Positions 1-64,000 of a stretch of 64,000 nt of DNA are shown here, piece after piece. The notes under the pieces were generated by a model, which saw only the letters and a program-made list of their open reading frames with translations, was not told the DNA's origin and made no database searches. Where the stretch lies: contig JBDHAB010000001.1 of assembly GCA_039588295.1 (NCBI GenBank), positions 288,001 to 352,000 on the forward strand, given 5' to 3'. The first letter of the stretch is position 1, and each line of letters begins with the position of its first letter. Origin of the DNA: Gemmatimonadota bacterium. GTDB taxonomy: Bacteria > Gemmatimonadota > Gemmatimonadetes > Gemmatimonadales > GWC2-71-9. The position numbers were made by a program, and so were the translations under genes.

Positions 1-44
1 GTGATCGGTATCGCTTCGACGGATTTGATCTTGAACGGTTCCAT
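1..44 (-). CDS. N-terminus of a tryptophanase / tyrosine phenol-lyase family enzyme (runs off the window edge)
   Basis: Minus strand from ATG at 44 reads MEPFKIKSVEAIPI, matching the conserved EPF(K/R)IKSVE N-terminal motif of beta-eliminating lyases. Only 14 complete codons are visible and the ORF is not in the track. Confidence 0.7.
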   Translation of the reverse strand, partial: MEPFKIKSVEAIPI

Positions 45-232
45 GCTGTGCCGAGGTGTCGATGGTTGGGTGACGGGAACGCGCTCGGGTGCGTGGGAGG
101 CCAGCGCACCGAAGCTGTTCCATGGCAGGTGGAAGATACGAAACGGGCGGCGACGTTACGAGTTGCGGTGCCTGTCCGGAACGGGGTCGCGGTGCCGACC
201 GTGAATCACGGGTCCGGGCGGCGGCCGTGACC

Positions 233-261
233 TTGCGTTAGCCCCCCAGAATTGGTAATTT
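233..261 (+). promoter_or_regulatory. Sigma70-type promoter of the DtxR-FeoA/feoB operon
   Basis: TTGCGT (233-238), 17-bp spacer, TAATTT (256-261), preceded by TG (extended -10). Confidence 0.6.
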
Positions 262-273
262 AGGTGGACCTAA
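260..273. promoter_or_regulatory. DtxR/MntR/SirR-type operator
   Basis: Perfect inverted repeat TTAGGT-GG-ACCTAA overlapping the -10 region directly upstream of a DtxR-family gene. Resembles the TTAGGT..ACCTAA boxes of this family. Confidence 0.75.
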
Positions 274-332
274 TTCAGTGACCTGTTGCCTCGGGCTTGG
301 AAGTTCCAGCGGTCCGGGGTCATGAGGCGTTC

Positions 333-1373
333 ATGGTCAGTCCAGCAGTAGCCCTACTCATTTTCGGTGCCGCTGCCCTGCTTCTTGCCGGGGTGTTTTG
401 GCCGCGGCAGGGCCTGGTCGCTCGGCTCATGCGCCTCGCAGCCCTGACCGAGCGCGTGCGGCTCGAGGACGCGGTGAAGCACCTGCACGACTGTGACTAT
501 CGAGGTCAACCAGCCTCGGTCGAGAGCGTGGCAGGGGCCTTGGAGGTAACACGGGCTCGTGCGGTGGGCTTCGTTGCGCGGCTCGAGGCACTGGGGCTCG
601 TCCGGACTTCGGCGGAGCGTGTGGTACTCACGTCGGTGGGCCGGGCCGAGGCGCTCAGGCTGCTGCGCAGCCATCGCTTGTGGGAGCGCTACTTGGCAGA
701 TCGCACCGGTTTGGGGCCTGCCGAGTGGCACGACGAGGCGGAACGCCTCGAGCACAGGCTCTCACCCACCAAGGTCGAGGCGTTGGCGTCATCGATGGGG
801 CATCCGGTTTACGACCCCCATGGTGATCCCATCCCTACGGCCGCGGGCAAGCTCCCGCCGCGCGCCGGGTTTGCCGTGACTGCGCTGCGGCCGGGCCAGG
901 CTGCGTCGATCGTGCACTTGGAGGACGAGCCGCGAGCGGTGTTCGAGCAGCTGGTCGCGGCCGGGCTGGCCCCGGGAATGCAAGTGCAGCTCCTCGATGC
1001 GTCCGCCGAGCGCGTTCGCCTGTTGGCCGACGGGCGGGTGCATGCGCTCGAGCCGGTGATCGCCACGAACATCACGGTCGCACCGACTGAGGGGCTGCCG
1101 GAACCCGCCGGGCCGTTCGAAACCCTGGCGGATTTGGAAACCGGAGACCGCGTTGTCGTGCGTGACATCGCGCCGGTGTGCCAGGGTCCCCAGCGGCGAA
1201 GGTTGCTGGACCTCGGCCTGGTGCCGGGCACGGAGGTCGCGGTGGAGTTCAGGGGTCCCCTCGGTGAGCCGATCGCCTATCGCATTCGGGGTGCCGTAAT
1301 CGCGTTGCGACGCGAACAGGCGGAGCTGGTGCGGATCGAGCGAGATGGCGCGTCTGTTGAGGCCGCGACGTGA
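333..1373 (+). CDS. DtxR/MntR-family metal-dependent repressor with N-terminal membrane segment and two FeoA (SH3-like) domains
   Basis: Motifs RSHRLWERYL, EAERLEH and DPHGDPIP; C-terminal RRLLDLGLVPG...PLGEPIAYRIRG (FeoA); hydrophobic N-terminus. ATG at 333 preferred over TTG at 297. Confidence 0.9.
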   Translation: MVSPAVALLIFGAAALLLAGVFWPRQGLVARLMRLAALTERVRLEDAVKHLHDCDYRGQPASVESVAGALEVTRARAVGFVARLEALGLVRTSAERVVLTSVGRAEALRLLRSHRLWERYLADRTGLGPAEWHDEAERLEHRLSPTKVEALASSMGHPVYDPHGDPIPTAAGKLPPRAGFAVTALRPGQAASIVHLEDEPRAVFEQLVAAGLAPGMQVQLLDASAERVRLLADGRVHALEPVIATNITVAPTEGLPEPAGPFETLADLETGDRVVVRDIAPVCQGPQRRRLLDLGLVPGTEVAVEFRGPLGEPIAYRIRGAVIALRREQAELVRIERDGASVEAAT

Positions 1374-3613
1374 CCTCAACGGCGGCCGCTCCCTGTGTGG
1401 GGTGTCATGCGAATCGGGCGAGCAGCCTTGTTCAGCTGGGTGTCCGGCCGGGCCGATGGGACTATCTCGTCGCGCTCGCCGGGAATCCCAACACCGGGAA
1501 GAGCACGGTCTTCAACGCCCTGACTGGGCTGCGTCAACACACCGGGAACTGGCCTGGTAAGACGGTCGTTCGCGCGGAGGGCGGCTTCGAACTCCACGAC
1601 GCTCGGGTCAAGCTCATCGATCTGCCGGGTACGTACTCCCTCCAGGCGGGGAGCGCCGACGAGGAAGTCGCACGCGATTTCATTCTGTTCGGTCGACCCG
1701 ACGTGACGGTCGTGGTAGTCGACGCGACCCGCCTCGAGCGGAACTTGAACCTGGTGCTCCAGATTCTCGAGATCACCGATCGGGTCGTCGTGTGTCTCAA
1801 CCTCATGGACGAGGCTCGCCGTCATGGCGTGGGCATCGACGTTGCCAAGCTCGCCAAGGAACTGGGCGTGCCGGTCATCCCGACCGTGGCCCGCCAGGGC
1901 AACGGCGTTCCCGAGTTGCTGGAGGCGATCCACGAGGTGGCCACCGGGGCAGTGACGACGGCGCCGTTTCGGATCGAGCGGCACCCAGCGGACGTTGAAG
2001 CCGCCATCGGTACACTCGTCCGGACGATCCGTGAGTCCTACCCCGAGCTCCCCAATGCCCGGTGGGTGGCGCTGCGCCTGCTCAATGCGGATGAGCGAGT
2101 CGAATCCGCGGTACGGGCGGGCGATTTGGGCGATCTGTCGGAACGTCCGTGGCTCGAGGCCGGCGAGACGGTCGCGGTGGAGTCGGATCCGGGTGCGTCT
2201 CCCGTGGGGGAGCGGATTCTCGACCACGCGACCTCGCTTCGATGGACGCTCAGCCCCCGGTTCCACGACTCGTTGACCGAGAGTATGTACGGCGAGGCGC
2301 AACGCATTGCCGGCGGGTCGATGGTGCGCGGCCTCAAGCGCACGAAGTTCGACATGGATCGCTTCCTCGACCGTCTATTGACGAGCAAGCGCTTCGGGTT
2401 CCCGATGATGTTGCTCATCCTGGCGCTTGTCTTCTGGGTCACGATCTCCGGGGCCAACGTCCCATCGCAGCTCCTCGCGACGTTGTTCATCGACACGTTA
2501 CATCCGGCGCTCACGGGATTCGCGGCTGCGATCGGGATTCCGCCGTGGATCAACGGTCTCGTGTTGGACGGGGTGTACCTCGCAACCGCCTGGGTCGTGA
2601 GCGTGATGCTGCCGCCGATGGCCATCTTCTTTCCGCTCTTCAGCCTGCTCGAGGACTTCGGTTACCTCCCCCGAGTGGCCTTCAACTTGGACACGCTCTT
2701 CAAGAAGGCGGGTGCGCACGGGAAGCAGGCGCTCACGATGTGCATGGGCTTCGGGTGCAACGCGGCGGGCGTGGTCGCGACGCGGGTCATCGACAGCCCA
2801 CGCGAGCGACTCATCGCAATCATCACCAACAACTTCTCGCTCTGCAACGGCCGCTGGCCCACACAGATTCTCATTGCGACGATCTTCATCGGCGCCCTCG
2901 CACCCGCGCATTTTGCGGGACTCGTAGCCGCGAGTGCCGTGGTCGGCATCGCGGTCCTCGGGATCGTCGCGATGTTCGTGGCGTCGTGGCTGCTCTCGCG
3001 CACGGTGTTGCGGGGCGAGGCAACCACGTTCAGTCTCGAGCTGCCGCCGTATCGTCCGCCGAGGATTCTCCAGACCCTCTATACGTCGATCATCGACCGC
3101 ACCCTCATCGTCTTGTGGCGAGCCGTTCTGTTCGCTGCACCGGCGGGGGCGGTGATTTGGCTGGTCTCGAACGTCTACATCGGCGATGCCAGCCTCGCGA
3201 AGCACCTGATCGACGTGCTCGATCCGTTCGGTCTGCTGATCGGACTCAACGGGGTCATTCTGCTGGCGTACGTTGTGGCGATCCCCGCAAACGAGATCGT
3301 GATTCCCACGGTCCTGATGTTGACGGTGCTGACGCTGGGTTTGGGCGACCTCGGATCTGGTGCCGGAGTGATGTTCGAGCTCAATTCGGCCTCGGCAACG
3401 GGAGACCTGCTGCGTGCGGGCGGGTGGACCCTCGTGACGGGCATCAACCTGATGCTCTTCAGCCTTCTCCACAATCCGTGTTCGACGACACTCTACACGA
3501 TCTACAGGGAAACCGGGAGCGCTAAGTGGACCGCTGTCGCGACGCTGCTGCCGCTCGGCATGGGATTCTCCGTGTGTTTCCTGGTCACGCAGGTCTGGTT
3601 ACTGCTGGCCTGA
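1370..3613 (+). CDS. feoB: Ferrous iron (or Mn) transport protein B
   Basis: G1 GNPNTGKS, GNWPGKTV, DLPGTYSL, NLMDE, MGFGCN gate motif and multi-TM C-terminus. GTGA overlap with the upstream gene. Confidence 0.95.
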   Translation: MTSTAAAPCVGCHANRASSLVQLGVRPGRWDYLVALAGNPNTGKSTVFNALTGLRQHTGNWPGKTVVRAEGGFELHDARVKLIDLPGTYSLQAGSADEEVARDFILFGRPDVTVVVVDATRLERNLNLVLQILEITDRVVVCLNLMDEARRHGVGIDVAKLAKELGVPVIPTVARQGNGVPELLEAIHEVATGAVTTAPFRIERHPADVEAAIGTLVRTIRESYPELPNARWVALRLLNADERVESAVRAGDLGDLSERPWLEAGETVAVESDPGASPVGERILDHATSLRWTLSPRFHDSLTESMYGEAQRIAGGSMVRGLKRTKFDMDRFLDRLLTSKRFGFPMMLLILALVFWVTISGANVPSQLLATLFIDTLHPALTGFAAAIGIPPWINGLVLDGVYLATAWVVSVMLPPMAIFFPLFSLLEDFGYLPRVAFNLDTLFKKAGAHGKQALTMCMGFGCNAAGVVATRVIDSPRERLIAIITNNFSLCNGRWPTQILIATIFIGALAPAHFAGLVAASAVVGIAVLGIVAMFVASWLLSRTVLRGEATTFSLELPPYRPPRILQTLYTSIIDRTLIVLWRAVLFAAPAGAVIWLVSNVYIGDASLAKHLIDVLDPFGLLIGLNGVILLAYVVAIPANEIVIPTVLMLTVLTLGLGDLGSGAGVMFELNSASATGDLLRAGGWTLVTGINLMLFSLLHNPCSTTLYTIYRETGSAKWTAVATLLPLGMGFSVCFLVTQVWLLLA

Positions 3614-3751
3614 GCAGAATGGGCGGGGTTGGCGCCGCCGACGCAAGAGGGCGCCGGAACAACGGCGGTGTCCGGTGGTGGCACCCGGACAGCCGTGCCT
3701 GACGCCCTCCTGCTCGATGGGTGGCTCGCGGGCTCGTTGGCCCGCGACGGT

Positions 3752-4195
3752 CTACTGTGACGCCTGACGCAGATACTCGTAAATCGCCCGTGCTTCCTCG
3801 ACCGTCGTCCCCATGGGGACCATCGGAGTTCCGTACTCGGCGAGGAGCTCTTTGGCCGTCGCGTCGTCTCGCAGCATCGAATCCGGCCGCACGGTCATCC
3901 CCACGAACCAATCGTACTCGCGCCGCTCGGTCACACCCCGCAGTGCAGGACCGATCAGTCGCGTATCGAGCTGGTGGCAGCCGACGCAGCCGCGCGACTG
4001 GAAGTAGCCTTCACCCTCGCTCGCGAGCGCTTCGTCGATCGGACCGCTCGGTGCCGCCATCGTCGCGGCGGGCGCGGTCTCGGTGACAGCCGGCTCCGCA
4101 GTGTCGGCCTGCTCAGTTTGCGCGCCTTCTCCGCCACAGCCAAACGCGAGTGCCACCATCAACAAGAAAGCACCATTCCGGGCTTGCATGTTCAC
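3752..4195 (-). CDS. Monoheme cytochrome c lipoprotein
   Basis: Lipobox-like AFGC, Ala/Pro/Thr linker, CVGCH heme motif, IGPAL and distal PM; AAGGAG RBS. Confidence 0.85.
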   Translation of the reverse strand: MNMQARNGAFLLMVALAFGCGGEGAQTEQADTAEPAVTETAPAATMAAPSGPIDEALASEGEGYFQSRGCVGCHQLDTRLIGPALRGVTERREYDWFVGMTVRPDSMLRDDATAKELLAEYGTPMVPMGTTVEEARAIYEYLRQASQ

Positions 4196-4358
4196 CTAAC
4201 TCCTTGTGTGAAGTACCCTCAATTGTCCAAATGACGCGGGCGCACCCTCTCCAGGAGGAATACCCCCACGTCAGGCGAACAAGATGCACTCTCGTCGTGC
4301 AGAAGTGAAGGGGAGGAAACGAAGGATGACGGCCATCGCGACCGTCATCCCTACGAGG

Positions 4359-4742
4359 CTACTTCTCTTTGTGGCTCAAGCTCCATACGTACGCGCCAAC
4401 GGCTCGGATCTGCTTCTCCGAGAGTGCGCTCCCGCCCTTCGGCGGCATGACGGAACCTGTCGACGACTTGTCGGGGCTCACTCCGGCAAGGATGGACTTC
4501 ACGATTCCGTCGAGCGAGCCGTCGCTGTGCAGCCACTCGTCGTCCGTGAGGTCTGCCCCGAGGTTGGGGATGCCCTTCGCGGTAGAGCCATGGCAGGCTG
4601 CACACAAGCCCTGACCCTTGTAGAGCGAGGCACCCTCCTCGATCATCTGTTTCGTGACCTCTTCCTTTTGTGCTTGCGCCAGACCCACCGAGAGTGTGGT
4701 AACGAGTGCCGCAAGGGCGAACGTACGGATCAGCCGTCCCAT
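4359..4742 (-). CDS. Periplasmic monoheme cytochrome c
   Basis: Signal peptide ending AQA, CAACH heme motif, LTDDEWLH and the MPP axial Met. Confidence 0.9.
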   Translation of the reverse strand: MGRLIRTFALAALVTTLSVGLAQAQKEEVTKQMIEEGASLYKGQGLCAACHGSTAKGIPNLGADLTDDEWLHSDGSLDGIVKSILAGVSPDKSSTGSVMPPKGGSALSEKQIRAVGAYVWSLSHKEK

Positions 4743-4761
4743 GCTTCATCCCTCCGATGTC

Positions 4762-5967
4762 TTAGAATGCTGTCGAGAGCCCGATCGTCCACCGGGCTTC
4801 GTCCAGCTGGGTGTCCCACGTTGCTTCTCCGAGCACTCTGAAGTTTCGCCTCACTAGATACCCCGCGCCAGCGGTGAGCGTTTCATAGCGCCCGATGTTC
4901 CCCGGGGCACCGAGCCGCACGTTGAGCAGAGGGCGATCGGCGTCGATGAGGTTGTAGAGTCCCAGGACGTACCAGCGTGCGTTGGCTGGGTGCAGCACCA
5001 GCTCGGCAAACCCGCCATCCAGGGTTGCCTCGGGCTCGCCAGACGTAAAGGTCGGCGTGTCGTCCTCTCGGTGGAGATACTGCACGTTCAACTCGATCGG
5101 CCCTGCCGTGACTGTCGCGTCGGCCCCGGCCATCCAGACGGTATTCTTGACCGTTGGTCCGGTGCCGACTGCTCCCTCCTGTTGTCCGAAGTATCCCATG
5201 GCGCCGAGGCGGAGGTTGGGTGTAAGGTCGCGCGTTACGTGACCGAATACGTTCTTGAAGGGATCGTTGTCGAGTCGGCGGTTCGGCTCCGCTTCCCCTC
5301 TGCCGTTCCCATTCACGACCTCGCCCGTGATTGTAAAGCCCGCGACATCGACCATCACCATCAGACCGCGGTCGTAAGTGAGGTCGGTTGGCTGCAGGCC
5401 GACTCGAGCACGGTAGACGGCGTAATCGTGGTTCTCCAACCGAAGCTCTCGCTTGAACATGGGGTCCGACACCTGAAACTGTCCGGCCGCGAGGTCGATC
5501 GGCTGCCCGGCGATGTTGTCGAGGTACACAAATGCATCCTCGATGCCTCCGACTTCCCCGCGCTCGAACAGGAAGAAGTAGAGGTAGTACGAGAACTTCC
5601 GCGAGATCGGCCCACCGGAGAGAATCTTGACGTTGTACGGGGTTTGTAGGTCGGAGCCGGACTCACCGGCGGTATACGCGCTGATGTACGCGTCCACCCG
5701 GATCGCGAGTGGGAGATCGCGATAGAGTTGGAGGAGTTCGTCACCCGTGTTGATGGTGTCGCGCGGCGGCGCGTTGGCACTCATGCGGAAGCCGTTTCCG
5801 GCGTACTGTTCCCCAAACGCGTTGAGCTTTGGAAGCAGCGTGTGACAGAGACTGCAGCTCACGCGATGGCGCCTGGCAAAGGCCGGAATGAGAGATGCGT
5901 CGGCGATGGGTGCTGCGACACAGGCGATGGCGAGTATGAAGGTGGTGATTCGAGCGGCCCGCAGCAT
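4762..5967 (-). CDS. Cyc2-like fused monoheme cytochrome c / outer-membrane porin
   Basis: Signal peptide, then IPAFARRHRVSCSLCH...PKLNAFGEQYAGNGF (Cyc2-type N-terminal motif), alternating beta-strand pattern and C-terminal Phe. Confidence 0.8.
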   Translation of the reverse strand: MLRAARITTFILAIACVAAPIADASLIPAFARRHRVSCSLCHTLLPKLNAFGEQYAGNGFRMSANAPPRDTINTGDELLQLYRDLPLAIRVDAYISAYTAGESGSDLQTPYNVKILSGGPISRKFSYYLYFFLFERGEVGGIEDAFVYLDNIAGQPIDLAAGQFQVSDPMFKRELRLENHDYAVYRARVGLQPTDLTYDRGLMVMVDVAGFTITGEVVNGNGRGEAEPNRRLDNDPFKNVFGHVTRDLTPNLRLGAMGYFGQQEGAVGTGPTVKNTVWMAGADATVTAGPIELNVQYLHREDDTPTFTSGEPEATLDGGFAELVLHPANARWYVLGLYNLIDADRPLLNVRLGAPGNIGRYETLTAGAGYLVRRNFRVLGEATWDTQLDEARWTIGLSTAF

Positions 5968-6051
5968 GATGGGCTCCTGAAAGGGAGGTTCGTGGTGCTA
6001 CAGGATCAAAACACTTCGGATTGTGACGCCGCGAACGCGCGACCTAGACCG

Positions 6052-6273
6052 CTAGTGCTGCTGGGGATGTGAGTCGTGCGTTCGGGTATCGAGATGAAGG
6101 AGCGTATACAGAGGACAACTGTGGGTCAACGCGGTGGCAGCAAAGAGGAGCGCAAACACGGCGGCAACGAGAGAAATCACCACCTGCTCGTTGAACACCG
6201 TCGCGACGATCAGCAGAACTACGGCGCATGCGCCGCGAATCCAGGCATCCATCCTGCCGATGTTGGGTTGCAT
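6052..6273 (-). CDS. DUF2892 (YgaP-like) small membrane protein
   Basis: NIGRMDAWIR ... two TM segments ... CPLYTLL pattern. Confidence 0.8.
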   Translation of the reverse strand: MQPNIGRMDAWIRGACAVVLLIVATVFNEQVVISLVAAVFALLFAATALTHSCPLYTLLHLDTRTHDSHPQQH

Positions 6274-6360
6274 GGCACCCCGTCCATTTGACATGCCATG
6301 CAGAACTTTGGGGACGCTGTATGAAGCTATCCATAACGCAATGTGAAGGTGCGTTCCGAC

Positions 6361-7749
6361 TTATTCGGTGGGTACGAAACGCGGGATGTCCAGAGTGATC
6401 CGCAAGCCGCCGAGCGGACTCTGGTCAGCATGGATTCGGCCGCCGTGTGCGTGCACGATGGCGGCGGTGATGGTGAGTCCCAGACCCGCGGCGCCGGTGC
6501 GCGCCCTTGCTACGTCACTGCGGTAGAAGTGCTCGAACAGACGTGAAAGTCGCTCGGGCGGCATGCCCGGGCCGGAATCGTCGATGGAGATCGTCACGGT
6601 TCGGAGGCTCGCGGTGACCGCAGCCCGCACGCGCGTGCCGGGGGGAGTATGCTCGATCGAGTTGTCCAAGAGTTGATCCACGGCGACGTTGAGCATTGCG
6701 GGATCGACGAAGGCGCTGGTTTCTTGAGGCGAGCGCTCGAAGTCAACGGTGCGTCCCGCTCCTCGTGTCCGTGCCTTTTGTACCGCGCGCTCCATGATCG
6801 TGCCGACATCCGATTCCATGCGCGACAAGGTCAGTTCGCCCGCCTCGAGACGTGCAAGAAGCGTGAGCGACTCACTAATAGACGTGAGGTGATCGACCTC
6901 CTCTAGGACGCTGCCGAGGATGGCCCGGTATTCCTCGGAGCGGCGGTCCCCCCGCAACGCGATCTCCAATTCCCCTCGCATTGCAGTAAGGGGAGTGCGC
7001 AGGTCGTGACCGGCGTCGGCGATCATGCGGCGTTGCGCCTCGAAGGCACGTTCGAGTCGGCCGAACACCGTGTTGAGGACCTCGATCAGGCCGGCAAACT
7101 CTTCGACATCTGCGTGCGCCGTAATCCGCTGGCCCGCGCCTGGCTGAATCGATTGTGCCTGCTCGGTAATCTCGAGCACCGGTCTGACGGTAGTTGTCGC
7201 GAGCCAGCCTGCGCCGATCGCCGTCGCGACGGTGCCGAGCAGCACCGTGCCCAGCATGAGGAATAGCACCTCACGGGTACTCGCCTGCAAGGGTCGGAGC
7301 GACGCCGCAACCTGCGTGACGACATGTTGGGATCGGCTGCCGGCCGGCGTGGGCGCGTAGTACGAACGCAGCGTCCCGCGCGCCCACTCCTGCGTCGCCC
7401 ACACAGTGTCACCGGTGAGTGCGTGTTCGAAGGCGTCCCGTGCCAACGGGAGCTCCGCCGCCAGCCCCGTGTTCGATTCGATGATGTCACCGTTCTCGTC
7501 CCGTATGGCTACGAATCGGTTCACGCGTTGGATGAACCGATCCACGTCCGCCGAGCCAGGGTGAATGGCGATCGGCAGCCGGGATGCGAGCACCGCGGCC
7601 TCGAGTTGCGCGGATGCCGCCAGGTTCCGGTCGAGGGCCTCCCGCAGAATCCGCCGTGTGCCATGATAGGCCCACAGCGCAATCAGGAGGAGAGCAACGA
7701 AGATGGTGAGGGAGAACCGCACGGCAACCGTGCGGCGGAGAGCATACAT
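6361..7749 (-). CDS. Membrane sensor histidine kinase (CusS/QseC-like, HAMP-HisKA-HATPase)
   Basis: Two TM segments, DAGHDLRTPL H-box, DSGPG and GLGL boxes. Confidence 0.9.
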   Translation of the reverse strand: MYALRRTVAVRFSLTIFVALLLIALWAYHGTRRILREALDRNLAASAQLEAAVLASRLPIAIHPGSADVDRFIQRVNRFVAIRDENGDIIESNTGLAAELPLARDAFEHALTGDTVWATQEWARGTLRSYYAPTPAGSRSQHVVTQVAASLRPLQASTREVLFLMLGTVLLGTVATAIGAGWLATTTVRPVLEITEQAQSIQPGAGQRITAHADVEEFAGLIEVLNTVFGRLERAFEAQRRMIADAGHDLRTPLTAMRGELEIALRGDRRSEEYRAILGSVLEEVDHLTSISESLTLLARLEAGELTLSRMESDVGTIMERAVQKARTRGAGRTVDFERSPQETSAFVDPAMLNVAVDQLLDNSIEHTPPGTRVRAAVTASLRTVTISIDDSGPGMPPERLSRLFEHFYRSDVARARTGAAGLGLTITAAIVHAHGGRIHADQSPLGGLRITLDIPRFVPTE

Positions 7750-8435
7750 CAGCCTTGGGTGTTGTTTGTCTTCTTCAAGCAGAACCCGACGCCGCGGACT
7801 GTTTGAATCAGTCCATCGTAGCCCACCTCACGGAGCTTACGCCGCAGATTGCCGACATGGACATCGACGACGTTGCTTTCGGGATCGAAGTGCATATCCC
7901 ACACCTTCTCCAGCAACTCCGTTCTCCGCACCACGTCCTCGGGATGGAGCATGAAGTGCTCGAGAAGCTGGAACTCACGTGGAGTGAGGTCGAGGGTGTG
8001 TTCCCCGACCCAAGCCTTGTGCTTCAGTCGGTCGAGTTCGAGCGGCCCATAGTTGAGGCGATCGAGCCTTGCCGCGCCGCCCCGACGCACGAGGGCGCGG
8101 AGCCGCGCGAGCATTTCATCGAACTTGAACGGCTTCGTGAGATAGTCATCTGCGCCGGCGTCGAGGCCGCGAACAACGTCCTCGGTGGCGTCGCGCGCCG
8201 TCAGCATGAGAATAGGCGTGTTGCGCCCTTCCCGTCGAAGCTCTGAGGCCACCTGGAGGCCGTTCTTCTTCGGCAGCATCAAGTCCAGGACGATCGCGTC
8301 ATAATCGTTGATGTGTGCGAAGACGGTTGCCTCCTCACCGTCCTTGGCGACATCGACGGCGTAGCCTTCTTCACGAAGGCCCATCTCTATGAATCCAGCA
8401 ACCTTACGGTCGTCCTCGACTACGAGAATGCGCAT
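7749..8435 (-). CDS. OmpR-family response regulator (CusR/CzcR-like)
   Basis: MRILVVEDD start at 8435, LDLMLP, GADDYLTKPF and SNVVDVHVGNLRRKL winged helix. Confidence 0.93.
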   Translation of the reverse strand: MRILVVEDDRKVAGFIEMGLREEGYAVDVAKDGEEATVFAHINDYDAIVLDLMLPKKNGLQVASELRREGRNTPILMLTARDATEDVVRGLDAGADDYLTKPFKFDEMLARLRALVRRGGAARLDRLNYGPLELDRLKHKAWVGEHTLDLTPREFQLLEHFMLHPEDVVRRTELLEKVWDMHFDPESNVVDVHVGNLRRKLREVGYDGLIQTVRGVGFCLKKTNNTQG

Positions 8436-8493
8436 GAAGGGAACCGTAGCCGGGCACGGGTAAGTGGGTGCTGAAGCGACTGTGAACCGGTCT

Positions 8494-9741
8494 TTATGAT
8501 GGCTCCATGCGTCGCGGCACCTGCAGAGAGAAGCGGGCTCCGTGCCCGAGCTGACTCTCGACCCGGAGATCGCCGCCCAAGAGGCGCGCAAGCTTGCGTG
8601 AGAGTGCGAGCCCCAGTCCGGTGCCGCGTTCGGTGTGCTTGCCGGCGCGTTCGAAGGCCTCGAAGATGACCACTTGCTGCTCGGGCGCAATGCCTTCGCC
8701 ATGGTCGACGACGTCGAAGCGCAGTGTGTCGTCCGTCGCGTGGAGCTCGACGCGAATGGCCTGGTCCTGAGGGCTATGTCGTACCGCGTTCGTGAGCAGG
8801 TTGATCAGTATCTGACGGATCCGCTGCGGATCGGTATGGCACTCGACGACCCCGTCCGGGCCAGTCAGCGCGACACCGACGCCGCGCCGCTCGGCCGCGG
8901 GCTCGACCGTCGACACCGCCTCTCGCACGACGTCCCACGCGTCTGCCTTCTCGACAGCGGGCTCGAGTTTGTCCGCATCGATGCGGCTGAGATCGAGCAG
9001 GTCCTCAAGGAGGTTCAGCGCTCGTTCCGCGGACTCCTGCACTTCCAGTGCCGCTCTGGGCGTACTGGGGCTCGTCTTTCGTATCCAGAGCTCGGTCCAT
9101 CCGTGGACCGCCGTGAGCGCGTTGCGCAACTCGTGGTTCGTCATGGCGAAGAAGCGCTCGCGTGAGTCGTGCATCTGCCGAAGTTCGCGGACGAGCCCCT
9201 CGCGTTCCTCGTAGTGTCGGGCGTTTTCGAGGGCCACGGCAGCGTGAGCCGCCAACATCACCGCGAAGGCCTCGTCCTCGGCGGTAAACTCGGGTGCACC
9301 GATCTTCTCCGTCAGGTAGAGGTTCCCGATCGGACCCGTGCGCCCCCATATGGGCACGCCGAGGAACGACTTCATGGGTGTGTGGTGGGGTGGGAACCCC
9401 AACGCCTTCGCATGTTTCCGCAAATCCTTCAGTCGAATGGGCTTTGGGTCGGTTATCAGCAGGCCCAAGAGGCCCTTGCCGGTGGGGGGATGGCCGACCT
9501 GTGCCTCGCTCGCCTGGTTCGTCCCGCTCGTGAGGAACCGTTCGAGCCCGGTCCCCTCCCGGTTGACGACGCCAAGCGCTGCGTAGCGGGCCTCGATCAC
9601 CGCGCGCGCCGACTCCACCACCTCTCGCAGCACTCCGTCCAGATCGAGCGCGGACGTGATGCGGATCGCGGCTTGACTGAGACGTTCCGCGCGCTGCCAC
9701 ACGGTGTGACTACCACGTGAATCGGGAGACATACTGTCCAC
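8494..9741 (-). CDS. Cytoplasmic GAF-domain sensor histidine kinase with DosS/DosT-like GAF
   Basis: GLLGLLITDPKPIRL...GFPPHHTPMKSFLGVPI GAF motif; NHELRNAL H-box; NLLTNA, DHGEG and GTGLGL boxes. Confidence 0.88.
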   Translation of the reverse strand: MDSMSPDSRGSHTVWQRAERLSQAAIRITSALDLDGVLREVVESARAVIEARYAALGVVNREGTGLERFLTSGTNQASEAQVGHPPTGKGLLGLLITDPKPIRLKDLRKHAKALGFPPHHTPMKSFLGVPIWGRTGPIGNLYLTEKIGAPEFTAEDEAFAVMLAAHAAVALENARHYEEREGLVRELRQMHDSRERFFAMTNHELRNALTAVHGWTELWIRKTSPSTPRAALEVQESAERALNLLEDLLDLSRIDADKLEPAVEKADAWDVVREAVSTVEPAAERRGVGVALTGPDGVVECHTDPQRIRQILINLLTNAVRHSPQDQAIRVELHATDDTLRFDVVDHGEGIAPEQQVVIFEAFERAGKHTERGTGLGLALSRKLARLLGGDLRVESQLGHGARFSLQVPRRMEPS

Positions 9742-9839
9742 AAGCTAAACCGGCTCGTGACGTCGGTGCCAGTGTGTAAGGGCTGTCGCGCACTCCTGCC
9801 CGGCGGTAATCTCTGTGCAACCGGAACGGGTGCTCTTCT

Positions 9840-10571
9840 GTGGATCCTACGTTCGTCGTCCTGATCTATTCAGTGGGCGCAGCCAGCGTTAGCGGCCTCG
9901 GGGCGGTCCCGCTGATGGTCCGAGCTCGGCTGCCACTCTCGTGGATCGGGTGGTCGAACGCGCTCGCGGCCGGACTCATGCTGGGAGCCGCCTACGCGCT
10001 GATGGTCATGGGGCTCGAGCGAGTCACCGGGGCCGAAATGCTCGGTGCGTTGATCGGGATCGGTTTTGTGTATTGGACGCACGCAGTCTCAGGCACGGCC
10101 GATCTCGACTTGAACCGCCTCGAGGAGACGAGCCCGGTCTACGGGTACAAGGTGCTGCTCAGCGACACGCTCCACGCGTCCGCCGAAGGCGTGGCCATCG
10201 GCGTCGCGATGACGGTGAGCCTGCCGTTCGGAGCGTTCATGGCGCTCGCGATCGCGGTCCATAACATTCCCGAGGCGACGGTGCTTGCGGCGATCCTCAC
10301 GAGTCGCGGTGTCCGGCTGCGTGACGCGGCGGGGCTCGCCGTTGCCGCCAACGTGAGTCAAGTTCTGCTGGCGATCGTGAGCTTCGCACTCATCACCGCC
10401 GCGCCCGCATTGCTCCCATGGGGACTCGGCTTTGCGGTCGGATCCTTGGTCTATCTCGTGATGGTCGAGCTGCTTCCCGAATGTTACCGACAGGCGGGAC
10501 ACACGAGCATCGCATTGGTGACCATCGTTGCGATGGGGATTCTGGTGCTGCTGGTTGGCGGCGGGATGTAG
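9840..10571 (+). CDS. ZIP (ZupT-like) divalent metal transporter
   Basis: Multi-TM protein with HASAEG and HNIPEA motifs and ELLPE. Confidence 0.85.
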   Translation: MDPTFVVLIYSVGAASVSGLGAVPLMVRARLPLSWIGWSNALAAGLMLGAAYALMVMGLERVTGAEMLGALIGIGFVYWTHAVSGTADLDLNRLEETSPVYGYKVLLSDTLHASAEGVAIGVAMTVSLPFGAFMALAIAVHNIPEATVLAAILTSRGVRLRDAAGLAVAANVSQVLLAIVSFALITAAPALLPWGLGFAVGSLVYLVMVELLPECYRQAGHTSIALVTIVAMGILVLLVGGGM

Positions 10572-10583
10572 GTGAGGTAACAC

Positions 10584-11312
10584 ATGAACCAGGTCTTCGT
10601 TGTGTTCCTCTATGGCCTCGCGACGGCTCTCGCGACTGGACTGGGAGCAGTGCCGTTCGCCTTCGCGCGACGGGTCTCGCCGAGCGCCATTGCGTACGCC
10701 AATGCGGTCGCCTCCGGCCTGATGCTCGGCGCGAGTTTCGGGCTCGTGGCCGAAGGGACGGACTACGGGAGTTGGCAGACTGTGCTCGGCGCATTGTCGG
10801 GTGTGGCGTTCATCCGGCTCACCCAAGTACTCCTGCGGCGACACGACCTTGAGTTTGGCAAGGTCCGCGGCGGGGGTGCGCGGCAGATGCTGTTGATGCT
10901 GATCGTCATGACCGTGCACTCGTTTGCCGAAGGGGTCGCCGTCGGCGTGTCCTTCGGCGGCGGCATGACGCTCGCCTTCGTGATCGTGGTCGCCATCGCC
11001 GTCCACAACATTCCTGAAGGGCTCGCCATCAGTGCCGTGTTGCGTCCCCGTGGCATGTCGGTGGCGGCCTGTGCCGGCTGGAGCATCATGTCCTCGCTCC
11101 CGCAGCCGATCATGGCGGTGCCGGCCTTCCTCCTCGTTGACGCCTTCACCCGCGTGCTTCCGTACGGCATTGGGTTCGCCGCCGGCGCGATGGTCTTCTT
11201 GGTACTCGAAGAGCTATTGCCGGAGGCGTTCGATCGGGCGCGACGTCCCCACGTCGCCCTGGTGGTGAGTCTCACGCTCGTCGGCATGATGGTGTTCCAA
11301 CGCTTCCTGTGA
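10584..11312 (+). CDS. ZIP (ZupT-like) divalent metal transporter
   Basis: HSFAEG and AIAVHNIPEG motifs, ELLPEA; GAGG RBS. Confidence 0.9.
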   Translation: MNQVFVVFLYGLATALATGLGAVPFAFARRVSPSAIAYANAVASGLMLGASFGLVAEGTDYGSWQTVLGALSGVAFIRLTQVLLRRHDLEFGKVRGGGARQMLLMLIVMTVHSFAEGVAVGVSFGGGMTLAFVIVVAIAVHNIPEGLAISAVLRPRGMSVAACAGWSIMSSLPQPIMAVPAFLLVDAFTRVLPYGIGFAAGAMVFLVLEELLPEAFDRARRPHVALVVSLTLVGMMVFQRFL

Positions 11313-11415
11313 CGCGTGGCGGCGTCGCACCCAATGCCGAGAGTGAGAGACAGACGGCGGGAGCACATGGATGCGCTCCCGCCGTGGCTATCCGAGCCGT
11401 GTCACGCGGTTGCCG

Positions 11416-13038
11416 TCAGAACGGCCGGAACCCTGGAGACCCGAACGTCTCCATGGCGAGATGGCTGCTGAGTGGGTAGGCGTATGCGATAACGACGAGC
11501 ACGACTGCCACGACGACCCACACCCACATCCGATCGAAGACACCGAGACGCTGCGGGTTCCCGGCGACCGGCACTGCAAACTCCAGTGCCGGCTGCTCAC
11601 GACGTTGGCCGGCGAGGACAGTGCCCAGCATCACGAGCAGGAAGAAGGACGCACTGATGAAGAGGAGAATGCCTCCGAGTGCAGAGACTAGTGTGAGGCT
11701 TGACCACTGTGCGGCGATCTCGCTGCCACCATACCCTGTCTCGAACACACGCCGCGGCATGCCCATGAGTCCGGTGATGTGGTTCGAAATGGAGAACAGC
11801 AGCATCCCGAGGAACCACAAGTAGGGCTGCACTCTAGCGAGCAGTCCCAACTCGAGTTCTCGGCCCGTCAGTTTCGGCACGAGCCAGTAGGAAGCGCCCA
11901 TGAACGTGAGTGCCGTTGCGGTGCCAACCGTCAAGTGAAAGTGGCCCTGGATCCACGCGGTGTTGTGCACCATCGAGTTCATGCCGAAGGCGGCGTTGAT
12001 GGATCCTCCGAATCCGCCGATGGCGAAGAGCAACATGCTCAGTAACACAGACGCCACCAATGGGTCGCCCCACGGGAGCTTCCCCAACCAGTCGAACAGG
12101 CCGCGCGCGCCCTTCATCCGGCCGGCCACCTCGAGCGACGCGGTCACTGTGAACGCGGTGACGAAGCTGGGAAACAGAATGCCGAAGGTCGTCAGGGTGT
12201 GCACCATCTTCCAGCCCGAACTGATGCCTGGGTCCATGAACTGGTGATGGAATCCGACGGGTGCCGAGAGGATGATGAACAGCGCGAAGACCATTCGAGC
12301 GAGCGGATCACTGAAGAGGCGCCCGCCGGCCACGCGTGGCACGACCGCGTACCAAATCACGTAGGCCGGGATGAGCCAGAAGTACACCAGCGGGTGCCCG
12401 AAGTACCAGAACAGCATTCGGGCGAGCAGTGGATCGACGGTCTCTTTCAGTCCAAGTGACCACGGCACGAGTTGGAACAGCATCTCCACAGCGACGCCGA
12501 CAGTGGCGAGGAGCCACACGATGATCGTGGTCATGATGCCGTAGACCGCGAGGGGTACCGGCTGTCCGGGATTGTCCCGCCGCCACCCCAAGTACGTGGC
12601 GATCGTCACCGCGCTCCAAATCCAGGATCCCACGACCACCAGCGTGAGCCCGATGTAGAATGCCGGATGGGCCTGCATGGGAGGGTAGAACGTGTACAAC
12701 ACGCTGGCCTTCCCCCAAAGAATGGCCCAGCCGGCGGCGAGCGTTCCGATGACCGCGACCCAGAACCCAACCCAGGCGAGTCCGGCGCCCTTGAGCGGTC
12801 GGCCCAGCGCCCGGGTCGTGAGCGCCACGCCCAATCCCATGATGAAGAAGGTCGTGAAGATCAGGGCCATCAGCACGCCATGACCGGTGACCGAGAGGTA
12901 GTACATGCTGGCGGTGCGCCCCGGCAGATCGAGGGCTGCGCGTGACAGCGCCTGCATGAATGCCATGAACGTCGCGATGCCGAAGGCACCCACCGCGACG
13001 CCAATGTTGGCCGTAGCGAGGCGTCGATTGTACATCAT
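11416..13038 (-). CDS. cbaA: ba3-type (B-family) cytochrome c oxidase subunit I
   Basis: All six His ligands present: HGVLM, WYFGHPLVYFW (His-Tyr), GFHHQF, GHFH; GMPRR. Start placed at ATG 13038. Confidence 0.92.
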   Translation of the reverse strand: MMYNRRLATANIGVAVGAFGIATFMAFMQALSRAALDLPGRTASMYYLSVTGHGVLMALIFTTFFIMGLGVALTTRALGRPLKGAGLAWVGFWVAVIGTLAAGWAILWGKASVLYTFYPPMQAHPAFYIGLTLVVVGSWIWSAVTIATYLGWRRDNPGQPVPLAVYGIMTTIIVWLLATVGVAVEMLFQLVPWSLGLKETVDPLLARMLFWYFGHPLVYFWLIPAYVIWYAVVPRVAGGRLFSDPLARMVFALFIILSAPVGFHHQFMDPGISSGWKMVHTLTTFGILFPSFVTAFTVTASLEVAGRMKGARGLFDWLGKLPWGDPLVASVLLSMLLFAIGGFGGSINAAFGMNSMVHNTAWIQGHFHLTVGTATALTFMGASYWLVPKLTGRELELGLLARVQPYLWFLGMLLFSISNHITGLMGMPRRVFETGYGGSEIAAQWSSLTLVSALGGILLFISASFFLLVMLGTVLAGQRREQPALEFAVPVAGNPQRLGVFDRMWVWVVVAVVLVVIAYAYPLSSHLAMETFGSPGFRPF

Positions 13039-13511
13039 GAACCCTCCTCGACGATCAACTTCGCGGCCATGTTGTGATGCCCCGTGCCACAGTACTCGTT
13101 GCACACGATCAGATATTCACCCGGTGTGTCGAACGTCGTGGTGAGTTGGCTGACGTAGCCGGGGATGACCATGGTGTTCACGTTCGTCCCGACGATTTGG
13201 AACCCATGGACGATGTCGGGACTCGTCATGCGGAACGTGACGGGTCTCCCTGCGGGAACCCGGATCTCGCCGGGTTGAAAGACCCAAATCTGGGCGACCA
13301 GCGTCACCTCGACACTGCCGTCCGGATTGACCTTCACGCCGCGGTCGGCGAAGCGGGCGTCAGCGAACACCGTTCGCGGGTCAATGGTCTCGACGTGGCT
13401 CGGCGGCACACGTCCTTGCGAGACCGTGGCGAACCCGATGGCACCGAGAAACAGCACGATAATCGCGCCGGCGGCCCACATCCAGATTTTCTCATAGAGA
13501 TCGATGTGCAT
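13035..13511 (-). CDS. cbaB: ba3-type cytochrome c oxidase subunit II (CuA)
   Basis: Single N-terminal TM, DIVHGF and CNEYCGTGHHNM CuA motif. Confidence 0.93.
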   Translation of the reverse strand: MHIDLYEKIWMWAAGAIIVLFLGAIGFATVSQGRVPPSHVETIDPRTVFADARFADRGVKVNPDGSVEVTLVAQIWVFQPGEIRVPAGRPVTFRMTSPDIVHGFQIVGTNVNTMVIPGYVSQLTTTFDTPGEYLIVCNEYCGTGHHNMAAKLIVEEGS

Positions 13512-13517
13512 GACGTC

Positions 13518-13658
13518 CTACCTCGTCACGACGCCGCGGGGCAGATACACGAAGAGAAAGATCGCGAGCCAGCCGACGGCAAACAGCAAGCCGTAGAGTC
13601 CGACCAGCGCCAGGGTTCCGCGCGGGTGCTTCCCGAGGTCCGGGGGTTGGTCACTCAT
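13518..13658 (-). CDS. cbaD: ba3-type cytochrome c oxidase small subunit IIa (46 aa)
   Basis: MSDQPPDLGKHPRGTLALVGLYGLLFAVGWLAIFLFVYLPRGVVTR: a single TM with the P(K/R)G..A...W...RG pattern of subunit IIa, AAGGAG RBS, directly upstream of subunit II. Below the ORF-track cut-off. Confidence 0.8.
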   Translation of the reverse strand: MSDQPPDLGKHPRGTLALVGLYGLLFAVGWLAIFLFVYLPRGVVTR

Positions 13659-13696
13659 GCAGCTCTCCTTGTCAGAACAGGGGACTACCGAATGGG

Positions 13697-14098
13697 TTAG
13701 ATCCTGCCCTCAGCGACGGCGCGCACGATATCGCTTTGCGCGACGACGCCAAGAAGCTCGTCGGCCGAAACGACAAACAGGCGGTGCACGTCTAGCTCGA
13801 GCATCTGTTTGGCAGCCAAGCGCACATCTGCGTCCGGTCCGATGGTTTTCGGGGGCGTGGTCATGATGTCACGCACCGTGGTATCCTCGAAGAATTCTTC
13901 GCCGTCACCGGAGCTCGATCGTTCGGCGGTCGCCTGCACGATGTCGCTGGAGGACAGCACGCCGACCAGCCGCCCGCGGCGATCGACCACCGGTACGGCG
14001 TGCACGTGGGCATCGGCCAACTGCATCACTGCCTCTTGGACCAAGACGTCTTGGTGAACGACCGTGAGATCGGTGATCATCAATGATGCAACGTTCAT
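13697..14098 (-). CDS. CBS-pair domain protein
   Basis: Two CBS repeats (VPVVDRRGRLVGVLSSSDI; VRDIMT...LLGVVAQSDI). Confidence 0.9.
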   Translation of the reverse strand: MNVASLMITDLTVVHQDVLVQEAVMQLADAHVHAVPVVDRRGRLVGVLSSSDIVQATAERSSSGDGEEFFEDTTVRDIMTTPPKTIGPDADVRLAAKQMLELDVHRLFVVSADELLGVVAQSDIVRAVAEGRI

Positions 14099-14198
14099 GG
14101 CGTCTCGCCCTCTTGGCGTCCCAGCAGCGCGTGGTGCTGGCGGGGTATGCTACGGAAACGCGCCGCCGACGCAAGTCCTTGGCGCATCGTTGCGTGAG

Positions 14199-15071
14199 TC
14201 AACGATTCTGGCCCGCCCCCCGGACGGGAACGACCAGCACGGATGTCGGCAGCCGGTTCAGGAGCCGTTCCGTCGTGCTACCGAGCAGCACGCGATCCAC
14301 CCAGCCCTTGCCGTGCGAACCCACGATGACGAGGTCTGCCTTCCATTCGGCGGCTTCGTCGGCTATAGAGCGGGCCGGAGCACCGACCCGAACCACCCTG
14401 TCGAGTTGGCGGCCGGGTGCTGCCGCGTCCAGCAGCTCGTTGGTGCTCGCCTCGGCCAGTCGGATGTGCTCCTCTTCGTTGAGCTGTACGCCTACGTCCG
14501 GGACGGAGGGAAGCGGCTCGACCACGTGAAGGACTCGCAGCGTTGCCGCGAACGCGTTGCTGAACCGCTGCGCCGCGTGGAGTGCCAGCGCGGCGGCATC
14601 TGACTGGTCCACCGCAACCAGCACGCGGTGGAACGTCGTCATCGGTGCTGTGACCACGAGGAGCGGGACATCGATCGTTCGCACCGCGTTGTGGACCGTG
14701 CTCCCACCGAACCATCGGACGGGTGCGGCGTGGTGCTTGCCGCCCAGAACAAGCAACTCGGCTCGGTGTTGGGTGACCGCTTGGGCCAGCATCCACGTCG
14801 GGTTGCCGACGCGGACCTCGAGGCGCTCGAGCGCCTCCGGCTGCACGCGGTTGCGGAGGTACTCCTCGACCGCTCCACGAGCCGCCGCGGTCCACCCCTC
14901 GGCCAGCCGTTCGCGATCTCGTGTGGGAAGATGAGGTGCGGTGGGCTCCTTGGCCACGTGGACCAGGTGGCAGGGCGCACTGGTGGCCTGGGCCACAGCG
15001 AGGCCGGCAGCGGCCGCCTGCACTCCCTCGGGCGAAGGATCGACGCCGACCACGACCGGTCGCCAAGTCAT
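14199..15071 (-). CDS. Tandem universal stress protein
   Basis: Two USP domains; ADLVIVGSHGKG...LLGSTTERLL. Confidence 0.9.
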   Translation of the reverse strand: MTWRPVVVGVDPSPEGVQAAAAGLAVAQATSAPCHLVHVAKEPTAPHLPTRDRERLAEGWTAAARGAVEEYLRNRVQPEALERLEVRVGNPTWMLAQAVTQHRAELLVLGGKHHAAPVRWFGGSTVHNAVRTIDVPLLVVTAPMTTFHRVLVAVDQSDAAALALHAAQRFSNAFAATLRVLHVVEPLPSVPDVGVQLNEEEHIRLAEASTNELLDAAAPGRQLDRVVRVGAPARSIADEAAEWKADLVIVGSHGKGWVDRVLLGSTTERLLNRLPTSVLVVPVRGAGQNR

Positions 15072-15143
15072 GATGGCCGGCCCCGGCCCGAAGGCCGCGT
15101 GTGAGAGAGATCAGAATTGCGTGACACGGTTGGCGCCCAGGCG

Positions 15144-15173
15144 AGTGTAGCCGTCACTCCTGCGCCCCGTCAA
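15144..15173 (-). promoter_or_regulatory. Sigma70-type promoter upstream of the usp gene
   Basis: Minus strand TTGACG, 18-bp spacer, TACACT. Confidence 0.55.
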
Positions 15174-15244
15174 GCCGTGCCTCCAGGAGGCGGTGAAGCC
15201 GGATTCAGCCCAATTTCACTCCAACTTCATAGCGTATTCGCTAG

Positions 15245-15503
15245 GCTGGGGCCGTCATCCTTCTTGGGTGGCCACTGCGGGAATGCCCTTTGAGGGAAGG
15301 GCCGGCGTTCGCGGCGCCGCTAAGGTTCGAGGGGGTTTTGGCATCGGCCGCAGGCAAGACGAACGGGATCGTTGCGCATGTAATCCGATGCATTGAGACC
15401 GGCAAAGCCCTGTGTCACCGCCCGGTCTATGGCGCATGAACCGAACCTTGGAGGGAAATCCCTCACCCCCGGTGCACGGGAGGGCACCGGGGGTTTCTTT
15501 TTT
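15245..15503 (+). ncRNA. Candidate structured non-coding RNA (family unknown)
   Basis: Intergenic stretch with no credible ORF, several nested helices (15320-15329/15442-15451; 15396-15402/15422-15428) and a + strand intrinsic terminator although both flanking genes are on the - strand. The 5' end is uncertain. Confidence 0.5.
15466..15503 (+). terminator. Rho-independent terminator
   Basis: CCCCCGGTGC-loop-GCACCGGGGG followed by TTTCTTTTTT. Confidence 0.85.
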
Positions 15504-15516
15504 GCCCGGAGTTGGC

Positions 15517-16932
15517 CTACCGTCGTTGCGGTCCGGCCAGCTCGACCTTCATGCCGTCCTCGGCAACCTGTGCGGTCCAGCCGTACCGCTCTCGAATCGC
15601 CCCTGCCAACGTCTCGGCCGCGGTCGGTTCGCCGTGCACCAGGTAGGTTTCGAGCGGCGGTTCCTCAAAACCGGAGAGCCATTGTAGGAGTTCGCTCTGG
15701 TCGGCGTGGGCGGAGAGGCCGTCCAGCGTGTCGACGCTGGCTCGCACCCTGATATCGCGGCCGTGAATTCGAACCTCGTCGGCACCTTCCTGCAGCCGCC
15801 GGCCACGCGTTCCGGCCGCCTGGAATCCAGCCAGCAGCACCGTGGTGCGCCGGTCGGAGAGTCGGAGCTTGAGGTGATGGAGAATCCGGCCGCCCGTGGC
15901 CATGCCGCTCGCGGAAATGATGACGACGGGTCCGCGGATGTCGTTGAGCGCCATCGAATCTTCCTGCGACTTGGCGAGGCTGAAGTTCTCCGGATACAGC
16001 GGGCACTGTCCCGTCTTCCGCACCATTTGCATGTCCAGATCGTGCTCGTTGGTATGCGTGAGGTAGATGTCGGTGACGTCAATCGCCATTGGGCTGTCGA
16101 TGTAGACGGGAAGCTCCGGGATACGTTTCTCGTCCTCCAATTGGCGGATCCACCACAGCAGTTCCTGCGTGCGGCCGACCGCGAAGGCGGGTACGAGAAG
16201 AGCCCCACCACGCTCTGCAGCAACACGGACACATTCCGCCAGTTCCTCGTGGACGTCTCGAGGGTGGTGCCGGTTGCCGTAAGTCGATTCCAGGAGTAGG
16301 TAGTCGGCGCGCGGCACCGGTTGCGGGTCGTGCAGAATCGGGCGGCCCCACCGACCCAGGTCTCCGGAAAACACCAGTCGTGTCGGTGAGGGTCCGTCCA
16401 GCTCCAGGTCCACGGTGGCTGAGCCCAGGATGTGACCGGCGGTGCGGAACGTGGCCACCATCCCATCGGTCACCCGAATCGTCTCGCCGAAGGGCTGGGG
16501 CTGGAGCAGCTCGAGCGCGGCTTCGGCGTCCGCCATGGTGTAGAGCGGCAACGCCGGTTTGTGTTTTGAGTAGCCGAGATGGTTGGCGTGTGCGGCGTGT
16601 TTCTCCTGGAGATACGCTGAATCCCGCAACAGCGAGCCGAGGAGGTCGGCGGTGGAGCGGGTACAGTAGACGGGACCCCGGAAGCCCCGGCGCGCAATCA
16701 GCGGCAGGTAGCCGGAATGGTCGATGTGTGCGTGGCTCAGAACCACGGCGTCGAGCCTCTTGGGTTCGAACGGTGGTGCCTCCCAGTTGCGCAAGCGTAA
16801 CGCCTTGAGGCCTTGGAACAGGCCGCAGTCGAGCAGGACCTGCTTGCCGTTCGCGGCTACGAGGTGCTTCGATCCGGTGACGGTGCCCGCAGCACCCAGG
16901 AAGCGAACGGTTGGTGAGGTTCGTTTCTTCAT
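15517..16932 (-). CDS. MBL-fold / beta-CASP ribonuclease (Ysh1-like RNA-specific family)
   Basis: FLGAAGTVTGS, LLDCGLFQG, SHAHIDHSG, GHILGS, ESTYG and SAHADQ motifs. Start placed at ATG 16932. Confidence 0.9.
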   Translation of the reverse strand: MKKRTSPTVRFLGAAGTVTGSKHLVAANGKQVLLDCGLFQGLKALRLRNWEAPPFEPKRLDAVVLSHAHIDHSGYLPLIARRGFRGPVYCTRSTADLLGSLLRDSAYLQEKHAAHANHLGYSKHKPALPLYTMADAEAALELLQPQPFGETIRVTDGMVATFRTAGHILGSATVDLELDGPSPTRLVFSGDLGRWGRPILHDPQPVPRADYLLLESTYGNRHHPRDVHEELAECVRVAAERGGALLVPAFAVGRTQELLWWIRQLEDEKRIPELPVYIDSPMAIDVTDIYLTHTNEHDLDMQMVRKTGQCPLYPENFSLAKSQEDSMALNDIRGPVVIISASGMATGGRILHHLKLRLSDRRTTVLLAGFQAAGTRGRRLQEGADEVRIHGRDIRVRASVDTLDGLSAHADQSELLQWLSGFEEPPLETYLVHGEPTAAETLAGAIRERYGWTAQVAEDGMKVELAGPQRR

Positions 16933-17173
16933 CACGTAGCTCTTCGTTGGCGGTTGCTCGGCCCCAACAACCGCGGTTGAGGTCAGCGGACCGCGGAAGT
17001 CTCGTGCCACATCGGCGCCGCGCAGGCGCGCGCAATCCACGTGGGGGTTGTGCGCTGGGTCATGTCCTCGCAGTAGTGGTACTGTAATTTGTATCCCGGC
17101 CAACCGACGGTGGCAATGGCCGCTTGAAGTATGGGTCGCGAGTGCGGTGTGACACCCTTGACGGAGGCTGTCC

Positions 17174-18058
17174 ATGCGGTGGCTCAGGAACGTGGCGCTG
17201 CGGGGCAACTTGCCGAACGCGGAATCGCTGACGATCGCTGCGGGTGCGAGTCTCGCGCAGGCGTGGACTGCGGTCGGAGAGCACTGTGGCATCGCGCAGA
17301 CCGAACTGGCCGGGCATGTCGCAAGGCAGTTCCATCTCGCGGTTACCGATCTGGCTACCTGCGAGCCGAAGGCGCTCAAGCTCGTGCCCGAGTCTGTCGC
17401 ACGGCACTTCCACGTGCTTCCGCTGCGAGAAGACGACCGCACCTTGGTTGTGGCCACCAGTGATCCGACCGACCAGGGCGTCGAGCGCGCACTTGGTCTC
17501 GTCTCGGGACGAGATGCACGATTTGCCGTTGCGCCGCCGACCCCGTTGGCGGAAGCCATCGACGCTCACTACACCCCGGATCTCCCCGTGCGTGCCGGGT
17601 CCGCGTCGCTGGACGGCGCTCGTCCAGCTGCAGAGGCGGCGACCTCCGCCACGACGAGGCTGCCCCCACACATCCTCTTAGCCGACGACGACCCCATCAT
17701 CCGGGCCATGGCTCGGACGATACTGGAATCCAGTGGGATGCAGGTCTCCGAAGCAGGCGACGGCGCCGCGGCGCTCGGCCAGCTCGAGACCGGTGGGTAT
17801 GACTTGCTGGTTCTGGACCTGCACATGCCGAAGCTCAACGGCATCGAGGTCCTCCGCCGCGTGCGGGCGTCCGCAACGACGGCTGATCTTCCAGTGGTTG
17901 TGGTTACGGGTTCCGACGCCGACGAAGCGGAGGTGCTCGTCCTGGAGGGAGGGGCGGACGACTACGTCCGGAAGCCGATCGATGCGCCGCGGTACGTGGC
18001 ACGGATCAAGGCGGTGTTGCGGCGGACGTGGGCGAACCGCGGCGCATCGAGCCCCTGA
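17174..18058 (+). CDS. GspE/PilB N-terminal (MshEN-like) domain fused to a receiver domain
   Basis: ALKLVPESVARHFHVLPL...LVVATSDP followed by a REC domain (ILLADDD, LDLHMP, ADDYVRKP). Confidence 0.8.
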   Translation: MRWLRNVALRGNLPNAESLTIAAGASLAQAWTAVGEHCGIAQTELAGHVARQFHLAVTDLATCEPKALKLVPESVARHFHVLPLREDDRTLVVATSDPTDQGVERALGLVSGRDARFAVAPPTPLAEAIDAHYTPDLPVRAGSASLDGARPAAEAATSATTRLPPHILLADDDPIIRAMARTILESSGMQVSEAGDGAAALGQLETGGYDLLVLDLHMPKLNGIEVLRRVRASATTADLPVVVVTGSDADEAEVLVLEGGADDYVRKPIDAPRYVARIKAVLRRTWANRGASSP

Positions 18059-18322
18059 TCGTACGTGGCAGACACTGGCCGGATTGCGAGCGAGGTCTCG
18101 ATAGGCCGCTTTCAAGCCGGACCGAATTGGGACATACTTCATAGACAAACGCCGATGCGCGCGGTGGAGCCGCCGTCAGAGTTCGGTCCACCCCGATACC
18201 GCCAGGGAAAGGACTGAGATGCCTCCTGCCTCCAGTGGCGTTCAATGCGTTGGACCGTCACCCCTCGCGCATCCCACGTGCCAGACAAGACCAGGCTCAG
18301 CCCACCTCGATTGGTCTCGACC

Positions 18323-21300
18323 ATGAAGATTCCATCGACGTTCTCGACCACATTCGGCCCGCCGATCTTCGACGATCCAGAGCGCTCCCGCACTGCTTGG
18401 CTCGTGCACGGGGTGCTCGTTGGAACGATTGTCCTCGTGTTACCGCTGGCGGCCCTCGTTCCGGTGTTCAATCCCAGTCCGCTTCCCGTGTTGAAGTTGG
18501 CAGCCGCGCTAATCGCAGCTGCCATTCTCGGGCTGCTAGTCGTTCGCCGTGGCGCCCTGCGAGCTGTCTGTGTCGGCTTCACCTTGTTTGTGTGGTTTGT
18601 GATGGCGTTCGCCACCGCCGTCGACGGCGGGCTCCGAGCGCCGGCCATGCTTGGGTTTCCGGTCGTGATCCTGCTCGCGGGCTTCTTCCTGGGCCGCCGG
18701 GCAGCCGTCGGGCTCGCAGTTACGACTGCGCTCGGAGCGCTTGCACTCCTGTGGCCTGAGGTCCACGGGATGCTGCCGGCGGACCCGATACCGCTCGGCC
18801 TGCTGTGGCTGGCGGCCGCGGCGAGTCTGGCGGGTGTGGTGCTGTTCGTCCATTTCGCGCTCCGGCTTGACGAAGACCGGCGTGACGCGGAGCGGCGCCT
18901 CCGGCGAGCATTGCAGGCGGCGCAGATCGGAACGTGGGAATGGGACGTCACAGGTGGGGGCATCACGTGGTCCACGAATGCCGAGCGGCTCTTCGGACTT
19001 CGCCGTAGGAGCTTCGGGGGCACGTACCAGGCGTACATCGACTTGATCCACCCACAGGATCGGGAGCGCGTTGAGGCCCGGCTACAGCAAGCGCTGGATC
19101 GGGCGAGTCGATTCGAGGTCGAGCACCGCATTGAGCGTCCAGATGGCTCGGTGCGATGGCTTGCGAGTCGGGGGGAAGTGACGGAGTTCGAGGCGGGCCG
19201 ATCGGTTCGGATGGCAGGAATGGTGTTGGACATCACGGAGCGTCACGTAGCCGAGGAGCGACTGCTACGCCAGGTCGAGCGCAACCAGGCGATTCTGAGT
19301 TCGACCGCTGACGGGTTCGCCGTGCTCCGGCCGGATGGTCAGTTGGTCGAGGTGAATGACGCCCTGTGCCAGATGCTTGGATACTTGCGCGACGAACTGT
19401 TGGGTATGAACGCCGCCCAACTCGACGCGCAGATGACCCCGGGAGATATCGAACGAACACTCGAGGAATCGCAACGGAGCAGTCTGGGTTTCGAGACCAC
19501 CGCCCGCCGTAAAGATGGTTCGATCTTCGACATCGATGTCAGCACGGTCATGTTGTCGGCCGAGGATGGGCCGGCGATCGCGGCGTTCGTGCGCGATATC
19601 AGTGCTCGCAAGGATGCGGAGGCTGCACTCCGTGAGAGCGAGGAACGGTATCGGGTGCTGTTCGAGAATTCCCCAGCTGGCATTGGGGTCGTGGGTCCCG
19701 ACGGCGGTATTCGGGCGTTCAACAGAGCGATGCTCGAACCTGGCGGATATACCCCCGAGGATATTCGGCGTCTCGAGTCCGTCGATGAGTTGTACGCCGA
19801 TCCCGAAGCACGGGTGCGCACGTTGACGAAGTTCCAGCGAGACGGGTTCGTGCGGGGTGAGGAGGTGCGGTTTCGAGCCAGCGACGGCGGCACGTACGAT
19901 GCCGTCATGAATCTTAACTCCGTGACGTTCGACGAGGAGCCGTGTCTCATCGCTCACGTCGAGAATGTAACCGAACGCAAGCGCACGGAAGAGGCGCTAC
20001 GACAGAGCGAAGAGCGGTATCGGCGCCTGGCCGACAATGCGCCGGCCATCATCTATCGCTTGCGTCTGGGTGACGATCCCGGCTTCGACTACATCAGCCC
20101 TGGGGTAGAGCCCGTGTCGGGGTACACGCCGGAGGAGTTCTACGAGGACCCGGGGTTAGGTGTGAGGATTATCCACCCCGACGACCGTCCTGGGCTTGAT
20201 GCCCTGGTTCGAGGAGTCTTGCCCGAGTCACCGCACGCAGTGCGTTGGATCCGTAAGGACGGGACGATGGTCTGGACTGAGGATCGGGCCGTACCGGTCT
20301 ACGATGACGGGGGCGCGCTGGTGGCCGTGGAAGGGGTTGCTCTCGACATCACGCAGCGAATGCAAGCCGAGGAGCGCCTGAAGCAATCGGAAGAACGCTA
20401 CCGTACGCTGCTCGAGCGACTGCCGTATGCAGTCTACCGTAGCACGCCGGATGGGCGATTTCTGGATGCAAACCCCGCACTGGTTGGTATGCTAGGCTAC
20501 GACAGTGACGCGGAGTTGAAGACACTCGACATTCGCTCCCAGGTCTATGCAGAACCCGCCGCGCGGGACAAGGTCTTGCGGGATGCGGTAGATGGCGGCC
20601 TCGCAGAAATCCGACTCCGCCGAAAGGACGGCTCGCTGTTGTGGGCGGAGGATCGAACGGTGCCTGTTCTGGACGACGATGGAGAGGTGATGTGCTACGA
20701 GGGCACCTTGCAGGACATCACGGATCGCAAGCGCTCCGAAGAACAGCTCCGGGCGAGTGAGGCGACGTTCCGTGCGGTGTTCGAAGGCGCCGGGATAGGC
20801 ATGGCGGCGGTGGACTTGGATGGCCATATCCTGAGCTGCAACGCCGCCCTTGCAGAACTCCTGGGGTACGAGCGAGCGGTGCTCGTGGGCATGAACGTCG
20901 CGGATGTCTCCCATCCAGACGACCAGGATCGCGATTTGGCGCTGAAGCAGGAAATGGTGGAGGACGGCAGAGACGTTGGTGCGATGGACAAGCGGTACGT
21001 CCGCAAAGACGGCTCGATCATCTGGGGCCGTTTGACGATCTCATTGGTGCGAGACCCGACCGGTGAGGTGCAGTTTGTGATCGGGATGGTGGAGGATGTT
21101 ACTGAGCGACGAGCCGCCGAACGGGCCCTCCGCGCATCGGAACAGCGGTTGGCGAAGACGTTCGGCCTGAGCCCGGATGCAATCGCGATCACCAAGGCGA
21201 GCGACGGCAGGTTGGTGGAGGTTAACGACACGTTCGTGCGGCTGTCAGGATACTCCCGGGAGGAGGCGATTGGGAGAGATACGGTTTCACTCGGAATCTG

Positions 21301-24300
21301 GGAGCGACAGGACGATCGATCGGCGTGGATTGATCGGCTGAGCGTGGAGGGGAGTGCGAGCGCGGAAATGCCGCTGTTTGACCGACGCGGAATGAGACAT
21401 GATTGTTTGGTGTCGGCGGCGGTGATCGATCTTCATGGCGACCCGCACATTCTCTCCTATGTCACAGACATCACTGAACGAAAGCGCGCTGAAGAGGGGA
21501 TTCGGGAGCGGGCAGCGCTCGCAGCGTTCACCGCTGATGTCACGGGCGCTCTCATAACAGGGAAACCCCTACGCGACATCCTGCACCACTGCGCCGAGGC
21601 GATGGTGCAGCACCTCGACGCGGCGTTCGCCCGAATCTGGACGCTCAACGAGGCGCAGGATGTGTTGGAGCTCCAGGCGAGTGCCGGGATGTATGCCCAT
21701 CTCGACGGCGATCACGCCCGCATTCGAGTGGGAGAGCTCAAGATCGGCCGCATTGCGGAAGAACGACAGCCGCATCTCACGAATGCGGTCCGCAGCGATC
21801 CGCTCGTGCACGATCATGCGTGGGCGGTACGGGAGGGGTTGGTTGCCTTCGCCGGGTATCCGCTGATCGTCGACGACGAGCTTGTCGGTGTCGCGGCGAT
21901 GTTCGCTCGCGACCCACTCACCGACGCCACGCTTCAAGCGCTCGGATCGGTGGTGAACAGCATCGCGTCTGCGATCGAGCGTAAGCGGGCGGAAGAGGCA
22001 CGACAGGCTGGTGAAGCGCGTCGCCGTGCCATCTTCGAGCAGGCGGCGGTTGGGATCATCGAGTCCGCACTCGATGGTCGGTTCCTACGCACAAACGCCA
22101 AGTTTTGCGAGATCGTCGGATACTCAGTGGAGGAACTGGCGGGTTTGTCGTTTCAGGAGATCACGCATCCGGATGATCTGAGACAGGACCGCGAGAACCT
22201 GGAGCGCGTACTGCGCGGTGAGTCGGGCACCTTCACCGTGGAGAAGCGGTACCTGCACAAGAATGGCAGTCCGGTGTGGACTCAACTTACCGCGTCACTG
22301 ATCCGCGATCCGGGTGGTGAGGCCGAGTATTGGGTTGGTGTGGTCCAGGACATCACCGACCGGAGGAGTGCTGAGGCGGCGCTGCGGCGATCGGAGGAGC
22401 GCTATCGGACGATGGTGGAGCGCTTACCTGCGGGCGTGTACCGTTCCACGCACGGAGGGAAATTCCTTGAAATCAACCCCGCCATGGTCCAGATGCTGGG
22501 CTATGAGGGCAAGGAGGAGCTGTTGGCGATCGACATTCCGTCGACCCTGTATGTCGACCCCGAGGATCGCGACCTGCCGATTGCCATGGGTCGACAGGCC
22601 AAGTCTGAGGTCCGCCTGCGGCGGAAGGACGGTTCGGTGATCTGGGTGGAGGATCACGCGACCTATATCTACGACGACACTGGGAACGTACGGTATCACG
22701 AGGGTGTGTTGCTCGATATCACGGTGCGAAGACAGGCCGAAGAGTCGATTCGGGCAAGTGAAGAGCGGTTTCGGACGGTGTTTGAGTCCGCAGCAATCGG
22801 TGTGGCCGTGGTCGAGAAGAGTGGCGTTGCCGTCGAAAGCAACGCGGCACTCCAGGAGATGCTCGGCTACAGCAAGGACGAATTGGGCAGCATGCCGTTC
22901 ACGGAGTTCACCCATCCCGACGATGCTCAGAAAGATCTGGCGCTGTACCAGGAGCTGATGGCCGGGAGGCGCGAGAGCTACCACATGGAAAAGCGCTACA
23001 TCCGGAAGGATGGGCCGGTTGTCTGGGGGCAGTTGACGGTTTCACTGGTTCGTGATGCCGCTGGTGCGCCCCGCCATGCGATTGGGATGGTCCAGGATGT
23101 CACGGAGCGGCGCCGTGCAGAGGATGCCTTGCGGGACCGTGAGGATCGCATGCGGCAGGCGCTCATCGCGGCAAGCGCCGGCGCCTGGGAATGGGATATC
23201 AAGACGAACGAGGTGTTCTGGTCCGATGAGAACTTCCGTCTGTTCGGCCTCGATCCGGCAGCGGGGCCGGCCAGCTACGAGCGGTGGCTTCAATGTCTGC
23301 ATGCTGACGACCGACGAATGACCGAGCGTCACGTCGTGGAGGCAATCGGCCGGGTGAGCGATCTGAACACCGAGTACCGAGTTGTATGGCCGGACGGGTC
23401 GGTGCGTTGGATCAATGGCGTGGGCAGTATCAGATTGGATGCCGCGGGGAAGCCCGCCGCCATGTACGGGATCCAGATTGACATCACGGAACGAAAGCGG
23501 GCCACCGAGGCGCTCAGGGCGAGCGAGGAGGCCCACCGGGTCATCACCGAGAACTCCATGGAGGTAATGACCCGTGTCAATCGGGAGGGTCGTCTGGTCT
23601 TCGTCAATCGCGCTGCCGCAGCAGGGATGGGGACGACCACAACGGACCCCGTCGGTTTGCATTTGTCGGACGTCTATGCCCCGGAGATCGCGGACGAAAT
23701 GTTGGCTCGTATTGACAAGGTGTTTGCCACGGGGGAGGGAATCCTGTCCGAGCAAGAGGCCCACATTCGCGGGGAACGACGGTACTTCCTGACCAGCAAT
23801 CAACCGATTCGAGACAGTCAAGGGCGCATCGATTCGGTCATGTCGATTGGAGTTGATATCACGGAGCGTCTCAAGGCCGAGGATCTCCTAAAGCGGAGTG
23901 AGGCGCAGTATCGCGCGATTGCGGAGGATATGCCGGCGCTGGTCTGCCGGTTCCGCGCCGACGGTGAACTCACGTTCGTGAACGGCGCCTACTGCGAATA
24001 CTACGAGCGAACTCCCGAAGACCTCGTCAGCCGAAACTTCTTCGCGTTCGTTGCCCCCGAGGATCGGCCCAGCGTCCGAGCGCGCTTCACCGCCCTGACG
24101 CGGGAGAATCCGGTTATCACGTACGAGCGTCGCACTCGCGGGCCGGATGGGTCGACCCGGTGGCAGCTATGGACCGATCGCGCCATCGTGGATGATGCAG
24201 GGAGGTCCGTCGAGTTCCAGTGCTTGGGACGAGATATCACGGAAAGCAGGATCGCCGAAGCCCGCGTGCGCAAATCCGAACAGCAGCTACGACGGCTGGC

Positions 24301-24949
24301 GGCACGGCTGCAGGCGGTGCGCGAGGAGGAGCGTACGACCATTGCTCGTGAAATCCACGATGAGCTGGGTCAGGCGCTGACCGGGATCAAGATCGACCTG
24401 GCGTGGATCGTGGAACGCTTTCCGAGCAATTGGAAACGCGTGCGAGAGCGGGGCAAGAGCATGTTTTCGTTGGTGGATTCCGCGATCAACACCGTGCGCG
24501 ATTTGTCGGCGCGCCTCCGCCCTGCGGTGCTGGACGACCTTGGTCTGGCCGCGGCGGTCGAGTGGCAGGCGTACGATGTGGCAAACCGTACCGGATTGGA
24601 TCTGGTGGTCACCACGCCCTCCGAGGACGTCGAGCTCGACCGCGAACAAGCCACGGCACTGTTTCGGATCCTCCAGGAGGCGCTGACCAACGTGGTACGG
24701 CACGCGGAGGCAACAAAGGTCGCTGTCGAGCTGCGGAGGGCTGGCAACGGTGTCGTACTTGAAGTCACCGACGACGGCAGGGGCATCGCGGAGGATGTTG
24801 CGGAGCTCTCCGGGTCCCTGGGACTCCTGGGTATGCAGGAGCGAGCGGTGGTGCTGGGTGGGGATGTTCGCGTCCAGCGAATTCCCGAAGGCGGCACCAA
24901 GATGACGGCGACCGTGCCCCTCGGGCCCTCGAATTCGGAAGAGGTGTGA
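18323..24949 (+). CDS. Giant membrane-anchored multi-PAS/GAF sensor histidine kinase (HisKA_3 type)
   Basis: N-terminal TM region, 13 PAS/PAC repeats ending D(I/V)T.R, one GAF, EERTTIAREIHDELGQ H-box, QEALTNVVRHA, DDGRG and GLLGMQER. Start placed at ATG 18323. Confidence 0.9.
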   Translation: MKIPSTFSTTFGPPIFDDPERSRTAWLVHGVLVGTIVLVLPLAALVPVFNPSPLPVLKLAAALIAAAILGLLVVRRGALRAVCVGFTLFVWFVMAFATAVDGGLRAPAMLGFPVVILLAGFFLGRRAAVGLAVTTALGALALLWPEVHGMLPADPIPLGLLWLAAAASLAGVVLFVHFALRLDEDRRDAERRLRRALQAAQIGTWEWDVTGGGITWSTNAERLFGLRRRSFGGTYQAYIDLIHPQDRERVEARLQQALDRASRFEVEHRIERPDGSVRWLASRGEVTEFEAGRSVRMAGMVLDITERHVAEERLLRQVERNQAILSSTADGFAVLRPDGQLVEVNDALCQMLGYLRDELLGMNAAQLDAQMTPGDIERTLEESQRSSLGFETTARRKDGSIFDIDVSTVMLSAEDGPAIAAFVRDISARKDAEAALRESEERYRVLFENSPAGIGVVGPDGGIRAFNRAMLEPGGYTPEDIRRLESVDELYADPEARVRTLTKFQRDGFVRGEEVRFRASDGGTYDAVMNLNSVTFDEEPCLIAHVENVTERKRTEEALRQSEERYRRLADNAPAIIYRLRLGDDPGFDYISPGVEPVSGYTPEEFYEDPGLGVRIIHPDDRPGLDALVRGVLPESPHAVRWIRKDGTMVWTEDRAVPVYDDGGALVAVEGVALDITQRMQAEERLKQSEERYRTLLERLPYAVYRSTPDGRFLDANPALVGMLGYDSDAELKTLDIRSQVYAEPAARDKVLRDAVDGGLAEIRLRRKDGSLLWAEDRTVPVLDDDGEVMCYEGTLQDITDRKRSEEQLRASEATFRAVFEGAGIGMAAVDLDGHILSCNAALAELLGYERAVLVGMNVADVSHPDDQDRDLALKQEMVEDGRDVGAMDKRYVRKDGSIIWGRLTISLVRDPTGEVQFVIGMVEDVTERRAAERALRASEQRLAKTFGLSPDAIAITKASDGRLVEVNDTFVRLSGYSREEAIGRDTVSLGIWERQDDRSAWIDRLSVEGSASAEMPLFDRRGMRHDCLVSAAVIDLHGDPHILSYVTDITERKRAEEGIRERAALAAFTADVTGALITGKPLRDILHHCAEAMVQHLDAAFARIWTLNEAQDVLELQASAGMYAHLDGDHARIRVGELKIGRIAEERQPHLTNAVRSDPLVHDHAWAVREGLVAFAGYPLIVDDELVGVAAMFARDPLTDATLQALGSVVNSIASAIERKRAEEARQAGEARRRAIFEQAAVGIIESALDGRFLRTNAKFCEIVGYSVEELAGLSFQEITHPDDLRQDRENLERVLRGESGTFTVEKRYLHKNGSPVWTQLTASLIRDPGGEAEYWVGVVQDITDRRSAEAALRRSEERYRTMVERLPAGVYRSTHGGKFLEINPAMVQMLGYEGKEELLAIDIPSTLYVDPEDRDLPIAMGRQAKSEVRLRRKDGSVIWVEDHATYIYDDTGNVRYHEGVLLDITVRRQAEESIRASEERFRTVFESAAIGVAVVEKSGVAVESNAALQEMLGYSKDELGSMPFTEFTHPDDAQKDLALYQELMAGRRESYHMEKRYIRKDGPVVWGQLTVSLVRDAAGAPRHAIGMVQDVTERRRAEDALRDREDRMRQALIAASAGAWEWDIKTNEVFWSDENFRLFGLDPAAGPASYERWLQCLHADDRRMTERHVVEAIGRVSDLNTEYRVVWPDGSVRWINGVGSIRLDAAGKPAAMYGIQIDITERKRATEALRASEEAHRVITENSMEVMTRVNREGRLVFVNRAAAAGMGTTTTDPVGLHLSDVYAPEIADEMLARIDKVFATGEGILSEQEAHIRGERRYFLTSNQPIRDSQGRIDSVMSIGVDITERLKAEDLLKRSEAQYRAIAEDMPALVCRFRADGELTFVNGAYCEYYERTPEDLVSRNFFAFVAPEDRPSVRARFTALTRENPVITYERRTRGPDGSTRWQLWTDRAIVDDAGRSVEFQCLGRDITESRIAEARVRKSEQQLRRLAARLQAVREEERTTIAREIHDELGQALTGIKIDLAWIVERFPSNWKRVRERGKSMFSLVDSAINTVRDLSARLRPAVLDDLGLAAAVEWQAYDVANRTGLDLVVTTPSEDVELDREQATALFRILQEALTNVVRHAEATKVAVELRRAGNGVVLEVTDDGRGIAEDVAELSGSLGLLGMQERAVVLGGDVRVQRIPEGGTKMTATVPLGPSNSEEV

Positions 24950-24950
24950 C

Positions 24951-25580
24951 ATGATCAGGCTGCTGATGGCAGACGATCACCCGATCGTTCGAGCCGGTCT
25001 GCAGCGCATCGTGGCCGAACACCCCGACATGCAGGTGGTTGGTGAGGCGGCGAGTGGCGAGGAACTGTTACAACTGCTAGGGCGCGTCGAAGCCGATGTG
25101 TTGCTGCTCGACATCTCGATGCCCGGGCCTCCGTTCCTCGACCTGCTGCGAAGCGTACGCGACGAATGGCAGCAGCTCCGGGTTCTCGTGCTCAGTACCC
25201 ACCCGGAAGACCAGTACGCCGTACGCGCGCTGCGTTCGGGGGCGGCGGGGTATTTGACGAAAGAGCACTCACCGACTGAGTTGGCGGAGGCGGTGCGTCG
25301 GATCCACCGTGGCGGTCGGTATATCACGGAATCGCTCGCGGAAAAACTCGCACTCGCGCTGGATCCGTCAGAGGAACGACCGCCGCACGAACAGCTGTCG
25401 AACCGTGAATATCGTGTACTCTGCTGTCTGGGCGCCGGTAAGAGCATCAAAGAGATCGCTGCAACCCTCTCACTGAGTCCCAAAACCGTGAGCACCTACC
25501 GCGCACGCCTGCTCCAAAAGATGGGGCTCAAGACCACGGCGGACCTCATCCGGTACGCCGTCGAGCACGGTCTGGAATAG
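24951..25580 (+). CDS. NarL/UvrY-family response regulator
   Basis: ADDHPIVR, LDISMP and a LuxR HTH (LSNRE...LSPKTVSTYRARL). Confidence 0.93.
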   Translation: MIRLLMADDHPIVRAGLQRIVAEHPDMQVVGEAASGEELLQLLGRVEADVLLLDISMPGPPFLDLLRSVRDEWQQLRVLVLSTHPEDQYAVRALRSGAAGYLTKEHSPTELAEAVRRIHRGGRYITESLAEKLALALDPSEERPPHEQLSNREYRVLCCLGAGKSIKEIAATLSLSPKTVSTYRARLLQKMGLKTTADLIRYAVEHGLE

Positions 25581-25741
25581 CGCGCCCGGCCGCCTGCAGC
25601 GTGTAAGCCTCCGACCGACACGGTGTAGGCAGCCGGGCGGGCCCCCCCTCTTCGGATCCTACGCCCCGGTGCAGCCACTGGCGACAGCACCCGCACGCGT
25701 CAACTCCTAGCTTGCGATCACAGCGCGGCTAGGAGGTTCTC

Positions 25742-26137
25742 TTGAGCACCGCTACCAACGGAAAGTCACTTCGTGTGCTGATCGTCGACGACTCATCGGT
25801 GATCCGCCAACGACTCGTGGGATTGCTGGAAGAGGCGAGTGGGATCGACGTAGTAGGGGAGGCGACCGACGGCACCGAGGGACTCGAACTCGCTACCGCA
25901 CTCAACCCCGATGTCGTGGTGCTGGACATCCGCATGCCCGGCATGGGGGGAATCGAATTACTCGAGCGGCTCCGAGCCAGCAACGCTTCGACCACTGCCA
26001 TGGTACTGACCAACTTCCCGTACCCCATTTACCGCAAGCGATGCGCTGAGCTCGGTGCGCACTACTTCTTTGACAAGTCGACCGAATTCAACGAGGCGGT
26101 GGAAATGCTCCGCGGACTTTCGGAAGTCCGTCGCTAG
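25742..26137 (+). CDS. Single-domain response regulator
   Basis: VLIVDDS, LDIRMP and FFDKS; AGGAGG RBS before TTG. Confidence 0.88.
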   Translation: MSTATNGKSLRVLIVDDSSVIRQRLVGLLEEASGIDVVGEATDGTEGLELATALNPDVVVLDIRMPGMGGIELLERLRASNASTTAMVLTNFPYPIYRKRCAELGAHYFFDKSTEFNEAVEMLRGLSEVRR

Positions 26138-26162
26138 CGCCGATGGCGGAGCTCGGCCCGGC

Positions 26163-29123
26163 ATGAGCGCAATCCTGATCATCGCGATCCTCCTGAGTAC
26201 CGGTGCTTTGGGGTGGGCGCTCGTGTTGTTCTACCGCCGCCGGGTCATTTGGCTTGCAGCATTAGGTGGTGTTGTTGCCCTGATGCTGGTCCGCCAGATC
26301 TGGACACTGTTGCTCGAAGGTCTCTCGACACCGCTGTCCCTAACCGCGCGTCCAGAACAACTGCCGGATCTGGCTCTCGGCGCCGTCGCGTTGCTCGTGG
26401 TTGGGTTCATCCACCGCCACACGCGCCACGTCAAGCGTGTGGCCGCGACCCTCCCGATACGTGAACCGCATTGGCGCGCCCTGATCGAAAACGCCCTGGA
26501 CCGCGATGTCATTGCGGTTCTGAATGAAGACGCTCGCATCCAGTACGTGAATCCCCCAGCCGAGGTGATCCTCGGCTATGGCACGAAGGAGCTTCGGGAT
26601 CGGGTGGTGTTCGAACTCATTCATCCGGACGACAGACCCCAAGTCCAAGAGGTGTTTACGGATTGCATCCGGAAGCCGGGACCGGCGCCGAAGATCGAGT
26701 TTCGTATCCGGCGTAAAGATGGTGCCGACGTGTGGTTTGAAGCGGTGGGGAACAACCTCCTTGGCGATCCGGAGCTGCAGTGCGTGGTCGTGAGTTGTCG
26801 TGACATCTCCGATCGACGTGTCAAGGAAGCCGAGGTGCGGGATGCCTGGATTCAAACCCAGCAGTTCCTGAATGCATCTGAAGTGATGTTTGTCGCGCTC
26901 GACCAGGATGGGAAGATCACGCTCGTCAATCGCAAGGCTATCCGCCTCCTCGGATACCGGCACGCACGTGAGTTGATCGGGGTGGATTGGTTTGCGACGT
27001 GCATTCCCGACTCTGACGAAGCCGACGCCAAAGCGGTCTTCACCAAGCTCATGTCGGGTGAGGCTGCGCCGACTGCGTACCACGAGAACCTGGTGAGAAC
27101 TCAGGATGAACGTCAGCGTCTGATCGCATGGCACGACGTCGTTCTTCGTGGCACCGATGGCGCACCGACCGGAACCCTCAGCGCCGGTGAGGACATCACC
27201 GATCGACGCGCAGTCGAAGATGAGTTGCTCAAGTTCCGCATGGGTATCGAGCGCTCCAGCGACATCGTGTTCCTGACCGACGTGGATGGGAACATCCTCT
27301 ACGCGAACCCGGCATTTGAGCGTGTCTATGGCCATCGGCCCGAGGATGTCATCGGCCAGAATCCTCGTATTCTGAAATCCGGCATCGTCCCGCCAGAAGT
27401 GTACCACCAGTTCTGGCAAGCGCTCCTCGCGAAGGAGGTGGTGACCGGCGAGATCGTCAACCAGGCCAAAGACGGTACGCTGGTGACCGTCGAAGTCTCC
27501 GTGAGCCCAACGATTGGCGAGGATGGCAACATCATTGGATATCTCGCGATCCAGCATGACGTGACCGAGCGCAAAGCGACCGAAGATGCGCTGCGGCGCT
27601 CCGAAACCAGCTACCGCGAGTTGGTCGAGCACGCCGTGTACGGTGTCTACCGTTCCACGCCGGATGGCCGGTTCTTGTCGGTCAACCCAGCCCTGGTACA
27701 GATCCTCGGCTACGACTCGGCCGAAGAGCTGTTGAGCGTCGATATGGCAGTGGACATCTACGCGAGTCAGGGTCAACGCGCTCGGATGGTTGAGCGGTAT
27801 GGAGGCCAGCAGCTAGTCGAAGGACTCGAAGTCGACTGGAAACGGAAGGACGACAGTCGCGTCACCGTACGTCTCAGTGGTCGTCCGATTCTCGATGAGG
27901 CCGGGAAGGTCAAGTACGTCGAAATGTTGGTCGAAGATGTGACGGAACGACGTGCGCTGGAGCAGCAGCTGCAACATGCACAGAAGCTCGAGGCGATCGG
28001 TCAACTGACGGCGGGCATCGCACACGACTTCAACAACATCTTGACAACCATCATCGCGAGTTCGGAGCTGGCAGCGCAGTCACTATCCATGGAACAAGAG
28101 GAGGTCCACGCCGATCTCGAAGAGATCACCGGTGCGGCGCGTCGTGCCGCCGAGATGATCAAGAAGCTCATGGCCTTCGGGCGACGAGAGCACCTGGAGC
28201 TCGAACCGATCGACTTGGAACCCATTCTGCATGAGACGGCCTCGATGATGAAGCGGGTGCTCCCCGAGAATATCGAGTTGAGGCTTCGGGTCGGACAGGG
28301 GTGTGGCCTGGTACAGGGCAATAGAGGAGCCATCGAGCAAATACTGCTCAACATGGGTGCGAACGCCCGCGACGCGATGCCACAGGGCGGCAAGCTCACG
28401 GTGTCCCTGACCCGCTTCTTGATCGACGACGAGTATCGTCGTCGCCATGGGTGGGGTAAGCCCGGATTCTACGTGCTCCTCTCGATCACCGATTCAGGAA
28501 CCGGGATGGACGCTCGGACGCAGGCACGGATCTTTGAACCGTTCTTCACAACGAAGTCCGTGGGGCGCGGAACGGGACTTGGCCTCGCCATGGTGTATGG
28601 CTTGATCAAGCAGCATGGCGGATACATCGACTTGTACAGTGAGCTGGGAAGGGGGACGACGTTCAACCTCTATTTCCCGATCACCGAGGAGATCGAACAA
28701 GCCGACCGACCGACAGCAACGGCGCAAGTGCAACACGGTGCCGAGACGATTCTCGTGGTGGAGGATGAAGAGGCCATACGCCGCTCGGCGCAGCGGATTC
28801 TCGAACGCTATGGATACCGGGTGCTGGCCGCGGCAGACGGGCAGCAGGCCATGGCGTTTCTGCAGAAGCACTCGGGCGGGGTGGACCTCGTCGTCACCGA
28901 CGTTGTGATGCCGAACCTGGGTGGCGTAGGACTCTATGAGCAGACGCGGCAGGCGGGCAGCGGCGTGCGCTTTCTGTTCACCAGCGGGTATATGGCGAGT
29001 GAGGTGCTCGACCCGAAAGACGGAGAGCCGACGCCGCAATTCCTGCGAAAGCCATGGACCGTGACGGATCTCGTGACCAAAGTGCGCGAGGTGCTGGACA
29101 CATCACCCTCGAGAGTACCTTGA
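26163..29123 (+). CDS. Hybrid sensor kinase (TM, 4 PAS, HisKA, HATPase, REC)
   Basis: GIAHDFNNIL, NARDAMP, IFEPFFTTK, GTGLGL and a C-terminal REC. Start placed at ATG 26163. Confidence 0.92.
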   Translation: MSAILIIAILLSTGALGWALVLFYRRRVIWLAALGGVVALMLVRQIWTLLLEGLSTPLSLTARPEQLPDLALGAVALLVVGFIHRHTRHVKRVAATLPIREPHWRALIENALDRDVIAVLNEDARIQYVNPPAEVILGYGTKELRDRVVFELIHPDDRPQVQEVFTDCIRKPGPAPKIEFRIRRKDGADVWFEAVGNNLLGDPELQCVVVSCRDISDRRVKEAEVRDAWIQTQQFLNASEVMFVALDQDGKITLVNRKAIRLLGYRHARELIGVDWFATCIPDSDEADAKAVFTKLMSGEAAPTAYHENLVRTQDERQRLIAWHDVVLRGTDGAPTGTLSAGEDITDRRAVEDELLKFRMGIERSSDIVFLTDVDGNILYANPAFERVYGHRPEDVIGQNPRILKSGIVPPEVYHQFWQALLAKEVVTGEIVNQAKDGTLVTVEVSVSPTIGEDGNIIGYLAIQHDVTERKATEDALRRSETSYRELVEHAVYGVYRSTPDGRFLSVNPALVQILGYDSAEELLSVDMAVDIYASQGQRARMVERYGGQQLVEGLEVDWKRKDDSRVTVRLSGRPILDEAGKVKYVEMLVEDVTERRALEQQLQHAQKLEAIGQLTAGIAHDFNNILTTIIASSELAAQSLSMEQEEVHADLEEITGAARRAAEMIKKLMAFGRREHLELEPIDLEPILHETASMMKRVLPENIELRLRVGQGCGLVQGNRGAIEQILLNMGANARDAMPQGGKLTVSLTRFLIDDEYRRRHGWGKPGFYVLLSITDSGTGMDARTQARIFEPFFTTKSVGRGTGLGLAMVYGLIKQHGGYIDLYSELGRGTTFNLYFPITEEIEQADRPTATAQVQHGAETILVVEDEEAIRRSAQRILERYGYRVLAAADGQQAMAFLQKHSGGVDLVVTDVVMPNLGGVGLYEQTRQAGSGVRFLFTSGYMASEVLDPKDGEPTPQFLRKPWTVTDLVTKVREVLDTSPSRVP

Positions 29124-30319
29124 CGGTGTCGTCATCGTCCGATCGTCCGCAGCTCCAATGGTTGGGACCGGCCGCCAGCGAGGGGCAGGGTGCGACACGG
29201 ACGGAGGCACGTGAACGCGATGCAGCTCGCGTCCTCGTGGTTGATGATGAGGATGGGGTCCGCCGTGCCGTCGCCCGTGTGCTCCGGACGCTCGGACACG
29301 AAGTGCAAGTTGCCAATGATGGTGTCGCAGCGCTGCATATGCTCGGACCCCACATCGACTTGATCGTGCTCGACGCCGACATGCCGGGCCTTGATGGCTT
29401 TGAGCTCACGCGCCGGATTCGAGAGACTCCGGATTACTTCGATCTGCCGATCGTCATGCTCACAGGGCTCGAGGGGAGGGAACATCGCATTCGCGCTCTG
29501 CAAGCGGGTGTCAACGACTTCCTGTCCAAACCCTTCGACCCGACCGAGTTGGAGGCCCGCACACGGTGGCTGCTGCAGCTGAAGCAGGCGCACGATACCA
29601 TCAAGCAGCAGCGGGAAGATCTCGAGAATACCGTGCGCAAGCGCACGGCCGCGTTGAGTGCGGCGCTCGAGGAAGTGGCGGCAGCCCATCAGCAGACGCA
29701 CGAGGCTCACCTCGACACCATCCGACGGCTCGTGCTCGCCGCGGAGCACAAGGATCGTGCGACCGCAGCGCACATCGAACGGATAGGGCTGTTCTGTGAA
29801 CTACTCGCCGATCACCTGCGGCTTCCGCCGGAACGCACCGCGCTGATTCGGCACGGCAGCCAGATGCACGACGTGGGCAAGCTCGGCATTCCCGACTGCA
29901 TCCTCCAGAAGCCCGGCACACTGGATCCTCCGGAGTGGGAGGTGATGAAGCAGCATGCCACCATGGGTGCCAGAATTCTCCAGGGTTCGGCATCGGAGAT
30001 CATGCATGTGGGAGAGGTGGTTGCACTGTCTCATCACGAGTGGTGGGACGGATCCGGATATCCGAGCGGGCTGGCCGGTGAGGAGATTCCTCTCGAAGGA
30101 CGCATCTGCGCCGTCGCAGACGTGTTCGATGCACTGACGACGAAGCGCCCCTACCGGCGGGCCCTACCCAACAACGCGGTCTTCGACATGATGCGGACGG
30201 AACGCGGACGCCACTTTGATCCACAGATCCTCGACGCGTTCACGTCCTGTCGCAAGGAAGTGGAAAACATTCAACAGCAGTATCGGTATGTCACTGGGGA
30301 GACCGAGATCCCACACTGA
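29120..30319 (+). CDS. REC + HD-GYP cyclic-di-nucleotide phosphodiesterase
   Basis: REC domain, then HDVGK, HHEWWDGSGYP and ADVFDAL. TTG start at 29120 overlapping the upstream TGA is inferred. Confidence 0.9.
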   Translation: MTVSSSSDRPQLQWLGPAASEGQGATRTEARERDAARVLVVDDEDGVRRAVARVLRTLGHEVQVANDGVAALHMLGPHIDLIVLDADMPGLDGFELTRRIRETPDYFDLPIVMLTGLEGREHRIRALQAGVNDFLSKPFDPTELEARTRWLLQLKQAHDTIKQQREDLENTVRKRTAALSAALEEVAAAHQQTHEAHLDTIRRLVLAAEHKDRATAAHIERIGLFCELLADHLRLPPERTALIRHGSQMHDVGKLGIPDCILQKPGTLDPPEWEVMKQHATMGARILQGSASEIMHVGEVVALSHHEWWDGSGYPSGLAGEEIPLEGRICAVADVFDALTTKRPYRRALPNNAVFDMMRTERGRHFDPQILDAFTSCRKEVENIQQQYRYVTGETEIPH

Positions 30320-31148
30320 ATGCCCAGCTGGCGCCGACAACTAGCTGCGGTCCTGCCGGGAAGTTCTGACCGGACAACGGAAACCGCCCCCCACCCTCGA
30401 TCCATACGGCGCCCGGTAAGCGCACGGCTGCCTCAGCCTGGAGCGTGAGGACGCGCCGGGACGTCCCGGTCTCGACACCTTCGACGATCCAGTTGCGGCC
30501 TACGAATCCGTCGATGGTAGCCTTGAGCAGCGACCAGCTGGTTGGATTGCCGCCGACTTCTCCCAGGAACACGAACTCGCCGCCAGGATCCTTGAAGGTG
30601 GTGTTGTTGGCGAACCGAGCACGGTAGCCCAGCCACAGCTCAGCGTAGACGGGTGTGGGCCAGAACGAGTGGCCGATCTCCCCGAAGAGTTCGAGATCCC
30701 ACTGTCCCTCCCCCAGAGGTACGATGGTGACGTCCAGCGGGGCAAAACCCAGTGGAGCCTTCGCCCCGGCACGCACGGCGATGGGTGTTGAGCCGCGTCC
30801 GAGGTTCAGAGGCTGCCAGCGCACCCACGCGCGCAGGTCCCCGATTCCCGTACTGCGAAGATCCTCCGCAATCGACGTGAACCGGAGGTCGAGGAACGGA
30901 ATCTGAATCCACAGGTCGACCTTTGGGTGCAGTCCGATGATCACGTCCGTGAACACCGCGCGAGAATTGGCCTCGCCCCGATCGATCCGTTCGCGCCGAT
31001 TTCCGGCGGCGTCGTACTCTTCAGTTGTTTGCTGCCAGAAGAACGCGCTCTTCACCCAGAATCGTCCGAGACCCCCTTGCGTCCACTGCGCGTCAGCCGG
31101 GCTCGCGACTCCCAGCAGCAGCGCGACGCACAGGACCCTCCGGATCAC
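30291..31148 (-). CDS. Secreted / outer-membrane beta-barrel protein (transporter-like)
   Basis: Signal peptide (ADA-Q), amphipathic strands, GIGDL and PLGEGQWDLE motifs. GTGA overlap with the DUF3179 gene. Confidence 0.6.
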   Translation of the reverse strand: MIRRVLCVALLLGVASPADAQWTQGGLGRFWVKSAFFWQQTTEEYDAAGNRRERIDRGEANSRAVFTDVIIGLHPKVDLWIQIPFLDLRFTSIAEDLRSTGIGDLRAWVRWQPLNLGRGSTPIAVRAGAKAPLGFAPLDVTIVPLGEGQWDLELFGEIGHSFWPTPVYAELWLGYRARFANNTTFKDPGGEFVFLGEVGGNPTSWSLLKATIDGFVGRNWIVEGVETGTSRRVLTLQAEAAVRLPGAVWIEGGGRFPLSGQNFPAGPQLVVGASWAFSVGSRSPQ

Positions 31149-32263
31149 TGATTGGGCAGACGTGTTTCTGGATGAAAGACGGACCACGCAAACCAGAATA
31201 GCGTGTACGCATCCGCAACTGGCTCGAGCCGCTCACCGGCCAGAGGCCCGGCCGTTGCCTCGCCCCGCGCGTTCCACCGCGAGCCGGTTTCTGCGTCCTC
31301 GAACAGCAGTCCTCCGGAGCCGGAGAGCGAGAAGGTGAGCGTCGTACCGTTGACTCGCCGATCGAATGCCCGAGCCGTTCGGTGAAGGTCGACGTAGGTG
31401 ACGAAGATCGGACGGGTGCCGACCTGATCGTTGATTGCAGCCGCAGGGCCCGCCTCCGCCAGCATTCCGAACGGGTATGCCGCAGCGTCCCCATCGTCGT
31501 GCACGCCCAGCACGAGTTCCTTGGGTGGGCGTGACTCGTCCCATGGGGATGAGGGGAACAGCGTCCGGTCGTTGGCCTCACGATCGTAGTCACCGTACGG
31601 ATACTCGTCGTAGTTCCGTTCCCAACCGGTGTTTCTGGTTACGACGGTGGTGTTGGGGTGCAGCGCGCGCCAATGGCTCCACGTGGTTTCGATGATGGGG
31701 ATTCGGGGAAGCGCCTTGCCCCGGTCCGGGCCGCACTGCGATCCCAGAAGGAGCTGGTTCCAGAGACTTCGTGTCTGCCGGTCGAACATGATGAGGTTGT
31801 TCTCGTACAGGAGACCTGAAACCCCGAAAATCTTGAGCTCTCCGTCGAAAATCGGGTCAAAGGCCAAACCGGAGCCGGTCAACGGGCAGTAGCTCACCAG
31901 TATATTGCGGCCTCCTAGGGTGTCGTTCACCATCTCGTGCCACCACAGGATCGCCAGCGGATAGGCGCGTGCCTCGCCGTCCACCGTGATGCCGAGCACG
32001 CGATCGGTATCCTGGAGCGCCTGCCAGGCGGCCTCGTCGCGCGCGACCTCCGGGAAATCCAGCGCGGGAATGCCATCGGGACCGGGCCCGCCGTCGTAGA
32101 AGTCGGACTGTGGGATGGTGCATTCGAGCCGTGGAGGTGGCTCGCTGGGGCTTCGTGGAGCCGTCAGGTTGTCCGAACAACCCCACGATCCCGCGAGCAT
32201 GCATGCGAACAGGAGGAACAGCAGCTGGTTCCAGCTTCTCGAGGGGGTGCCGCGCGCCGACAT
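31145..32263 (-). CDS. DUF3179 domain lipoprotein
   Basis: Lipobox WGC; GGPGPDGIPALD, AYPL.IL.WHE.VND, YCPLTGS, SGLLYENNLIMFDRQT and FWFAW. Confidence 0.85.
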   Translation of the reverse strand: MSARGTPSRSWNQLLFLLFACMLAGSWGCSDNLTAPRSPSEPPPRLECTIPQSDFYDGGPGPDGIPALDFPEVARDEAAWQALQDTDRVLGITVDGEARAYPLAILWWHEMVNDTLGGRNILVSYCPLTGSGLAFDPIFDGELKIFGVSGLLYENNLIMFDRQTRSLWNQLLLGSQCGPDRGKALPRIPIIETTWSHWRALHPNTTVVTRNTGWERNYDEYPYGDYDREANDRTLFPSSPWDESRPPKELVLGVHDDGDAAAYPFGMLAEAGPAAAINDQVGTRPIFVTYVDLHRTARAFDRRVNGTTLTFSLSGSGGLLFEDAETGSRWNARGEATAGPLAGERLEPVADAYTLFWFAWSVFHPETRLPNQ

Positions 32264-32471
32264 AGTGCCTTTGAGAACGCTTGTGACCCTGCAGAGGTTC
32301 CCGGGAACCGCCCGGCTAGCCCGCCTGTTCTGTCTATCGCGACCGCAGCCGAGCGATCGGCCGGTTGCGCACGGGCGATCTGGGTATGACCGCGGTGGCC
32401 GCCCAACTGGGATTGGCGCATGCCCAGACCCCGTAGTGCAATCACTCATTACCTCTAGAGGAGGAAAGGGC

Positions 32472-32870
32472 ATGTTGAAACGGATCCTCACTGGACTTGG
32501 CGTTGCCGCCTGTTTGGCGATCGCACTCCCGGCGGTGGCCCAGGCACAGGAGATGAAGATGGGCCATGCGCCGGAGGGTAAGGAAGCCACGGTGTCCGGC
32601 ACGGTGATCGACGTCTCCTGCAAGTTTCGTCACGGTCTTTCCGGCGCCGAGCATCGTATGTGCGCCCAGGTCTGTGCAGACAAGGGTGTACCGCTCGCTA
32701 TTCTCACGGACGATGGGAAGCTAGTTGTTCCCGTGAGCGCGGGCATGCCGGGTGGCAATGAGAGCATGCGGCTCAAGGAGTTCGCCGAGCAGCAGGTGAC
32801 GGTGACGGGAACGGTTTTCAAAGCCGGTGGCGCTATGGCCATCGAGATCGCCAGCATCAAGAAGTCGTGA
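32472..32870 (+). CDS. Secreted Cys/His-motif protein
   Basis: Signal peptide (AQA); DVSCKFRHG...EHRMCAQVCADKG; strong RBS. Confidence 0.75.
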   Translation: MLKRILTGLGVAACLAIALPAVAQAQEMKMGHAPEGKEATVSGTVIDVSCKFRHGLSGAEHRMCAQVCADKGVPLAILTDDGKLVVPVSAGMPGGNESMRLKEFAEQQVTVTGTVFKAGGAMAIEIASIKKS

Positions 32871-34450
32871 TCGCCTTCCGCTTGCGCACGGGCCGGGGGA
32901 TGCTCCGGCTCGTGTTGCTTCTCGTTGGCGTGCTCGGGGTGGGCGCCCTCATCGTGACGCAAACTGGCGCCGAGGACGCCGGCCGAGGGCCGATCGCGGT
33001 CGCCAACCCCAGTGCTGCAAGTCCCCTGGAATCGGTTGTGGGCACGGTGCGGCATATCCGTCAGGCAGAAGGCCGCGAACTCGTACTGCCCGATACACTT
33101 TGGCCGGAGCGGGCCGCGCAAATGCTGTGGTTCGAAGGTCGCGCGGTGTCGCGGCTGCCCGATGGGGGAGTGGTGACGATGGACGGCAGCGGTGGTGTGA
33201 TCCGGTTCGACGAGCGACTTGGCCCCCACCGACTGCGGCTGGCACTCGAGGGCCGCGTGCCGCTCAGTGTGGCTGCAGCGGCCGATGGCAGCTTGTGGCT
33301 GGTCGACGCCGTCGGAGAAGTCTCGCACGTTGGTGTGGATGGAGATGTCACCCTTGCCGGACACTCACCGTTTGACTACACGTCGATCACGTCGGATCCC
33401 GATGTTGGCGTCTGGCTTGCCCGTTCCACGCAGGCCTTTTCTTATCGTCTGGCGAGCCAACAGGATCCGTTGCTGGTACGGTTGGGCGGGCCCGGTGCCG
33501 ACGTTGACAGCCTTGGGAGCATCCTCCTTCCCGAGCACGTCTTGCTCGCTGAGCTGGCCAACGCCGGCCACGTAGTCGCGGCAGAGGACGCAGTCTACTT
33601 CGCGCCCTTCATTCGCGATGAAGTGCTTGCCCTCTCGCGAGCGGGGGACACACTGTGGATTGCCAGCAGGGGACTTCCGCAAAGCACGCCCGATCCCCGC
33701 TTCGAAATTGGCGACGATGGTCCGCAGATCGATTACGCGCCGGTCAACCTCGGACTCGCCCTCGGCGTGGACGGTGGGTTGTATGTCCTGAGCGTGCCAG
33801 GGTTCACGACGGCGGAGAGTCGAGTCGATGTGTACGATCCGAAAACTGGAGCGCTCGTGCGGACAGCCCGTTTGGATACACCGCTCCCGACGCTGGCGGT
33901 CGACGCCGACGGCCGCGTGTATGAGCTCGACCCGCTCCTGCTGTTGACCGGCATTGCCCCGGAGGAACGAGAGCCCTTCGCACCGTTCGAGCTCGAAAGG
34001 ATCGACGGTGGGCAAATGTCCCTCGAGGAGCTGCACGGGAAGGTGACACTCATCAACTTCTGGGCGAGCTGGTGTGCACCGTGCCGTGTGGAGATGCCAG
34101 CGCTGGATAGCGTGCGACGCTCCATTGCCAATCCCGCGTTCACCTTCATTACGATGAACGAGGACGTGAGGGTCGATGACGCTGCGGCGTTTCTGGAGGA
34201 GCACGGCTTCGATTTTCCGGTATTATTAGGGCGTGGGAAGCTCCGCCAGCAGTATCACTACCTCGGATTGCCGCTCACACTCCTGTTAGATCGGGAGGGT
34301 CGCATCGTGCGGCGCTGGATCGGATTCGCTGGCGAGGAGCAAGTTGCCGAGATCAGGGCGATCGTCGAAGCAGAGTTGGCCCGAGGCGGTGAGATGTCAC
34401 ATGTAGGTCACGAGAGCGGCGAGATGTCTGACGCACCCACGATGCACTAG
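32867..34450 (+). CDS. Beta-propeller-like domain fused to a TlpA-type thiol-disulfide oxidoreductase
   Basis: N-terminal anchor, repeats such as DGSLWLVD, DGGLYVL and DGRVYEL, C-terminal INFWASWCAPCRVEMP...LP.T.LLDREG, His-containing tail. Confidence 0.8.
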   Translation: MIAFRLRTGRGMLRLVLLLVGVLGVGALIVTQTGAEDAGRGPIAVANPSAASPLESVVGTVRHIRQAEGRELVLPDTLWPERAAQMLWFEGRAVSRLPDGGVVTMDGSGGVIRFDERLGPHRLRLALEGRVPLSVAAAADGSLWLVDAVGEVSHVGVDGDVTLAGHSPFDYTSITSDPDVGVWLARSTQAFSYRLASQQDPLLVRLGGPGADVDSLGSILLPEHVLLAELANAGHVVAAEDAVYFAPFIRDEVLALSRAGDTLWIASRGLPQSTPDPRFEIGDDGPQIDYAPVNLGLALGVDGGLYVLSVPGFTTAESRVDVYDPKTGALVRTARLDTPLPTLAVDADGRVYELDPLLLLTGIAPEEREPFAPFELERIDGGQMSLEELHGKVTLINFWASWCAPCRVEMPALDSVRRSIANPAFTFITMNEDVRVDDAAAFLEEHGFDFPVLLGRGKLRQQYHYLGLPLTLLLDREGRIVRRWIGFAGEEQVAEIRAIVEAELARGGEMSHVGHESGEMSDAPTMH

Positions 34451-34475
34451 CGTTGTGTGGCCGTCGCGCGCGCTC

Positions 34476-35591
34476 TCATCGCACGATCCTCGTTTCCGGC
34501 ATGAACACCGCCCAGGCAAACCAGAAGTGGTTGCCGTGCGGGATGGCGTCGAGTTGTGTCCCCAATAGATCACCGTCGATGGCTCTGCCGAGCGCATCCC
34601 AGGTCGATCCCGTTTGGTGGTCCCGGAATCGGCCGTCTCCTACCGACTCGAAACTGAGCACACGAGATCCGACACGGCGATCGAACACCGCGCTGGAACC
34701 GACGTCCCGCCCGTCGGCGATCCGGCTCGCGTCGAGTGCGCTGGCAGTGCCGGGAGCCCACCATACAACCACGGGCACTCCTCCGAGTTGGTCGTTCGTA
34801 ACTCGTGCGCGCGCGAGTGCGCTGAAGGGGTAGGCGGCCGTCTCCCCTCCGACGGTAACAGCCACTACCCGCTCCATAGCCGGTAGCCGCTCGTCGACCT
34901 CGGCCTGAAAGAAGAGCGACATCGGTCGTCCGGTAGGCGAGTCGTACCCTGCGTAGGGATTCCGCCCGTAGCTGCGGCGATGCCCGGTCTTGCGCGACAG
35001 CACCCTGCCTGCGGGGAATCGACGTTTGAAGGTTTCCCAGTTGACGAGCGGGGAGGCAATGAACGTGAGCTGACGGCCCGCGTACTCCCCCACAATTCCC
35101 TCTCCGGTCGCCTGCTGCCACCAGCTCTCGGTTTGACGGTCATACATGACGAGATCGGAATGGCGCAATCGGCCGGTCGTCCCGAAATCCAAGAGGTGGC
35201 CGTCTAGCCGCCGATCGAACGAGAGCGTTGTGTTACAGAGGGGGCAGAAGGTGACGGCTACGGGGACACCGTCGACGACGTCATTGACGATCTCATGCCA
35301 AATGAGGATCTGGAGTGGGTAGGCCTTGACCTCGGCGCCGATGCTGACCACAGCCACGGGCTCCCGGTCGTCCAGCCAACCATCGGCCTGCTGCACCGTC
35401 ACGAAGTCCGGCCGGTCGATGGCCGGGATACCGTCCTTGGGCGGTCCGCCGGAGACGATCTCGTCCAGGGGTACCGTGTGTTTCGAGAAATCCGTACGCC
35501 ATCGACCGTCGAACTGCGCGGCGGCGGGATTGGCCGTGCCAGCCACGAACGCAACGAAGGCGGGGAGGAGCAGACATCTCTCGATACGCAT
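34476..35591 (-). CDS. DUF3179 domain secreted protein
   Basis: Signal peptide; SGGPPKDGIPAID, WHEIVND, TFCPLCN, GRLRHSDLVMYDRQTES and HFWFAW. Confidence 0.88.
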   Translation of the reverse strand: MRIERCLLLPAFVAFVAGTANPAAAQFDGRWRTDFSKHTVPLDEIVSGGPPKDGIPAIDRPDFVTVQQADGWLDDREPVAVVSIGAEVKAYPLQILIWHEIVNDVVDGVPVAVTFCPLCNTTLSFDRRLDGHLLDFGTTGRLRHSDLVMYDRQTESWWQQATGEGIVGEYAGRQLTFIASPLVNWETFKRRFPAGRVLSRKTGHRRSYGRNPYAGYDSPTGRPMSLFFQAEVDERLPAMERVVAVTVGGETAAYPFSALARARVTNDQLGGVPVVVWWAPGTASALDASRIADGRDVGSSAVFDRRVGSRVLSFESVGDGRFRDHQTGSTWDALGRAIDGDLLGTQLDAIPHGNHFWFAWAVFMPETRIVR

Positions 35592-35678
35592 GGGCGAAGC
35601 TCCGGTCGAGACGAGCGGCATCTCCTAGAGAAACGGTGACGCCGCGTGTGGAGTTCCGAACCGGCGGATCCGAATGTG

Positions 35679-37487
35679 CTAGGGCGCCTGGTCGACGGGT
35701 TTCACCATGGAGATCAGCGTGAAGCCTGGCTTGGGGCTCGGAGGATTGAGTACTGTAAACGGCACGACCTCACCCGATTCCTTGATGGCGAACATCGGGA
35801 CCGCGGTTTCGCCGTAGCGATGCTTGAAGGCGTCGAAATCGAACTCGGCGGTCAGTAAATTCCGCTTGATTACTGCTCCGGCCTGGAATCTCGTGCTCAG
35901 CACGCTGTGAGTGACACCGCGGCTGAAGAGGAAGCGACCACGAAGGTGCTGGGGGATGCCCCGTTGTCGCTGCTCGCGCTCCGTCGCGTGGGGCGGCAGT
36001 TGGTAAATGTGTGAGCGGTCAAACAGATCGCCGAAGTGCAGGCTGGAAAGCGCATTTACTTCGTCGTTGGGGGTGAGGGCGAGAAGACGGCCAACGCCGT
36101 CGAGCTCGAGCTCGATCTCATCCAGTGCACCCTCGGTCAAGACGTTGGTGTAGAACGCCCGAAGGCCCCGGCGACGGGCGGCAGTCACGTTGAGCCAGCT
36201 CGAGTCCGCGATGATGACCTTGATGTTGCGGTCTTTGAGCAGTGCTGCGACGTCCTGCACCCAGGGTGCCCCGCCGATCAGCAGCATCCCTTGGGGGTTC
36301 GGAGTGGCCACGCTGAGCCAGCGGGCGAGGAGTGGTGAGAAGATCCCGTACGCGGCGACCGTCCCCACGATCACGAGGAACATCAGCGGCACGAGCCGTT
36401 CGGCGCCCGCATAGCCGCTGTCCGCCAGCTCGAGTGCGAAGAGTGAGGCAACGGCGGCTGCCACGATACCCCGTGGGGCTATTCCTGCGAGAAACAGCCG
36501 TTCATTCCAATCGAGCTTCGTTCGGGCGGTCGCGACACCAACGGAGACCGGGCGGACCACGAAGATGAGTACCGCAAGAAAGGCGAGGCTTCCGGCGCTC
36601 CAGTAGTCAGGGTCGCGCAGCGGGAGGCGCGCGGCGAGCACGATGAACAACGCCGAGATGAGCAGCACCCGGAGGTTCTCCTTGAACTCCACGATGTGCC
36701 GTATGCTCACCCATTTCTGGCTGGCCAGCGCCGCTCCCATCACGGTCACGGCGAGCAGACCGGACTCCGCTTGGATCTGGTTTGAGAGCGCGAAGGCCAG
36801 GATCACCAATCCAACGGCCATCGGGTTCTGCAGGTAATCGGGAATCCAATAGCGCTTGAGCAGCATCACGATGGACCCGGCGGCGAGGAGGCCGAGCCCA
36901 CCCCCCACGAAGGTTGCTTTGAGCATGCCCATGAGTGCGACCGTGAGCCCCGCCTCGAATCCACCGGCCACGATGGCCTCGAACACGAGCACGGCCAGGA
37001 TGGCTCCGATGGGATCGTTGACGATGCCTTCCCACTTGACCGCCGATCCGACACGGGCATTGGGTCGAATGTGTCGCAGAAGTGGCACGATCACTGTGGG
37101 GCCGGTTACGACGAGGATGGCGCCGAACAGGACTGAAAGGGCGAGGTCGAGATCGAGGAGCACGTAGGCGAAGGTCGTGGTGAGCAGCCAGGTTACGACG
37201 ACGCCAACCGTCATCAGGTTCCGTACGACGCGCCCGATGACCCGCAGCTCGGCGATGTCGAGCGAGAGCCCCCCCTCGAACAAGATGATTGCGACCGACA
37301 ACGAGACGATCGGAAACAGCAAGTCTCCGAGCAGCGCATCTGGCTCGAGAAACCCGACGACCGGACCTGCCAAGAACCCGACGAGAAGCAGGAACAAGAT
37401 CGAGGGAAGCTTGATGCGCCACGAGAGCCATTGAGCGGCAATCCCTAGGACAATGATGGATGCGAGTCCGACCAGAATGTGTTCCAA
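35679..37487 (-). CDS. CPA1 (NhaP-type) cation:proton antiporter with C-terminal nucleotide-binding domain
   Basis: ILFEGGL, VTGPTV, EGIVNDP and APRGIVAAA motifs; soluble C-terminus. Confidence 0.9.
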   Translation of the reverse strand: MEHILVGLASIIVLGIAAQWLSWRIKLPSILFLLLVGFLAGPVVGFLEPDALLGDLLFPIVSLSVAIILFEGGLSLDIAELRVIGRVVRNLMTVGVVVTWLLTTTFAYVLLDLDLALSVLFGAILVVTGPTVIVPLLRHIRPNARVGSAVKWEGIVNDPIGAILAVLVFEAIVAGGFEAGLTVALMGMLKATFVGGGLGLLAAGSIVMLLKRYWIPDYLQNPMAVGLVILAFALSNQIQAESGLLAVTVMGAALASQKWVSIRHIVEFKENLRVLLISALFIVLAARLPLRDPDYWSAGSLAFLAVLIFVVRPVSVGVATARTKLDWNERLFLAGIAPRGIVAAAVASLFALELADSGYAGAERLVPLMFLVIVGTVAAYGIFSPLLARWLSVATPNPQGMLLIGGAPWVQDVAALLKDRNIKVIIADSSWLNVTAARRRGLRAFYTNVLTEGALDEIELELDGVGRLLALTPNDEVNALSSLHFGDLFDRSHIYQLPPHATEREQRQRGIPQHLRGRFLFSRGVTHSVLSTRFQAGAVIKRNLLTAEFDFDAFKHRYGETAVPMFAIKESGEVVPFTVLNPPSPKPGFTLISMVKPVDQAP

Positions 37488-37706
37488 GGTCTACCTCAGT
37501 GATCACGCAGGCGCGAACGGCGACTCGTCGCCGACGGCGCGACACGATTGACTCAGCGAGCTGGCTTCGACGCTCAGGAATCCGATTCCAGAGAGTACGA
37601 CGGCAGGATCACTCGGGGAGTGCCCAGCGGGACCCGAGGTAGCTGCCCCGGCCTTGAGGCCCGCGCGATGCTCCCGTCGGAGGTTGACGGCAATGGTCGC
37701 CATGTT

Positions 37707-38174
37707 TCAGAACGCGGGTCCGGCGCCCACGTCTCCTCCCGCGACCGCCACGATGCCATCACAGCGGGCACACACGATCCCCCGCTCATCTTTGAGCTCG
37801 GCTGCGGAGAACACGAGGGTCTTGCCGGTCCGCACCGGCCAGCCTAGGACCTCGAACCATTGGCCTTCGACCGGTCGCAGAAACTGAATGCTCAGTTGTG
37901 CGACCCCCGCTCGGCGGCCGGCGGTCTGGAGATAGCCCGACAGGCCGATGACGAGATCGAAGAGCCCGGCGATTACCGCCCCGTTGACCGCCTCGGTGCC
38001 CAACCCGCCGCGGTGTTCCGGCTGAATCGGATCGACCATGGTCCGAACCACGCCTGGGTTGGAGAGATCCAGCTGCGCACCCATGTGCCGCATACCCGGG
38101 TGCTCGTTCCACTCGGCCTGGAATGCCTCGAGCCGCTCCGCGTCCAGTTTTGGCAGTATGCGGGGTGTCGACAT
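37707..38174 (-). CDS. PaaI-family (hotdog) thioesterase
   Basis: VNGAVIAGLFD and LSIQFLRP...GKTLVF. Confidence 0.8.
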   Translation of the reverse strand: MSTPRILPKLDAERLEAFQAEWNEHPGMRHMGAQLDLSNPGVVRTMVDPIQPEHRGGLGTEAVNGAVIAGLFDLVIGLSGYLQTAGRRAGVAQLSIQFLRPVEGQWFEVLGWPVRTGKTLVFSAAELKDERGIVCARCDGIVAVAGGDVGAGPAF

Positions 38175-38191
38175 GTGCGCTCGTCCGGTGA

Positions 38192-39001
38192 CTACGTGTT
38201 GGCCAGTGAACTGCCCCCGTCCACCACCATAATGGCGCCGGTGATCCATGAACCGGCGGGGCTACTCAGGTACACTACCAAGTTGCCGATGTCTTCGGGG
38301 GTTCCCCAACGGCCGAGGGGGATTCTTCTCCGCATCAACTCGTCGATCGCCTGCGTGTCTTGGCCGCCGACGGCGAATGCCTGCTGCGCACCTTCCGTCG
38401 GAACCGGGCCCGGTGCGATGGCGTTCACGGTGATGTTGGCCGGGGCCCACTCGAGCGCCAGCGTTCGCGTAAGAGCGTCCACGCCGGCCTTCGCGGCCGT
38501 CGCGTGCGCCATCTGCGGCCAGCCGCGATAATGCAACGTCATCGAGATCGATATGATGCGGCCGCCGCCCTGCTTCACCATGGTGGGGTAGACCGCCTGC
38601 GAGCAGAAGAACGTGCCGTATAGATCGGTCTCTACGACGGCACGCCAGCCATTCGGTGAGAGCTCTGCGGAGGGAGCGTAGAAGTTGCCGGCGGCATTAT
38701 TGACCAGGACATCGAGTCGCCCCAGTTGGTCAGCGGCACGAGACACCATGGTGTCTACGGATTCCGGATCTCGCACATTTACCGTGAAGGAATGAACTGC
38801 CGTTCCGAAAGCGCGGAGCCGCTGGACCGCCGGCACAAGATGCTCGGGCTTTCGGCTTGCGATCACCACCGCGGCACCGGCGCGTGCGAGACACTCGGCG
38901 ATGCCGAGACCGATACCGGTACCCCCTCCCGTCACGAGCGCCACACGGCCAGTCAGCATGTCGCTCGGAAAGACGGCTTCTGGTTCAGGACTCGTGCTCA
39001 T
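38192..39001 (-). CDS. SDR oxidoreductase, 2,4-dienoyl-CoA reductase-like
   Basis: TGGGTGIG, NNAAGNF, HATAAKAG and IAPGP. Confidence 0.85.
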   Translation of the reverse strand: MSTSPEPEAVFPSDMLTGRVALVTGGGTGIGLGIAECLARAGAAVVIASRKPEHLVPAVQRLRAFGTAVHSFTVNVRDPESVDTMVSRAADQLGRLDVLVNNAAGNFYAPSAELSPNGWRAVVETDLYGTFFCSQAVYPTMVKQGGGRIISISMTLHYRGWPQMAHATAAKAGVDALTRTLALEWAPANITVNAIAPGPVPTEGAQQAFAVGGQDTQAIDELMRRRIPLGRWGTPEDIGNLVVYLSSPAGSWITGAIMVVDGGSSLANT

Positions 39002-39177
39002 GTCGCGCCTTGGCGCCGCAGTTGTAGGAAGGATGCGGGAATGCTCGTGAGTCTCAATGTGCCACCGAGGCTGGGGTTGCGAGGTTGGTCATGGCGGCCG
39101 AGTATGTTGTCTTGGGACTCCGGACGCAAGCGGGGTGCGGCCAACGACACCAGGACTCTCTTCGAGAGGAGCGCGGT

Positions 39178-39393
39178 ATGCAGTTCATCAACGAGGCCAC
39201 GTGGGACCGGGTACTGCGTGTCATCGCCGGCATCGTGTTGCTGTACCTTGGCTGGGCTGGGGTGGTAACTGGAACGCTGGGCACCGTATTCAAATTCGTG
39301 GGATTCCTCCCGCTCGTCACTGGGCTTGTAGGGTGGTGCCCTGCGTACGCCGTGTGCCGCACGCGCACGAATAAGACACCATCGGCGCCGTGA
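39178..39393 (+). CDS. DUF2892 (YgaP-like) small membrane protein
   Basis: NEATWDRVLR...PLVTGLVGWCPAY; GAGGAG RBS. Confidence 0.85.
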   Translation: MQFINEATWDRVLRVIAGIVLLYLGWAGVVTGTLGTVFKFVGFLPLVTGLVGWCPAYAVCRTRTNKTPSAP

Positions 39394-39605
39394 CGGCGGA
39401 GGAGTTTCGCCAGCGGCTGCACACGTCCCGGCGCCAATCCTCGACCCGCTGGGCAGGGAGTTCTCCGGCCGCGTCGCCCTCCTCAGGGGGTTCCACAACC
39501 TGCTCGTCTCTTCCCGCCTCCGCTCCCCGCGATAGCTTATCTCGCATCCGGTGATGCGGTGGCCGCTCATGCGCGCCGTGGGGGAACGCGAGGAGAGCAG
39601 AAGCT

Positions 39606-40973
39606 ATGGCGATCGAAACGATCAACCCGGTAACCGGCGAGACACTCGCGACCTATCGTGAGACCTCCCGCGCGGAGCTGAAACTGATCCTCGAAAGCTC
39701 GGACCAGGCGTTCGAGTCTTGGCGGGGGACCGACTTCCACCATCGAGGGGAGCGAATGAGTCGAGCGGCTGCGCTGCTCCGCGAGCGGCGGGAGGAGTAT
39801 GCCGCACTGATGGCGACCGAGATGGGAAAGCCGGTGTTGCAGGGAAGCGCCGAGGTGGAGAAGTGCGCATGGGTGTGTGACTACTATGCTGAGCACGCGG
39901 AGCGCTTTTTGGCTGCGGAAGCGGTGGACAGTGATGCCTCGAGGAGTTACGTGGCGTATCAGCCGCTCGGCGTAATCTTGGCCGTCATGCCGTGGAACTT
40001 CCCATTCTGGCAGGTATTCAGGTTTGCCGCGCCCAGTCTGATGGCAGGCAATACGGCCGTGCTCAAGCACGCGTCGAACGTGATGGGCTGCGCGCTGGCG
40101 ATCGAGTCGGTGTTTCAAGAATCGGGATTCCCTGAAGACGTGTTTCGAACGCTGGTAATCGAATCGAACCGGGTGCGTGAGGTGATTCACTCGCCGCTCG
40201 TCAGGGCCGTAACACTCACCGGCAGCGGTCCGGCAGGGCGGGCCGTGGGAGCGGCGGCGGGTGCGGAGCTCAAGAAGACGGTCCTGGAATTGGGTGGTAG
40301 CGACCCGTACATCGTGCTGGAGGACGCAGACCTGGACGTGGCCGTGCCCGCGTGTGTGGACTCTCGTCTCATCAACAGTGGCCAGAGCTGTATTGCCGCA
40401 AAGCGGTTCGTCGTTGTCGACCCGGTGCGTGACGAGTTCGAGGATCGATACGTCACCCACATGATGACCAAGAAGATGGGCGATCCGCTCGACGAAGCAG
40501 TCGACGTGGGTCCGCAGGCCCGGGCCGACCTGCGAGACGAGCTCCACCAACAGGTCATGCGATCGATTCGGCAGGGTGCGCGAGCGGTTCTGGGGGCCTC
40601 GATGCCGGAAGGCCCGGGAGCGTTCTACCCGCCGACGGTGCTCACCGACGTCCGCCCCGGCATGCCGGCGTACGAGGAGGAGCTCTTCGGTCCGGTCGCC
40701 GCAATCATCGCTGCTCGTGACGAGGCTGAAGCGATTCGGGTAGCGAACGATACGCCGTTCGGCCTGGGTGCCGCGGTCTTCACGCGAGATGTGGAGCGTG
40801 GAGAGCGCATCGCCGTCCAGGAGCTGGCGGCGGGATCGTGCTTCGTGAACGCCGTTGTGAAGTCCGACCCACGCCTGCCGTTTGGTGGCATCAAGGAGTC
40901 AGGCTATGGGCGGGAACTCGCAGTCTTCGGCATTCGCGAATTCGTGAACGTCAAGACCGTCTACGTAGGCTGA
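39606..40973 (+). CDS. NAD(P)-dependent succinate-semialdehyde dehydrogenase-like aldehyde dehydrogenase
   Basis: MPWNFPFWQ, LELGGSDP, NSGQSC, EELFGP and PFGGIKESGYGREL. Confidence 0.92.
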   Translation: MAIETINPVTGETLATYRETSRAELKLILESSDQAFESWRGTDFHHRGERMSRAAALLRERREEYAALMATEMGKPVLQGSAEVEKCAWVCDYYAEHAERFLAAEAVDSDASRSYVAYQPLGVILAVMPWNFPFWQVFRFAAPSLMAGNTAVLKHASNVMGCALAIESVFQESGFPEDVFRTLVIESNRVREVIHSPLVRAVTLTGSGPAGRAVGAAAGAELKKTVLELGGSDPYIVLEDADLDVAVPACVDSRLINSGQSCIAAKRFVVVDPVRDEFEDRYVTHMMTKKMGDPLDEAVDVGPQARADLRDELHQQVMRSIRQGARAVLGASMPEGPGAFYPPTVLTDVRPGMPAYEEELFGPVAAIIAARDEAEAIRVANDTPFGLGAAVFTRDVERGERIAVQELAAGSCFVNAVVKSDPRLPFGGIKESGYGRELAVFGIREFVNVKTVYVG

Positions 40974-40987
40974 GGGTCCAAGGACAA

Positions 40988-41701
40988 TCACGGATTCGTC
41001 GGACGGATGTCCAGCTCCGAGAGCAGCGCTCGCTCCGGCAGGGTCAGTGCCGCCAACACAGTGTCCGCGACGTCCTCAGCCTGCAGCTTGTGCTCCGGGT
41101 GCTCGATGGCGGTGCCTGCCTTTTCAAAGAACGGTGTGACGACCGATCCAGGGCAGATCGTGGTCACCCGAATTCCGTGTTTGCGGACCTCTCCGAAGAG
41201 CGACTTGGAGAACCCGAGGACCGCATGTTTCGCCGCCGCATACGCAGCAGCACCCGGCACGGGGTTTCGTCCGGCGAGACTGGAGACGTTGATGATGTGG
41301 CCGCGACCGCGTTCCTTCATATGGGGCAGGAAGGCGCGGGTCATGAGAAACACGCCTCGGACGTTCACCGCCATGGTCTCATCGAATGCCGCGACCGATG
41401 TCTCATCGACCGGGGCGAAGTGCGCGAGGCCTGCGTTGTTGACCAGCACGTCGACCGCCTCGAACGTCTCCAGCGCGAAGCCGCAGAACGCCGCAACGTC
41501 CGGCTCACTGGAGACGTCACATGGCCGGCCCGCGGCCGACACGCCATCTGCGGTGAGCTGCGCCACGAGATGCTCCACGCGCTCCGGCGTTCGGGCGCAC
41601 ACCGCGAGCTTTGCGCCCCGACTCGCCAGGCGCCGGGTGATGGCGTGACCGATGCCCTCGGTCGCACCCGTGACGACACACACGCGATCCCGCAAATCCA
41701 T
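40988..41701 (-). CDS. SDR oxidoreductase
   Basis: TGATEGIG, NNAG and YAAAK. Start placed at ATG 41701. Confidence 0.88.
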   Translation of the reverse strand: MDLRDRVCVVTGATEGIGHAITRRLASRGAKLAVCARTPERVEHLVAQLTADGVSAAGRPCDVSSEPDVAAFCGFALETFEAVDVLVNNAGLAHFAPVDETSVAAFDETMAVNVRGVFLMTRAFLPHMKERGRGHIINVSSLAGRNPVPGAAAYAAAKHAVLGFSKSLFGEVRKHGIRVTTICPGSVVTPFFEKAGTAIEHPEHKLQAEDVADTVLAALTLPERALLSELDIRPTNP

Positions 41702-41998
41702 CGAAACCAAAAGTAATCCGGAACGCCTCGGCTTGAAGGAACGACGGGTGGAGGCGGGCGGTGCGCGGAGGAGTCGACGAGGCTCAAATCCAAGTGCGGC
41801 AGCGGGATAGCCCATCGCGATCGCCGATCCCGAGGTCTTCTGACATGCCAGCTGAGCCGGCACGGTTGGCCCGCCACTGGCTGCGGCAGCGGTCCATCCA
41901 CTACGAGCCGCAGAGACACCCGAAGGTGGGTCGGAACGGGGTTGCGGGTGGGGTTCTCCCGCGACATGTTCCGGGTCCCGCAAGAGGGAGGTGTGACC

Positions 41999-44098
41999 GT
42001 GAAGGTCTATACAGGAGATAAGATCCGAAACGTGGCGGTCGTCGGCCACGGCGCGAGCGGCAAAACCAGTCTAGTAGATGCGCTTGCGTTCGTGGCCGGC
42101 AGCAGTTCGCGACATGGGTCGGTACAGCAGGGAACCGCTCTCACCGATTACACCCCCGACGAAATCGAGCGACAGTACTCCATCAACCTCGCTCTCGCAT
42201 ACGCCGAGTGGAACGGCGTCAAGATCAATCTGATCGACACCCCTGGCTACCTCGACTTCATTGGCGATACGATGGCCGGCGTTTCGGCGTCGGACACGAC
42301 GCTCGTCGTGGTAAGCGCCACCGCCGGGGTCGAGGTGGGGACGGAGAAGGCTTGGGAGTACGCGTCGGAGCGTGGTGTGCCGCGGATGTTCTTCCTGTCC
42401 CTGTTGGACAAGGAGAACGCCAACTTCGAGAAGGTCTATCAGGATATCCGGGAGCATCTGACGCCGAAGGTGGTGCCCATTGAGATCCCGGTCGGGGAGG
42501 GCCCGAGCTTCCACGGGATCATCAATCTGTTTTCGAAGAAGTGCCACATGTACAAGAAGGGCACCAAGACCGGCGAGTACGACGAGGCCGAGATCCCCGA
42601 CGAGTATCAAGAGCGGTTCGCGAGGTACTCACAGGAGCTGATCGAGACGATCGCGACTACCGACGACACCCTGCTCGAGCGGTATCTGGGGGGTGAGGAG
42701 ATCAGCCGCGAAGAGGCGATCACGGCGATGAAGGTAGGCGTGGCTCGAGGTGAGATCTGCCCCCTGCTCTGCGGTTCGGCGCATCTCACCTATGGGACGC
42801 GAGCGCTACTCTCGAAACTGAGCGAGTTGGTGCCGGCACCCACGGAGCGTCCGGCGCCTGTTGCCGAAACTTGGGGCGACCCGACCCCGGTCGAACTCAA
42901 GGGGTCGGACGAAGCGCCCTTCGTCGCGCAGATCTTCAAGACCGTCTCCGAGCCGCACGTCGGTGACGTGACGTTCTTCCGCATCTACTCCGGCAGCGTG
43001 AGAAACGGCGCGGAGGTCTACAACGCACCGCGGTCGTCCGTGGAAAAACTCAACCACTTATCGACCGCCCAGGGGAAGGACCGCACCGAGGTCCCGATGC
43101 TGCATGTCGGCGACATCGGAGCCGTGGCAAAGCTGAAGGACACGCATACCAACGATACACTCTCCACCCAAGCGTGCCCGGTCGTCCTGCCGAAGATACC
43201 GTTCCCCGAGCCGCTCACGGTCCTCTCGGTCGAGGTCAAGCAGCGGGGCGAGGAGGACAAGCTCTCAACCGGGTTACAGAGGCTGCACGAGGAAGATCCC
43301 ACGTTCCATCATGAGTACAATGCCGAACTGCGCCAAACACTCCTCGGGGGCCGCGGTGAGCGGCATCTCGAGATCGTGATCGGTCGGCTGGAACGGAAGT
43401 TCGGTGTCCATGCGGAGCTTGGGCGTCCTCGGGTTGCGTATCGCGAGACGTTCAAGGGGAAGGCAGAGGGCCAAGGACGACACAGGAAGCAGACCGGCGG
43501 TCGCGGGCAGTTTGGAGACTGCTGGATCCGTATCCAGAGCCTGCCTCGTGGGAGTGGATACGAGTTCGTGGATCGGATCAAGGGTGGGGTGATTCCGAGC
43601 AAGTACATCCCAGCCGTGGACAAGGGTATCCGGGAAGCGGCGGCGCGCGGCGTCACCGCCGGATATCCGGTCGTCGATTTCAAGGTGGAGTGCTATGACG
43701 GGTCGTACCACGACGTCGACAGCAGCGAGCAAGCGTTCAAGATGGCCGGCATTCTGGCGTTCCGAAATGTCGCGACGAAAGCCAAGCCGATCCTCTTGGA
43801 GCCGATTCTCGAGGTCGACATCTGGACCCCGGAAGACAACCTTGGTGAGGTGATGGGCGATCTTTCCGCCCATCGCGGTCAGATTTTGGGTAGTGAGCCC
43901 GACGGTCGACTAACCAAGGTGCGGGCGCAGGTGCCGGAGGCGGAGATGTATCGCTACTCGACGCAGCTCCACTCGATGACCCATGGGCGGGGGACCTTCC
44001 GGTGGGCCTTTTCGAGCTATCAGCAGGTGCCACCGGAAATCGCGGAGAAGCTTCGCGAGGAACGAGCGAAAGAGCTCGAAAAGGAGAACGCGCGGTAG
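41999..44098 (+). CDS. fusA: Elongation factor G paralogue (EF-G2 type)
   Basis: GHGASGKT, DTPGY, KQTGGRGQFG, DGSYHDVDSS and LLEPI; divergent G motifs mark a secondary EF-G. Not in an S12/S7 operon. Confidence 0.88.
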   Translation: MKVYTGDKIRNVAVVGHGASGKTSLVDALAFVAGSSSRHGSVQQGTALTDYTPDEIERQYSINLALAYAEWNGVKINLIDTPGYLDFIGDTMAGVSASDTTLVVVSATAGVEVGTEKAWEYASERGVPRMFFLSLLDKENANFEKVYQDIREHLTPKVVPIEIPVGEGPSFHGIINLFSKKCHMYKKGTKTGEYDEAEIPDEYQERFARYSQELIETIATTDDTLLERYLGGEEISREEAITAMKVGVARGEICPLLCGSAHLTYGTRALLSKLSELVPAPTERPAPVAETWGDPTPVELKGSDEAPFVAQIFKTVSEPHVGDVTFFRIYSGSVRNGAEVYNAPRSSVEKLNHLSTAQGKDRTEVPMLHVGDIGAVAKLKDTHTNDTLSTQACPVVLPKIPFPEPLTVLSVEVKQRGEEDKLSTGLQRLHEEDPTFHHEYNAELRQTLLGGRGERHLEIVIGRLERKFGVHAELGRPRVAYRETFKGKAEGQGRHRKQTGGRGQFGDCWIRIQSLPRGSGYEFVDRIKGGVIPSKYIPAVDKGIREAAARGVTAGYPVVDFKVECYDGSYHDVDSSEQAFKMAGILAFRNVATKAKPILLEPILEVDIWTPEDNLGEVMGDLSAHRGQILGSEPDGRLTKVRAQVPEAEMYRYSTQLHSMTHGRGTFRWAFSSYQQVPPEIAEKLREERAKELEKENAR

Positions 44099-44130
44099 CC
44101 GGATGCGGGGCCGGCCGGTCGTCGTCGGCC

Positions 44131-45327
44131 CTAGGTCCGCTTCTTCTTCGTCTTGCGCCCGCCGTTTCGCAAAGAGGGACGAGCGCTCTTCGCACTCACG
44201 GTTCGGCCTTGATCGAACAGCGGGAGCACCGCGTACTCGGGTTCGGCGATTCCCGCTGCCACCATCACCTCCTGCGGCGTCTGTGGGTAGACGAATCGGC
44301 CACCGCGGTAGTTGCGGAGCACGACCTCCGTGTCCGAGATGCTTTCGACGTACTCCGGCAGCAGGGGGATCTTGCCGCCACCGCCCGGTGCATCAATCAC
44401 GAAGTGCGGTACTGCGAGGCCGCTCGTCCATCCGCGTAGCTCGCCCAGGATCTCCAGGCCCTTCTCTACGGTCGCCTTGAAGTGCTCAATCCCGGCGACA
44501 TTGTCGCACATGAAGATGTAGTAGGGGCGAACCCGTGCAACGAGCAGCCCCTGCAAGAGTTCCTTCATCACTGTGGTGTCGTCGTTCACGCCCTTCAGAA
44601 GGACAGTCTGACAACCCAGCGGAATCCCGGCATCGGCGAGCATTCCGAGTCGCTTGACCGCTTCGGGGGTGAGTTCCGCTGGATGATTGAAGTGCGTATT
44701 GATGTAGAGCGGGTGATGTTTCTTCAGCACCTTGCACAGCTCTGGAGTGATCCGTTCCGGCAGGTGGCACGGAATGCGACTTCCAATCCGGATGATGTCC
44801 AGGTGTTTGATTTTCCGCAGTCGCCCGAGGATCAAATCGAGGCGACGATCGGAGAGCAAGAGGGGATCGCCGCCCGACAGGATCACATCACGGATTTCCC
44901 GGTGCTCCTCCAGGTATTGGAACCCACTCTCCAACTGAGCGATAGGGATCTTTTCGGGATCTCCGACCTTGCGCCGGCGTGTGCAGAAGCGGCAGTAGGC
45001 GGCGCAGACGGGGCTCACGAGGAAGAGCGCACGGTCGGGATACCGGTGCGTGATGTTGGGAACCGGGCTGTCACCTTCTTCGTTGAGGCTGTCAAGCACG
45101 CCGTCGACGACCTCTAGCTCTTGGAGGTCGGGAATGTACTGCCTCCAGATCGGGTCGTCGGGTTCCTGGATCAGGTCGACCATGGCCGGGGAAATACGGA
45201 ATTCGAAGGTGTCTGCGGCCTCCTGCAGTCGATCGAGCTCCGGGAAGTGCTCGGCACCGAACTTGTCAACAAGCTGTTGCAGAGTTCGGATGCTGCGCTT
45301 GTGGAGGAGCTTCTGCCAATCAGCCAT
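44131..45327 (-). CDS. kamA: KamA-family radical SAM enzyme (lysine 2,3-aminomutase-like)
   Basis: HRYPDR, CAAYCRFCTRRR, SGGDPL, HFNHP, QTVLLKGVND and DAPGGGGK (PLP Lys). Confidence 0.9.
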   Translation of the reverse strand: MADWQKLLHKRSIRTLQQLVDKFGAEHFPELDRLQEAADTFEFRISPAMVDLIQEPDDPIWRQYIPDLQELEVVDGVLDSLNEEGDSPVPNITHRYPDRALFLVSPVCAAYCRFCTRRRKVGDPEKIPIAQLESGFQYLEEHREIRDVILSGGDPLLLSDRRLDLILGRLRKIKHLDIIRIGSRIPCHLPERITPELCKVLKKHHPLYINTHFNHPAELTPEAVKRLGMLADAGIPLGCQTVLLKGVNDDTTVMKELLQGLLVARVRPYYIFMCDNVAGIEHFKATVEKGLEILGELRGWTSGLAVPHFVIDAPGGGGKIPLLPEYVESISDTEVVLRNYRGGRFVYPQTPQEVMVAAGIAEPEYAVLPLFDQGRTVSAKSARPSLRNGGRKTKKKRT

Positions 45328-45841
45328 AGTGTGCCGTCTCGGTTGCGGGAGGACTGAGATGCTTGGTGTAGACGATCAGATCGTCACCCGGCGCGTAGTA
45401 TCCGGAAATCCGCGCCGCCTGATCGTAGCTGAGTGACTCGTAGAACCGACGGGTTGGCGTGTAGTCGTCACGCGACGATGTCTGAACCACGATGAGTTGC
45501 CCGTTCCGCTCCTGCATGCTCTCTTCCGCAGCGGCCATGAGATGTCGGCCTACGCCCTGCCGGTGCGCGGAAGGATCGACGATAATCCAGTACAGGTCCC
45601 ACGTGGCCGTCGTGCACGGCGTCGGGCCGTACAACGTGAATCCGATTAGTGTCTCATCGTCGAATGCGCAGAGCCCGTGGTAGTCGCCCCCTGGTTGGGC
45701 AACGGCTTCATCGAAGACCTCCAAGGCCACGGTCACCTCGTCAGATCGGAACACACCGGTCGCCTCGACCATCTCGGCAACACGGTCGTGGTCCGACGCA
45801 CGCGGCGGGCCGAGCGTGACCAGGGTGTTCGACATACTCAT
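45320..45841 (-). CDS. GNAT N-acetyltransferase
   Basis: LYWIIV...RQGVGRHL acetyl-CoA motif A and TRRFYESL. ATGA overlap with the upstream gene. Confidence 0.85.
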   Translation of the reverse strand: MSMSNTLVTLGPPRASDHDRVAEMVEATGVFRSDEVTVALEVFDEAVAQPGGDYHGLCAFDDETLIGFTLYGPTPCTTATWDLYWIIVDPSAHRQGVGRHLMAAAEESMQERNGQLIVVQTSSRDDYTPTRRFYESLSYDQAARISGYYAPGDDLIVYTKHLSPPATETAHYG

Positions 45842-46863
45842 GCGACCGAGGAGGGTTCGGGGGTCGCATCCCACTGCCCGGCGGGCGGCCTCGTACCGGG
45901 TGGCAGTGTTCTCGGATAGTCGACCGCCGCCTGCATGACCTGAAGCACCAGATGCTCGTAGGACCAGCCGAACGCCCCGGCCATGCGAGCGAGTCCCGCG
46001 TCGGTCGACAAGTCAGGGTTGGGGTTGACCTCGAGCACCCACGGCTGGCCGTCGGCATCGACCCTGACATCCACGCGGCCGTACCCCCGCCCTTCCACCG
46101 CGCGCCACGCGTGGGTGGCGACGTCGATCACGCGTGCGGCCAGATCACCATCCAGGGCGGCCGGGCACACCGGCTCGGTCCCGACGTACTCCGGACTCTC
46201 ATCGTGCCACTTCGCGGCGAATGACACGATCGGCCAGGCGTCCTCCGGCATACGCGAGAAGTCGATCTCGGAGAGTGGCAGCGTGTACTCGCCCACGAAC
46301 CCCACGGCGATTTCTCGGCCTGCGACGTATTGCTGGACCAGGACCGGCCCGTGGAGTTCCCGGACCTGCCCCACCCGCTGCCGGAGGGCGTCTTCAGTGG
46401 TCACGACCGAACCTTGGTCGATTCCAATACTGGCGTCCTCGGCTGCGGGCTTCACGATGGCGGGCAAGGCGACGGCCAACTTCGACCCATCTCGCGGCAC
46501 GAGCCAGCGAGGGACCGGGAGTCCCGCCGCTTGAAGCACTGCGTTCAACAGCGGCTTTCGATGGCAGACCGTCATCGTCCACGCCGAACACCCCGTGTAC
46601 GGGATTCCGGCAAGTTCGATTGCCGACGCGACCTTGTACTCCAACTGGCTGACACCCTCGATGCCTTCGCACAGGTTGAACACGAGATCGACGTCGCGCA
46701 CGGCGTCGAACCAGGCCAAGTCCGAGCACACCGCAACCCGCGTGACATCGTGGCCCGCCTGCCGCAGGACCTCGTGCACTCCGCGCACGGATTCCAGCAC
46801 CGCCTGAATGTCCTCGGGACTCCAGGTCTCAGCGCCGCCGTCGTACAACACCGCGACCTTCAG
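45838..46863 (-). CDS. D-Ala-D-Ala-ligase-like ATP-grasp enzyme
   Basis: VFNLCEG, IPYTG, IVKPAAEDASIGI, GYGRVDVR and LEVNPNPD. Start may be CTG at 46863 or GTG at 46920. Confidence 0.85.
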   Translation of the reverse strand: MKVAVLYDGGAETWSPEDIQAVLESVRGVHEVLRQAGHDVTRVAVCSDLAWFDAVRDVDLVFNLCEGIEGVSQLEYKVASAIELAGIPYTGCSAWTMTVCHRKPLLNAVLQAAGLPVPRWLVPRDGSKLAVALPAIVKPAAEDASIGIDQGSVVTTEDALRQRVGQVRELHGPVLVQQYVAGREIAVGFVGEYTLPLSEIDFSRMPEDAWPIVSFAAKWHDESPEYVGTEPVCPAALDGDLAARVIDVATHAWRAVEGRGYGRVDVRVDADGQPWVLEVNPNPDLSTDAGLARMAGAFGWSYEHLVLQVMQAAVDYPRTLPPGTRPPAGQWDATPEPSSVA

Positions 46864-47942
46864 GGTGTCGCTCCCGCCGTCGGGCTCGGCATCAGCTCCC
46901 TCCGGGTGATGCGTCGCCACGCGATCCGCGTAGCGGTCTGGATCAGCTCGTCGTAGGTCATGCCGACGGCCGCCGCCGCCCGCGGGAAGCAGCTGTTGGC
47001 CATCGGATCCGGAATGATCCCCGGCAAGGGGTTGATTTCGAGGACGTGCGGCGTGCCGTTCCCGTCCAGCCGGAGATCGACCCGAGCCCAGTCACGGCAG
47101 CCGAGCGCGCCGTACGCCGCGAGCGCCGTGCGCCGAACCGCGGCGGCGGTCGCTTCGGTCACGTTCGCGGGACACTCCAGAATGTCGAGTTCGTTGTCGG
47201 GCACGTCCCACTTCCACTTGGCCTCATAGCCCATGATGGGCAATGCGCCGTCCGGGAGTTCGTCGAACCGATATCGGATAATCGGGAGCGCCGCGGCATC
47301 GTCACCGTTGCCGAGGACTGCCACCGTGAACTCCTCGCCCGGCAAGTAGGCTTCGGCGAGGACTGGCTGTCGATAGGTCGCCAGCAGCTGCCGTGCCCGA
47401 TCGATCGCCTCGTCGGGCGTTCGGACGTAGTTGGCCTCCGCTATTCCTTTAGAGGAGCCTTCCCAAGCCGGCTTGAGGAACACCGGATACGGATGGCCGT
47501 TCCGCAGGGCATGCAGGTCAGCCGGCGTCTCGATCCAGAGAAACGGTGGTGTGGGGACGCCGCGCTGCCGGAACACTTCCTTGGCTCGGACCTTGTGCAG
47601 TGCGATCCCGAGCGTGAGCGGGTCGCTCCCGAGGTAGGGGACTCCGACAAACTCGGCAATGGCGGGAACGTGCCCTTCTCGATTTGGACCAGCCAGGCCT
47701 TCAGCCATGTTGAAGAGGAAGTCGACCTTCGCCTCGCGGAGGCGCGTGGGAAAGTCGTCGACCGCCTCGAGGAGGGTTACCTCGCCAAACAGCTGCAACG
47801 CATTGCGGACGGCGTTGACGGTGTCTCGGTCATCCCACTCGACGTATGCGTCAGTAAGCGGCTCGAAGGTGGTGCGACGTTCGCCGTCGTGGTCCACGAC
47901 GACGTCGTCCGGCCGTTGATTGAAAGCGAGTCCGATGCGCAT
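46860..47942 (-). CDS. D-Ala-D-Ala-ligase-like ATP-grasp enzyme
   Basis: FNMAEG...RE, YLGSD, KPAWEGSSKGI, RDWARVDLR and LEINPLPG. Confidence 0.88.
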   Translation of the reverse strand: MRIGLAFNQRPDDVVVDHDGERRTTFEPLTDAYVEWDDRDTVNAVRNALQLFGEVTLLEAVDDFPTRLREAKVDFLFNMAEGLAGPNREGHVPAIAEFVGVPYLGSDPLTLGIALHKVRAKEVFRQRGVPTPPFLWIETPADLHALRNGHPYPVFLKPAWEGSSKGIAEANYVRTPDEAIDRARQLLATYRQPVLAEAYLPGEEFTVAVLGNGDDAAALPIIRYRFDELPDGALPIMGYEAKWKWDVPDNELDILECPANVTEATAAAVRRTALAAYGALGCRDWARVDLRLDGNGTPHVLEINPLPGIIPDPMANSCFPRAAAAVGMTYDELIQTATRIAWRRITRRELMPSPTAGATP

Positions 47943-47959
47943 TCAACTCCAAGTACTTC

Positions 47960-48003
47960 ATTGTGTTGCGCAACACGATAAGGAATGCTTGGAAGATTCG
48001 CAA
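47960..48003 (-). promoter_or_regulatory. Sigma70 promoter with overlapping palindromic operator for the ATP-grasp/GNAT/KamA operon
   Basis: Minus strand TTGCGA (48003-47998), 17-bp spacer, TATCGT (47980-47975); upstream A-tracts; perfect palindrome GTGTTGCGCAACAC at 47963-47976. Confidence 0.65.
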
Positions 48004-48112
48004 TAGTTTTTTGGCGACTTTTTTTCGAGGCGGCCGCGCCGCGCGGCTCGGGCGTGCCGCGTGAGTGCGTTTGAAAGGTCGAGCGGAAGGCGATGACGGA
48101 GTTCGGGGGAGC

Positions 48113-48610
48113 CTACTCGAGTCGTGCGCGCCTGAGGTAGAGGCGGAAGCTGTACGCAAACCCGTGGCGCTTGTCAGCCGAGTGCCATGCGTCCTCTTCC
48201 AGGTGCCACTCCTCTGTGTCGAACTCGGGAAAGAAGGTGTCTCCGTCCACGACGGCGTGTACGACCGTGAGGTATATCCGGTGGGCACGGTCGAGTGCCG
48301 CGCGGTAGATCTCTTCCCCACCGACCACGAACACCTCCCGATCCCCTTCAGCACGGCCGAGAGCTTCATCGAGGCTGTGGACGATTTCGATGCCGGGCCT
48401 GCGGTACGTCTGGTCACGCGTGAGCACGATGTTCAGCCGTTGGGGGAGCGGCCTCTCCAAGGTCTCGAAGGTGCGGCGACCCATGATCACGGCGTGGCCG
48501 ATCGTGAGCGCCTTGAAGCGGCGCATATCTCTAGGCAGCCGCCACGGGAGCGCACCTTGGCGACCGATCACTCGGTTCTCCGCCATGGCGGCGATCAGCG
48601 AGATGATCAG
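48113..48610 (-). CDS. folA: Dihydrofolate reductase
   Basis: [15 protein letters not shown]...LPW.LP.D, MGRRTFE, RPLP.R, VVGG and GDTFFP. The conserved first strand lies upstream of the track ATG (48586), implying a CTG start at 48610. Confidence 0.93.
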
Positions 48611-49401
48611 ACGGCCACCGGAGCTGCGATCCGTGGATGGGGGTCGTAGCCTTCGAGTGTGAAGTCCCGATAGGCGAAATCGAACAGAGACCCGATCTCG
48701 GGGTTGAGCTTCATTCGGGGGAGGTCGCGCGGCTCTCGGCCCAGCTGGAGGCGCGCCTGCGCGAGGTGGTTGGTGTACAAATGGGCGTCTCCCAAGGTGA
48801 GAACGAACTCACCTGAGTGGAGTCCGCAGACCTGTGCCACCATCAGCGTGAGGAGGGCATAGGACGCAATGTTGAACGGCACGCCGAGGAAGACATCAGC
48901 ACTTCGTTGGTAGAGTTGACATGAGAGCCGGCCGTCCGCGACGTAGAACTGAAACAGCACGTGGCACGGCGGGAGGGCCATCGCCGGTAACTCGGCGACA
49001 TTCCAGGCGCTGACCATGAGCCGCCTCGAATCAGGGTCCGTGCGTATCGACTCGATGACCCGTGCCAGCTGATCCACTCGCTTACCATTCGGCGTGGGCC
49101 ACGACCGCCACTGCGCGCCGTAGATGGGTCCGAGGTCCCCGTTCTGGTCGGCCCACTCGTCCCAGATGGTCACACCGTGGTCACGCAGGTAGCGCACATT
49201 GGTGTCGCCGTGGATGAACCAGAGCAGCTCATGAATGATGGATTTGAGATGGACCTTCTTCGTGGTGACCAGCGGGAACCCGGCCGCCAAGTCGAACCGC
49301 ATCTGATACCCGAAGATGCTGAGGGTACCCGTACCCGTGCGGTCCTGTTTCGGACGGCCATGCTCGAGAAGGTGCTCTAACAGATCGAGATACTGTCTCA
49401 T
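48607..49401 (-). CDS. thyA: Thymidylate synthase
   Basis: [33 protein letters not shown] and C-terminal APVAV. Confidence 0.97.
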
Positions 49402-49525
49402 TGCGAAGCGAGGAAGCCCGGTTGCGAAGGAGGGCCGTTGGCGGTCGAGATGCTCACCCAAGGGAATTAGTGCATGGGCTGGTGCCTGGCAACTCCCGTT
49501 CGCCGGTTGCGGGCCTCCCGTGGGT

Positions 49526-50611
49526 TCACATGCTGACCGGTGTCGGCGATTCGAGGGCCGGCTTGGACCACTGGCCTCCGGCCAGCCGCCGGAAGTACCA
49601 CCGGACCAGCTGATTGCTCGGTGCCACGAGCCGTGTGGTGAGGAGCGTCCGTGCGACTTCCCCCCGAGTGATCTTGACCTTGTGTGTCGGGTCGAGCAGG
49701 CGGTCGTCTCGCTCGGCTAGCCGGAGGGTTCGTGCGGCGAAGTAGAGTGAGGTCAAGCAGAACAGCCGCACTCGGTACTGGGAATGTCCCAACGTCGTTG
49801 AGTATTCGAGCGCGTCCAGCAGGTAACCCTTGGCCTTCTCGATCAACAGGTGCATGACCTGCCGTGCAGACTCGTGGTGCCGAGCGTCGTGGAGGGTCTC
49901 GGGTGTCACGCCGGCCAGTTGACAGAGTTCCTGCGGCACGAAGCTCCACCCCCGGCTCCGATCGTCCGCGACGTCCTTGATGATGTTCGTGAGTTGAAGC
50001 CCCAACCCGAAGCTCGTCGCCAGCGATTTGAGCTTGACGTGCCGTGCCCGATTGCCGGCTCCGGCGTGCAAGTGGAACAACTCGGTCAACAGGTGTCCCA
50101 CGGTGCCCGCCACGAAGTAGCAATAGCGATCGAGTTCCGCGACGGTCGCAAGTGCCTCGAGGTGCTCGCCGTCCGACGCCTTTGTGCGGAGAGCGAACTC
50201 GGCCATCCCCGCGCACATCTCTTGGACGTGTGGACGGACTGCGCCCTGCTGCGACTCCGAAAGGCGGCGGAACTCTCGCAGCACCGCGTCGGCGTCGCGT
50301 GCCAAGATCTCCTCATCGGTCGCCGCCTCCGCGAAGGCCGCACGGAGACGATCTGCTCGGAGATCACCCGGGCCGAGACAGCGGCTGAAGGCTTCCAGCA
50401 GGCGCGACTTCTCCAGGGGGTCGAGGCGGATGCTGTCCTCGATCGTATCAGCAACTCGACAAAGGAGGTACGCGACCAAGACAGCGTGGTCCAGCCGAGA
50501 CGGCAGCAAACGGATGCAGATCGCAAAGGTGCGGGAGACCTTTGGCAGCATGTCGATGCAGAAGGCGCGGTCGTCCGCCTCCGAGCCGAGCTGGCCGGGT
50601 GGCTGCATCAC
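49526..50611 (-). CDS. Squalene/phytoene synthase family protein
   Basis: [28 protein letters not shown] and [12 protein letters not shown]. Confidence 0.88.
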
Positions 50612-51096
50612 GGCAGGCGCCCCGCAACCCTGCCCGAAACGGCAGAGCGGATCCGTTGGAGCAGCGTATCGCCGGGATGTCCTGGTGGGACCATCATCTC
50701 GTTTTCACGACGTGGCAACGACGGATCGAGTGCTCTGACGACGACCGCTTCTGACACCAACCGGGTTTCCCCACGTCCGAGAGGATCCGCGAAGAACCGC
50801 AATAGCACGACCCTCTGAATGTCGCCCGCACTGGGGCTCACGGTCTGGCGCGAGTCCACGTTATACCATTCCGTTTCGAGATACCCCTCGCTCGGGCTCA
50901 CCAAGCGAATGCCCAATCCTTCTGCCGTCACCAAAGCTGCGAGTTCGCCGATGAGGTCCTGAGCCTCAGTGTCCACGGTGTCGACCGGCGCCTCGGGAAG
51001 CGGTGTGAGGTAGGGCCGAGCGTTGACGGCACCGCAGCCGATCGCAACCAGAGTCAGCGCTGCCGCAGCAAGGGTGAGATGTCCTCTCATGCTCAC
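50608..51096 (-). CDS. Hypothetical lipoprotein
   Basis: Lipobox AIGC; GYLETEW motif; operonic overlap with the downstream gene. Confidence 0.7.
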   Translation of the reverse strand: MSMRGHLTLAAAALTLVAIGCGAVNARPYLTPLPEAPVDTVDTEAQDLIGELAALVTAEGLGIRLVSPSEGYLETEWYNVDSRQTVSPSAGDIQRVVLLRFFADPLGRGETRLVSEAVVVRALDPSLPRRENEMMVPPGHPGDTLLQRIRSAVSGRVAGRLP

Positions 51097-51105
51097 CGAC
51101 GGACC

Positions 51106-51693
51106 TCACTCGTGCTCGTGCGCTGGGGTTCCTGGAGGGTCGACGTGGCTCGTACTCTCAGCGGGAGCGGTCGCCTCGTCGGCGCCGGTGGCATCTCCCT
51201 CTCCCGGAGCAGGGGTGTGACTCGCTGAGCGTTCGGCCAGGGCGCCTTCCAGCACCTGCGTGGGTATCCCGCCCCCATAGCCGTAGACAATGACTCCTCC
51301 CACGTGCGCGGTCCAGAGTAGCCCGAGGGCGCCAACGGTGGCGATCGCGAGAAACGCGGGACGCTCCCGCCGACCCATGCGCTCGCGCCGTCCCACGCGC
51401 CACGCCGCTAGGAGCACGAACAATACTGTGAACGAGATCGCCAAGGTTTCGTGACGCGTCATTACGAGGTGGACGCTGTCGCCGTGCTCGATCGTCTCTT
51501 CGGCGAGAAGTCCGGAGCCAACAGCGAGGATTGCACCGACCGCCCCAGTCGCGATAGTCAAGAACCCAGCTGCCTTCAGTGAGTCCCGCTTCGTGACCTC
51601 ACCGGCCAGCTCGAATCCCAGTCCCAGCAAGAAGAGTATGGATGGGAAATCGTTCAGGGTAGCGTGCCACTGAGCGGCGGTGTCTGGAAGCAT
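51106..51693 (-). CDS. DUF2231-type membrane protein
   Basis: WHATLNDFP, conserved His residues in TM segments (RHE, AHVGG) and a His-containing tail. Confidence 0.7.
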   Translation of the reverse strand: MLPDTAAQWHATLNDFPSILFLLGLGFELAGEVTKRDSLKAAGFLTIATGAVGAILAVGSGLLAEETIEHGDSVHLVMTRHETLAISFTVLFVLLAAWRVGRRERMGRRERPAFLAIATVGALGLLWTAHVGGVIVYGYGGGIPTQVLEGALAERSASHTPAPGEGDATGADEATAPAESTSHVDPPGTPAHEHE

Positions 51694-51746
51694 GGCTGAT
51701 TGTCAGATCCGTTTCGGATTTGGGTGTTGAAGAAGCGGCCGTCGAG

Positions 51747-52577
51747 TCAGATACCCAGACTCTTCTTTATTTCATCGGCGATGCGTCCGAACGCGCTCGA
51801 CCGTGGTCCGCGAGGGCCTTCGGGCGCCCGGACTTCGCCGTGCTCCAGCCGGTCGATTACCTGTTCGAGCGCCACCTGCACGCGCTCGACCTGCCCCATC
51901 CGGCGGCGAGCGACCATCGTACCCAGGACCGCTCCCAAGCCCACCGGAATGAGAGCGACGGGGAGCGCAACACTGAGCACGAGCCCAATCGCCGATGCGA
52001 CGGCACCTACTCCGGCAAGCGTCGTCGCCGCGGCCAGGTGGGACTGCCGCGTATTGGACAGGTCGGCGAGCAAGCGAACGTGGGCCCGTCCCTCCTCGAG
52101 GCGGGTCACCTGTCCCACTACCTCCTTGGCGCGCGCCAGCCGATAAGGCCGACCCCCGACCTTGAACTCCCGTCTGATCGAGGAGAAGACATCCTGTCGG
52201 GCCTCCCACGATGTTCGATCGGGAAACCGGCGTTTCACGGTCAGCAACTCCCCATCGGTCATCCAGTGGTTCAATGCCGACTGCAAGCCGTCTGCCATCC
52301 CGGCGATGGTCCGTTGTGCCGCCACGCGTTTGGGTCCCGTCAGTTGGCGGACCAGCCCCCGCTCGATGGGGACAACCGCTCGGGTTCGCTCCTCCTGCAA
52401 GGCCTGCTGGAGATAGGTGGTGGGAATCCCGACTTCATGCCCCAGTTCCATGAGTTGGTGTTCCGTGAGACCGTCACCGATGTCCCGTTCGCCGGTTTGA
52501 AGTTCTGCCGCGCGTCGAACAATCCGCTCGAGTGCCGACCGGTCAATACGCGATCTGTCGGGAACGAGCTGATTCAT
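51747..52577 (-). CDS. Hypothetical membrane-associated protein
   Basis: [11 protein letters not shown]...LGHEVGI N-terminus and a C-terminal TM hairpin; GGAGG RBS. Confidence 0.7.
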
Positions 52578-52614
52578 CTGCCCCTCCCCCGTCCTTCCGG
52601 GCCACAGGGCCCGG

Positions 52615-52864
52615 CTAAAAGGCCTCGACGACCACGGCGGCACCTTGGCCGCCACCGATACACGCTGAGCCTATACCATACCGCTGCTTCGCCCGCCGCA
52701 GGGCGTGCAATAGATGAATAGTGATGCGTGCGCCGCTCGCTGCCAACGGGCGCCCAATGGCGATCGCCCCCGCGGACATTTGTGCGCTCCCGGTCGAGGC
52801 CGAGCTCCCGTTGGACCGGAACATGTTGTGTGGCGAAAGCCTCGTTGACCTCCACTTGGTCCAT
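52615..52864 (-). pseudogene. Truncated, frameshifted thiolase (C-terminal remnant)
   Basis: EVNEAFA...TNVRGG in one frame continues as [15 protein letters not shown]...SACIGGGQG in another. The N-terminal domain is absent and the GHP His is replaced by Arg. Confidence 0.8.
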
Positions 52865-52879
52865 GTCCTCCGATGCAGG

Positions 52880-53971
52880 CTATGACCGGGCGATGCAATC
52901 AGCGATCCATGCACTGACTTCGACCGTCGACGCGGTCCCGCCAAGGTCGGGTGTCGTCCTGCGCACTGCGATGGCGGATTCGACCGCGTTGACGAGCCGG
53001 TCTGCCGCTGCCGGACACCCAAGCTGCTCGAGCATGAGTCCGCCGGTCAGGATCGCCGCCATGGGGTTGGCGATTCCCTTGCCCGCCATCGGCGGAGCGG
53101 AACCGTGGACCGGCTCGAACAGTCCGGTCTGCCCTGGGTGGAGATTGGCGCTGGCGGCGAGTCCCAGTCCGCCCACAAGCTCGGCGCCGAGGTCGGAGAG
53201 AATGTCGCCAAACAAGTTGTTCGTCACGATCACCTGAAACCGCTCGGGGGCTCGCACCAGCTCCATTGCGAGGGCATCTACATATCGGTGCTCGCGCTCG
53301 ATCTCGGCATACTCCTCTCCGATCTCGGCAAAGAGGCGCTGCCAGAGGCGGTGAGCGGGTACGGCGTTTGCCTTGTCGCACAAGGTCACCCGGTGTCTGC
53401 CGTGCGCCCGCGCCCATTCGAAGGCCGCGCGGACGATGCGGCTCACCCGGGGGGCGGTGTTGATCTCTTCCGCGATCTGTACTTCAGCCGGTGAGCCGAC
53501 GTTCGACGCACTGCCGCGCGCCAGATAGATACCTTCGGTGTTCTCACGAAAGATGACAAAGTCGATGTGCGGTTCGGCATCCGGGTCCGCACAACCCGGC
53601 CGTTGAGACGGTGGCTTCAACGGGCAGAGCTGTGGATGGAGCAGCCGGCAGGGCCGGAAGTTCACGTAGAGATCGAGCCCGACTCGCATCCCCAGCAGGA
53701 TGTCTCGCGCATGCTCGTTTTCAGGAATGCGTGGGTCTCCGAGTGCACCGAGCAAGATTGCGTCGAATTCGTCGCGCAGCCGGTCCAGCGTCCCGCTGGG
53801 CAGCGTTTCGCCAGTTGCGAGGTAGTGGTCCGCACCGTAGGGCAAGCGGTCCCAGGTGAAAGTGATGTCGTGCGCTGCTCCGGCCGTCTCGATGACGGGC
53901 AGCGCGGCCTCAACTACCTCCGCCCCGATGCCGTCACCTCCAATGACCGCTACCCTGAAGTGATCGGCCAC
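52880..53971 (-). CDS. Isocitrate/isopropylmalate/tartrate dehydrogenase family enzyme (LeuB-like)
   Basis: [26 protein letters not shown] and FEPVHGSAP. Start GTG 53971. Confidence 0.9.
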
Positions 53972-53975
53972 CGCT

Positions 53976-54647
53976 CTATCCGCGGGTGGGGTGACCGCAA
54001 GCGAGGCAATAGCTCCATTCCGTTTCGAGGGACTCACCGCACTGGCGACACTGCGTCGTGCCGAGGCGGTGCCCACACCACGGACAGAACTCCGCCTGGC
54101 GCCGCGCGGGAAGCTCGCTGGCGCATTGGGAACAGCGAGCCACGGGCTCGACGGGCTCGAAGACGAGCGTGTTCGCCGCGGGTTCTTCGGGAGGGTTCGG
54201 GGGTGGTGGCGAGGTCCGGCTCTCGCCTGCACTCATGGGAACCTGGACAACCGATTCGGCGACGGCGGGTGGAGCATAGGCCTCGTCCTGATTGAGAATG
54301 CCGCGCACCGCGTCACGGTTCAGCATGACTGTCGCAGCCGCGTACTCGCGGAAGGCTCCCGGTGTGGGGTTCGGCAATTGGATTTCTTCAGCCAAGACGG
54401 TCTGCACGTCGACGGGCTCGAGCGATGCGTAGTCGTGTTCGCCTGCAAGGAGGCGTAACACGGCCATCTCGTAGTCCTCGATCGAGTCGAAGGCGAGCTG
54501 TCGCTTGTGAGTCCGGTAGGGGATGATCCGCTGATAGAGCTCCGAGACCTGAAACGGCTTGGTCAGATGGTCTGGTGCAGCAGTCGCCAGGTGACTCACG
54601 AGATGACGAAACAAGCGGTCAACAGCGTCCATTGGTGCCAATCTCAC
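53976..54647 (-). CDS. Double zinc-ribbon domain protein
   Basis: C-terminal CSQC, CPWC, CRQC and CLAC knuckles. Confidence 0.75.
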   Translation of the reverse strand: MRLAPMDAVDRLFRHLVSHLATAAPDHLTKPFQVSELYQRIIPYRTHKRQLAFDSIEDYEMAVLRLLAGEHDYASLEPVDVQTVLAEEIQLPNPTPGAFREYAAATVMLNRDAVRGILNQDEAYAPPAVAESVVQVPMSAGESRTSPPPPNPPEEPAANTLVFEPVEPVARCSQCASELPARRQAEFCPWCGHRLGTTQCRQCGESLETEWSYCLACGHPTRG

Positions 54648-55144
54648 TTCCAGGCGTCAGCCCATCGGTCGTACAGGACGGGGGTGACTCCGGCTGACGA
54701 GAGCAGTTCGACCCCGCTGGGATCACGGTACAGTCGCCGATAGAACATGTGAGTGACACCGGAGTTGATCATGAGTTTAGCGCACATCACGCACGGGCTG
54801 TCGGTGAGGAAGACCACCTTGTCGCGCACGCTCCCCGGCGCTTTCACGAGTGCATTGACCTCTGAGTGAATGCAGCCACAGCTTCCCGGAACCGTTGAAT
54901 CACACTTGTTGGGAAGCCCTCTGGCGTTTCCGTTGTACCCGATCGCCAAGACGTTTTCCAGGCTCGCGTCCGTGACGACGGTGCCAACCTGGAGTCGTAT
55001 GCACGTCGAGCGTTTCGCGAGTTCCTCGGCCATCCGCATGTACACTTCGTAGAGCGGAATTCTCTCGAGCTGGGGCTCCGCGCCATTCGGGAGCAGGTTG
55101 AGCGGGTGAGTGTTCGCCTGAATGCCGTCCTTGTAGGCGGTCAT
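54644..55144 (-). CDS. dCMP deaminase family (ComEB-like)
   Basis: RSTC...VG, GYNG, HSEVNAL and SPCVMC. Confidence 0.88.
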   Translation of the reverse strand: MTAYKDGIQANTHPLNLLPNGAEPQLERIPLYEVYMRMAEELAKRSTCIRLQVGTVVTDASLENVLAIGYNGNARGLPNKCDSTVPGSCGCIHSEVNALVKAPGSVRDKVVFLTDSPCVMCAKLMINSGVTHMFYRRLYRDPSGVELLSSAGVTPVLYDRWADAWK

Positions 55145-55755
55145 GCGGGTGTGCTCAGGGTTGCCTCGAGGTCGACGAAGTCGGCTTCGGGGTCGTATTG
55201 GACGAACTGCCCGCGAGCTTGCCGCTCTGCCAGCCATTCTTCGAAGCGAGACGGGATCGCTCCAGCAGAGTGGACTTGCTCGCCAGCCGCCCACATGGCG
55301 AGGTCGTTGGTGTACTCGTTCTTTGGGTGTCCCGCGTGGCCCCGGACCCACCGGAAGACCGGGTCATGTTGGGCCGTCGCTTGCACGAGCTTCTGCCACA
55401 GCTCGAGGTTTTCGATTTTCCCTCCCTTGCGACGCCACCCACGTGCCTGCCAATCGGGGATCCACTCGGTCATGCCTTTGACTAGATACTCCGAATCTGA
55501 TACGTAGGCCGCGCGAAATCGATTGCCCTTGGAAGCGAGGAGGGCGAATGTGGCGATCGCACCCGCCAGCGCCATGCGGTTGTTCGTCGTGTCCGGAGCA
55601 GAAATGTACACGTCACGCCGCACGAGTCCGTCGGGCGTCCGGACCTCGATCAGCGATGCCGCGCCTCCCGGATTCGGCCCCTCCTGGCCGTTGCGAAGAC
55701 AGCTCTCATCCGCGTGGACGAGCGTGAACCGGAACCGCGGTCTACGCGCGGGCAC
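55141..55755 (-). CDS. rnhA: Ribonuclease HI (atypical active site)
   Basis: ADESC..N...NPGG, TTNNRM, SDSEY...G..EW...W..RGW and WVRGHAGHP.NE. Confidence 0.88.
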   Translation of the reverse strand: MPARRPRFRFTLVHADESCLRNGQEGPNPGGAASLIEVRTPDGLVRRDVYISAPDTTNNRMALAGAIATFALLASKGNRFRAAYVSDSEYLVKGMTEWIPDWQARGWRRKGGKIENLELWQKLVQATAQHDPVFRWVRGHAGHPKNEYTNDLAMWAAGEQVHSAGAIPSRFEEWLAERQARGQFVQYDPEADFVDLEATLSTPA

Positions 55756-56824
55756 CGACGACCTCGATGGTTCCCGCCCGGCCGCTCACGACGTCGCCCA
55801 CCAGAGCAGCCGCGGGTATCCCCTCCTCTCGGAGCGCTGCGAGGAGTCGATCCACGGACTCTGATGCCACGGCGACCAGGAGCCCACCCGATGTCTGTGC
55901 ATCACAAAACGTCGTTCGGATGGAGACGTCGATGCTGGGCTGCCAATCGGTGTAGTCGGAAGCGTCGTCGAGGTTTCGGGTGGTGCCACCTGGAACAGCT
56001 CCTTGGCCGATCAACTCAGCGGTGCGCTCGAACACCGGCACCTCGGGTGCGTATAGCCGGGCGGCGACCCCACTTGCAGAGAGCATGGTGTGGAGGTGAC
56101 CGAGCAGCCCGAATCCGGTGATGTCCGTGGCGGCGTGAACCGCCGTACCCAACCGGCCATTGGCCGCCATAGCGCCGGCGTTCAGGGTCGTCATGGAACG
56201 AATGGCCGCCGCCATCTCGCCCTCGGTGATCAGCTCACGCTTGAGGCCAGTGCTGAGGATGCCCGTGCCGATGGGCTTTGTCAGCACCAATCGGTCACCG
56301 GGCCGGGCCCCCGCGTTGGTCGTCAGGCGATCAGGATGGATCTCGCCGATCGCCACCATGCCGAACTTGGGCTCTCGATCCTCGATGGAATGCCCGCCGA
56401 GCACGAACGCGCCAGCTTCCCGGATCTTGTCGACCCCGCCTCGCACCGTTGTACCGAGCAGCTCCAGCAGCTCCGGGTCGCGAGGCCACGCCACGATGTT
56501 GAGCGCGAACAGCGGTGTTGCCCCCATCGCATACAGGTCACTCAGCGCGTTTGCCGCCGCGATCGCGCCGAAGGTGTAGGCGTCGTCCACAATCGGCGTA
56601 AAGAAATCCACGGTTGCTGCAAGTGCACGGTCCTCCGTCACACGATACACCGCCGCGTCGTCGCGACTGAGCGCGGCGACGAGGACCTGTGGATCGTCCA
56701 CAGTCGGTAGGTGACGCAGGACCTGCGTCAGTTCGGCAGAGCCGAGTTTACAGGCTCAACCGGCGCCGTGAGACAGCGCGGTGAGCCGGATGCGCGGCCG
56801 CTGGTCGCGGGGGCCGTCCGACAT
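55742..56824 (-). CDS. selD: Selenophosphate synthetase, selenocysteine-containing
   Basis: ATG 56824 with AAGGAG RBS reads MSDGPRDQRPRIRLTALSHGAG-(TGA at 56756-56758)-ACKLG, in frame with DDAAVY, TVDFFTP, ANALSDLYAMG, TDITGFGLLGH and DAQTSGGLL. Confidence 0.95.
56712..56730 (-). promoter_or_regulatory. Putative SECIS hairpin
   Basis: TGACGCAG-GTC-CTGCGTCA 8-bp stem whose G-containing loop lies about 34 nt 3' of the in-frame UGA. Confidence 0.65.
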
Positions 56825-57183
56825 TACCTCTCCTTCATCGAGAGTGAGGTCCAGAGAACTCGAGCCCGGACAGTACGGAGCTCGGATAGCTAAAGGTAGC
56901 ACCGCACACTCCGGTTCAGGGCGCGTGAGCGAGCAGCAGGGTTCGGAGCGCGGTCAGTGCTTGCTCCTCGTTGGCCGGCGGGTTGACGGTACCACTGGCT
57001 CGCACATCTTGCGCCCACCGACCGACGATGCGCGCAGCTGCGGCTCGCACGGACGGAGCGGAAGGGGTAAGCAGCAGCTCCAGGGCATGAGGGTGGTGGC
57101 GCAAGGAGGCCAGCCTAACATCTGGCCCATTGATCGCCCCGAACGGTCATCGGACGACCGGATCCTGGCGGCCCCGGGGCGAG

Positions 57184-58251
57184 TCAATCGTCGGCCGTCA
57201 AGAGCCCTCGCGCCACAGCGAGCTCAGCGAGGAGAATCGCGCCACCGGCGGCACCGCGGATGGTGTTGTGAGACAGGACGACGAACTTGTAGTCGAACAG
57301 CGGGCACGGCCGCAGCCGGCCGATCGATGCCGCCATCCCGCCGTCGATGTCGCGGTGCAAACGGGGTTGAGGTGCCGATTCATCGGACAGATAGCGTACC
57401 GGCTGCGTCGGCGCAGTGGGGAGTCCGAGGGATTGTGGCTCGGAGACGAACTCGTTCCAGACCGAGATGAGCTCATTCGGCGCGGCACGCGTCTCCAGGG
57501 CGACGGAGACGCATTCTGTATGACCGTCGACCACAGGCACCCGATTGCAATGCGCACTCACCACGACGTCGGCGTCGCGAACGTGATCACCCGAAAGCTC
57601 GCCGAGGATCTTGCGGGTCTCGCGCTCCATCTTCTCTTCCTCGCCCCCAATGAACGGAACGACGTTGTCCATGATCTCCATACTCGCAACCCCCGGCAGG
57701 CCGGCCCCCGAGATGGCTTGCATGGTCACCACGTTCACCCGGCGTACGCCGAAGACGCGGTGCAGCGGACCGAGTGCCAACACGAGTCCGATGGTCGAGC
57801 AATTGGGGTTGGTGACGATGGCGCCGGGGCCAAAGGACTGCGATCGAACGAGATCGAGATGATCCGGATTGACTTCGGGTATGATGAGAGGCACGCTCCG
57901 GTCCATGCGATGATTTCGGGCGTTAGACACCACGAAGTGTCCGGCGCCCGCGAAGGCTCGTTCGACCGGCCCGGCTACCGAAGCATCCAGCGCAGAGAAC
58001 ACGAGCCGGCACCGGGATTCGGGCTCCGTCGGCTCGACTGTCATGTGCGCCACGGACGCGGGAATCGCGGTCGGCTGAACCCACGTTGCCGCCTCGCGGT
58101 ACGGTCTTCCCGCCGACCGCTCGGACGCCATGAGGGCCGCAGTCTCGAACCACGGGTGCCCGTCGAGCAACGCGACCATTCGCTGGCCCACGCTTCCGGT
58201 TGCCCCGAGCACCGCCACGGGAATCCGCGCTCGGGGTTCTGATTGGGTCAT
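57184..58251 (-). CDS. asd: Aspartate-semialdehyde dehydrogenase (archaeal/fungal-like subgroup)
   Basis: GATGSVGQR, PEVNPDH, NPNCST, QAISGAG, EEEKM and HNTIRGAAG. Confidence 0.93.
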   Translation of the reverse strand: MTQSEPRARIPVAVLGATGSVGQRMVALLDGHPWFETAALMASERSAGRPYREAATWVQPTAIPASVAHMTVEPTEPESRCRLVFSALDASVAGPVERAFAGAGHFVVSNARNHRMDRSVPLIIPEVNPDHLDLVRSQSFGPGAIVTNPNCSTIGLVLALGPLHRVFGVRRVNVVTMQAISGAGLPGVASMEIMDNVVPFIGGEEEKMERETRKILGELSGDHVRDADVVVSAHCNRVPVVDGHTECVSVALETRAAPNELISVWNEFVSEPQSLGLPTAPTQPVRYLSDESAPQPRLHRDIDGGMAASIGRLRPCPLFDYKFVVLSHNTIRGAAGGAILLAELAVARGLLTADD

Positions 58252-58270
58252 AGGAGGTTCCTCCCCACCA

Positions 58271-60784
58271 TTATCGCGCCCCGTTCTTGGTCGACCGGGC
58301 GTGGCGGATTCGAGCGGCGGGGAACGGGGCACGTTCGTTCCGGGTCACCGCCAAGGCCTGGAGCACGTCCGAGAAGACACCAGCCGCAGTCACCGTCGGG
58401 CCCGCCCCGGGGCCGCGGATGACCAGGGGGCCGTCTCGATAACGCTCGCTGTGGATGACGAAGACGTTGTCCGTTCCGCCGAGCGTGGCGCGAACGTCTT
58501 GCGGATCCAGGTCCAGGAACCCGACGGAGGCCCGTTCGCCATCCCAGGTCGCCACGTAACCCAACACGCGGCCGATGTGGGCGGCGTGGTGTTGTCTATC
58601 CCTGTATAGGGGGTCGAGCTCGGCTGTCCGATCCCAGAACTCCTCGATCGACGTCGTCGCCAACGAGGAGTCGAGCAGCATGGGCTCAACGACGACCTGC
58701 TCGGGCTCGAGGGACGCGCCGGCCACCCGGGCGAGAATGACAAGTTTCCTCATGACGTCGGCACCCGAGAGATCCTCGCGCGGGTCGGGCTCCGTGTAGC
58801 CTCGCTCATGGGCTTCACGGAGCGCGTCACTGAAACGCGTTCCCATGCGCAGCTGATCGAGGAGGAAGGCAATCGTGCCGGAGAAGACCCCGCTCACCGT
58901 CCGGATACGATCGCCCGTCTCACGCAGGCTCCGAATCGCTCCGAGGACCGGCAACCCCGCGCCCACCGTCGTCTCATAGAGCAGGGGCGCGCCCCGTCGG
59001 CGGCTGGCCAGCTCCAGGTCCTGAAAGCGACGGAACGACCCCGCCAACGGTTTCTTGTTCGCGGTAACCACTGGTACCCCGGCCTCGAGCAGGGGCTCGT
59101 AATGCTCGGCAACCGTCTCGCTGGCCGTACAGTCTACCAGGACGCGCCGGTCCGGGTGCGCGATCACGTGCGCGACGAACGCGGCCAGGTCCGACCGCTG
59201 ACGCCGGAGCTGACCGGGCGGCCTGTCGGCCGGGGGGGGACCGGTGGTGTCATCGTCGCGCAGGGTCATTTCCCGCGTGTTGCACCGGCCTCCGATCGCC
59301 ACTCCCCCGTTCCCTGCGTCCAGGCTGCGGCCGCACTCCTCGATTTGTTCCTGAAGGGCGGCCCCGACCCGACCCGTCCCCACGAGATACACCAGCGCCT
59401 CACTCCCCTTCGATCCGAAGAACGCATCGTGCACGGCATTCAATACCGTGGCCTCGTCGCGCCGATCGATCACGAACGAGATGTTGAGTTCAGACGAACC
59501 CTGGGCGATGGCGTGCACGTTGATCCCGCGGCTCCCCAGCACATCGAACACGCGCCCGGCTACCCCCGGCTGATCGCGCATCCCCTCACCCACGGCGGCA
59601 ATGACCGAGTGGTCGGCTTCGACGACCAGGTCGTCGATCAATCCGACCTCCCGTTCGAGCGCGAACTCTTCATGAATGGCCGCGCGCGCCTTGGGCACGG
59701 CGCTGGGAATCACCGCAAAACAAATCGAGTGTTCACTCGAGCCTTGGCTGATCAGGATCACACTGATGTGTTGAGCGGCGAGCGCACCGAAGAGCCGGCC
59801 GGCGATGCCCGGGACGCCGACCATCCCGTCACCCTCGAGGCGCAGCAGCGCCACGTCATGAATCGACGAGATCCCACGCACCGGATTGGCGCCCGTCTCC
59901 AGTCGATCAACGATAGTTGTGCCCTCGAACTCGGGAGCCAGGGTGTTGCGAATCACCAGCGGTATGCCGCGAGCGCGGGCGGGATGGACCGTGAAAGGAA
60001 AGACGACCTTCGCACCGAAGTGTGACAGCTCCATCAACTCGTCGTAGCTCAACGTCTTCAACGAGAAGGCATCGGCGACGAGCCGTGGGTCGGCGCTCAT
60101 GACGCCGGGGACGTCGGTCCAGATCTCGATGGAGTCCGCCCCCAGCGCGGCACCGAGCAGCGCTGCTGTGTAATCCGACCCGCCGCGCCCCAGGGTCGTG
60201 GTCTCGCCGTCGGCCGTTGCCGCGATGAACCCGGTGACGACCTGCAACGCGTCGTGGCCCGCAAAGTGATCGCAAATGCGGCGTTCAGTTTCTTTCGATT
60301 GCACGTGCGCACCCCCGAACGTCCCGTCGGTGACGATGACCTGACGGGCATCGAGGACGCGCGCCGCGACACCGTCGCGCCGCAACGCCGCGGCGACGAC
60401 GAGCGCGGACAGCCGCTCGCCATGGCTGAGGATGACATCTCGCGTTCGGAGACTGCACTCTCGGATCAACGACACGCCGTGCAACAGATCGTTCAGCGCC
60501 ACGAGGGTGGTTTCGGCGTGTTCTCGCAACGGGCCGCGCTCCGGCTCCGTGGCCAGTTGGTCGATGGCTTCGAGATGCCGTCGGGCGACAGACTCGTCGA
60601 GCACCTGGCGGCCCCGGGCGCTCTCGTCGGCCGCGTGTGACAAAGCGTCGGTTACTCCACCGAACGCTGACACTACCACCGCCGCCGGCCCCGCCTCGCA
60701 CGCCGCGTGTACGATGTCCACCACCCGCGTGATTCGTTCCGGCGTTTCCAGCGACGATCCACCGAATTTGAGGATCTTCATCAA
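58271..60784 (-). CDS. thrA: Bifunctional aspartokinase / homoserine dehydrogenase
   Basis: KFGGSS, TLGRGGSDY, two ACT domains (QGSSE), GTGRVG, TANKK, ETTVGAGLP and GYTEPDPREDL. Confidence 0.95.
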   Translation of the reverse strand: MMKILKFGGSSLETPERITRVVDIVHAACEAGPAAVVVSAFGGVTDALSHAADESARGRQVLDESVARRHLEAIDQLATEPERGPLREHAETTLVALNDLLHGVSLIRECSLRTRDVILSHGERLSALVVAAALRRDGVAARVLDARQVIVTDGTFGGAHVQSKETERRICDHFAGHDALQVVTGFIAATADGETTTLGRGGSDYTAALLGAALGADSIEIWTDVPGVMSADPRLVADAFSLKTLSYDELMELSHFGAKVVFPFTVHPARARGIPLVIRNTLAPEFEGTTIVDRLETGANPVRGISSIHDVALLRLEGDGMVGVPGIAGRLFGALAAQHISVILISQGSSEHSICFAVIPSAVPKARAAIHEEFALEREVGLIDDLVVEADHSVIAAVGEGMRDQPGVAGRVFDVLGSRGINVHAIAQGSSELNISFVIDRRDEATVLNAVHDAFFGSKGSEALVYLVGTGRVGAALQEQIEECGRSLDAGNGGVAIGGRCNTREMTLRDDDTTGPPPADRPPGQLRRQRSDLAAFVAHVIAHPDRRVLVDCTASETVAEHYEPLLEAGVPVVTANKKPLAGSFRRFQDLELASRRRGAPLLYETTVGAGLPVLGAIRSLRETGDRIRTVSGVFSGTIAFLLDQLRMGTRFSDALREAHERGYTEPDPREDLSGADVMRKLVILARVAGASLEPEQVVVEPMLLDSSLATTSIEEFWDRTAELDPLYRDRQHHAAHIGRVLGYVATWDGERASVGFLDLDPQDVRATLGGTDNVFVIHSERYRDGPLVIRGPGAGPTVTAAGVFSDVLQALAVTRNERAPFPAARIRHARSTKNGAR

Positions 60785-60942
60785 CGTCGAGAACTGGACC
60801 GGTGGGTGCCGGGGCCCACAGGGAATGGTGGGCTGCCGGTTCTATCCACGATCCAGTCGCCCTCCAGAACGGCCTCGAATCGATCGCTGGGAGCACATGC
60901 CAGGAAGAGCAGACGGGCCGCTGTCATGAGCACTTGCAGCAT
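60781..60942 (-). pseudogene. Possible N-terminal remnant of an exported amidohydrolase / deacylase
   Basis: LLFLACAPSDRFEAVLEGDWIVDRTGSPPF resembles a lipobox plus the degenerate G..IVDGTG.PPF amidohydrolase start. It terminates at a TGA overlapping the thrA ATG. Confidence 0.4.
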
Positions 60943-60944
60943 GG

Positions 60945-62402
60945 CTATCGCGTCTCCAGGAGTTCGCTCGGCCGGTGCATCACGCCGCGGAGTACGACCT
61001 GATCGATCTCGCGGACGTGCTCGATGTTCTCGATCGGGTTGGCGTTGAGAATCACGAAATCCGCGGCACTCCCCTCGCGCAAGACTCCAACCGAATCGAC
61101 CCCGATCAGTCGAGCGGCGTTGCGGGTCGCAGTGAGGATCGCGTCTTGCGGCGTGAGGCCCGCACGGACCAGCAGCGCCATCTCGTCGTGGAGGCTCGCG
61201 CCGGGTGGGAGCAGCTGGTTGGGGGCGTCGGTGCCCGCAGCGACGAGGCCGCCGAGTCGGTGGTACATACGGACAAAACGGTCCTGGTAGGGTCTGGCGC
61301 GCCGCAAGTCCCGGAAGTCTGTCACGGTCAGGCCGGCGCGCCGCACGAGATCGGGCACGTTCCACGCATCGAGTACGCTGTCCGGAACCCCGGCGAGGTC
61401 GAGCCGGTCGACGTATGAGGCGTCCGTGAGGCGGCTATACGCTTCATGGAGAGCAAGCGTGGGCACGATTGTCACACCGTGCTCGATCAGCGTACGGGCG
61501 GTGTGGTCGAGGTTGGCGGAATCCAACCGCGTCCACGTTCGCTCGGTGAGATTCCAGCCGGGAAAGAAGCGATCGTGGGCGTAGAGATACCGGCCCGGGT
61601 TGGCGGCGGTCGCCTCGACAATGCCGGTGAGGTGCTCGATTGCGTGGATCCCCATCCGCGCGGCTGTTACCGCGCTCACTCTGCCGAGGTGGCCGGTTAC
61701 CGGCACATTGAGCGTCGTCGCCTCCTCCAGCAACGCCTGGAGCAGTCGTGCATCGATCTTCGTGTACACTTTCGCGTGGGTCACGTCGAGCAGCGTGAGA
61801 CGATCGATGGCCTCTCTCGCCTCGGCAGGAGTGGTCACCTCTATGGCATTCGGATACGTGGCAGGACTGCCGTCGATCATGGCGCCTGCGACGTACATCC
61901 TCGGTCCGAGAATCGAGCCCAGGGTGGCTGCGTCGCGCAGGGTGATGATGCTGTCAAGGGTACCGCCCACGTCCCGGATGCTCGTCACCCCGTAGGCAAG
62001 GAATCGAGTCAGTGTCCAGCGTTCGGCATGTGTGTGGGAATCAATCAAGCCGGGGATGATCCACTTGCCGTCGAGCCGTACCTCGGTGGCGCCCCAAGGA
62101 ATCGACACGTCGCGCATCGGCCCGATCGCCTCGATCCGTCCGCGGCGCACAACGATCGCGGCGTCCGCTAAGAGCGGCTCGCCGGTTCCGTCGAATACCG
62201 TGGCGCCAACGAAGGCGGTTGCCTTGCCACCGGGGCTGCAGGAGACGACCCAGGAGACTACCAGTGGAAGGAGGGCGAACGCGCAAACAGTACGGGTGAG
62301 GAGCGAGGGAAGACCGGGACCGCGCTCGCCAGAACAACCCCACTTCGCTGGTCCCGCTGCCCCATGCCTCTTGCTAGTCGGGGTCCCTCGATGTGTGGTC
62401 AT
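60945..62402 (-). CDS. Exported amidohydrolase family protein
   Basis: VFDGTG, IPGLIDSHTH, GVTSIRD, AGTDA, TATRNAA and ADFVIL.NP. The start is uncertain. Confidence 0.85.
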   Translation of the reverse strand: MTTHRGTPTSKRHGAAGPAKWGCSGERGPGLPSLLTRTVCAFALLPLVVSWVVSCSPGGKATAFVGATVFDGTGEPLLADAAIVVRRGRIEAIGPMRDVSIPWGATEVRLDGKWIIPGLIDSHTHAERWTLTRFLAYGVTSIRDVGGTLDSIITLRDAATLGSILGPRMYVAGAMIDGSPATYPNAIEVTTPAEAREAIDRLTLLDVTHAKVYTKIDARLLQALLEEATTLNVPVTGHLGRVSAVTAARMGIHAIEHLTGIVEATAANPGRYLYAHDRFFPGWNLTERTWTRLDSANLDHTARTLIEHGVTIVPTLALHEAYSRLTDASYVDRLDLAGVPDSVLDAWNVPDLVRRAGLTVTDFRDLRRARPYQDRFVRMYHRLGGLVAAGTDAPNQLLPPGASLHDEMALLVRAGLTPQDAILTATRNAARLIGVDSVGVLREGSAADFVILNANPIENIEHVREIDQVVLRGVMHRPSELLETR

Positions 62403-62889
62403 GCATGATCTTCCAGTCACCCTCCACCTCCCGCAGTACCAGCGTGAATGGCCCACTAGCGGTGACGGAATCCCCTCGGAACAGCACGAAGCGGGCGGTT
62501 GCGAGAACGTGCTCGGGCCCCAGCCAACGTGCGGCAACCGATTGAAACTGGAGCGAATCGCGCGCGGCACCCCGCTCGAAAGCTGGGGCGTAGTTGCCGC
62601 GGATCCACGTGAAGCCCGAGCGGACCCGCCCCCCAGAAACAAATGTCGTTGTCGAATCCCGGGCGTAGTCGGACACGAACCTCTCGAGATCACCGGCGTT
62701 CCATGCGGCTGCCGACTCGGTGAGTAGGGCCGTTACGACAGCTGTCGGATCGGTCTCCTCGGGGTCCGACTCCCTCTGTGGTACAGGGGTGCACCCGATG
62801 ATGAAGGCCAGGACTGCACAAGCGAATGCGCGCGCTCCTGACGGGAGCGCGCGCACTCCCCACGTCCGATGTGCTCGATGGACCGGCAA
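62374..62889 (-). CDS. NTF2/SnoaL-like (DUF4440) lipoprotein
   Basis: Lipobox IIGC; AAWNAGDLERF...FTLVL....WKIMHDHTS. Confidence 0.82.
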   Translation of the reverse strand: MPVHRAHRTWGVRALPSGARAFACAVLAFIIGCTPVPQRESDPEETDPTAVVTALLTESAAAWNAGDLERFVSDYARDSTTTFVSGGRVRSGFTWIRGNYAPAFERGAARDSLQFQSVAARWLGPEHVLATARFVLFRGDSVTASGPFTLVLREVEGDWKIMHDHTSRDPD

Positions 62890-62907
62890 GGTCGCCCGTG
62901 TGGTTCC

Positions 62908-63336
62908 CTACCGCCGCTTCTTGGCTCGGCGTGCGGTCTTCTTCTTGCGACGCGTGGTCTTCTTCTTCGCGGGGCGTCGCGCCTTCTTCCTCACCGTCTT
63001 CTTCTTGGCTTTCTTCTTGACGGTCTTCTTCTTGGCCTTCTTCCTCGTCGTCTTCTTCTTAGCCTTCTTCCTGGTGGCCTTCTTCGTGGCTTTCTTCTTG
63101 ACGGTCTTCTTCTTCGCGGGCTTCTTGCGCGCCTTCACTTGCTTCGGCTGCACCGCTGGCGTTGGCTGGGCCGCCGCCGCCGGTTCTTCTTCCGGGGGCG
63201 TGTCGGACTCCGGCCTCGACCAGATGAACTGTTCTTCCGGTTTTGATGGCGGCTTGACCGGAGGGGTGAGAGGCATCGGATCCCACATGCCGGGACCGCC
63301 CAGTCCGGAGTCGTTGTGGTCGAAGGACGTGGTCAT
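62908..63336 (-). CDS. Lysine-rich histone-H1-like protein
   Basis: GGAGG RBS; acidic/Pro-rich N-half and a basic C-half built from AKKKT(V/T)(K/R)KK repeats. Confidence 0.75.
   Translation of the reverse strand: MTTSFDHNDSGLGGPGMWDPMPLTPPVKPPSKPEEQFIWSRPESDTPPEEEPAAAAQPTPAVQPKQVKARKKPAKKKTVKKKATKKATRKKAKKKTTRKKAKKKTVKKKAKKKTVRKKARRPAKKKTTRRKKKTARRAKKRR
62911..63135. repeat. Degenerate ~27-bp coding tandem repeat
   Basis: Recurrent GGTCTTCTTCTT / GCCTTCTTC units encoding the AKKKTxKKK repeats. Confidence 0.75.
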
Positions 63337-63457
63337 TGGAGCCCTCCATCTGAGTGGTTCGTCGTGCCCCTTATAGTTTTTCTATGCGAACCGAGGATGG
63401 CAAGTCATGCGGGGGTCGACCGGGGTTCGCGATGCCGCATTTTGTGACCCATCCGGC

Positions 63458-63487
63458 TTGACACCGTTCCACCGTAACTCCTAGGTT
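63458..63487 (+). promoter_or_regulatory. Sigma70-type promoter
   Basis: TTGACA (63458-63463), 18-bp spacer, TAGGTT. Confidence 0.5.
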
Positions 63488-63546
63488 CGCTCCATATCTT
63501 TCGTTAGATTATAGACTTACGCCAATCAGCGGGGTTGGTGGCGCTT

Positions 63547-64000
63547 ATGCATCGACAGATCGCGGCAGTCAGCACCACCGTGGTGTTCCTGCTTGGGATA
63601 GCCGTCCAGTCGGCCGTCGCCCAGCGGGTGAGCGAGCTCGACGTCATTCCTGCGTCCGTGTCGCTTGCGTCTGGCGAGCGGAAGGAAGTCCTGGCGGTGG
63701 CGTACGGGAGCCGCGGGGACGTGCTGACCGAAGTGGCGTTCAACTGGTCCGAGTCCGATCCGGCTGTCGTGCGCGTCGATATCGACCCACGTGCGCCACC
63801 GGGAGTGGCATACTTGGTTGGCATCGGGCCAGGGCGAGCCACCGTGACCATCCGGGTGGGGAACCAGCGTAAGGCTGTGTCGGTGCAGGTCACCGGGGCC
63901 CCGGTAGCGGGGGCGGGTGGGACCGGCGTTGCGACCATTCTGCGGATCGAGCCGTCGGAGGTGTACCTGTTCCCGCTCGAAGATCTGCAGCTCCGACCGG
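63547..64000 (+). CDS. Secreted Ig-like (Big_2) domain protein, partial
   Basis: Open frame to the window end: signal peptide ending AVA-Q, VIPASVSL..GE, FNWSESDPAVVRV and GPGRATVTI. Confidence 0.75.
   Translation, partial: MHRQIAAVSTTVVFLLGIAVQSAVAQRVSELDVIPASVSLASGERKEVLAVAYGSRGDVLTEVAFNWSESDPAVVRVDIDPRAPPGVAYLVGIGPGRATVTIRVGNQRKAVSVQVTGAPVAGAGGTGVATILRIEPSEVYLFPLEDLQLRP

Follow-up and report, generated by a model that had tools for sequence, protein, structure and literature searches.

A Cyc2-type cytochrome-porin as a possible optional electron inlet in a likely low-oxygen respiration island of a Gemmatimonadota bacterium

Introduction

The closest described relatives of the protein studied here are the Cyc2 cytochrome-porins of Acidithiobacillus and the Zetaproteobacteria, Leptospirillum Cyt572 and the cluster 3 Cyc2 of 'Ca. 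Mariimomonas'. Cyc2 proteins tested from all three clusters oxidise Fe(II), according to PMC8406198 and, for cluster 3, PMC13647500. Metagenome surveys commonly score the gene as an iron-oxidation marker. It is also already published from heterotrophic Gemmatimonadota, with PMC9769843, PMC11316326 and PMC10367259 placing it in MAGs of this phylum. A preliminary description of the present DNA, which called the lineage one not noted for iron oxidation, is therefore outdated at the level of genes.

Other described systems bear on the same locus. B-family (ba3) oxidases are described from Thermus thermophilus and Aquifex, and the Rhodothermus marinus-type chain combines alternative complex III (ACIII), a caa3 oxidase and a monoheme cytochrome c. 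The mycobacterial DosS/DosT–DosR system of the hypoxia regulon is defined by a heme-type GAF-A domain that carries the proximal His, by a second GAF domain in the kinase and by a NarL-type partner, DosR. Genes of the Usp, CBS, Hsp20, RtcB, Acg and MgtC types typify DosR and FixK hypoxia regulons.

Here we analyse a 64,000-nucleotide stretch of a Gemmatimonadota genome (the window; assembly GCA_039588295.1, contig JBDHAB010000001.1), in which a cyc2-like gene lies near two cytochrome genes, a ba3 oxidase and metal transporters (Table 1). The preliminary description read these genes as a microaerobic chain from Fe(II) to O2 in a metal island. We consider it somewhat probable that the stretch is instead a low-oxygen respiration island, in which the cytochrome-porin serves as an optional electron inlet and not as the head of a dedicated iron-to-oxygen chain.

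Table 1. Features of the locus, with positions in the window
Feature	Position	Strand	Remarks
MntR/DtxR-type repressor fused to FeoA domains	333..1373	+	Pfam Fe_dep_repr_C and FeoA; start from gene caller
FeoB ferrous iron transporter	1370..3613	+	TIGR00437 over cut-off
Lipoprotein monoheme cytochrome c	3752..4189	-	LAFGC lipobox, acidic Ala/Pro linker
Soluble periplasmic monoheme cytochrome c, CcoP-like domain, conserved Met	4359..4742	-	Likely Cyc2 partner
Cyc2-type protein (401 aa), a monoheme cytochrome fused to a predicted 16-strand porin	4762..5967	-	Motifs, AF2 model, OprP/OprO fold matches
YgaP-like (DUF2892) small membrane protein	6052..6273	-	PF11127
CTTCAC..TTA..CTTCAT repeat box, 11-bp period, upstream of ygaP	6321..6348	-	In 12/12 island loci
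Membrane histidine kinase, CusS/CzcS-like below cut-off	6361..7749	-	
OmpR-family response regulator	7749..8435	-	85-95% identity across island loci
Soluble GAF histidine kinase, DosS/DevS-type GAF domain	8494..9741	-	Predicted heme gas/redox sensor
Two ZIP-family metal transporter genes	9840..11312	+	PF02535
ba3 (B-family) oxidase subunit I	11416..13038	-	His and cross-link Tyr motifs intact
ba3 oxidase subunit II, CuA motif	13035..13511	-	
ba3 oxidase subunit IIa, 46 aa	13518..13658	-	Precedes subunit II in relatives too
CBS-pair protein	13697..14098	-	38 bp upstream of ba3 IIa
Tandem universal stress protein (usp)	14199..15071	-	
Sigma70-like promoter facing usp	15173-15144	-	Promoter scan; conserved in 4 aligned loci
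Triple TTCA repeat	15204-15229	+	In 8/8 loci

Results

A cytochrome-porin of the Cyc2 type

The cyc2-like reading frame runs from an N-terminus that looks basic, hydrophobic and ADA-like by eye, through SLIPAFARRHRVSCSLCHTLLPKLNAFG..NGF, to a C-terminal Phe. Its head has the form PxFAR...CxxCH...PxL. The single N-terminal heme motif is CSLCH (residues 38-42), and the stretch CH-TLL-PKL places PXL four residues past it. The C, C and H of CxxCH are invariant in all 145 aligned homologues, as is the Pro of PXL. The protein's length exceeds the minimum applied to Cyc2 (>=365 aa). Pfam and NCBIfam models gave no match at E<=0.01, and a sequence search of the PDB returned no meaningful match. AF2 models the protein with 16 long strands (pLDDT 89.7, pTM 0.88), and Foldseek ranks OprP 2O4V first (E 1e-13) and OprO 4RJW second (E 1e-12). 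The Cyc2-type architecture of the preliminary description is supported, and the structure prediction it proposed yields a barrel with OprP and OprO as nearest folds.

Among 8000 scored candidates, 3111 were homologues; those with names point to Gemmatimonadales, and ten distant representatives had uninformative names. The ESM Atlas returned unnamed clusters, one of which carries Porin_O_P on 20% of its members. A plasmid search with the window protein gave one weak match; the same search with a Cyc2 paralogue returned ARQT-type homologues only. A second heme ligand is not evident, the best-conserved Met (130/145 rows) sitting in a barrel strand. A complex predicted from Cyc2, the soluble cytochrome and hemes scored 0.14 against a mark of 0.32 and was given no weight either way. 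Identity with Geobacter ExtI was rejected, since ExtI, an OprO/P-like porin, has no cofactor motif (PMC5877670) and the window protein has CxxCH.

The consensus 5' of the heme motif is given as AXPXFAR[Q/K][T/Y] in PMC8406198. The window copy reads LIPAFARRH, which keeps the PxFAR core and would fail that filter applied strictly. Among the 76 of 81 family members matched by a scan, the residues after FAR are KY in 50, RY in 23, and RH, QY and NY in one each. Tyr occupies the [T/Y] site in 140/145 aligned rows, where the window copy has His. The family lies far from the group that holds the Burkholderiales and Acidiphilium plasmid homologues. PMC9769843 places the sequences of clusters I and II in other phyla, which leaves Gemmatimonadota Cyc2 in cluster III by elimination. 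The window branch is probably cluster 3.

Two monoheme cytochromes and their links to nosZ

The soluble cytochrome gene starts 19 bp downstream of cyc2. Of 47 Gemmatimonadota cyc2 loci, 25 have such a gene directly 3' of cyc2, and the pairing is found across the Gemmatimonadota clade, deep branches included, so its product is the likely partner of Cyc2. The lipoprotein cytochrome gene follows after a further 163 bp. Its best PDB match is 3CP5 (E 2e-21), which we take to be a cytochrome c of R. marinus. It likely acts as a membrane-tethered donor to CuA enzymes. The two co-oriented cytochromes are therefore as first described, one soluble and one a lipoprotein.

In 10 of 14 other genera, a homologue of the lipoprotein cytochrome is encoded no more than 0.7 kb upstream of a clade II nosZ, immediately upstream in nine and at 0.7 kb in the tenth. 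The window genome encodes a Sec-type clade II NosZ, whose gene has no neighbouring cytochrome gene. In the relative labelled L045, cyc2, the cytochrome, the lipoprotein cytochrome and nosZ form one run. These links could be attributed to an N2O sink, in which Cyc2 and the cytochromes feed NosZ and Fe(II) assists N2O reduction at the oxic-anoxic edge. However, nosZ was found in three of nine genus genomes, in neither of the other two with intact cyc2, and in one of the 47 cyc2 loci, and we regard this explanation as very unlikely.

The ba3 oxidase and the host's respiration

Subunit I matches solved ba3 structures at E 1e-123; for other oxidase types, no match is stronger than 1e-16. By sequence, the oxidase is a B-family (ba3) heme-copper oxygen reductase, as the preliminary description held. 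It is complete and intact, and its genes lie 5.4 kb from the cyc2-cytochrome genes (about 5.5 kb had been given). The genome also encodes an ACIII-like cluster, a caa3 oxidase and several multiheme clusters elsewhere; no bd oxidase was found in it. A RuBisCO search gave only a RuBisCO-like protein, below all cut-offs. CBB autotrophy was rejected on this ground, and the heterotrophic host proposed earlier agrees with it.

Repeated loss of cyc2

If Cyc2, the cytochromes and ba3 formed a chain selected as one unit, carrying electrons from Fe(II) through Cyc2, the soluble cytochrome, the lipoprotein cytochrome and ba3 to O2, they should be kept together. All parts lie within 10 kb in the same orientation, and the Cyc2 family offers a precedent. 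The whole arrangement, including ba3 and feoB, is kept in the relative L043 and is therefore old. cyc2 also lies beside ba3 in G024 and L060, and beside cbb3 in L067.

However, both cytochromes are present in all nine genomes of the genus, intact cyc2 in three and this ba3 in two. The window genome alone combines cyc2 with this ba3. In the six genus genomes without intact cyc2, the gene is deleted or eroded, leaving five clear deletion remnants and one weak one. The remnants differ in their breakpoints, and the island tree implies at least three separate losses. G007 and G016 have ba3 and both cytochromes without intact cyc2, and G032 has ba3 and the soluble cytochrome. Among relatives with a close ba3, 13 of 17 lack an intact close cyc2; among those with an intact close cyc2, 4 of 8 have no match to the ba3 query above 33% identity. 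ba3 occurs in 2 of the 47 Gemmatimonadota cyc2 loci, many of which extend less than 10 kb per side. The conserved linkage on which the preliminary description made its chain depend thus stands for the soluble cytochrome and falls for the oxidase. A dedicated chain is unlikely. Because close relatives repeatedly lost cyc2 and kept its neighbours, cyc2 is likely an optional extra, and the retention of both cytochromes throughout the genus argues that they are independent of it.

A pentaheme partner in other phyla

The sister clade (loci from Ignavibacteria, Aminicenantes, Zixibacteria, Calditrichota and others) shows another pairing: in 29 of its 33 loci, a conserved pentaheme cytochrome accompanies Cyc2. 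Many hosts of this type are anaerobes or facultative anaerobes. This pairing, like the multiheme clusters of the window genome, would suit a pore that works outward or both ways. Under O2 shortage, the cytochromes and Cyc2 would discharge surplus electrons onto soluble Fe(III) chelates, humics or sulfur species. However, both partner cytochromes in the window look like His/Met class I proteins, which usually have high potentials, and a search of 61 Gemmatimonadales genomes, a set without a positive control, did not find the pentaheme partner. The passages cited here cut both ways: a midpoint of -130 mV is given for one Cyc2 (PMC13692758) and annotation cannot separate oxidation from reduction (PMC11316326), but no Cyc2 is reported there as a reductase. 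We judge outward or two-way flow quite improbable.

A likely low-oxygen island with a DosS-type kinase

The GAF domain of the soluble kinase aligns with that of DevS (E 7e-37), including the His of GH(L/P)P, presumably the heme ligand in DevS GAF-A. Heme binding by the domain is predicted from this homology. The kinase gene is found in 31 of 36 family genomes. Its DosS/DevS-type domain and the flanking usp, CBS and ygaP genes had been overlooked in the preliminary description. The usp gene is likely the first of a usp-CBS-ba3 operon, and the ygaP-like gene, 84 bp before cyc2, likely the first of a ygaP-cyc2-cytochrome unit. The repeat box ahead of ygaP is likely a regulator or promoter element. 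The triple TTCA repeat in the usp spacer points away from usp. All 12 triple copies in the genome are intergenic and mostly adjoin unrelated genes, which does not support a respiration-specific regulon signal. Patterns for FNR, DosR and Fur boxes gave no strict matches.

The cassette of the GAF kinase accompanies ba3 in G007, G016, G032, G024, G027 and L043, and cbb3 instead in L067, L155, L156 and L158. Its companions are Usp, CBS, Hsp20, RtcB and MgtC genes. At least one Usp, CBS, Hsp20, RtcB, Acg, MgtC or baeRF gene occurs in 15 of the 47 cyc2 loci. The GAF motif was found in 8 of the 47 by a regular expression (one match unverified, one island locus missed), which places most members of the window Cyc2 family outside such islands. 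The G+C content of the cluster (61.5-64.5%) falls within the range of the window (60-67%), so there is no compositional island.

A role in metal homeostasis is suggested by the adjacent feoB, MntR-FeoA and two ZIP genes, the transporters being confirmed as first described. Acting with FeoB and ZIP, Cyc2 would then oxidise or reduce iron at the surface, either to take it up or to detoxify it. For the membrane kinase and OmpR-type regulator, the best-scoring models are likewise heavy-metal sensors, though under the cut-off. However, feoB faces the cytochrome genes in convergent orientation, with an MntR/DtxR-like palindrome of its own. It occurs in one of the 47 cyc2 loci and ZIP genes in three, and feoB is retained in G007, where cyc2 is a remnant. 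The transporters would fit metal supply to the oxidase equally well. We hold such a role for Cyc2 to be highly improbable. The 'metal island' first proposed is weak, with the resemblance of the two-component pair in its favour. The microaerobic setting proposed alongside it is supported: the DosS-type kinase, the Usp and CBS genes, the B-family oxidase and the cbb3 that replaces ba3 in some relatives make a low-oxygen respiration island the likelier description of the stretch.

Discussion

In the low-oxygen island that we favour, the DosS-type heme-GAF kinase would sense falling O2 and, with the OmpR-type regulator, turn on the usp-CBS-ba3 and ygaP-cyc2-cytochrome units. Both monoheme cytochromes would be general periplasmic shuttles from alternative complex III to CuA enzymes (ba3, caa3 and clade II NosZ). 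The 3CP5-like lipoprotein cytochrome, its nosZ-linked homologues, the ACIII, caa3 and NosZ genes in the genome, and the reaction of R. marinus ActE with soluble cytochrome c described in PMC8552683 all point to such a role. Where Cyc2 is intact, as in the window genome, its heme would accept electrons from a small reduced species able to enter the pore; family precedent makes dissolved Fe(II) the most likely one. From Cyc2 the electrons would move on to the neighbouring soluble cytochrome and supplement the same pool in a cell that feeds on organic carbon.

A bolder extension, which we put forward as a long shot, joins the DosS-like heme O2 sensor and the Cyc2 inlet to two CuA sinks, ba3 and clade II NosZ. 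A sediment heterotroph would thereby oxidise Fe(II) with trace O2 or N2O, and this Cyc2 branch would be a conduit of modular design, its chemistry depending on the periplasmic partner, monoheme here and pentaheme in other phyla. If Fe(II) oxidation under an O2 sensor is correct, iron oxidation would be a part-time activity of common sediment Gemmatimonadales and might be coupled to N2O removal. The genus provides natural pairs of genomes with and without cyc2. The erosion of cyc2 beside persisting neighbours counsels caution in reading lithotrophy from cluster 3-like matches in heterotrophs.

Comparison with known systems

The pentaheme partner of the sister clade is a possible MccSep/ExtKL-type protein: it is similar in size, in its five hemes, in the DG[IV]P found in most copies and in a predicted helical cap and beta-sandwich (pLDDT 60.2), but it has no conserved extra Cys or Sec. 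The window ba3 shares the IIa-II-I order, active-site His/Tyr motifs and CuA motif of the Thermus and Aquifex enzymes. It differs in being co-oriented with usp and CBS genes in a regulated island and in having a putative donor cytochrome. With the R. marinus chain, the window genome shares the ACIII-like cluster, caa3 and a 3CP5-like cytochrome c; here, the cytochrome carries a predicted lipid anchor and has homologues linked to nosZ, and the chain is joined by a predicted outer-membrane Cyc2.

Similarity to the mycobacterial system extends from the kinase GAF domain, aligned with DevS GAF-A and its GH(L/P)P His, to island neighbours that are likewise Usp, CBS, Hsp20, RtcB and Acg/Rv3131-type nitroreductase genes. 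In contrast, the window kinase has one GAF domain and HisKA, and its partners are an OmpR-type regulator, not a NarL-type DosR, and a second membrane kinase; a pattern search found no DosR box. The kinase therefore stands outside the DosS/DosT-DosR definition and likely works like DosS.

With the Cyc2 family, the window protein shares a signal-like N-terminus, a single CxxCH between PxFAR and PxL, a length >365 aa, a predicted 16-strand barrel nearest OprP/OprO, and an adjoining c-type cytochrome gene, which also lies beside plasmid-borne homologues. It reads FARRH where the family has FAR[QK][TY]. Its alignment with the ARQT-type group covers the first 107 columns only, that with the ARKY-type paralogues the full length. 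Compared with known Cyc2 systems, the protein, whose activity is predicted, belongs to a heterotroph, lies in a GAF-kinase island and is encoded by a gene that is often lost.

Gene content and the Cyc2-type protein

The genes proposed as an outer-membrane-to-O2 electron conduit are all present by ORF list and sequence (the Cyc2-like ORF, two cytochromes and a ba3 oxidase), as are the feoB and ZIP genes alongside. G+C is flat over the cluster, and the genome is 4.5 Mb and 96% complete. The palindrome TAGGTGGACCTA at 261-272, ahead of mntR-feoA/feoB, resembles a DtxR/MntR box. A 2200-aa kinase at 18245-24949 contains many PAS-like repeats, and response regulators come after it.

Features of the cluster, in window coordinates
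Feature	Position	Strand	Basis
ba3 IIa, II and I	13658-11416	minus	ORF list and sequence
GAF kinase, regulator, membrane kinase	9741-6361	minus	ORF list and sequence
ygaP	between membrane kinase and cyc2	minus	ORF list and sequence
401-aa ORF (cyc2)	5967-4762	minus	ORF list and sequence
Two monoheme cytochromes	4742-4359 and 4189-3752	minus	ORF list and sequence
Two ZIP genes and mntR-feoA/feoB		plus	ORF list and sequence
CBS, usp, MBL-fold gene	upstream of ba3		ORF list and sequence

The 401-aa protein has no match in Pfam, NCBIfam or PDB sequences. Its family is large, with 3111 homologues among 8000 scored candidates and 1510 representatives matching at E ≤ 0.001; the named close homologues come from Gemmatimonadota, mostly Gemmatimonadales. 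PxFAR, CxxCH and PxL, Cyc2 features according to an excerpt of PMC8406198, are all found. The FARRH of this protein deviates from the strict consensus in that excerpt; after FAR, 50/81 relatives have KY and 23/81 RY. An AlphaFold2 model (145-row alignment, pLDDT 89.7) combines 16 strands with a heme domain that is short and helical. Its top Foldseek matches are OprP and OprO, the templates the same excerpt names for Cyc2, and the predicted fold is a barrel, in line with the preliminary description.

In profile comparisons, the family aligns over its full length with ARKY-type paralogues (E 1e-27) and over only 107 columns with an ARQT-type group (E 3e-15) that takes in Caballeronia and Acidiphilium plasmid proteins. 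These comparisons, with a passage of PMC9769843, point to a probable place in Cyc2 cluster 3, functionally the most uncertain cluster in the PMC8406198 excerpt. One cluster 3 protein accelerated Fe(II) oxidation in E. coli, according to part of PMC13647500. The host lineage had been described as not noted for iron oxidation. At the level of genes that description is out of date: excerpts of PMC9769843, PMC11316326 and PMC10367259 report Gemmatimonadota MAGs with cyc2, and one of PMC8478452 reports FeGenie iron-cycling genes in the phylum. The presence of cyc2 in Gemmatimonadota is already known.

Distant ARKY- and ARQT-type paralogues are common in Gemmatimonadales (loci L012-L030), and the 401-aa query matches 38/61 genomes at E ≤ 0.001, remnants included. 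A second protein of the window genome, 374 aa long and apparently exported, carries a single CxxCH near its N-terminus (PYLALRTGLKCAQCH; L131:4072-5193, G000:C1:216072-217193). It has no NCBIfam match at 1e-15 and is possibly another cytochrome-porin type.

Neighbours of cyc2 across phyla

A genome scan confirmed 274 cyc2 loci, and the best 80 (47 Gemmatimonadota, 33 others) were compared over flanks of up to 10 kb, often shorter. Among these 80, a small monoheme cytochrome directly follows cyc2 in 25/47 Gemmatimonadota loci (downstream gene visible in 45) and occurs in 0/33 others. In 29/33 of the latter, a conserved 450-aa pentaheme cytochrome is directly upstream. Within the same 47 loci, ba3 occurs in 2, cbb3 in 1, nosZ in 1, feoB in 1 and ZIP in 3. 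In a FastTree of 82 full-length members and 13 outgroup sequences, partial genes excluded, the two sets fall largely into sister clades (46 and 31 sequences; support 0.98 and 0.94). From these counts and clades, the cyc2-cytochrome pair is real, an intact Cyc2-type gene with a conserved partner, and the link to ba3 is not general. A conserved linkage is supported for the soluble cytochrome and not for ba3; feoB and ZIP accompany cyc2 here and seldom across these loci.

One run of genes at L045:4599-9611, behind the GAF-kinase cassette known from the window, holds cyc2, both types of monoheme cytochrome (soluble and lipoprotein) and a nosZ homologue. The pentaheme partner (for example L090:8569-9915, and 28 other loci) carries CxxxCH or CxxCH plus four CxxCH. 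It has a predicted C-terminal beta-sandwich and weakly matches PDB 5ZE8 (E 7e-6). Its build resembles that of MccSep, but it lacks the catalytic Cys or Sec.

Loss of cyc2 within the genus

Nine genus genomes were compared, the window genome included; this and the wider comparison rest on metagenome assemblies of kin that are not independent. Both cytochromes occur in 9/9 and the GAF kinase in 8/9, the ninth contig beginning inside the cluster. Intact cyc2 is found only in G000 (the window genome), G003 and G006. The ygaP-to-cytochrome gap is 85-425 bp without intact cyc2 versus about 1310 bp with it, and remnants of the cyc2 ends are clear in G001, G002, G004, G007 and G008 and weak in G005. 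The remnants break off at different points and, in the island tree, intact copies are scattered among eroded ones, which implies at least three separate losses.

Window-type ba3 occurs only in G000 and G007; a 44-46% relative lies elsewhere in four other genus genomes. At ≥60% identity, ba3 is present in 17/60 relatives, with an intact close cyc2 in 3, a contig-end fragment in 1 and neither in 13, several of which have distant Cyc2 paralogues. In G016 and G032 the cluster and its ba3 are retained and cyc2 is absent. Thus, cyc2 is likely dispensable within a likely low-oxygen island. Against this, one locus (L043) retains the full window arrangement, and cyc2 lies beside a high-affinity oxidase in G024, L060 and L067. 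These loci would suit a dedicated chain from Fe to O2, which the distribution of ba3 makes unlikely.

Subunit I heme-copper homologues 31-35% identical to the window ba3 (E about 1e-65) occur in G003, G006, G017, G037, G055 and others, and are perhaps of the B-family-derived NO reductase type.

Respiratory setting

The soluble cytochrome is CcoP-like with a conserved Met. The nearest structure to the lipoprotein cytochrome is PDB 3CP5 (E 2e-21), a Rhodothermus marinus cytochrome c. Homologues of the lipoprotein cytochrome in 14 genomes outside the genus lie directly upstream of nosZ in 9 and 0.7 kb upstream in one; two are farther away on the same contig and two have no nosZ match. The window genome encodes an ACIII-like cluster, caa3 and a Sec-type NosZ. 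No bd oxidase was found there, and a CBB search returned only a RuBisCO-like protein.

We lean slightly towards a reading in which low O2 would switch on the island, the two cytochromes would connect ACIII with ba3 or NosZ, and Cyc2, when present, would add electrons drawn from a reductant outside the cell, probably Fe(II). The cytochromes may outlast cyc2 because, as putative shuttles, they feed CuA enzymes. The nosZ neighbours of the lipoprotein cytochrome would fit N2O as the chief electron sink; with nosZ so seldom beside cyc2, that is very improbable. Outward electron flow through the same proteins is distinctly unlikely.

A large multiheme cluster (L128, L129; G000:C4:112001-150000) is a candidate for extracellular electron transfer: its proteins carry 4-21 CxxCH motifs, and their neighbours resemble cytochrome b, Rieske proteins and NrfD.

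Conserved boxes and sensors

TTCA repeats with a period of 11 bp form a conserved box ahead of ygaP (6321-6348; 12/12 loci) and in the usp spacer (15204-15229; 8/8 loci), and they occur at 11 further sites in the genome. The 12 exact triple copies are all intergenic (intergenic share about 0.4 of 4.5 Mb) and mostly beside unrelated genes, so the box is no proof of co-regulation. It is likely a widespread regulator's binding site or a promoter element.

Divergent from usp, a conserved structured non-coding RNA of ~250 nt (15250-15504, plus strand) ends in a strong terminator. It is present in 8/8 aligned loci, with two-sided change in 14/82 predicted pairs. Rfam gave only a weak terminator-like match, and the 6S model has no match in the genome; the RNA is possibly a divergent 6S or new.

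Heavy-metal models score best, below cut-off, for the second kinase and the regulator, so a metal signal is possible. Metal handling as the role of the island would agree with these scores; we regard it as highly unlikely.

The GAF kinase is found in 31/36 family genomes. Sixteen of its loci outside the genus were read (G016, G032, G027, G022 and, in part, L149-L162). Most have Usp genes and several have ba3 or cbb3; this context was not seen in L160 and L161. Such a gene set is a mark of hypoxia regulons, and the gene content suggests that the cluster around cyc2 is likely a low-oxygen island. Its soluble kinase has a GAF domain similar to that of mycobacterial DevS (E 7e-37), with the GH(L/P)P His aligned.

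Follow-up and report, generated by a model that had tools for sequence, protein, structure and literature searches.

What do two proteins that resemble Ddl (the D-alanine-D-alanine ligase), a small acetyltransferase, and a lysine 2,3-aminomutase-type enzyme make when their genes are encoded together? This question is raised by four genes on the minus strand of the 64,000-nucleotide stretch of Gemmatimonadota DNA that we analyzed (the window), in the order ligase 1, ligase 2, GNAT, and KamA.

47943-48112, minus strand: 170 bp separating dhfr from ligase 1, rich in A/T around 47960-48025 and possibly holding a promoter
47942-46860, minus strand: ligase 1, amide ligase with the ATP-grasp Ddl fold, 360 aa (PF07478, E 1.9e-32)
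46863-45838, minus strand: ligase 2, second Ddl-fold ATP-grasp ligase, ~341 aa (PF07478, E 1.9e-26)
45841-45320, minus strand: GNAT acetyltransferase, small, single-domain, 173 aa (PF00583, E 4e-13)
45327-44131, minus strand: radical-SAM/PLP aminomutase of the KamA family ("type A"), 398 aa, predicted to be a lysine 2,3-aminomutase

The four open reading frames overlap one another as originally predicted, by 4 nt between ligases 1 and 2 (CTGA), 4 nt between ligase 2 and GNAT (ATGA), and 8 nt between GNAT and KamA. The ORF caller places the ligase 2 start at GTG 46920. In each of 31 relatives, an NTGA word contains the ligase 1 stop codon (16 CTGA, 8 GTGA, 4 ATGA, and 3 TTGA); because this junction is kept and its NTGA word opens the conserved ligase 2 N terminus in 30 of the 31, CTG 46863, which overlaps the ligase 1 stop, is the likely start. 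The expectation that the genes sit behind one promoter was not confirmed, as a scan of positions 43900-48300 gave 0 sigma-70-like and 0 terminator-like sites. The dhfr-thyA genes, encoded on the same strand 170 bp upstream of ligase 1, could share a transcript with the operon. The other annotated neighbors are an EF-G paralogue, a squalene/phytoene synthase, and an SDR, and among the annotated neighbors there is, as anticipated, no epmA, efp, mur, or lysine-fermentation gene.

Conservation of the four-gene module

The same gene order was found in 30 of 31 Gemmatimonadota loci, the remaining one ending after ligase 1, and in 31 of 44 metagenome loci with at least 3 kb of downstream sequence; 8 of these 44 have no kamA within the fetched DNA. 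Because the order is kept across loci of 33-72% GC, it is not due to chance. Some loci carry gene fusions, namely tandem ligase-ligase fusions (including one in the Haliangiales record P0005) and, at locus L093, a ligase 2-GNAT fusion. When the ESM Atlas was queried, only GNAT clusters were returned. No recurrent exporter, precursor peptide, mur gene, or target gene was seen from one lineage to another in the module neighborhoods; recG (15 metagenome loci), thyX, tatC, and queC were considered as pathway parts and rejected, as they look like lineage synteny. Our literature search, outside of which lay subscription papers and bioRxiv supplements, found no paper on a two-ligase, GNAT, and KamA operon or its product, and the neighborhood may already be listed by Iyer et al. 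(2009).

Predicted activities of the encoded proteins

The ligases are only 31% identical to each other and, as the original prediction held, both differ from typical Ddl enzymes. They missed the cut-offs of TIGR01205 (137 bits for ligase 1 and 124 for ligase 2, cut-off 245.65) and PRK01372 (161 and 142, cut-off 243). Their structure models (pLDDT 92.9 and 93.7, respectively) have DdlB (TMq 0.73) and Ddl (TMq 0.76) as best fold matches. In alignments of 87 ligase 1 and 60 ligase 2 rows, from which all ligase residue counts are taken, the equivalents of DdlB K97, K144, E187, K215, R255, D257, E270, and N272 are kept in 86-87 ligase 1 rows and 59-60 ligase 2 rows. With these residues, among them the ATP/Mg and oxyanion-hole positions, so nearly invariant, both ligases look active. 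The position of DdlB E180 is Gln in 29 of the 60 ligase 2 rows, including ligase 2 of this locus.

The substrate pocket differs from that of Ddl in both ligases. The His63 equivalent is Glu in every row (87/87 and 60/60), and the Tyr216 equivalent is Trp in 85 of 87 ligase 1 and 60 of 60 ligase 2 rows. Ligase 1 retains the Ser281 equivalent and has an acidic N-terminal motif (D31, E35, D37, and E81). Ligase 2 has Ala in place of Ser150 (60/60 rows) and Ser281 (53/60 rows), Asp-Ala for Gly149-Ser150, Asp for Gly276, an "EDAS" P-loop, an "NPNPD" motif, and no conserved N-terminal acid. These pocket assignments come from the alignments, in which the E15 region is poorly aligned, and from the roles assigned to DdlB residues, with His63 and Ser281 counted among the D-Ala-site residues. 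Ser150 and Tyr216 are described as marking D-Ala-D-Ala-only enzymes (PMC7691350). A ddl gene scoring above cut-off is present elsewhere in the genome. The scores and altered residues support the view that the two proteins are not ordinary Ddl enzymes.

Whether the ligases form a heterodimer was a check proposed along with the original prediction. The modeled pair scored 0.60, compared with 0.02 for the best control, with runs agreeing in at least 84% of contacts and partner pLDDT of at least 85. The mark used was reached by 116 of 157 solved pairs and 2 of 215 mismatched pairs, but of those reaching it, only 18 solved pairs plus both mismatches did so at 0.60 or below. Since Ddl homodimers have already been solved, the pass may reflect memory. 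The ligase fusions are in line with a heterodimer, and the model weakly suggests one.

The GNAT profile matches 2r7h_A at E 1.7e-51 (next match, 6e-08), which on profile evidence places the protein in the same family as PDB 2R7H, which is from Desulfovibrio and was labeled by its depositors "putative D-alanine N-acetyltransferase of GNAT family." The alignment rows show conserved acidic residues. AblA/AblB of methanogens and KamA/YodP of Bacillus make N-epsilon-acetyl-beta-lysine, and the operon shares with them the pairing of a lysine 2,3-aminomutase with an acetyltransferase. The parallel with AblAB that was drawn originally stands as chemistry but does not extend to the acetyltransferase itself, as the 173-aa GNAT is of the 2R7H family and the AblB model TIGR03827 has no match in the genome, which is 96% complete (control matches above cut-off in 2 of 14 genomes). 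The operon further differs in its two added ATP-grasp ligases and in a KamA that scores under the AblA cut-off.

KamA scored above the cut-off of TIGR00238 (277 bits, cut-off 199.2), and its best model was the AblA equivalog TIGR03820 (437.6, below the cut-off of 525.4). It matches 2a5h at E 5.8e-106. The CxxxCxxC cysteines (C108, C112, and C115) and the PLP lysine K319 (K337 equivalent) are present in 48 of 48 rows, as are R117, D275, and D312, which in the numbering of the 2a5h alignment correspond to Arg134, Asp293, and Asp330, the residues that we take to bind lysine in lysine 2,3-aminomutase. The Cys268 position is occupied by Asp250 (39 of 48 rows have Asp here), and the protein does not have the C-terminal cysteine segment, the match stopping at residue 366 of 416 in 2a5h. 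Overall, the conserved residues support a lysine-type active site.

EpmA, a LysRS paralogue, and EpmB offer a second comparison, in that beta-lysine is made and then ligated, in their case to EF-P. Here, unlike in that system, EpmA (genX) has 0 matches above cut-off in the genome (best 247.6 versus 286.9, in a 520-aa frame) and KamA scored 225 on the EpmB model, missing its cut-off of 369. For lysine fermentation (kamA, kamDE), PF09043 (lysine 5,6-aminomutase alpha subunit) had no match in the genome, and 0 of 14 controls matched either.

Two types of aminomutase in Gemmatimonadota

Among 301 sampled Gemmatimonadota genomes, 138 contain the GNAT; 117 of these have the type A aminomutase and 18 a second type (type B); 0 genomes carry both, and 3 carry neither. 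In one of these three (G033), a contig end truncates type A, and the other two (G134 and G255) contain distant GNATs with no nearby ligases and no ligase 1 orthologue. An aminomutase is therefore present in all 136 module-bearing genomes (~45% of the sample), of which 118 have type A, 18 have type B, and 0 have both. This count, like the tree described below, leaves out genome G155, which is flagged as unpublished. The mutual exclusion of the two types among module genomes is new here.

Types A and B are 27% identical. The CxxxCxxC motif is present in type B, as are the equivalents of the Arg, two Asp, and PLP-Lys, and the enzyme is 60% identical to the aminomutase that heads a Streptomyces cluster also containing capreomycidine synthase, VioC, carbamoyltransferase, and glycosyltransferase genes, a cluster that we take to be streptothricin-like. 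Beta-lysine is named as a constituent of streptothricins in PMC10522769. In one genome (G143), type B lies ~580 bp behind GNAT, in the kamA slot. In record P0265, GNAT and type B form a single open reading frame, a possible frameshift artefact that indicates adjacency at most.

On a ligase 2 tree of 41 rows, for which 23 type A rows were hand-picked from 118, 4 changes of the aminomutase label are required; starred branches force them, and every bootstrap tree has them. These represent at least four independent swaps, for which a two-sided sign test was not significant (p 0.125). As type A is absent only where type B is present, the swap points to free beta-lysine as a required substrate, and this repeated replacement of KamA backs the earlier proposal of beta-lysine as the input. 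Loss of type A could instead reflect redundancy arising from another use of beta-lysine, because type B is usually found in its own cluster (GntR, CoA-transferase-like, and class III aminotransferase genes) and occurs without the module in G094.

Candidate products of the pathway

Building on what was observed, namely how the genes are coupled and inherited together, their folds and conserved residues, and the aminomutase swap, we propose, with a probability of about 0.5, that the operon makes a small cytoplasmic N-acetylated beta-lysyl amide. In this scheme, KamA would convert L-lysine to beta-lysine, the two ligases, working as a Ddl-like heterodimer, would spend ATP on linking beta-lysine by one or two amide bonds to a further amino acid or an amine, and GNAT would use acetyl-CoA to cap a free amine. 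Because of its extra acidic residues and retained Ser281 equivalent, ligase 1 would activate the diamino acid and couple it to a carboxylate-bearing acceptor. For ligase 2, with no conserved N-terminal acid, Ser281 lost, and two aspartates gained, the donor would be N-blocked or a dipeptide, and the acceptor would be an amine without a carboxylate (a diamine or lysine side chain). A cytoplasmic small molecule fits the neighborhoods, as no exporter, precursor peptide, mur, or target gene recurs in them; that it serves as a stress or compatible solute, or as a polyamine-like compound, is a guess.

A different destination for beta-lysine, which we consider unlikely, is a tRNA-synthetase-independent beta-lysyl (and acetyl) tag written on a protein or polymer. 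The missing Ser281 equivalent in ligase 2 would suit a lysine side-chain acceptor, the genome has EF-P yet no EpmA above cut-off, HDAC-like genes are neighbors in 4 of 80 loci, and distant Ddl-like/KamA clusters contain a gamma-glutamyltransferase and a 7TM protein, or CapA. Against this, no candidate target gene turns up repeatedly in different lineages, only Gemmatimonadota loci and 2 metagenome loci have the convergent EF-G paralogue, and the nearest relatives of the ligases are Ddl enzymes acting on small molecules rather than peptide taggers of the RimK type.

Somewhat less probable still is that the ligases and GNAT form a general diamine-conjugating unit in which beta-lysine is interchangeable with agmatine or putrescine, diaminopropionate, or diaminobutyrate (elsewhere or as co-substrate) to give a glutathionylspermidine-like conjugate, an explanation that partly overlaps the N-acetylated beta-lysyl amide. 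A pyruvoyl arginine decarboxylase gene lies upstream of the ligases at three loci (L058, L075, and L086), with an agmatinase gene as well at L058, a Thioflavicoccus plasmid groups a DABA aminotransferase, sbnA, an ornithine-cyclodeaminase-like gene, a Ddl-like ligase, and kamA, and the conserved acidic residues of the GNAT are consistent with such substrates. The decarboxylase pattern, however, is found in only 3 of 80 loci, seen as loci and not as whole genomes, and an aminomutase accompanies every module in the 136 Gemmatimonadota genomes. As 8 of 44 loci are without kamA and 3 of 80 have arginine decarboxylase, the amine input may vary between loci.

A lichen Nostoc operon bears on a cell-wall role. 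It is described (Gagunashvili & Andresson 2018, PMC5987646) as encoding a lysine aminomutase, a SET protein, plus one "MXAN_4097-like amidoligase" proposed to transfer methylated beta-lysine, so the idea of beta-lysine with a Ddl-like ligase is not wholly new. Compared by description only, both operons group a noncanonical Ddl-like ATP-grasp ligase, a lysine 2,3-aminomutase, and an enzyme that modifies lysine, the Nostoc operon being proposed to pass a modified beta-lysine on to some acceptor; that operon has one ligase and a SET methyltransferase, whereas the present one has two divergent coupled ligases and a GNAT, and the Nostoc MATE pump and transglycosylase are both absent here. It is improbable that our ligases supply peptidoglycan precursors with an alternative dipeptide or a branch, the role suggested for "D-Ala-D-Ala ligase 3" of Nostoc. 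The Ddl fold of both proteins, the D-alanine label of 2R7H, and the Nostoc authors' preference for peptidoglycan modification, given a nearby lytic transglycosylase (PMC5987646), are offset by the ddl gene above cut-off elsewhere, by the absence of any mur or fem gene recurring near the module, and by the changed equivalents of His63 and Tyr216 (both ligases) and of Ser150 (ligase 2). In addition, insertion in MXAN_4097 of Myxococcus xanthus, a gene set beside our ligases by architecture because of its tandem Ddl-like domains, as in the ligase fusions, is reported to cause no obvious growth or shape defect (PMC9108774). That same text reports no GNAT or kamA in the MXAN_4097 cluster and gives no biochemical function (PMC9108774). 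The unlinked MXAN_4699, described as a 456-aa predicted lysine aminomutase (bioRxiv 10.64898/2026.05.15.725110), is a long enzyme with a length near that of type B.

That the ligases simply make D-Ala-D-Ala, or that the aminomutase acts on glutamate or arginine within a loose grouping of genes, is very improbable: all best database labels are Ddl and KamA scores 391 and 319 bits on the glutamate and arginine aminomutase models, but the ligases fall below every Ddl cut-off shown with altered substrate residues and a true ddl present, the lysine model scores highest with both KamA aspartates in 48 of 48 rows, and the genes are translationally coupled and in places fused.

The broadest form of the proposal is more tentative: a widespread, unrecognized bacterial metabolite or synthetase-independent protein tag may be assembled from beta-lysine by two diverged Ddl paralogues that act as an obligate heterodimer and are wrongly annotated everywhere as cell-wall ligase. 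The need for beta-lysine would then be strict, the aminomutase being lost only once a distant relative had arrived. Many proteins labeled "D-alanine-D-alanine ligase" or "D-alanine N-acetyltransferase" are part of this module, and a cell-wall function is improbable for them. Should a conserved solute or protein tag of Gemmatimonadota and further poorly cultured phyla prove to be the product, beta-lysine would gain a new route besides fermentation, EF-P modification, AblAB, and antibiotic assembly. With four small, self-contained genes that are easily expressed, the product can be sought directly, and the aminomutase swap restricts the substrates to be screened to beta-lysine and shows that it can be supplied in trans. 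The kamA/ATP-grasp clusters of rhizobial plasmids have different arrangements and serve as context only.

A conserved four-gene module

The original prediction described four overlapping genes, in the order ligase 1, ligase 2, GNAT and kamA, behind one promoter. The order and overlaps are borne out by open reading frames, Pfam matches and gene-to-gene overlaps of 4, 4 and 8 bases; the single promoter was not confirmed, as a scan around the operon found no sigma-70-like promoter or terminator.

47942-46860, minus strand: ligase 1 (PF07478 match)
Likely CTG start at 46863, minus strand: ligase 2 (PF07478 match)
45841-45320, minus strand: GNAT, 173 aa (PF00583 match)
45327-44131, minus strand: KamA-family protein (PF04055/PF12544 match)
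41999-44098, plus strand: a second EF-G, diverged to 38% identity with the other EF-G of this genome
48113-49401, minus strand: thyA-dhfr, upstream of the operon; thyX there in several relatives

The EF-G paralogue is convergent with kamA (32 bp separate the stops, with no terminator found between them) and is kept beside it in most Gemmatimonadota loci. Upstream of the operon, one type of thymidylate synthase (thyA, beside dhfr, or thyX) has locally been exchanged for the other.

Full gene order was found in 30 of 31 Gemmatimonadota loci. A metagenome scan gave 595 matches, of which the best 80 were kept; among the 44 of these with at least 3 kb downstream of ligase 1, 31 have the full order (∼30-75% identity), 5 have kamA otherwise arranged, and 8 lack kamA within the sequence retrieved. 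One locus (L093) carries a ligase 2-GNAT fusion, and an HDAC-like gene occurs in 4 of the best 80. Across the compared loci there is no recurrent exporter, mur gene or target gene. The module is real, conserved and uncharacterised.

The start of ligase 2 is most likely the CTG at 46863 (codon 46861-46863, minus strand) and not the GTG at 46920, because an NTGA junction is conserved: this word holds the ligase 1 stop in 31/31 relatives and opens the conserved ligase 2 N-terminus in 30/31 (CTGA in 16/31). Gene callers miscall this start, and a CTG start may lower the level of ligase 2.

Two non-canonical ligases

The ligases were also described as differing from each other and from typical Ddl motifs. 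They do: they are 31% identical, score 137 (ligase 1) and 124 bits (ligase 2) against a Ddl cut-off of 245.65, and carry changes at characteristic Ddl positions. Their predicted structures (pLDDT 92.9 and 93.7, respectively) have Ddl structures as best fold matches. Residues were numbered by alignment to E. coli DdlB and counted over 87 ligase 1 and 60 ligase 2 homologues; residue roles other than those of Ser150 and Tyr216 are taken from general background. Both proteins look catalytic because they retain K97, K144, E187, K215, R255, D257, E270 and N272, and both have His63 replaced by Glu and Tyr216 by Trp. Ligase 1 retains the GSS loop, G276 and S281, with D31, E35 and D37 near-invariant. 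In ligase 2, Gly149-Ser150 is replaced by Asp-Ala, Gly276 by Asp and Ser281 by Ala, and no N-terminal acid is conserved. Ser150 and Tyr216 are reported to mark D-Ala-D-Ala-only ligases (PMC7691350). The residue differences suggest different jobs: ligase 1 would take a diamino acid as donor, and ligase 2 would bind a donor that is N-blocked, together with an amine lacking a carboxylate.

A ligase heterodimer, a proposed check of the original prediction, is weakly supported by modelling: it scored 0.60 against 0.02 for the best control, at least 84% of contacts agreed between runs, and partner pLDDT was at least 85. The mark is reached by 116/157 solved pairs and 2/215 mismatched pairs, with only 18 of those solved pairs, and both mismatches, at or below 0.60; this pass may reflect likeness, since solved Ddl homodimers exist. 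Pairing is favoured independently of the model by natural tandem ligase fusions, which occur in both orders.

Predicted beta-lysine supply and product

KamA is above the KamA family cut-off, with its best score to the lysine model, under the equivalog cut-off. It aligns with 2a5h (E 5.8e-106), and the CxxxCxxC cysteines and equivalents of R134, D293, D330 and K337 are present in 48/48 rows; the Cys268 position and C-terminal segment are lost. The only close solved relative of the GNAT is 2R7H (E 1.7e-51), whose name is the depositor's guess. Assignment of the GNAT as AblB was rejected, as the AblB model (TIGR03827) had no match in the genome. Nor does the genome hold an EpmA above cut-off.

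A sample of 301 genomes of the phylum was searched with the window KamA (type A), a GNAT profile and a divergent aminomutase of 465 aa (type B), which shares 27% identity with the window KamA. With the unpublished G155 excluded, the 138 GNAT-positive genomes comprised 117 with type A, 18 with type B, none with both and 3 with neither. One of these three has type A broken by a contig end, and two have distant GNATs only and no ligase 1 orthologue; therefore, exactly one type is present in 136/136 module genomes (118 type A, 18 type B), although a gene could be missed in any single genome whose assembly is incomplete. A ligase 2 tree was built from the full set of 18 type-B genomes plus 23 of the 118 with type A, which we selected so that mixed genera were represented. 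Starred branches of this tree force four changes of label, and the independent pairs agree in direction (4/4), though not significantly (p 0.125).

Type B retains the key residues of type A. It lies close behind the GNAT in G143 and occurs without the module in G094. Most other type-B genomes place it in a cluster (L147 and L149-L165; G170, G225, G296, G120 and others), in several genomes 8-16 kb from the operon, with a divergent GntR regulator, a CoA-transferase-like gene and a class III aminotransferase (NF004426, above cut-off), which looks like an undescribed, predicted beta-lysine catabolic unit. Type B shares 60% identity with the aminomutase at the head of a cluster that we take to be streptothricin-like. 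Streptothricin contains beta-lysine (PMC10522769). Read most simply, the ligases and GNAT would require free beta-lysine, whichever of the two aminomutases supplies it.

We favor a small cytoplasmic acetylated beta-lysyl amide as product, with a probability of about 0.5. A protein or polymer tag is unlikely. Somewhat less likely still is a general diamine conjugate; in 3 of the best 80 of 595 metagenome loci, a pyruvoyl arginine decarboxylase precedes both ligases, with no kamA in the fetched DNA:

L058, 6486-10871: also agmatinase, and a SAM methyltransferase after the ligases
L075, 1599-5385: also a SAM methyltransferase after the ligases
L086, 7405-9945: decarboxylase and both ligases

A peptidoglycan branch made by the ligases is improbable, and plain Ddl activity, or another amino-acid substrate, is very improbable; a separate ddl above cut-off lies at C1:200058-201041. 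Within the favored beta-lysyl amide reading, an osmolyte role is without specific support, because groundwater isolates are among the relatives' record titles and no salt-linked gene recurs near the module in the compared loci. The four-gene module is directly testable.

Published systems and related genes

No published description of the four-gene form or its product was found in the literature searched. The closest match by description is a lichen-Nostoc operon that combines a Ddl-like ligase of "MXAN_4097-like" type with a lysine aminomutase and a SET methyltransferase, and for which transfer of methylated beta-lysine to an unknown acceptor has been proposed (PMC5987646). Also similar by description are M. 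xanthus MXAN_4097, with tandem Ddl domains and an insertion mutant without obvious defect (PMC9108774), and MXAN_4699, a 456-aa predicted aminomutase whose disruption weakened evolved predatory swarming (bioRxiv 10.64898/2026.05.15.725110). The module is a variant of a predicted, unproven kind.

Related genes lie elsewhere in the genome studied (G000) and on plasmids.

G000 C15:12522-13406, minus strand, and C2:130997-131893, plus strand: two further non-canonical Ddl-like genes (L037, L039)
G000 C30:15492-16679, plus strand: second KamA-family gene, 36% identical
L041, 4557-10038: conjugative Thioflavicoccus plasmid NC_019941.1, candidate cluster for a diamino-acid peptide
L201, 4051-17998: Streptomyces sp. 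SAT1 plasmid cluster

The two Ddl-like genes have the ligase-2-type "EDAS" loop and a Lys-Trp omega loop, are unlinked to kamA, and might form another pair or serve as alternative partners. The second KamA-family protein has Arg at the Asp293 equivalent, is without an Asp330 equivalent, and probably acts on another substrate; it resembles a Bradyrhizobium plasmid enzyme adjoining a gamma-glutamyltransferase, a 7TM protein and an ATP-grasp gene. L041 contains a DABA aminotransferase, sbnA, an ornithine-cyclodeaminase-like gene, a Ddl-like ligase and a convergent kamA. L201 encodes a GNAT, ATP-grasp, MFS, methyltransferase, PGM1-like ligase and SET protein, a type-B-like aminomutase, a monooxygenase and a class I tRNA-ligase-family protein. 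Among protein records P0047-P0089, many methyltransferase-ligase fusions (∼640 aa; Methanolobus and Methanococcoides included) and double ATP-grasp fusions (∼800 aa) share this non-canonical Ddl-like domain.
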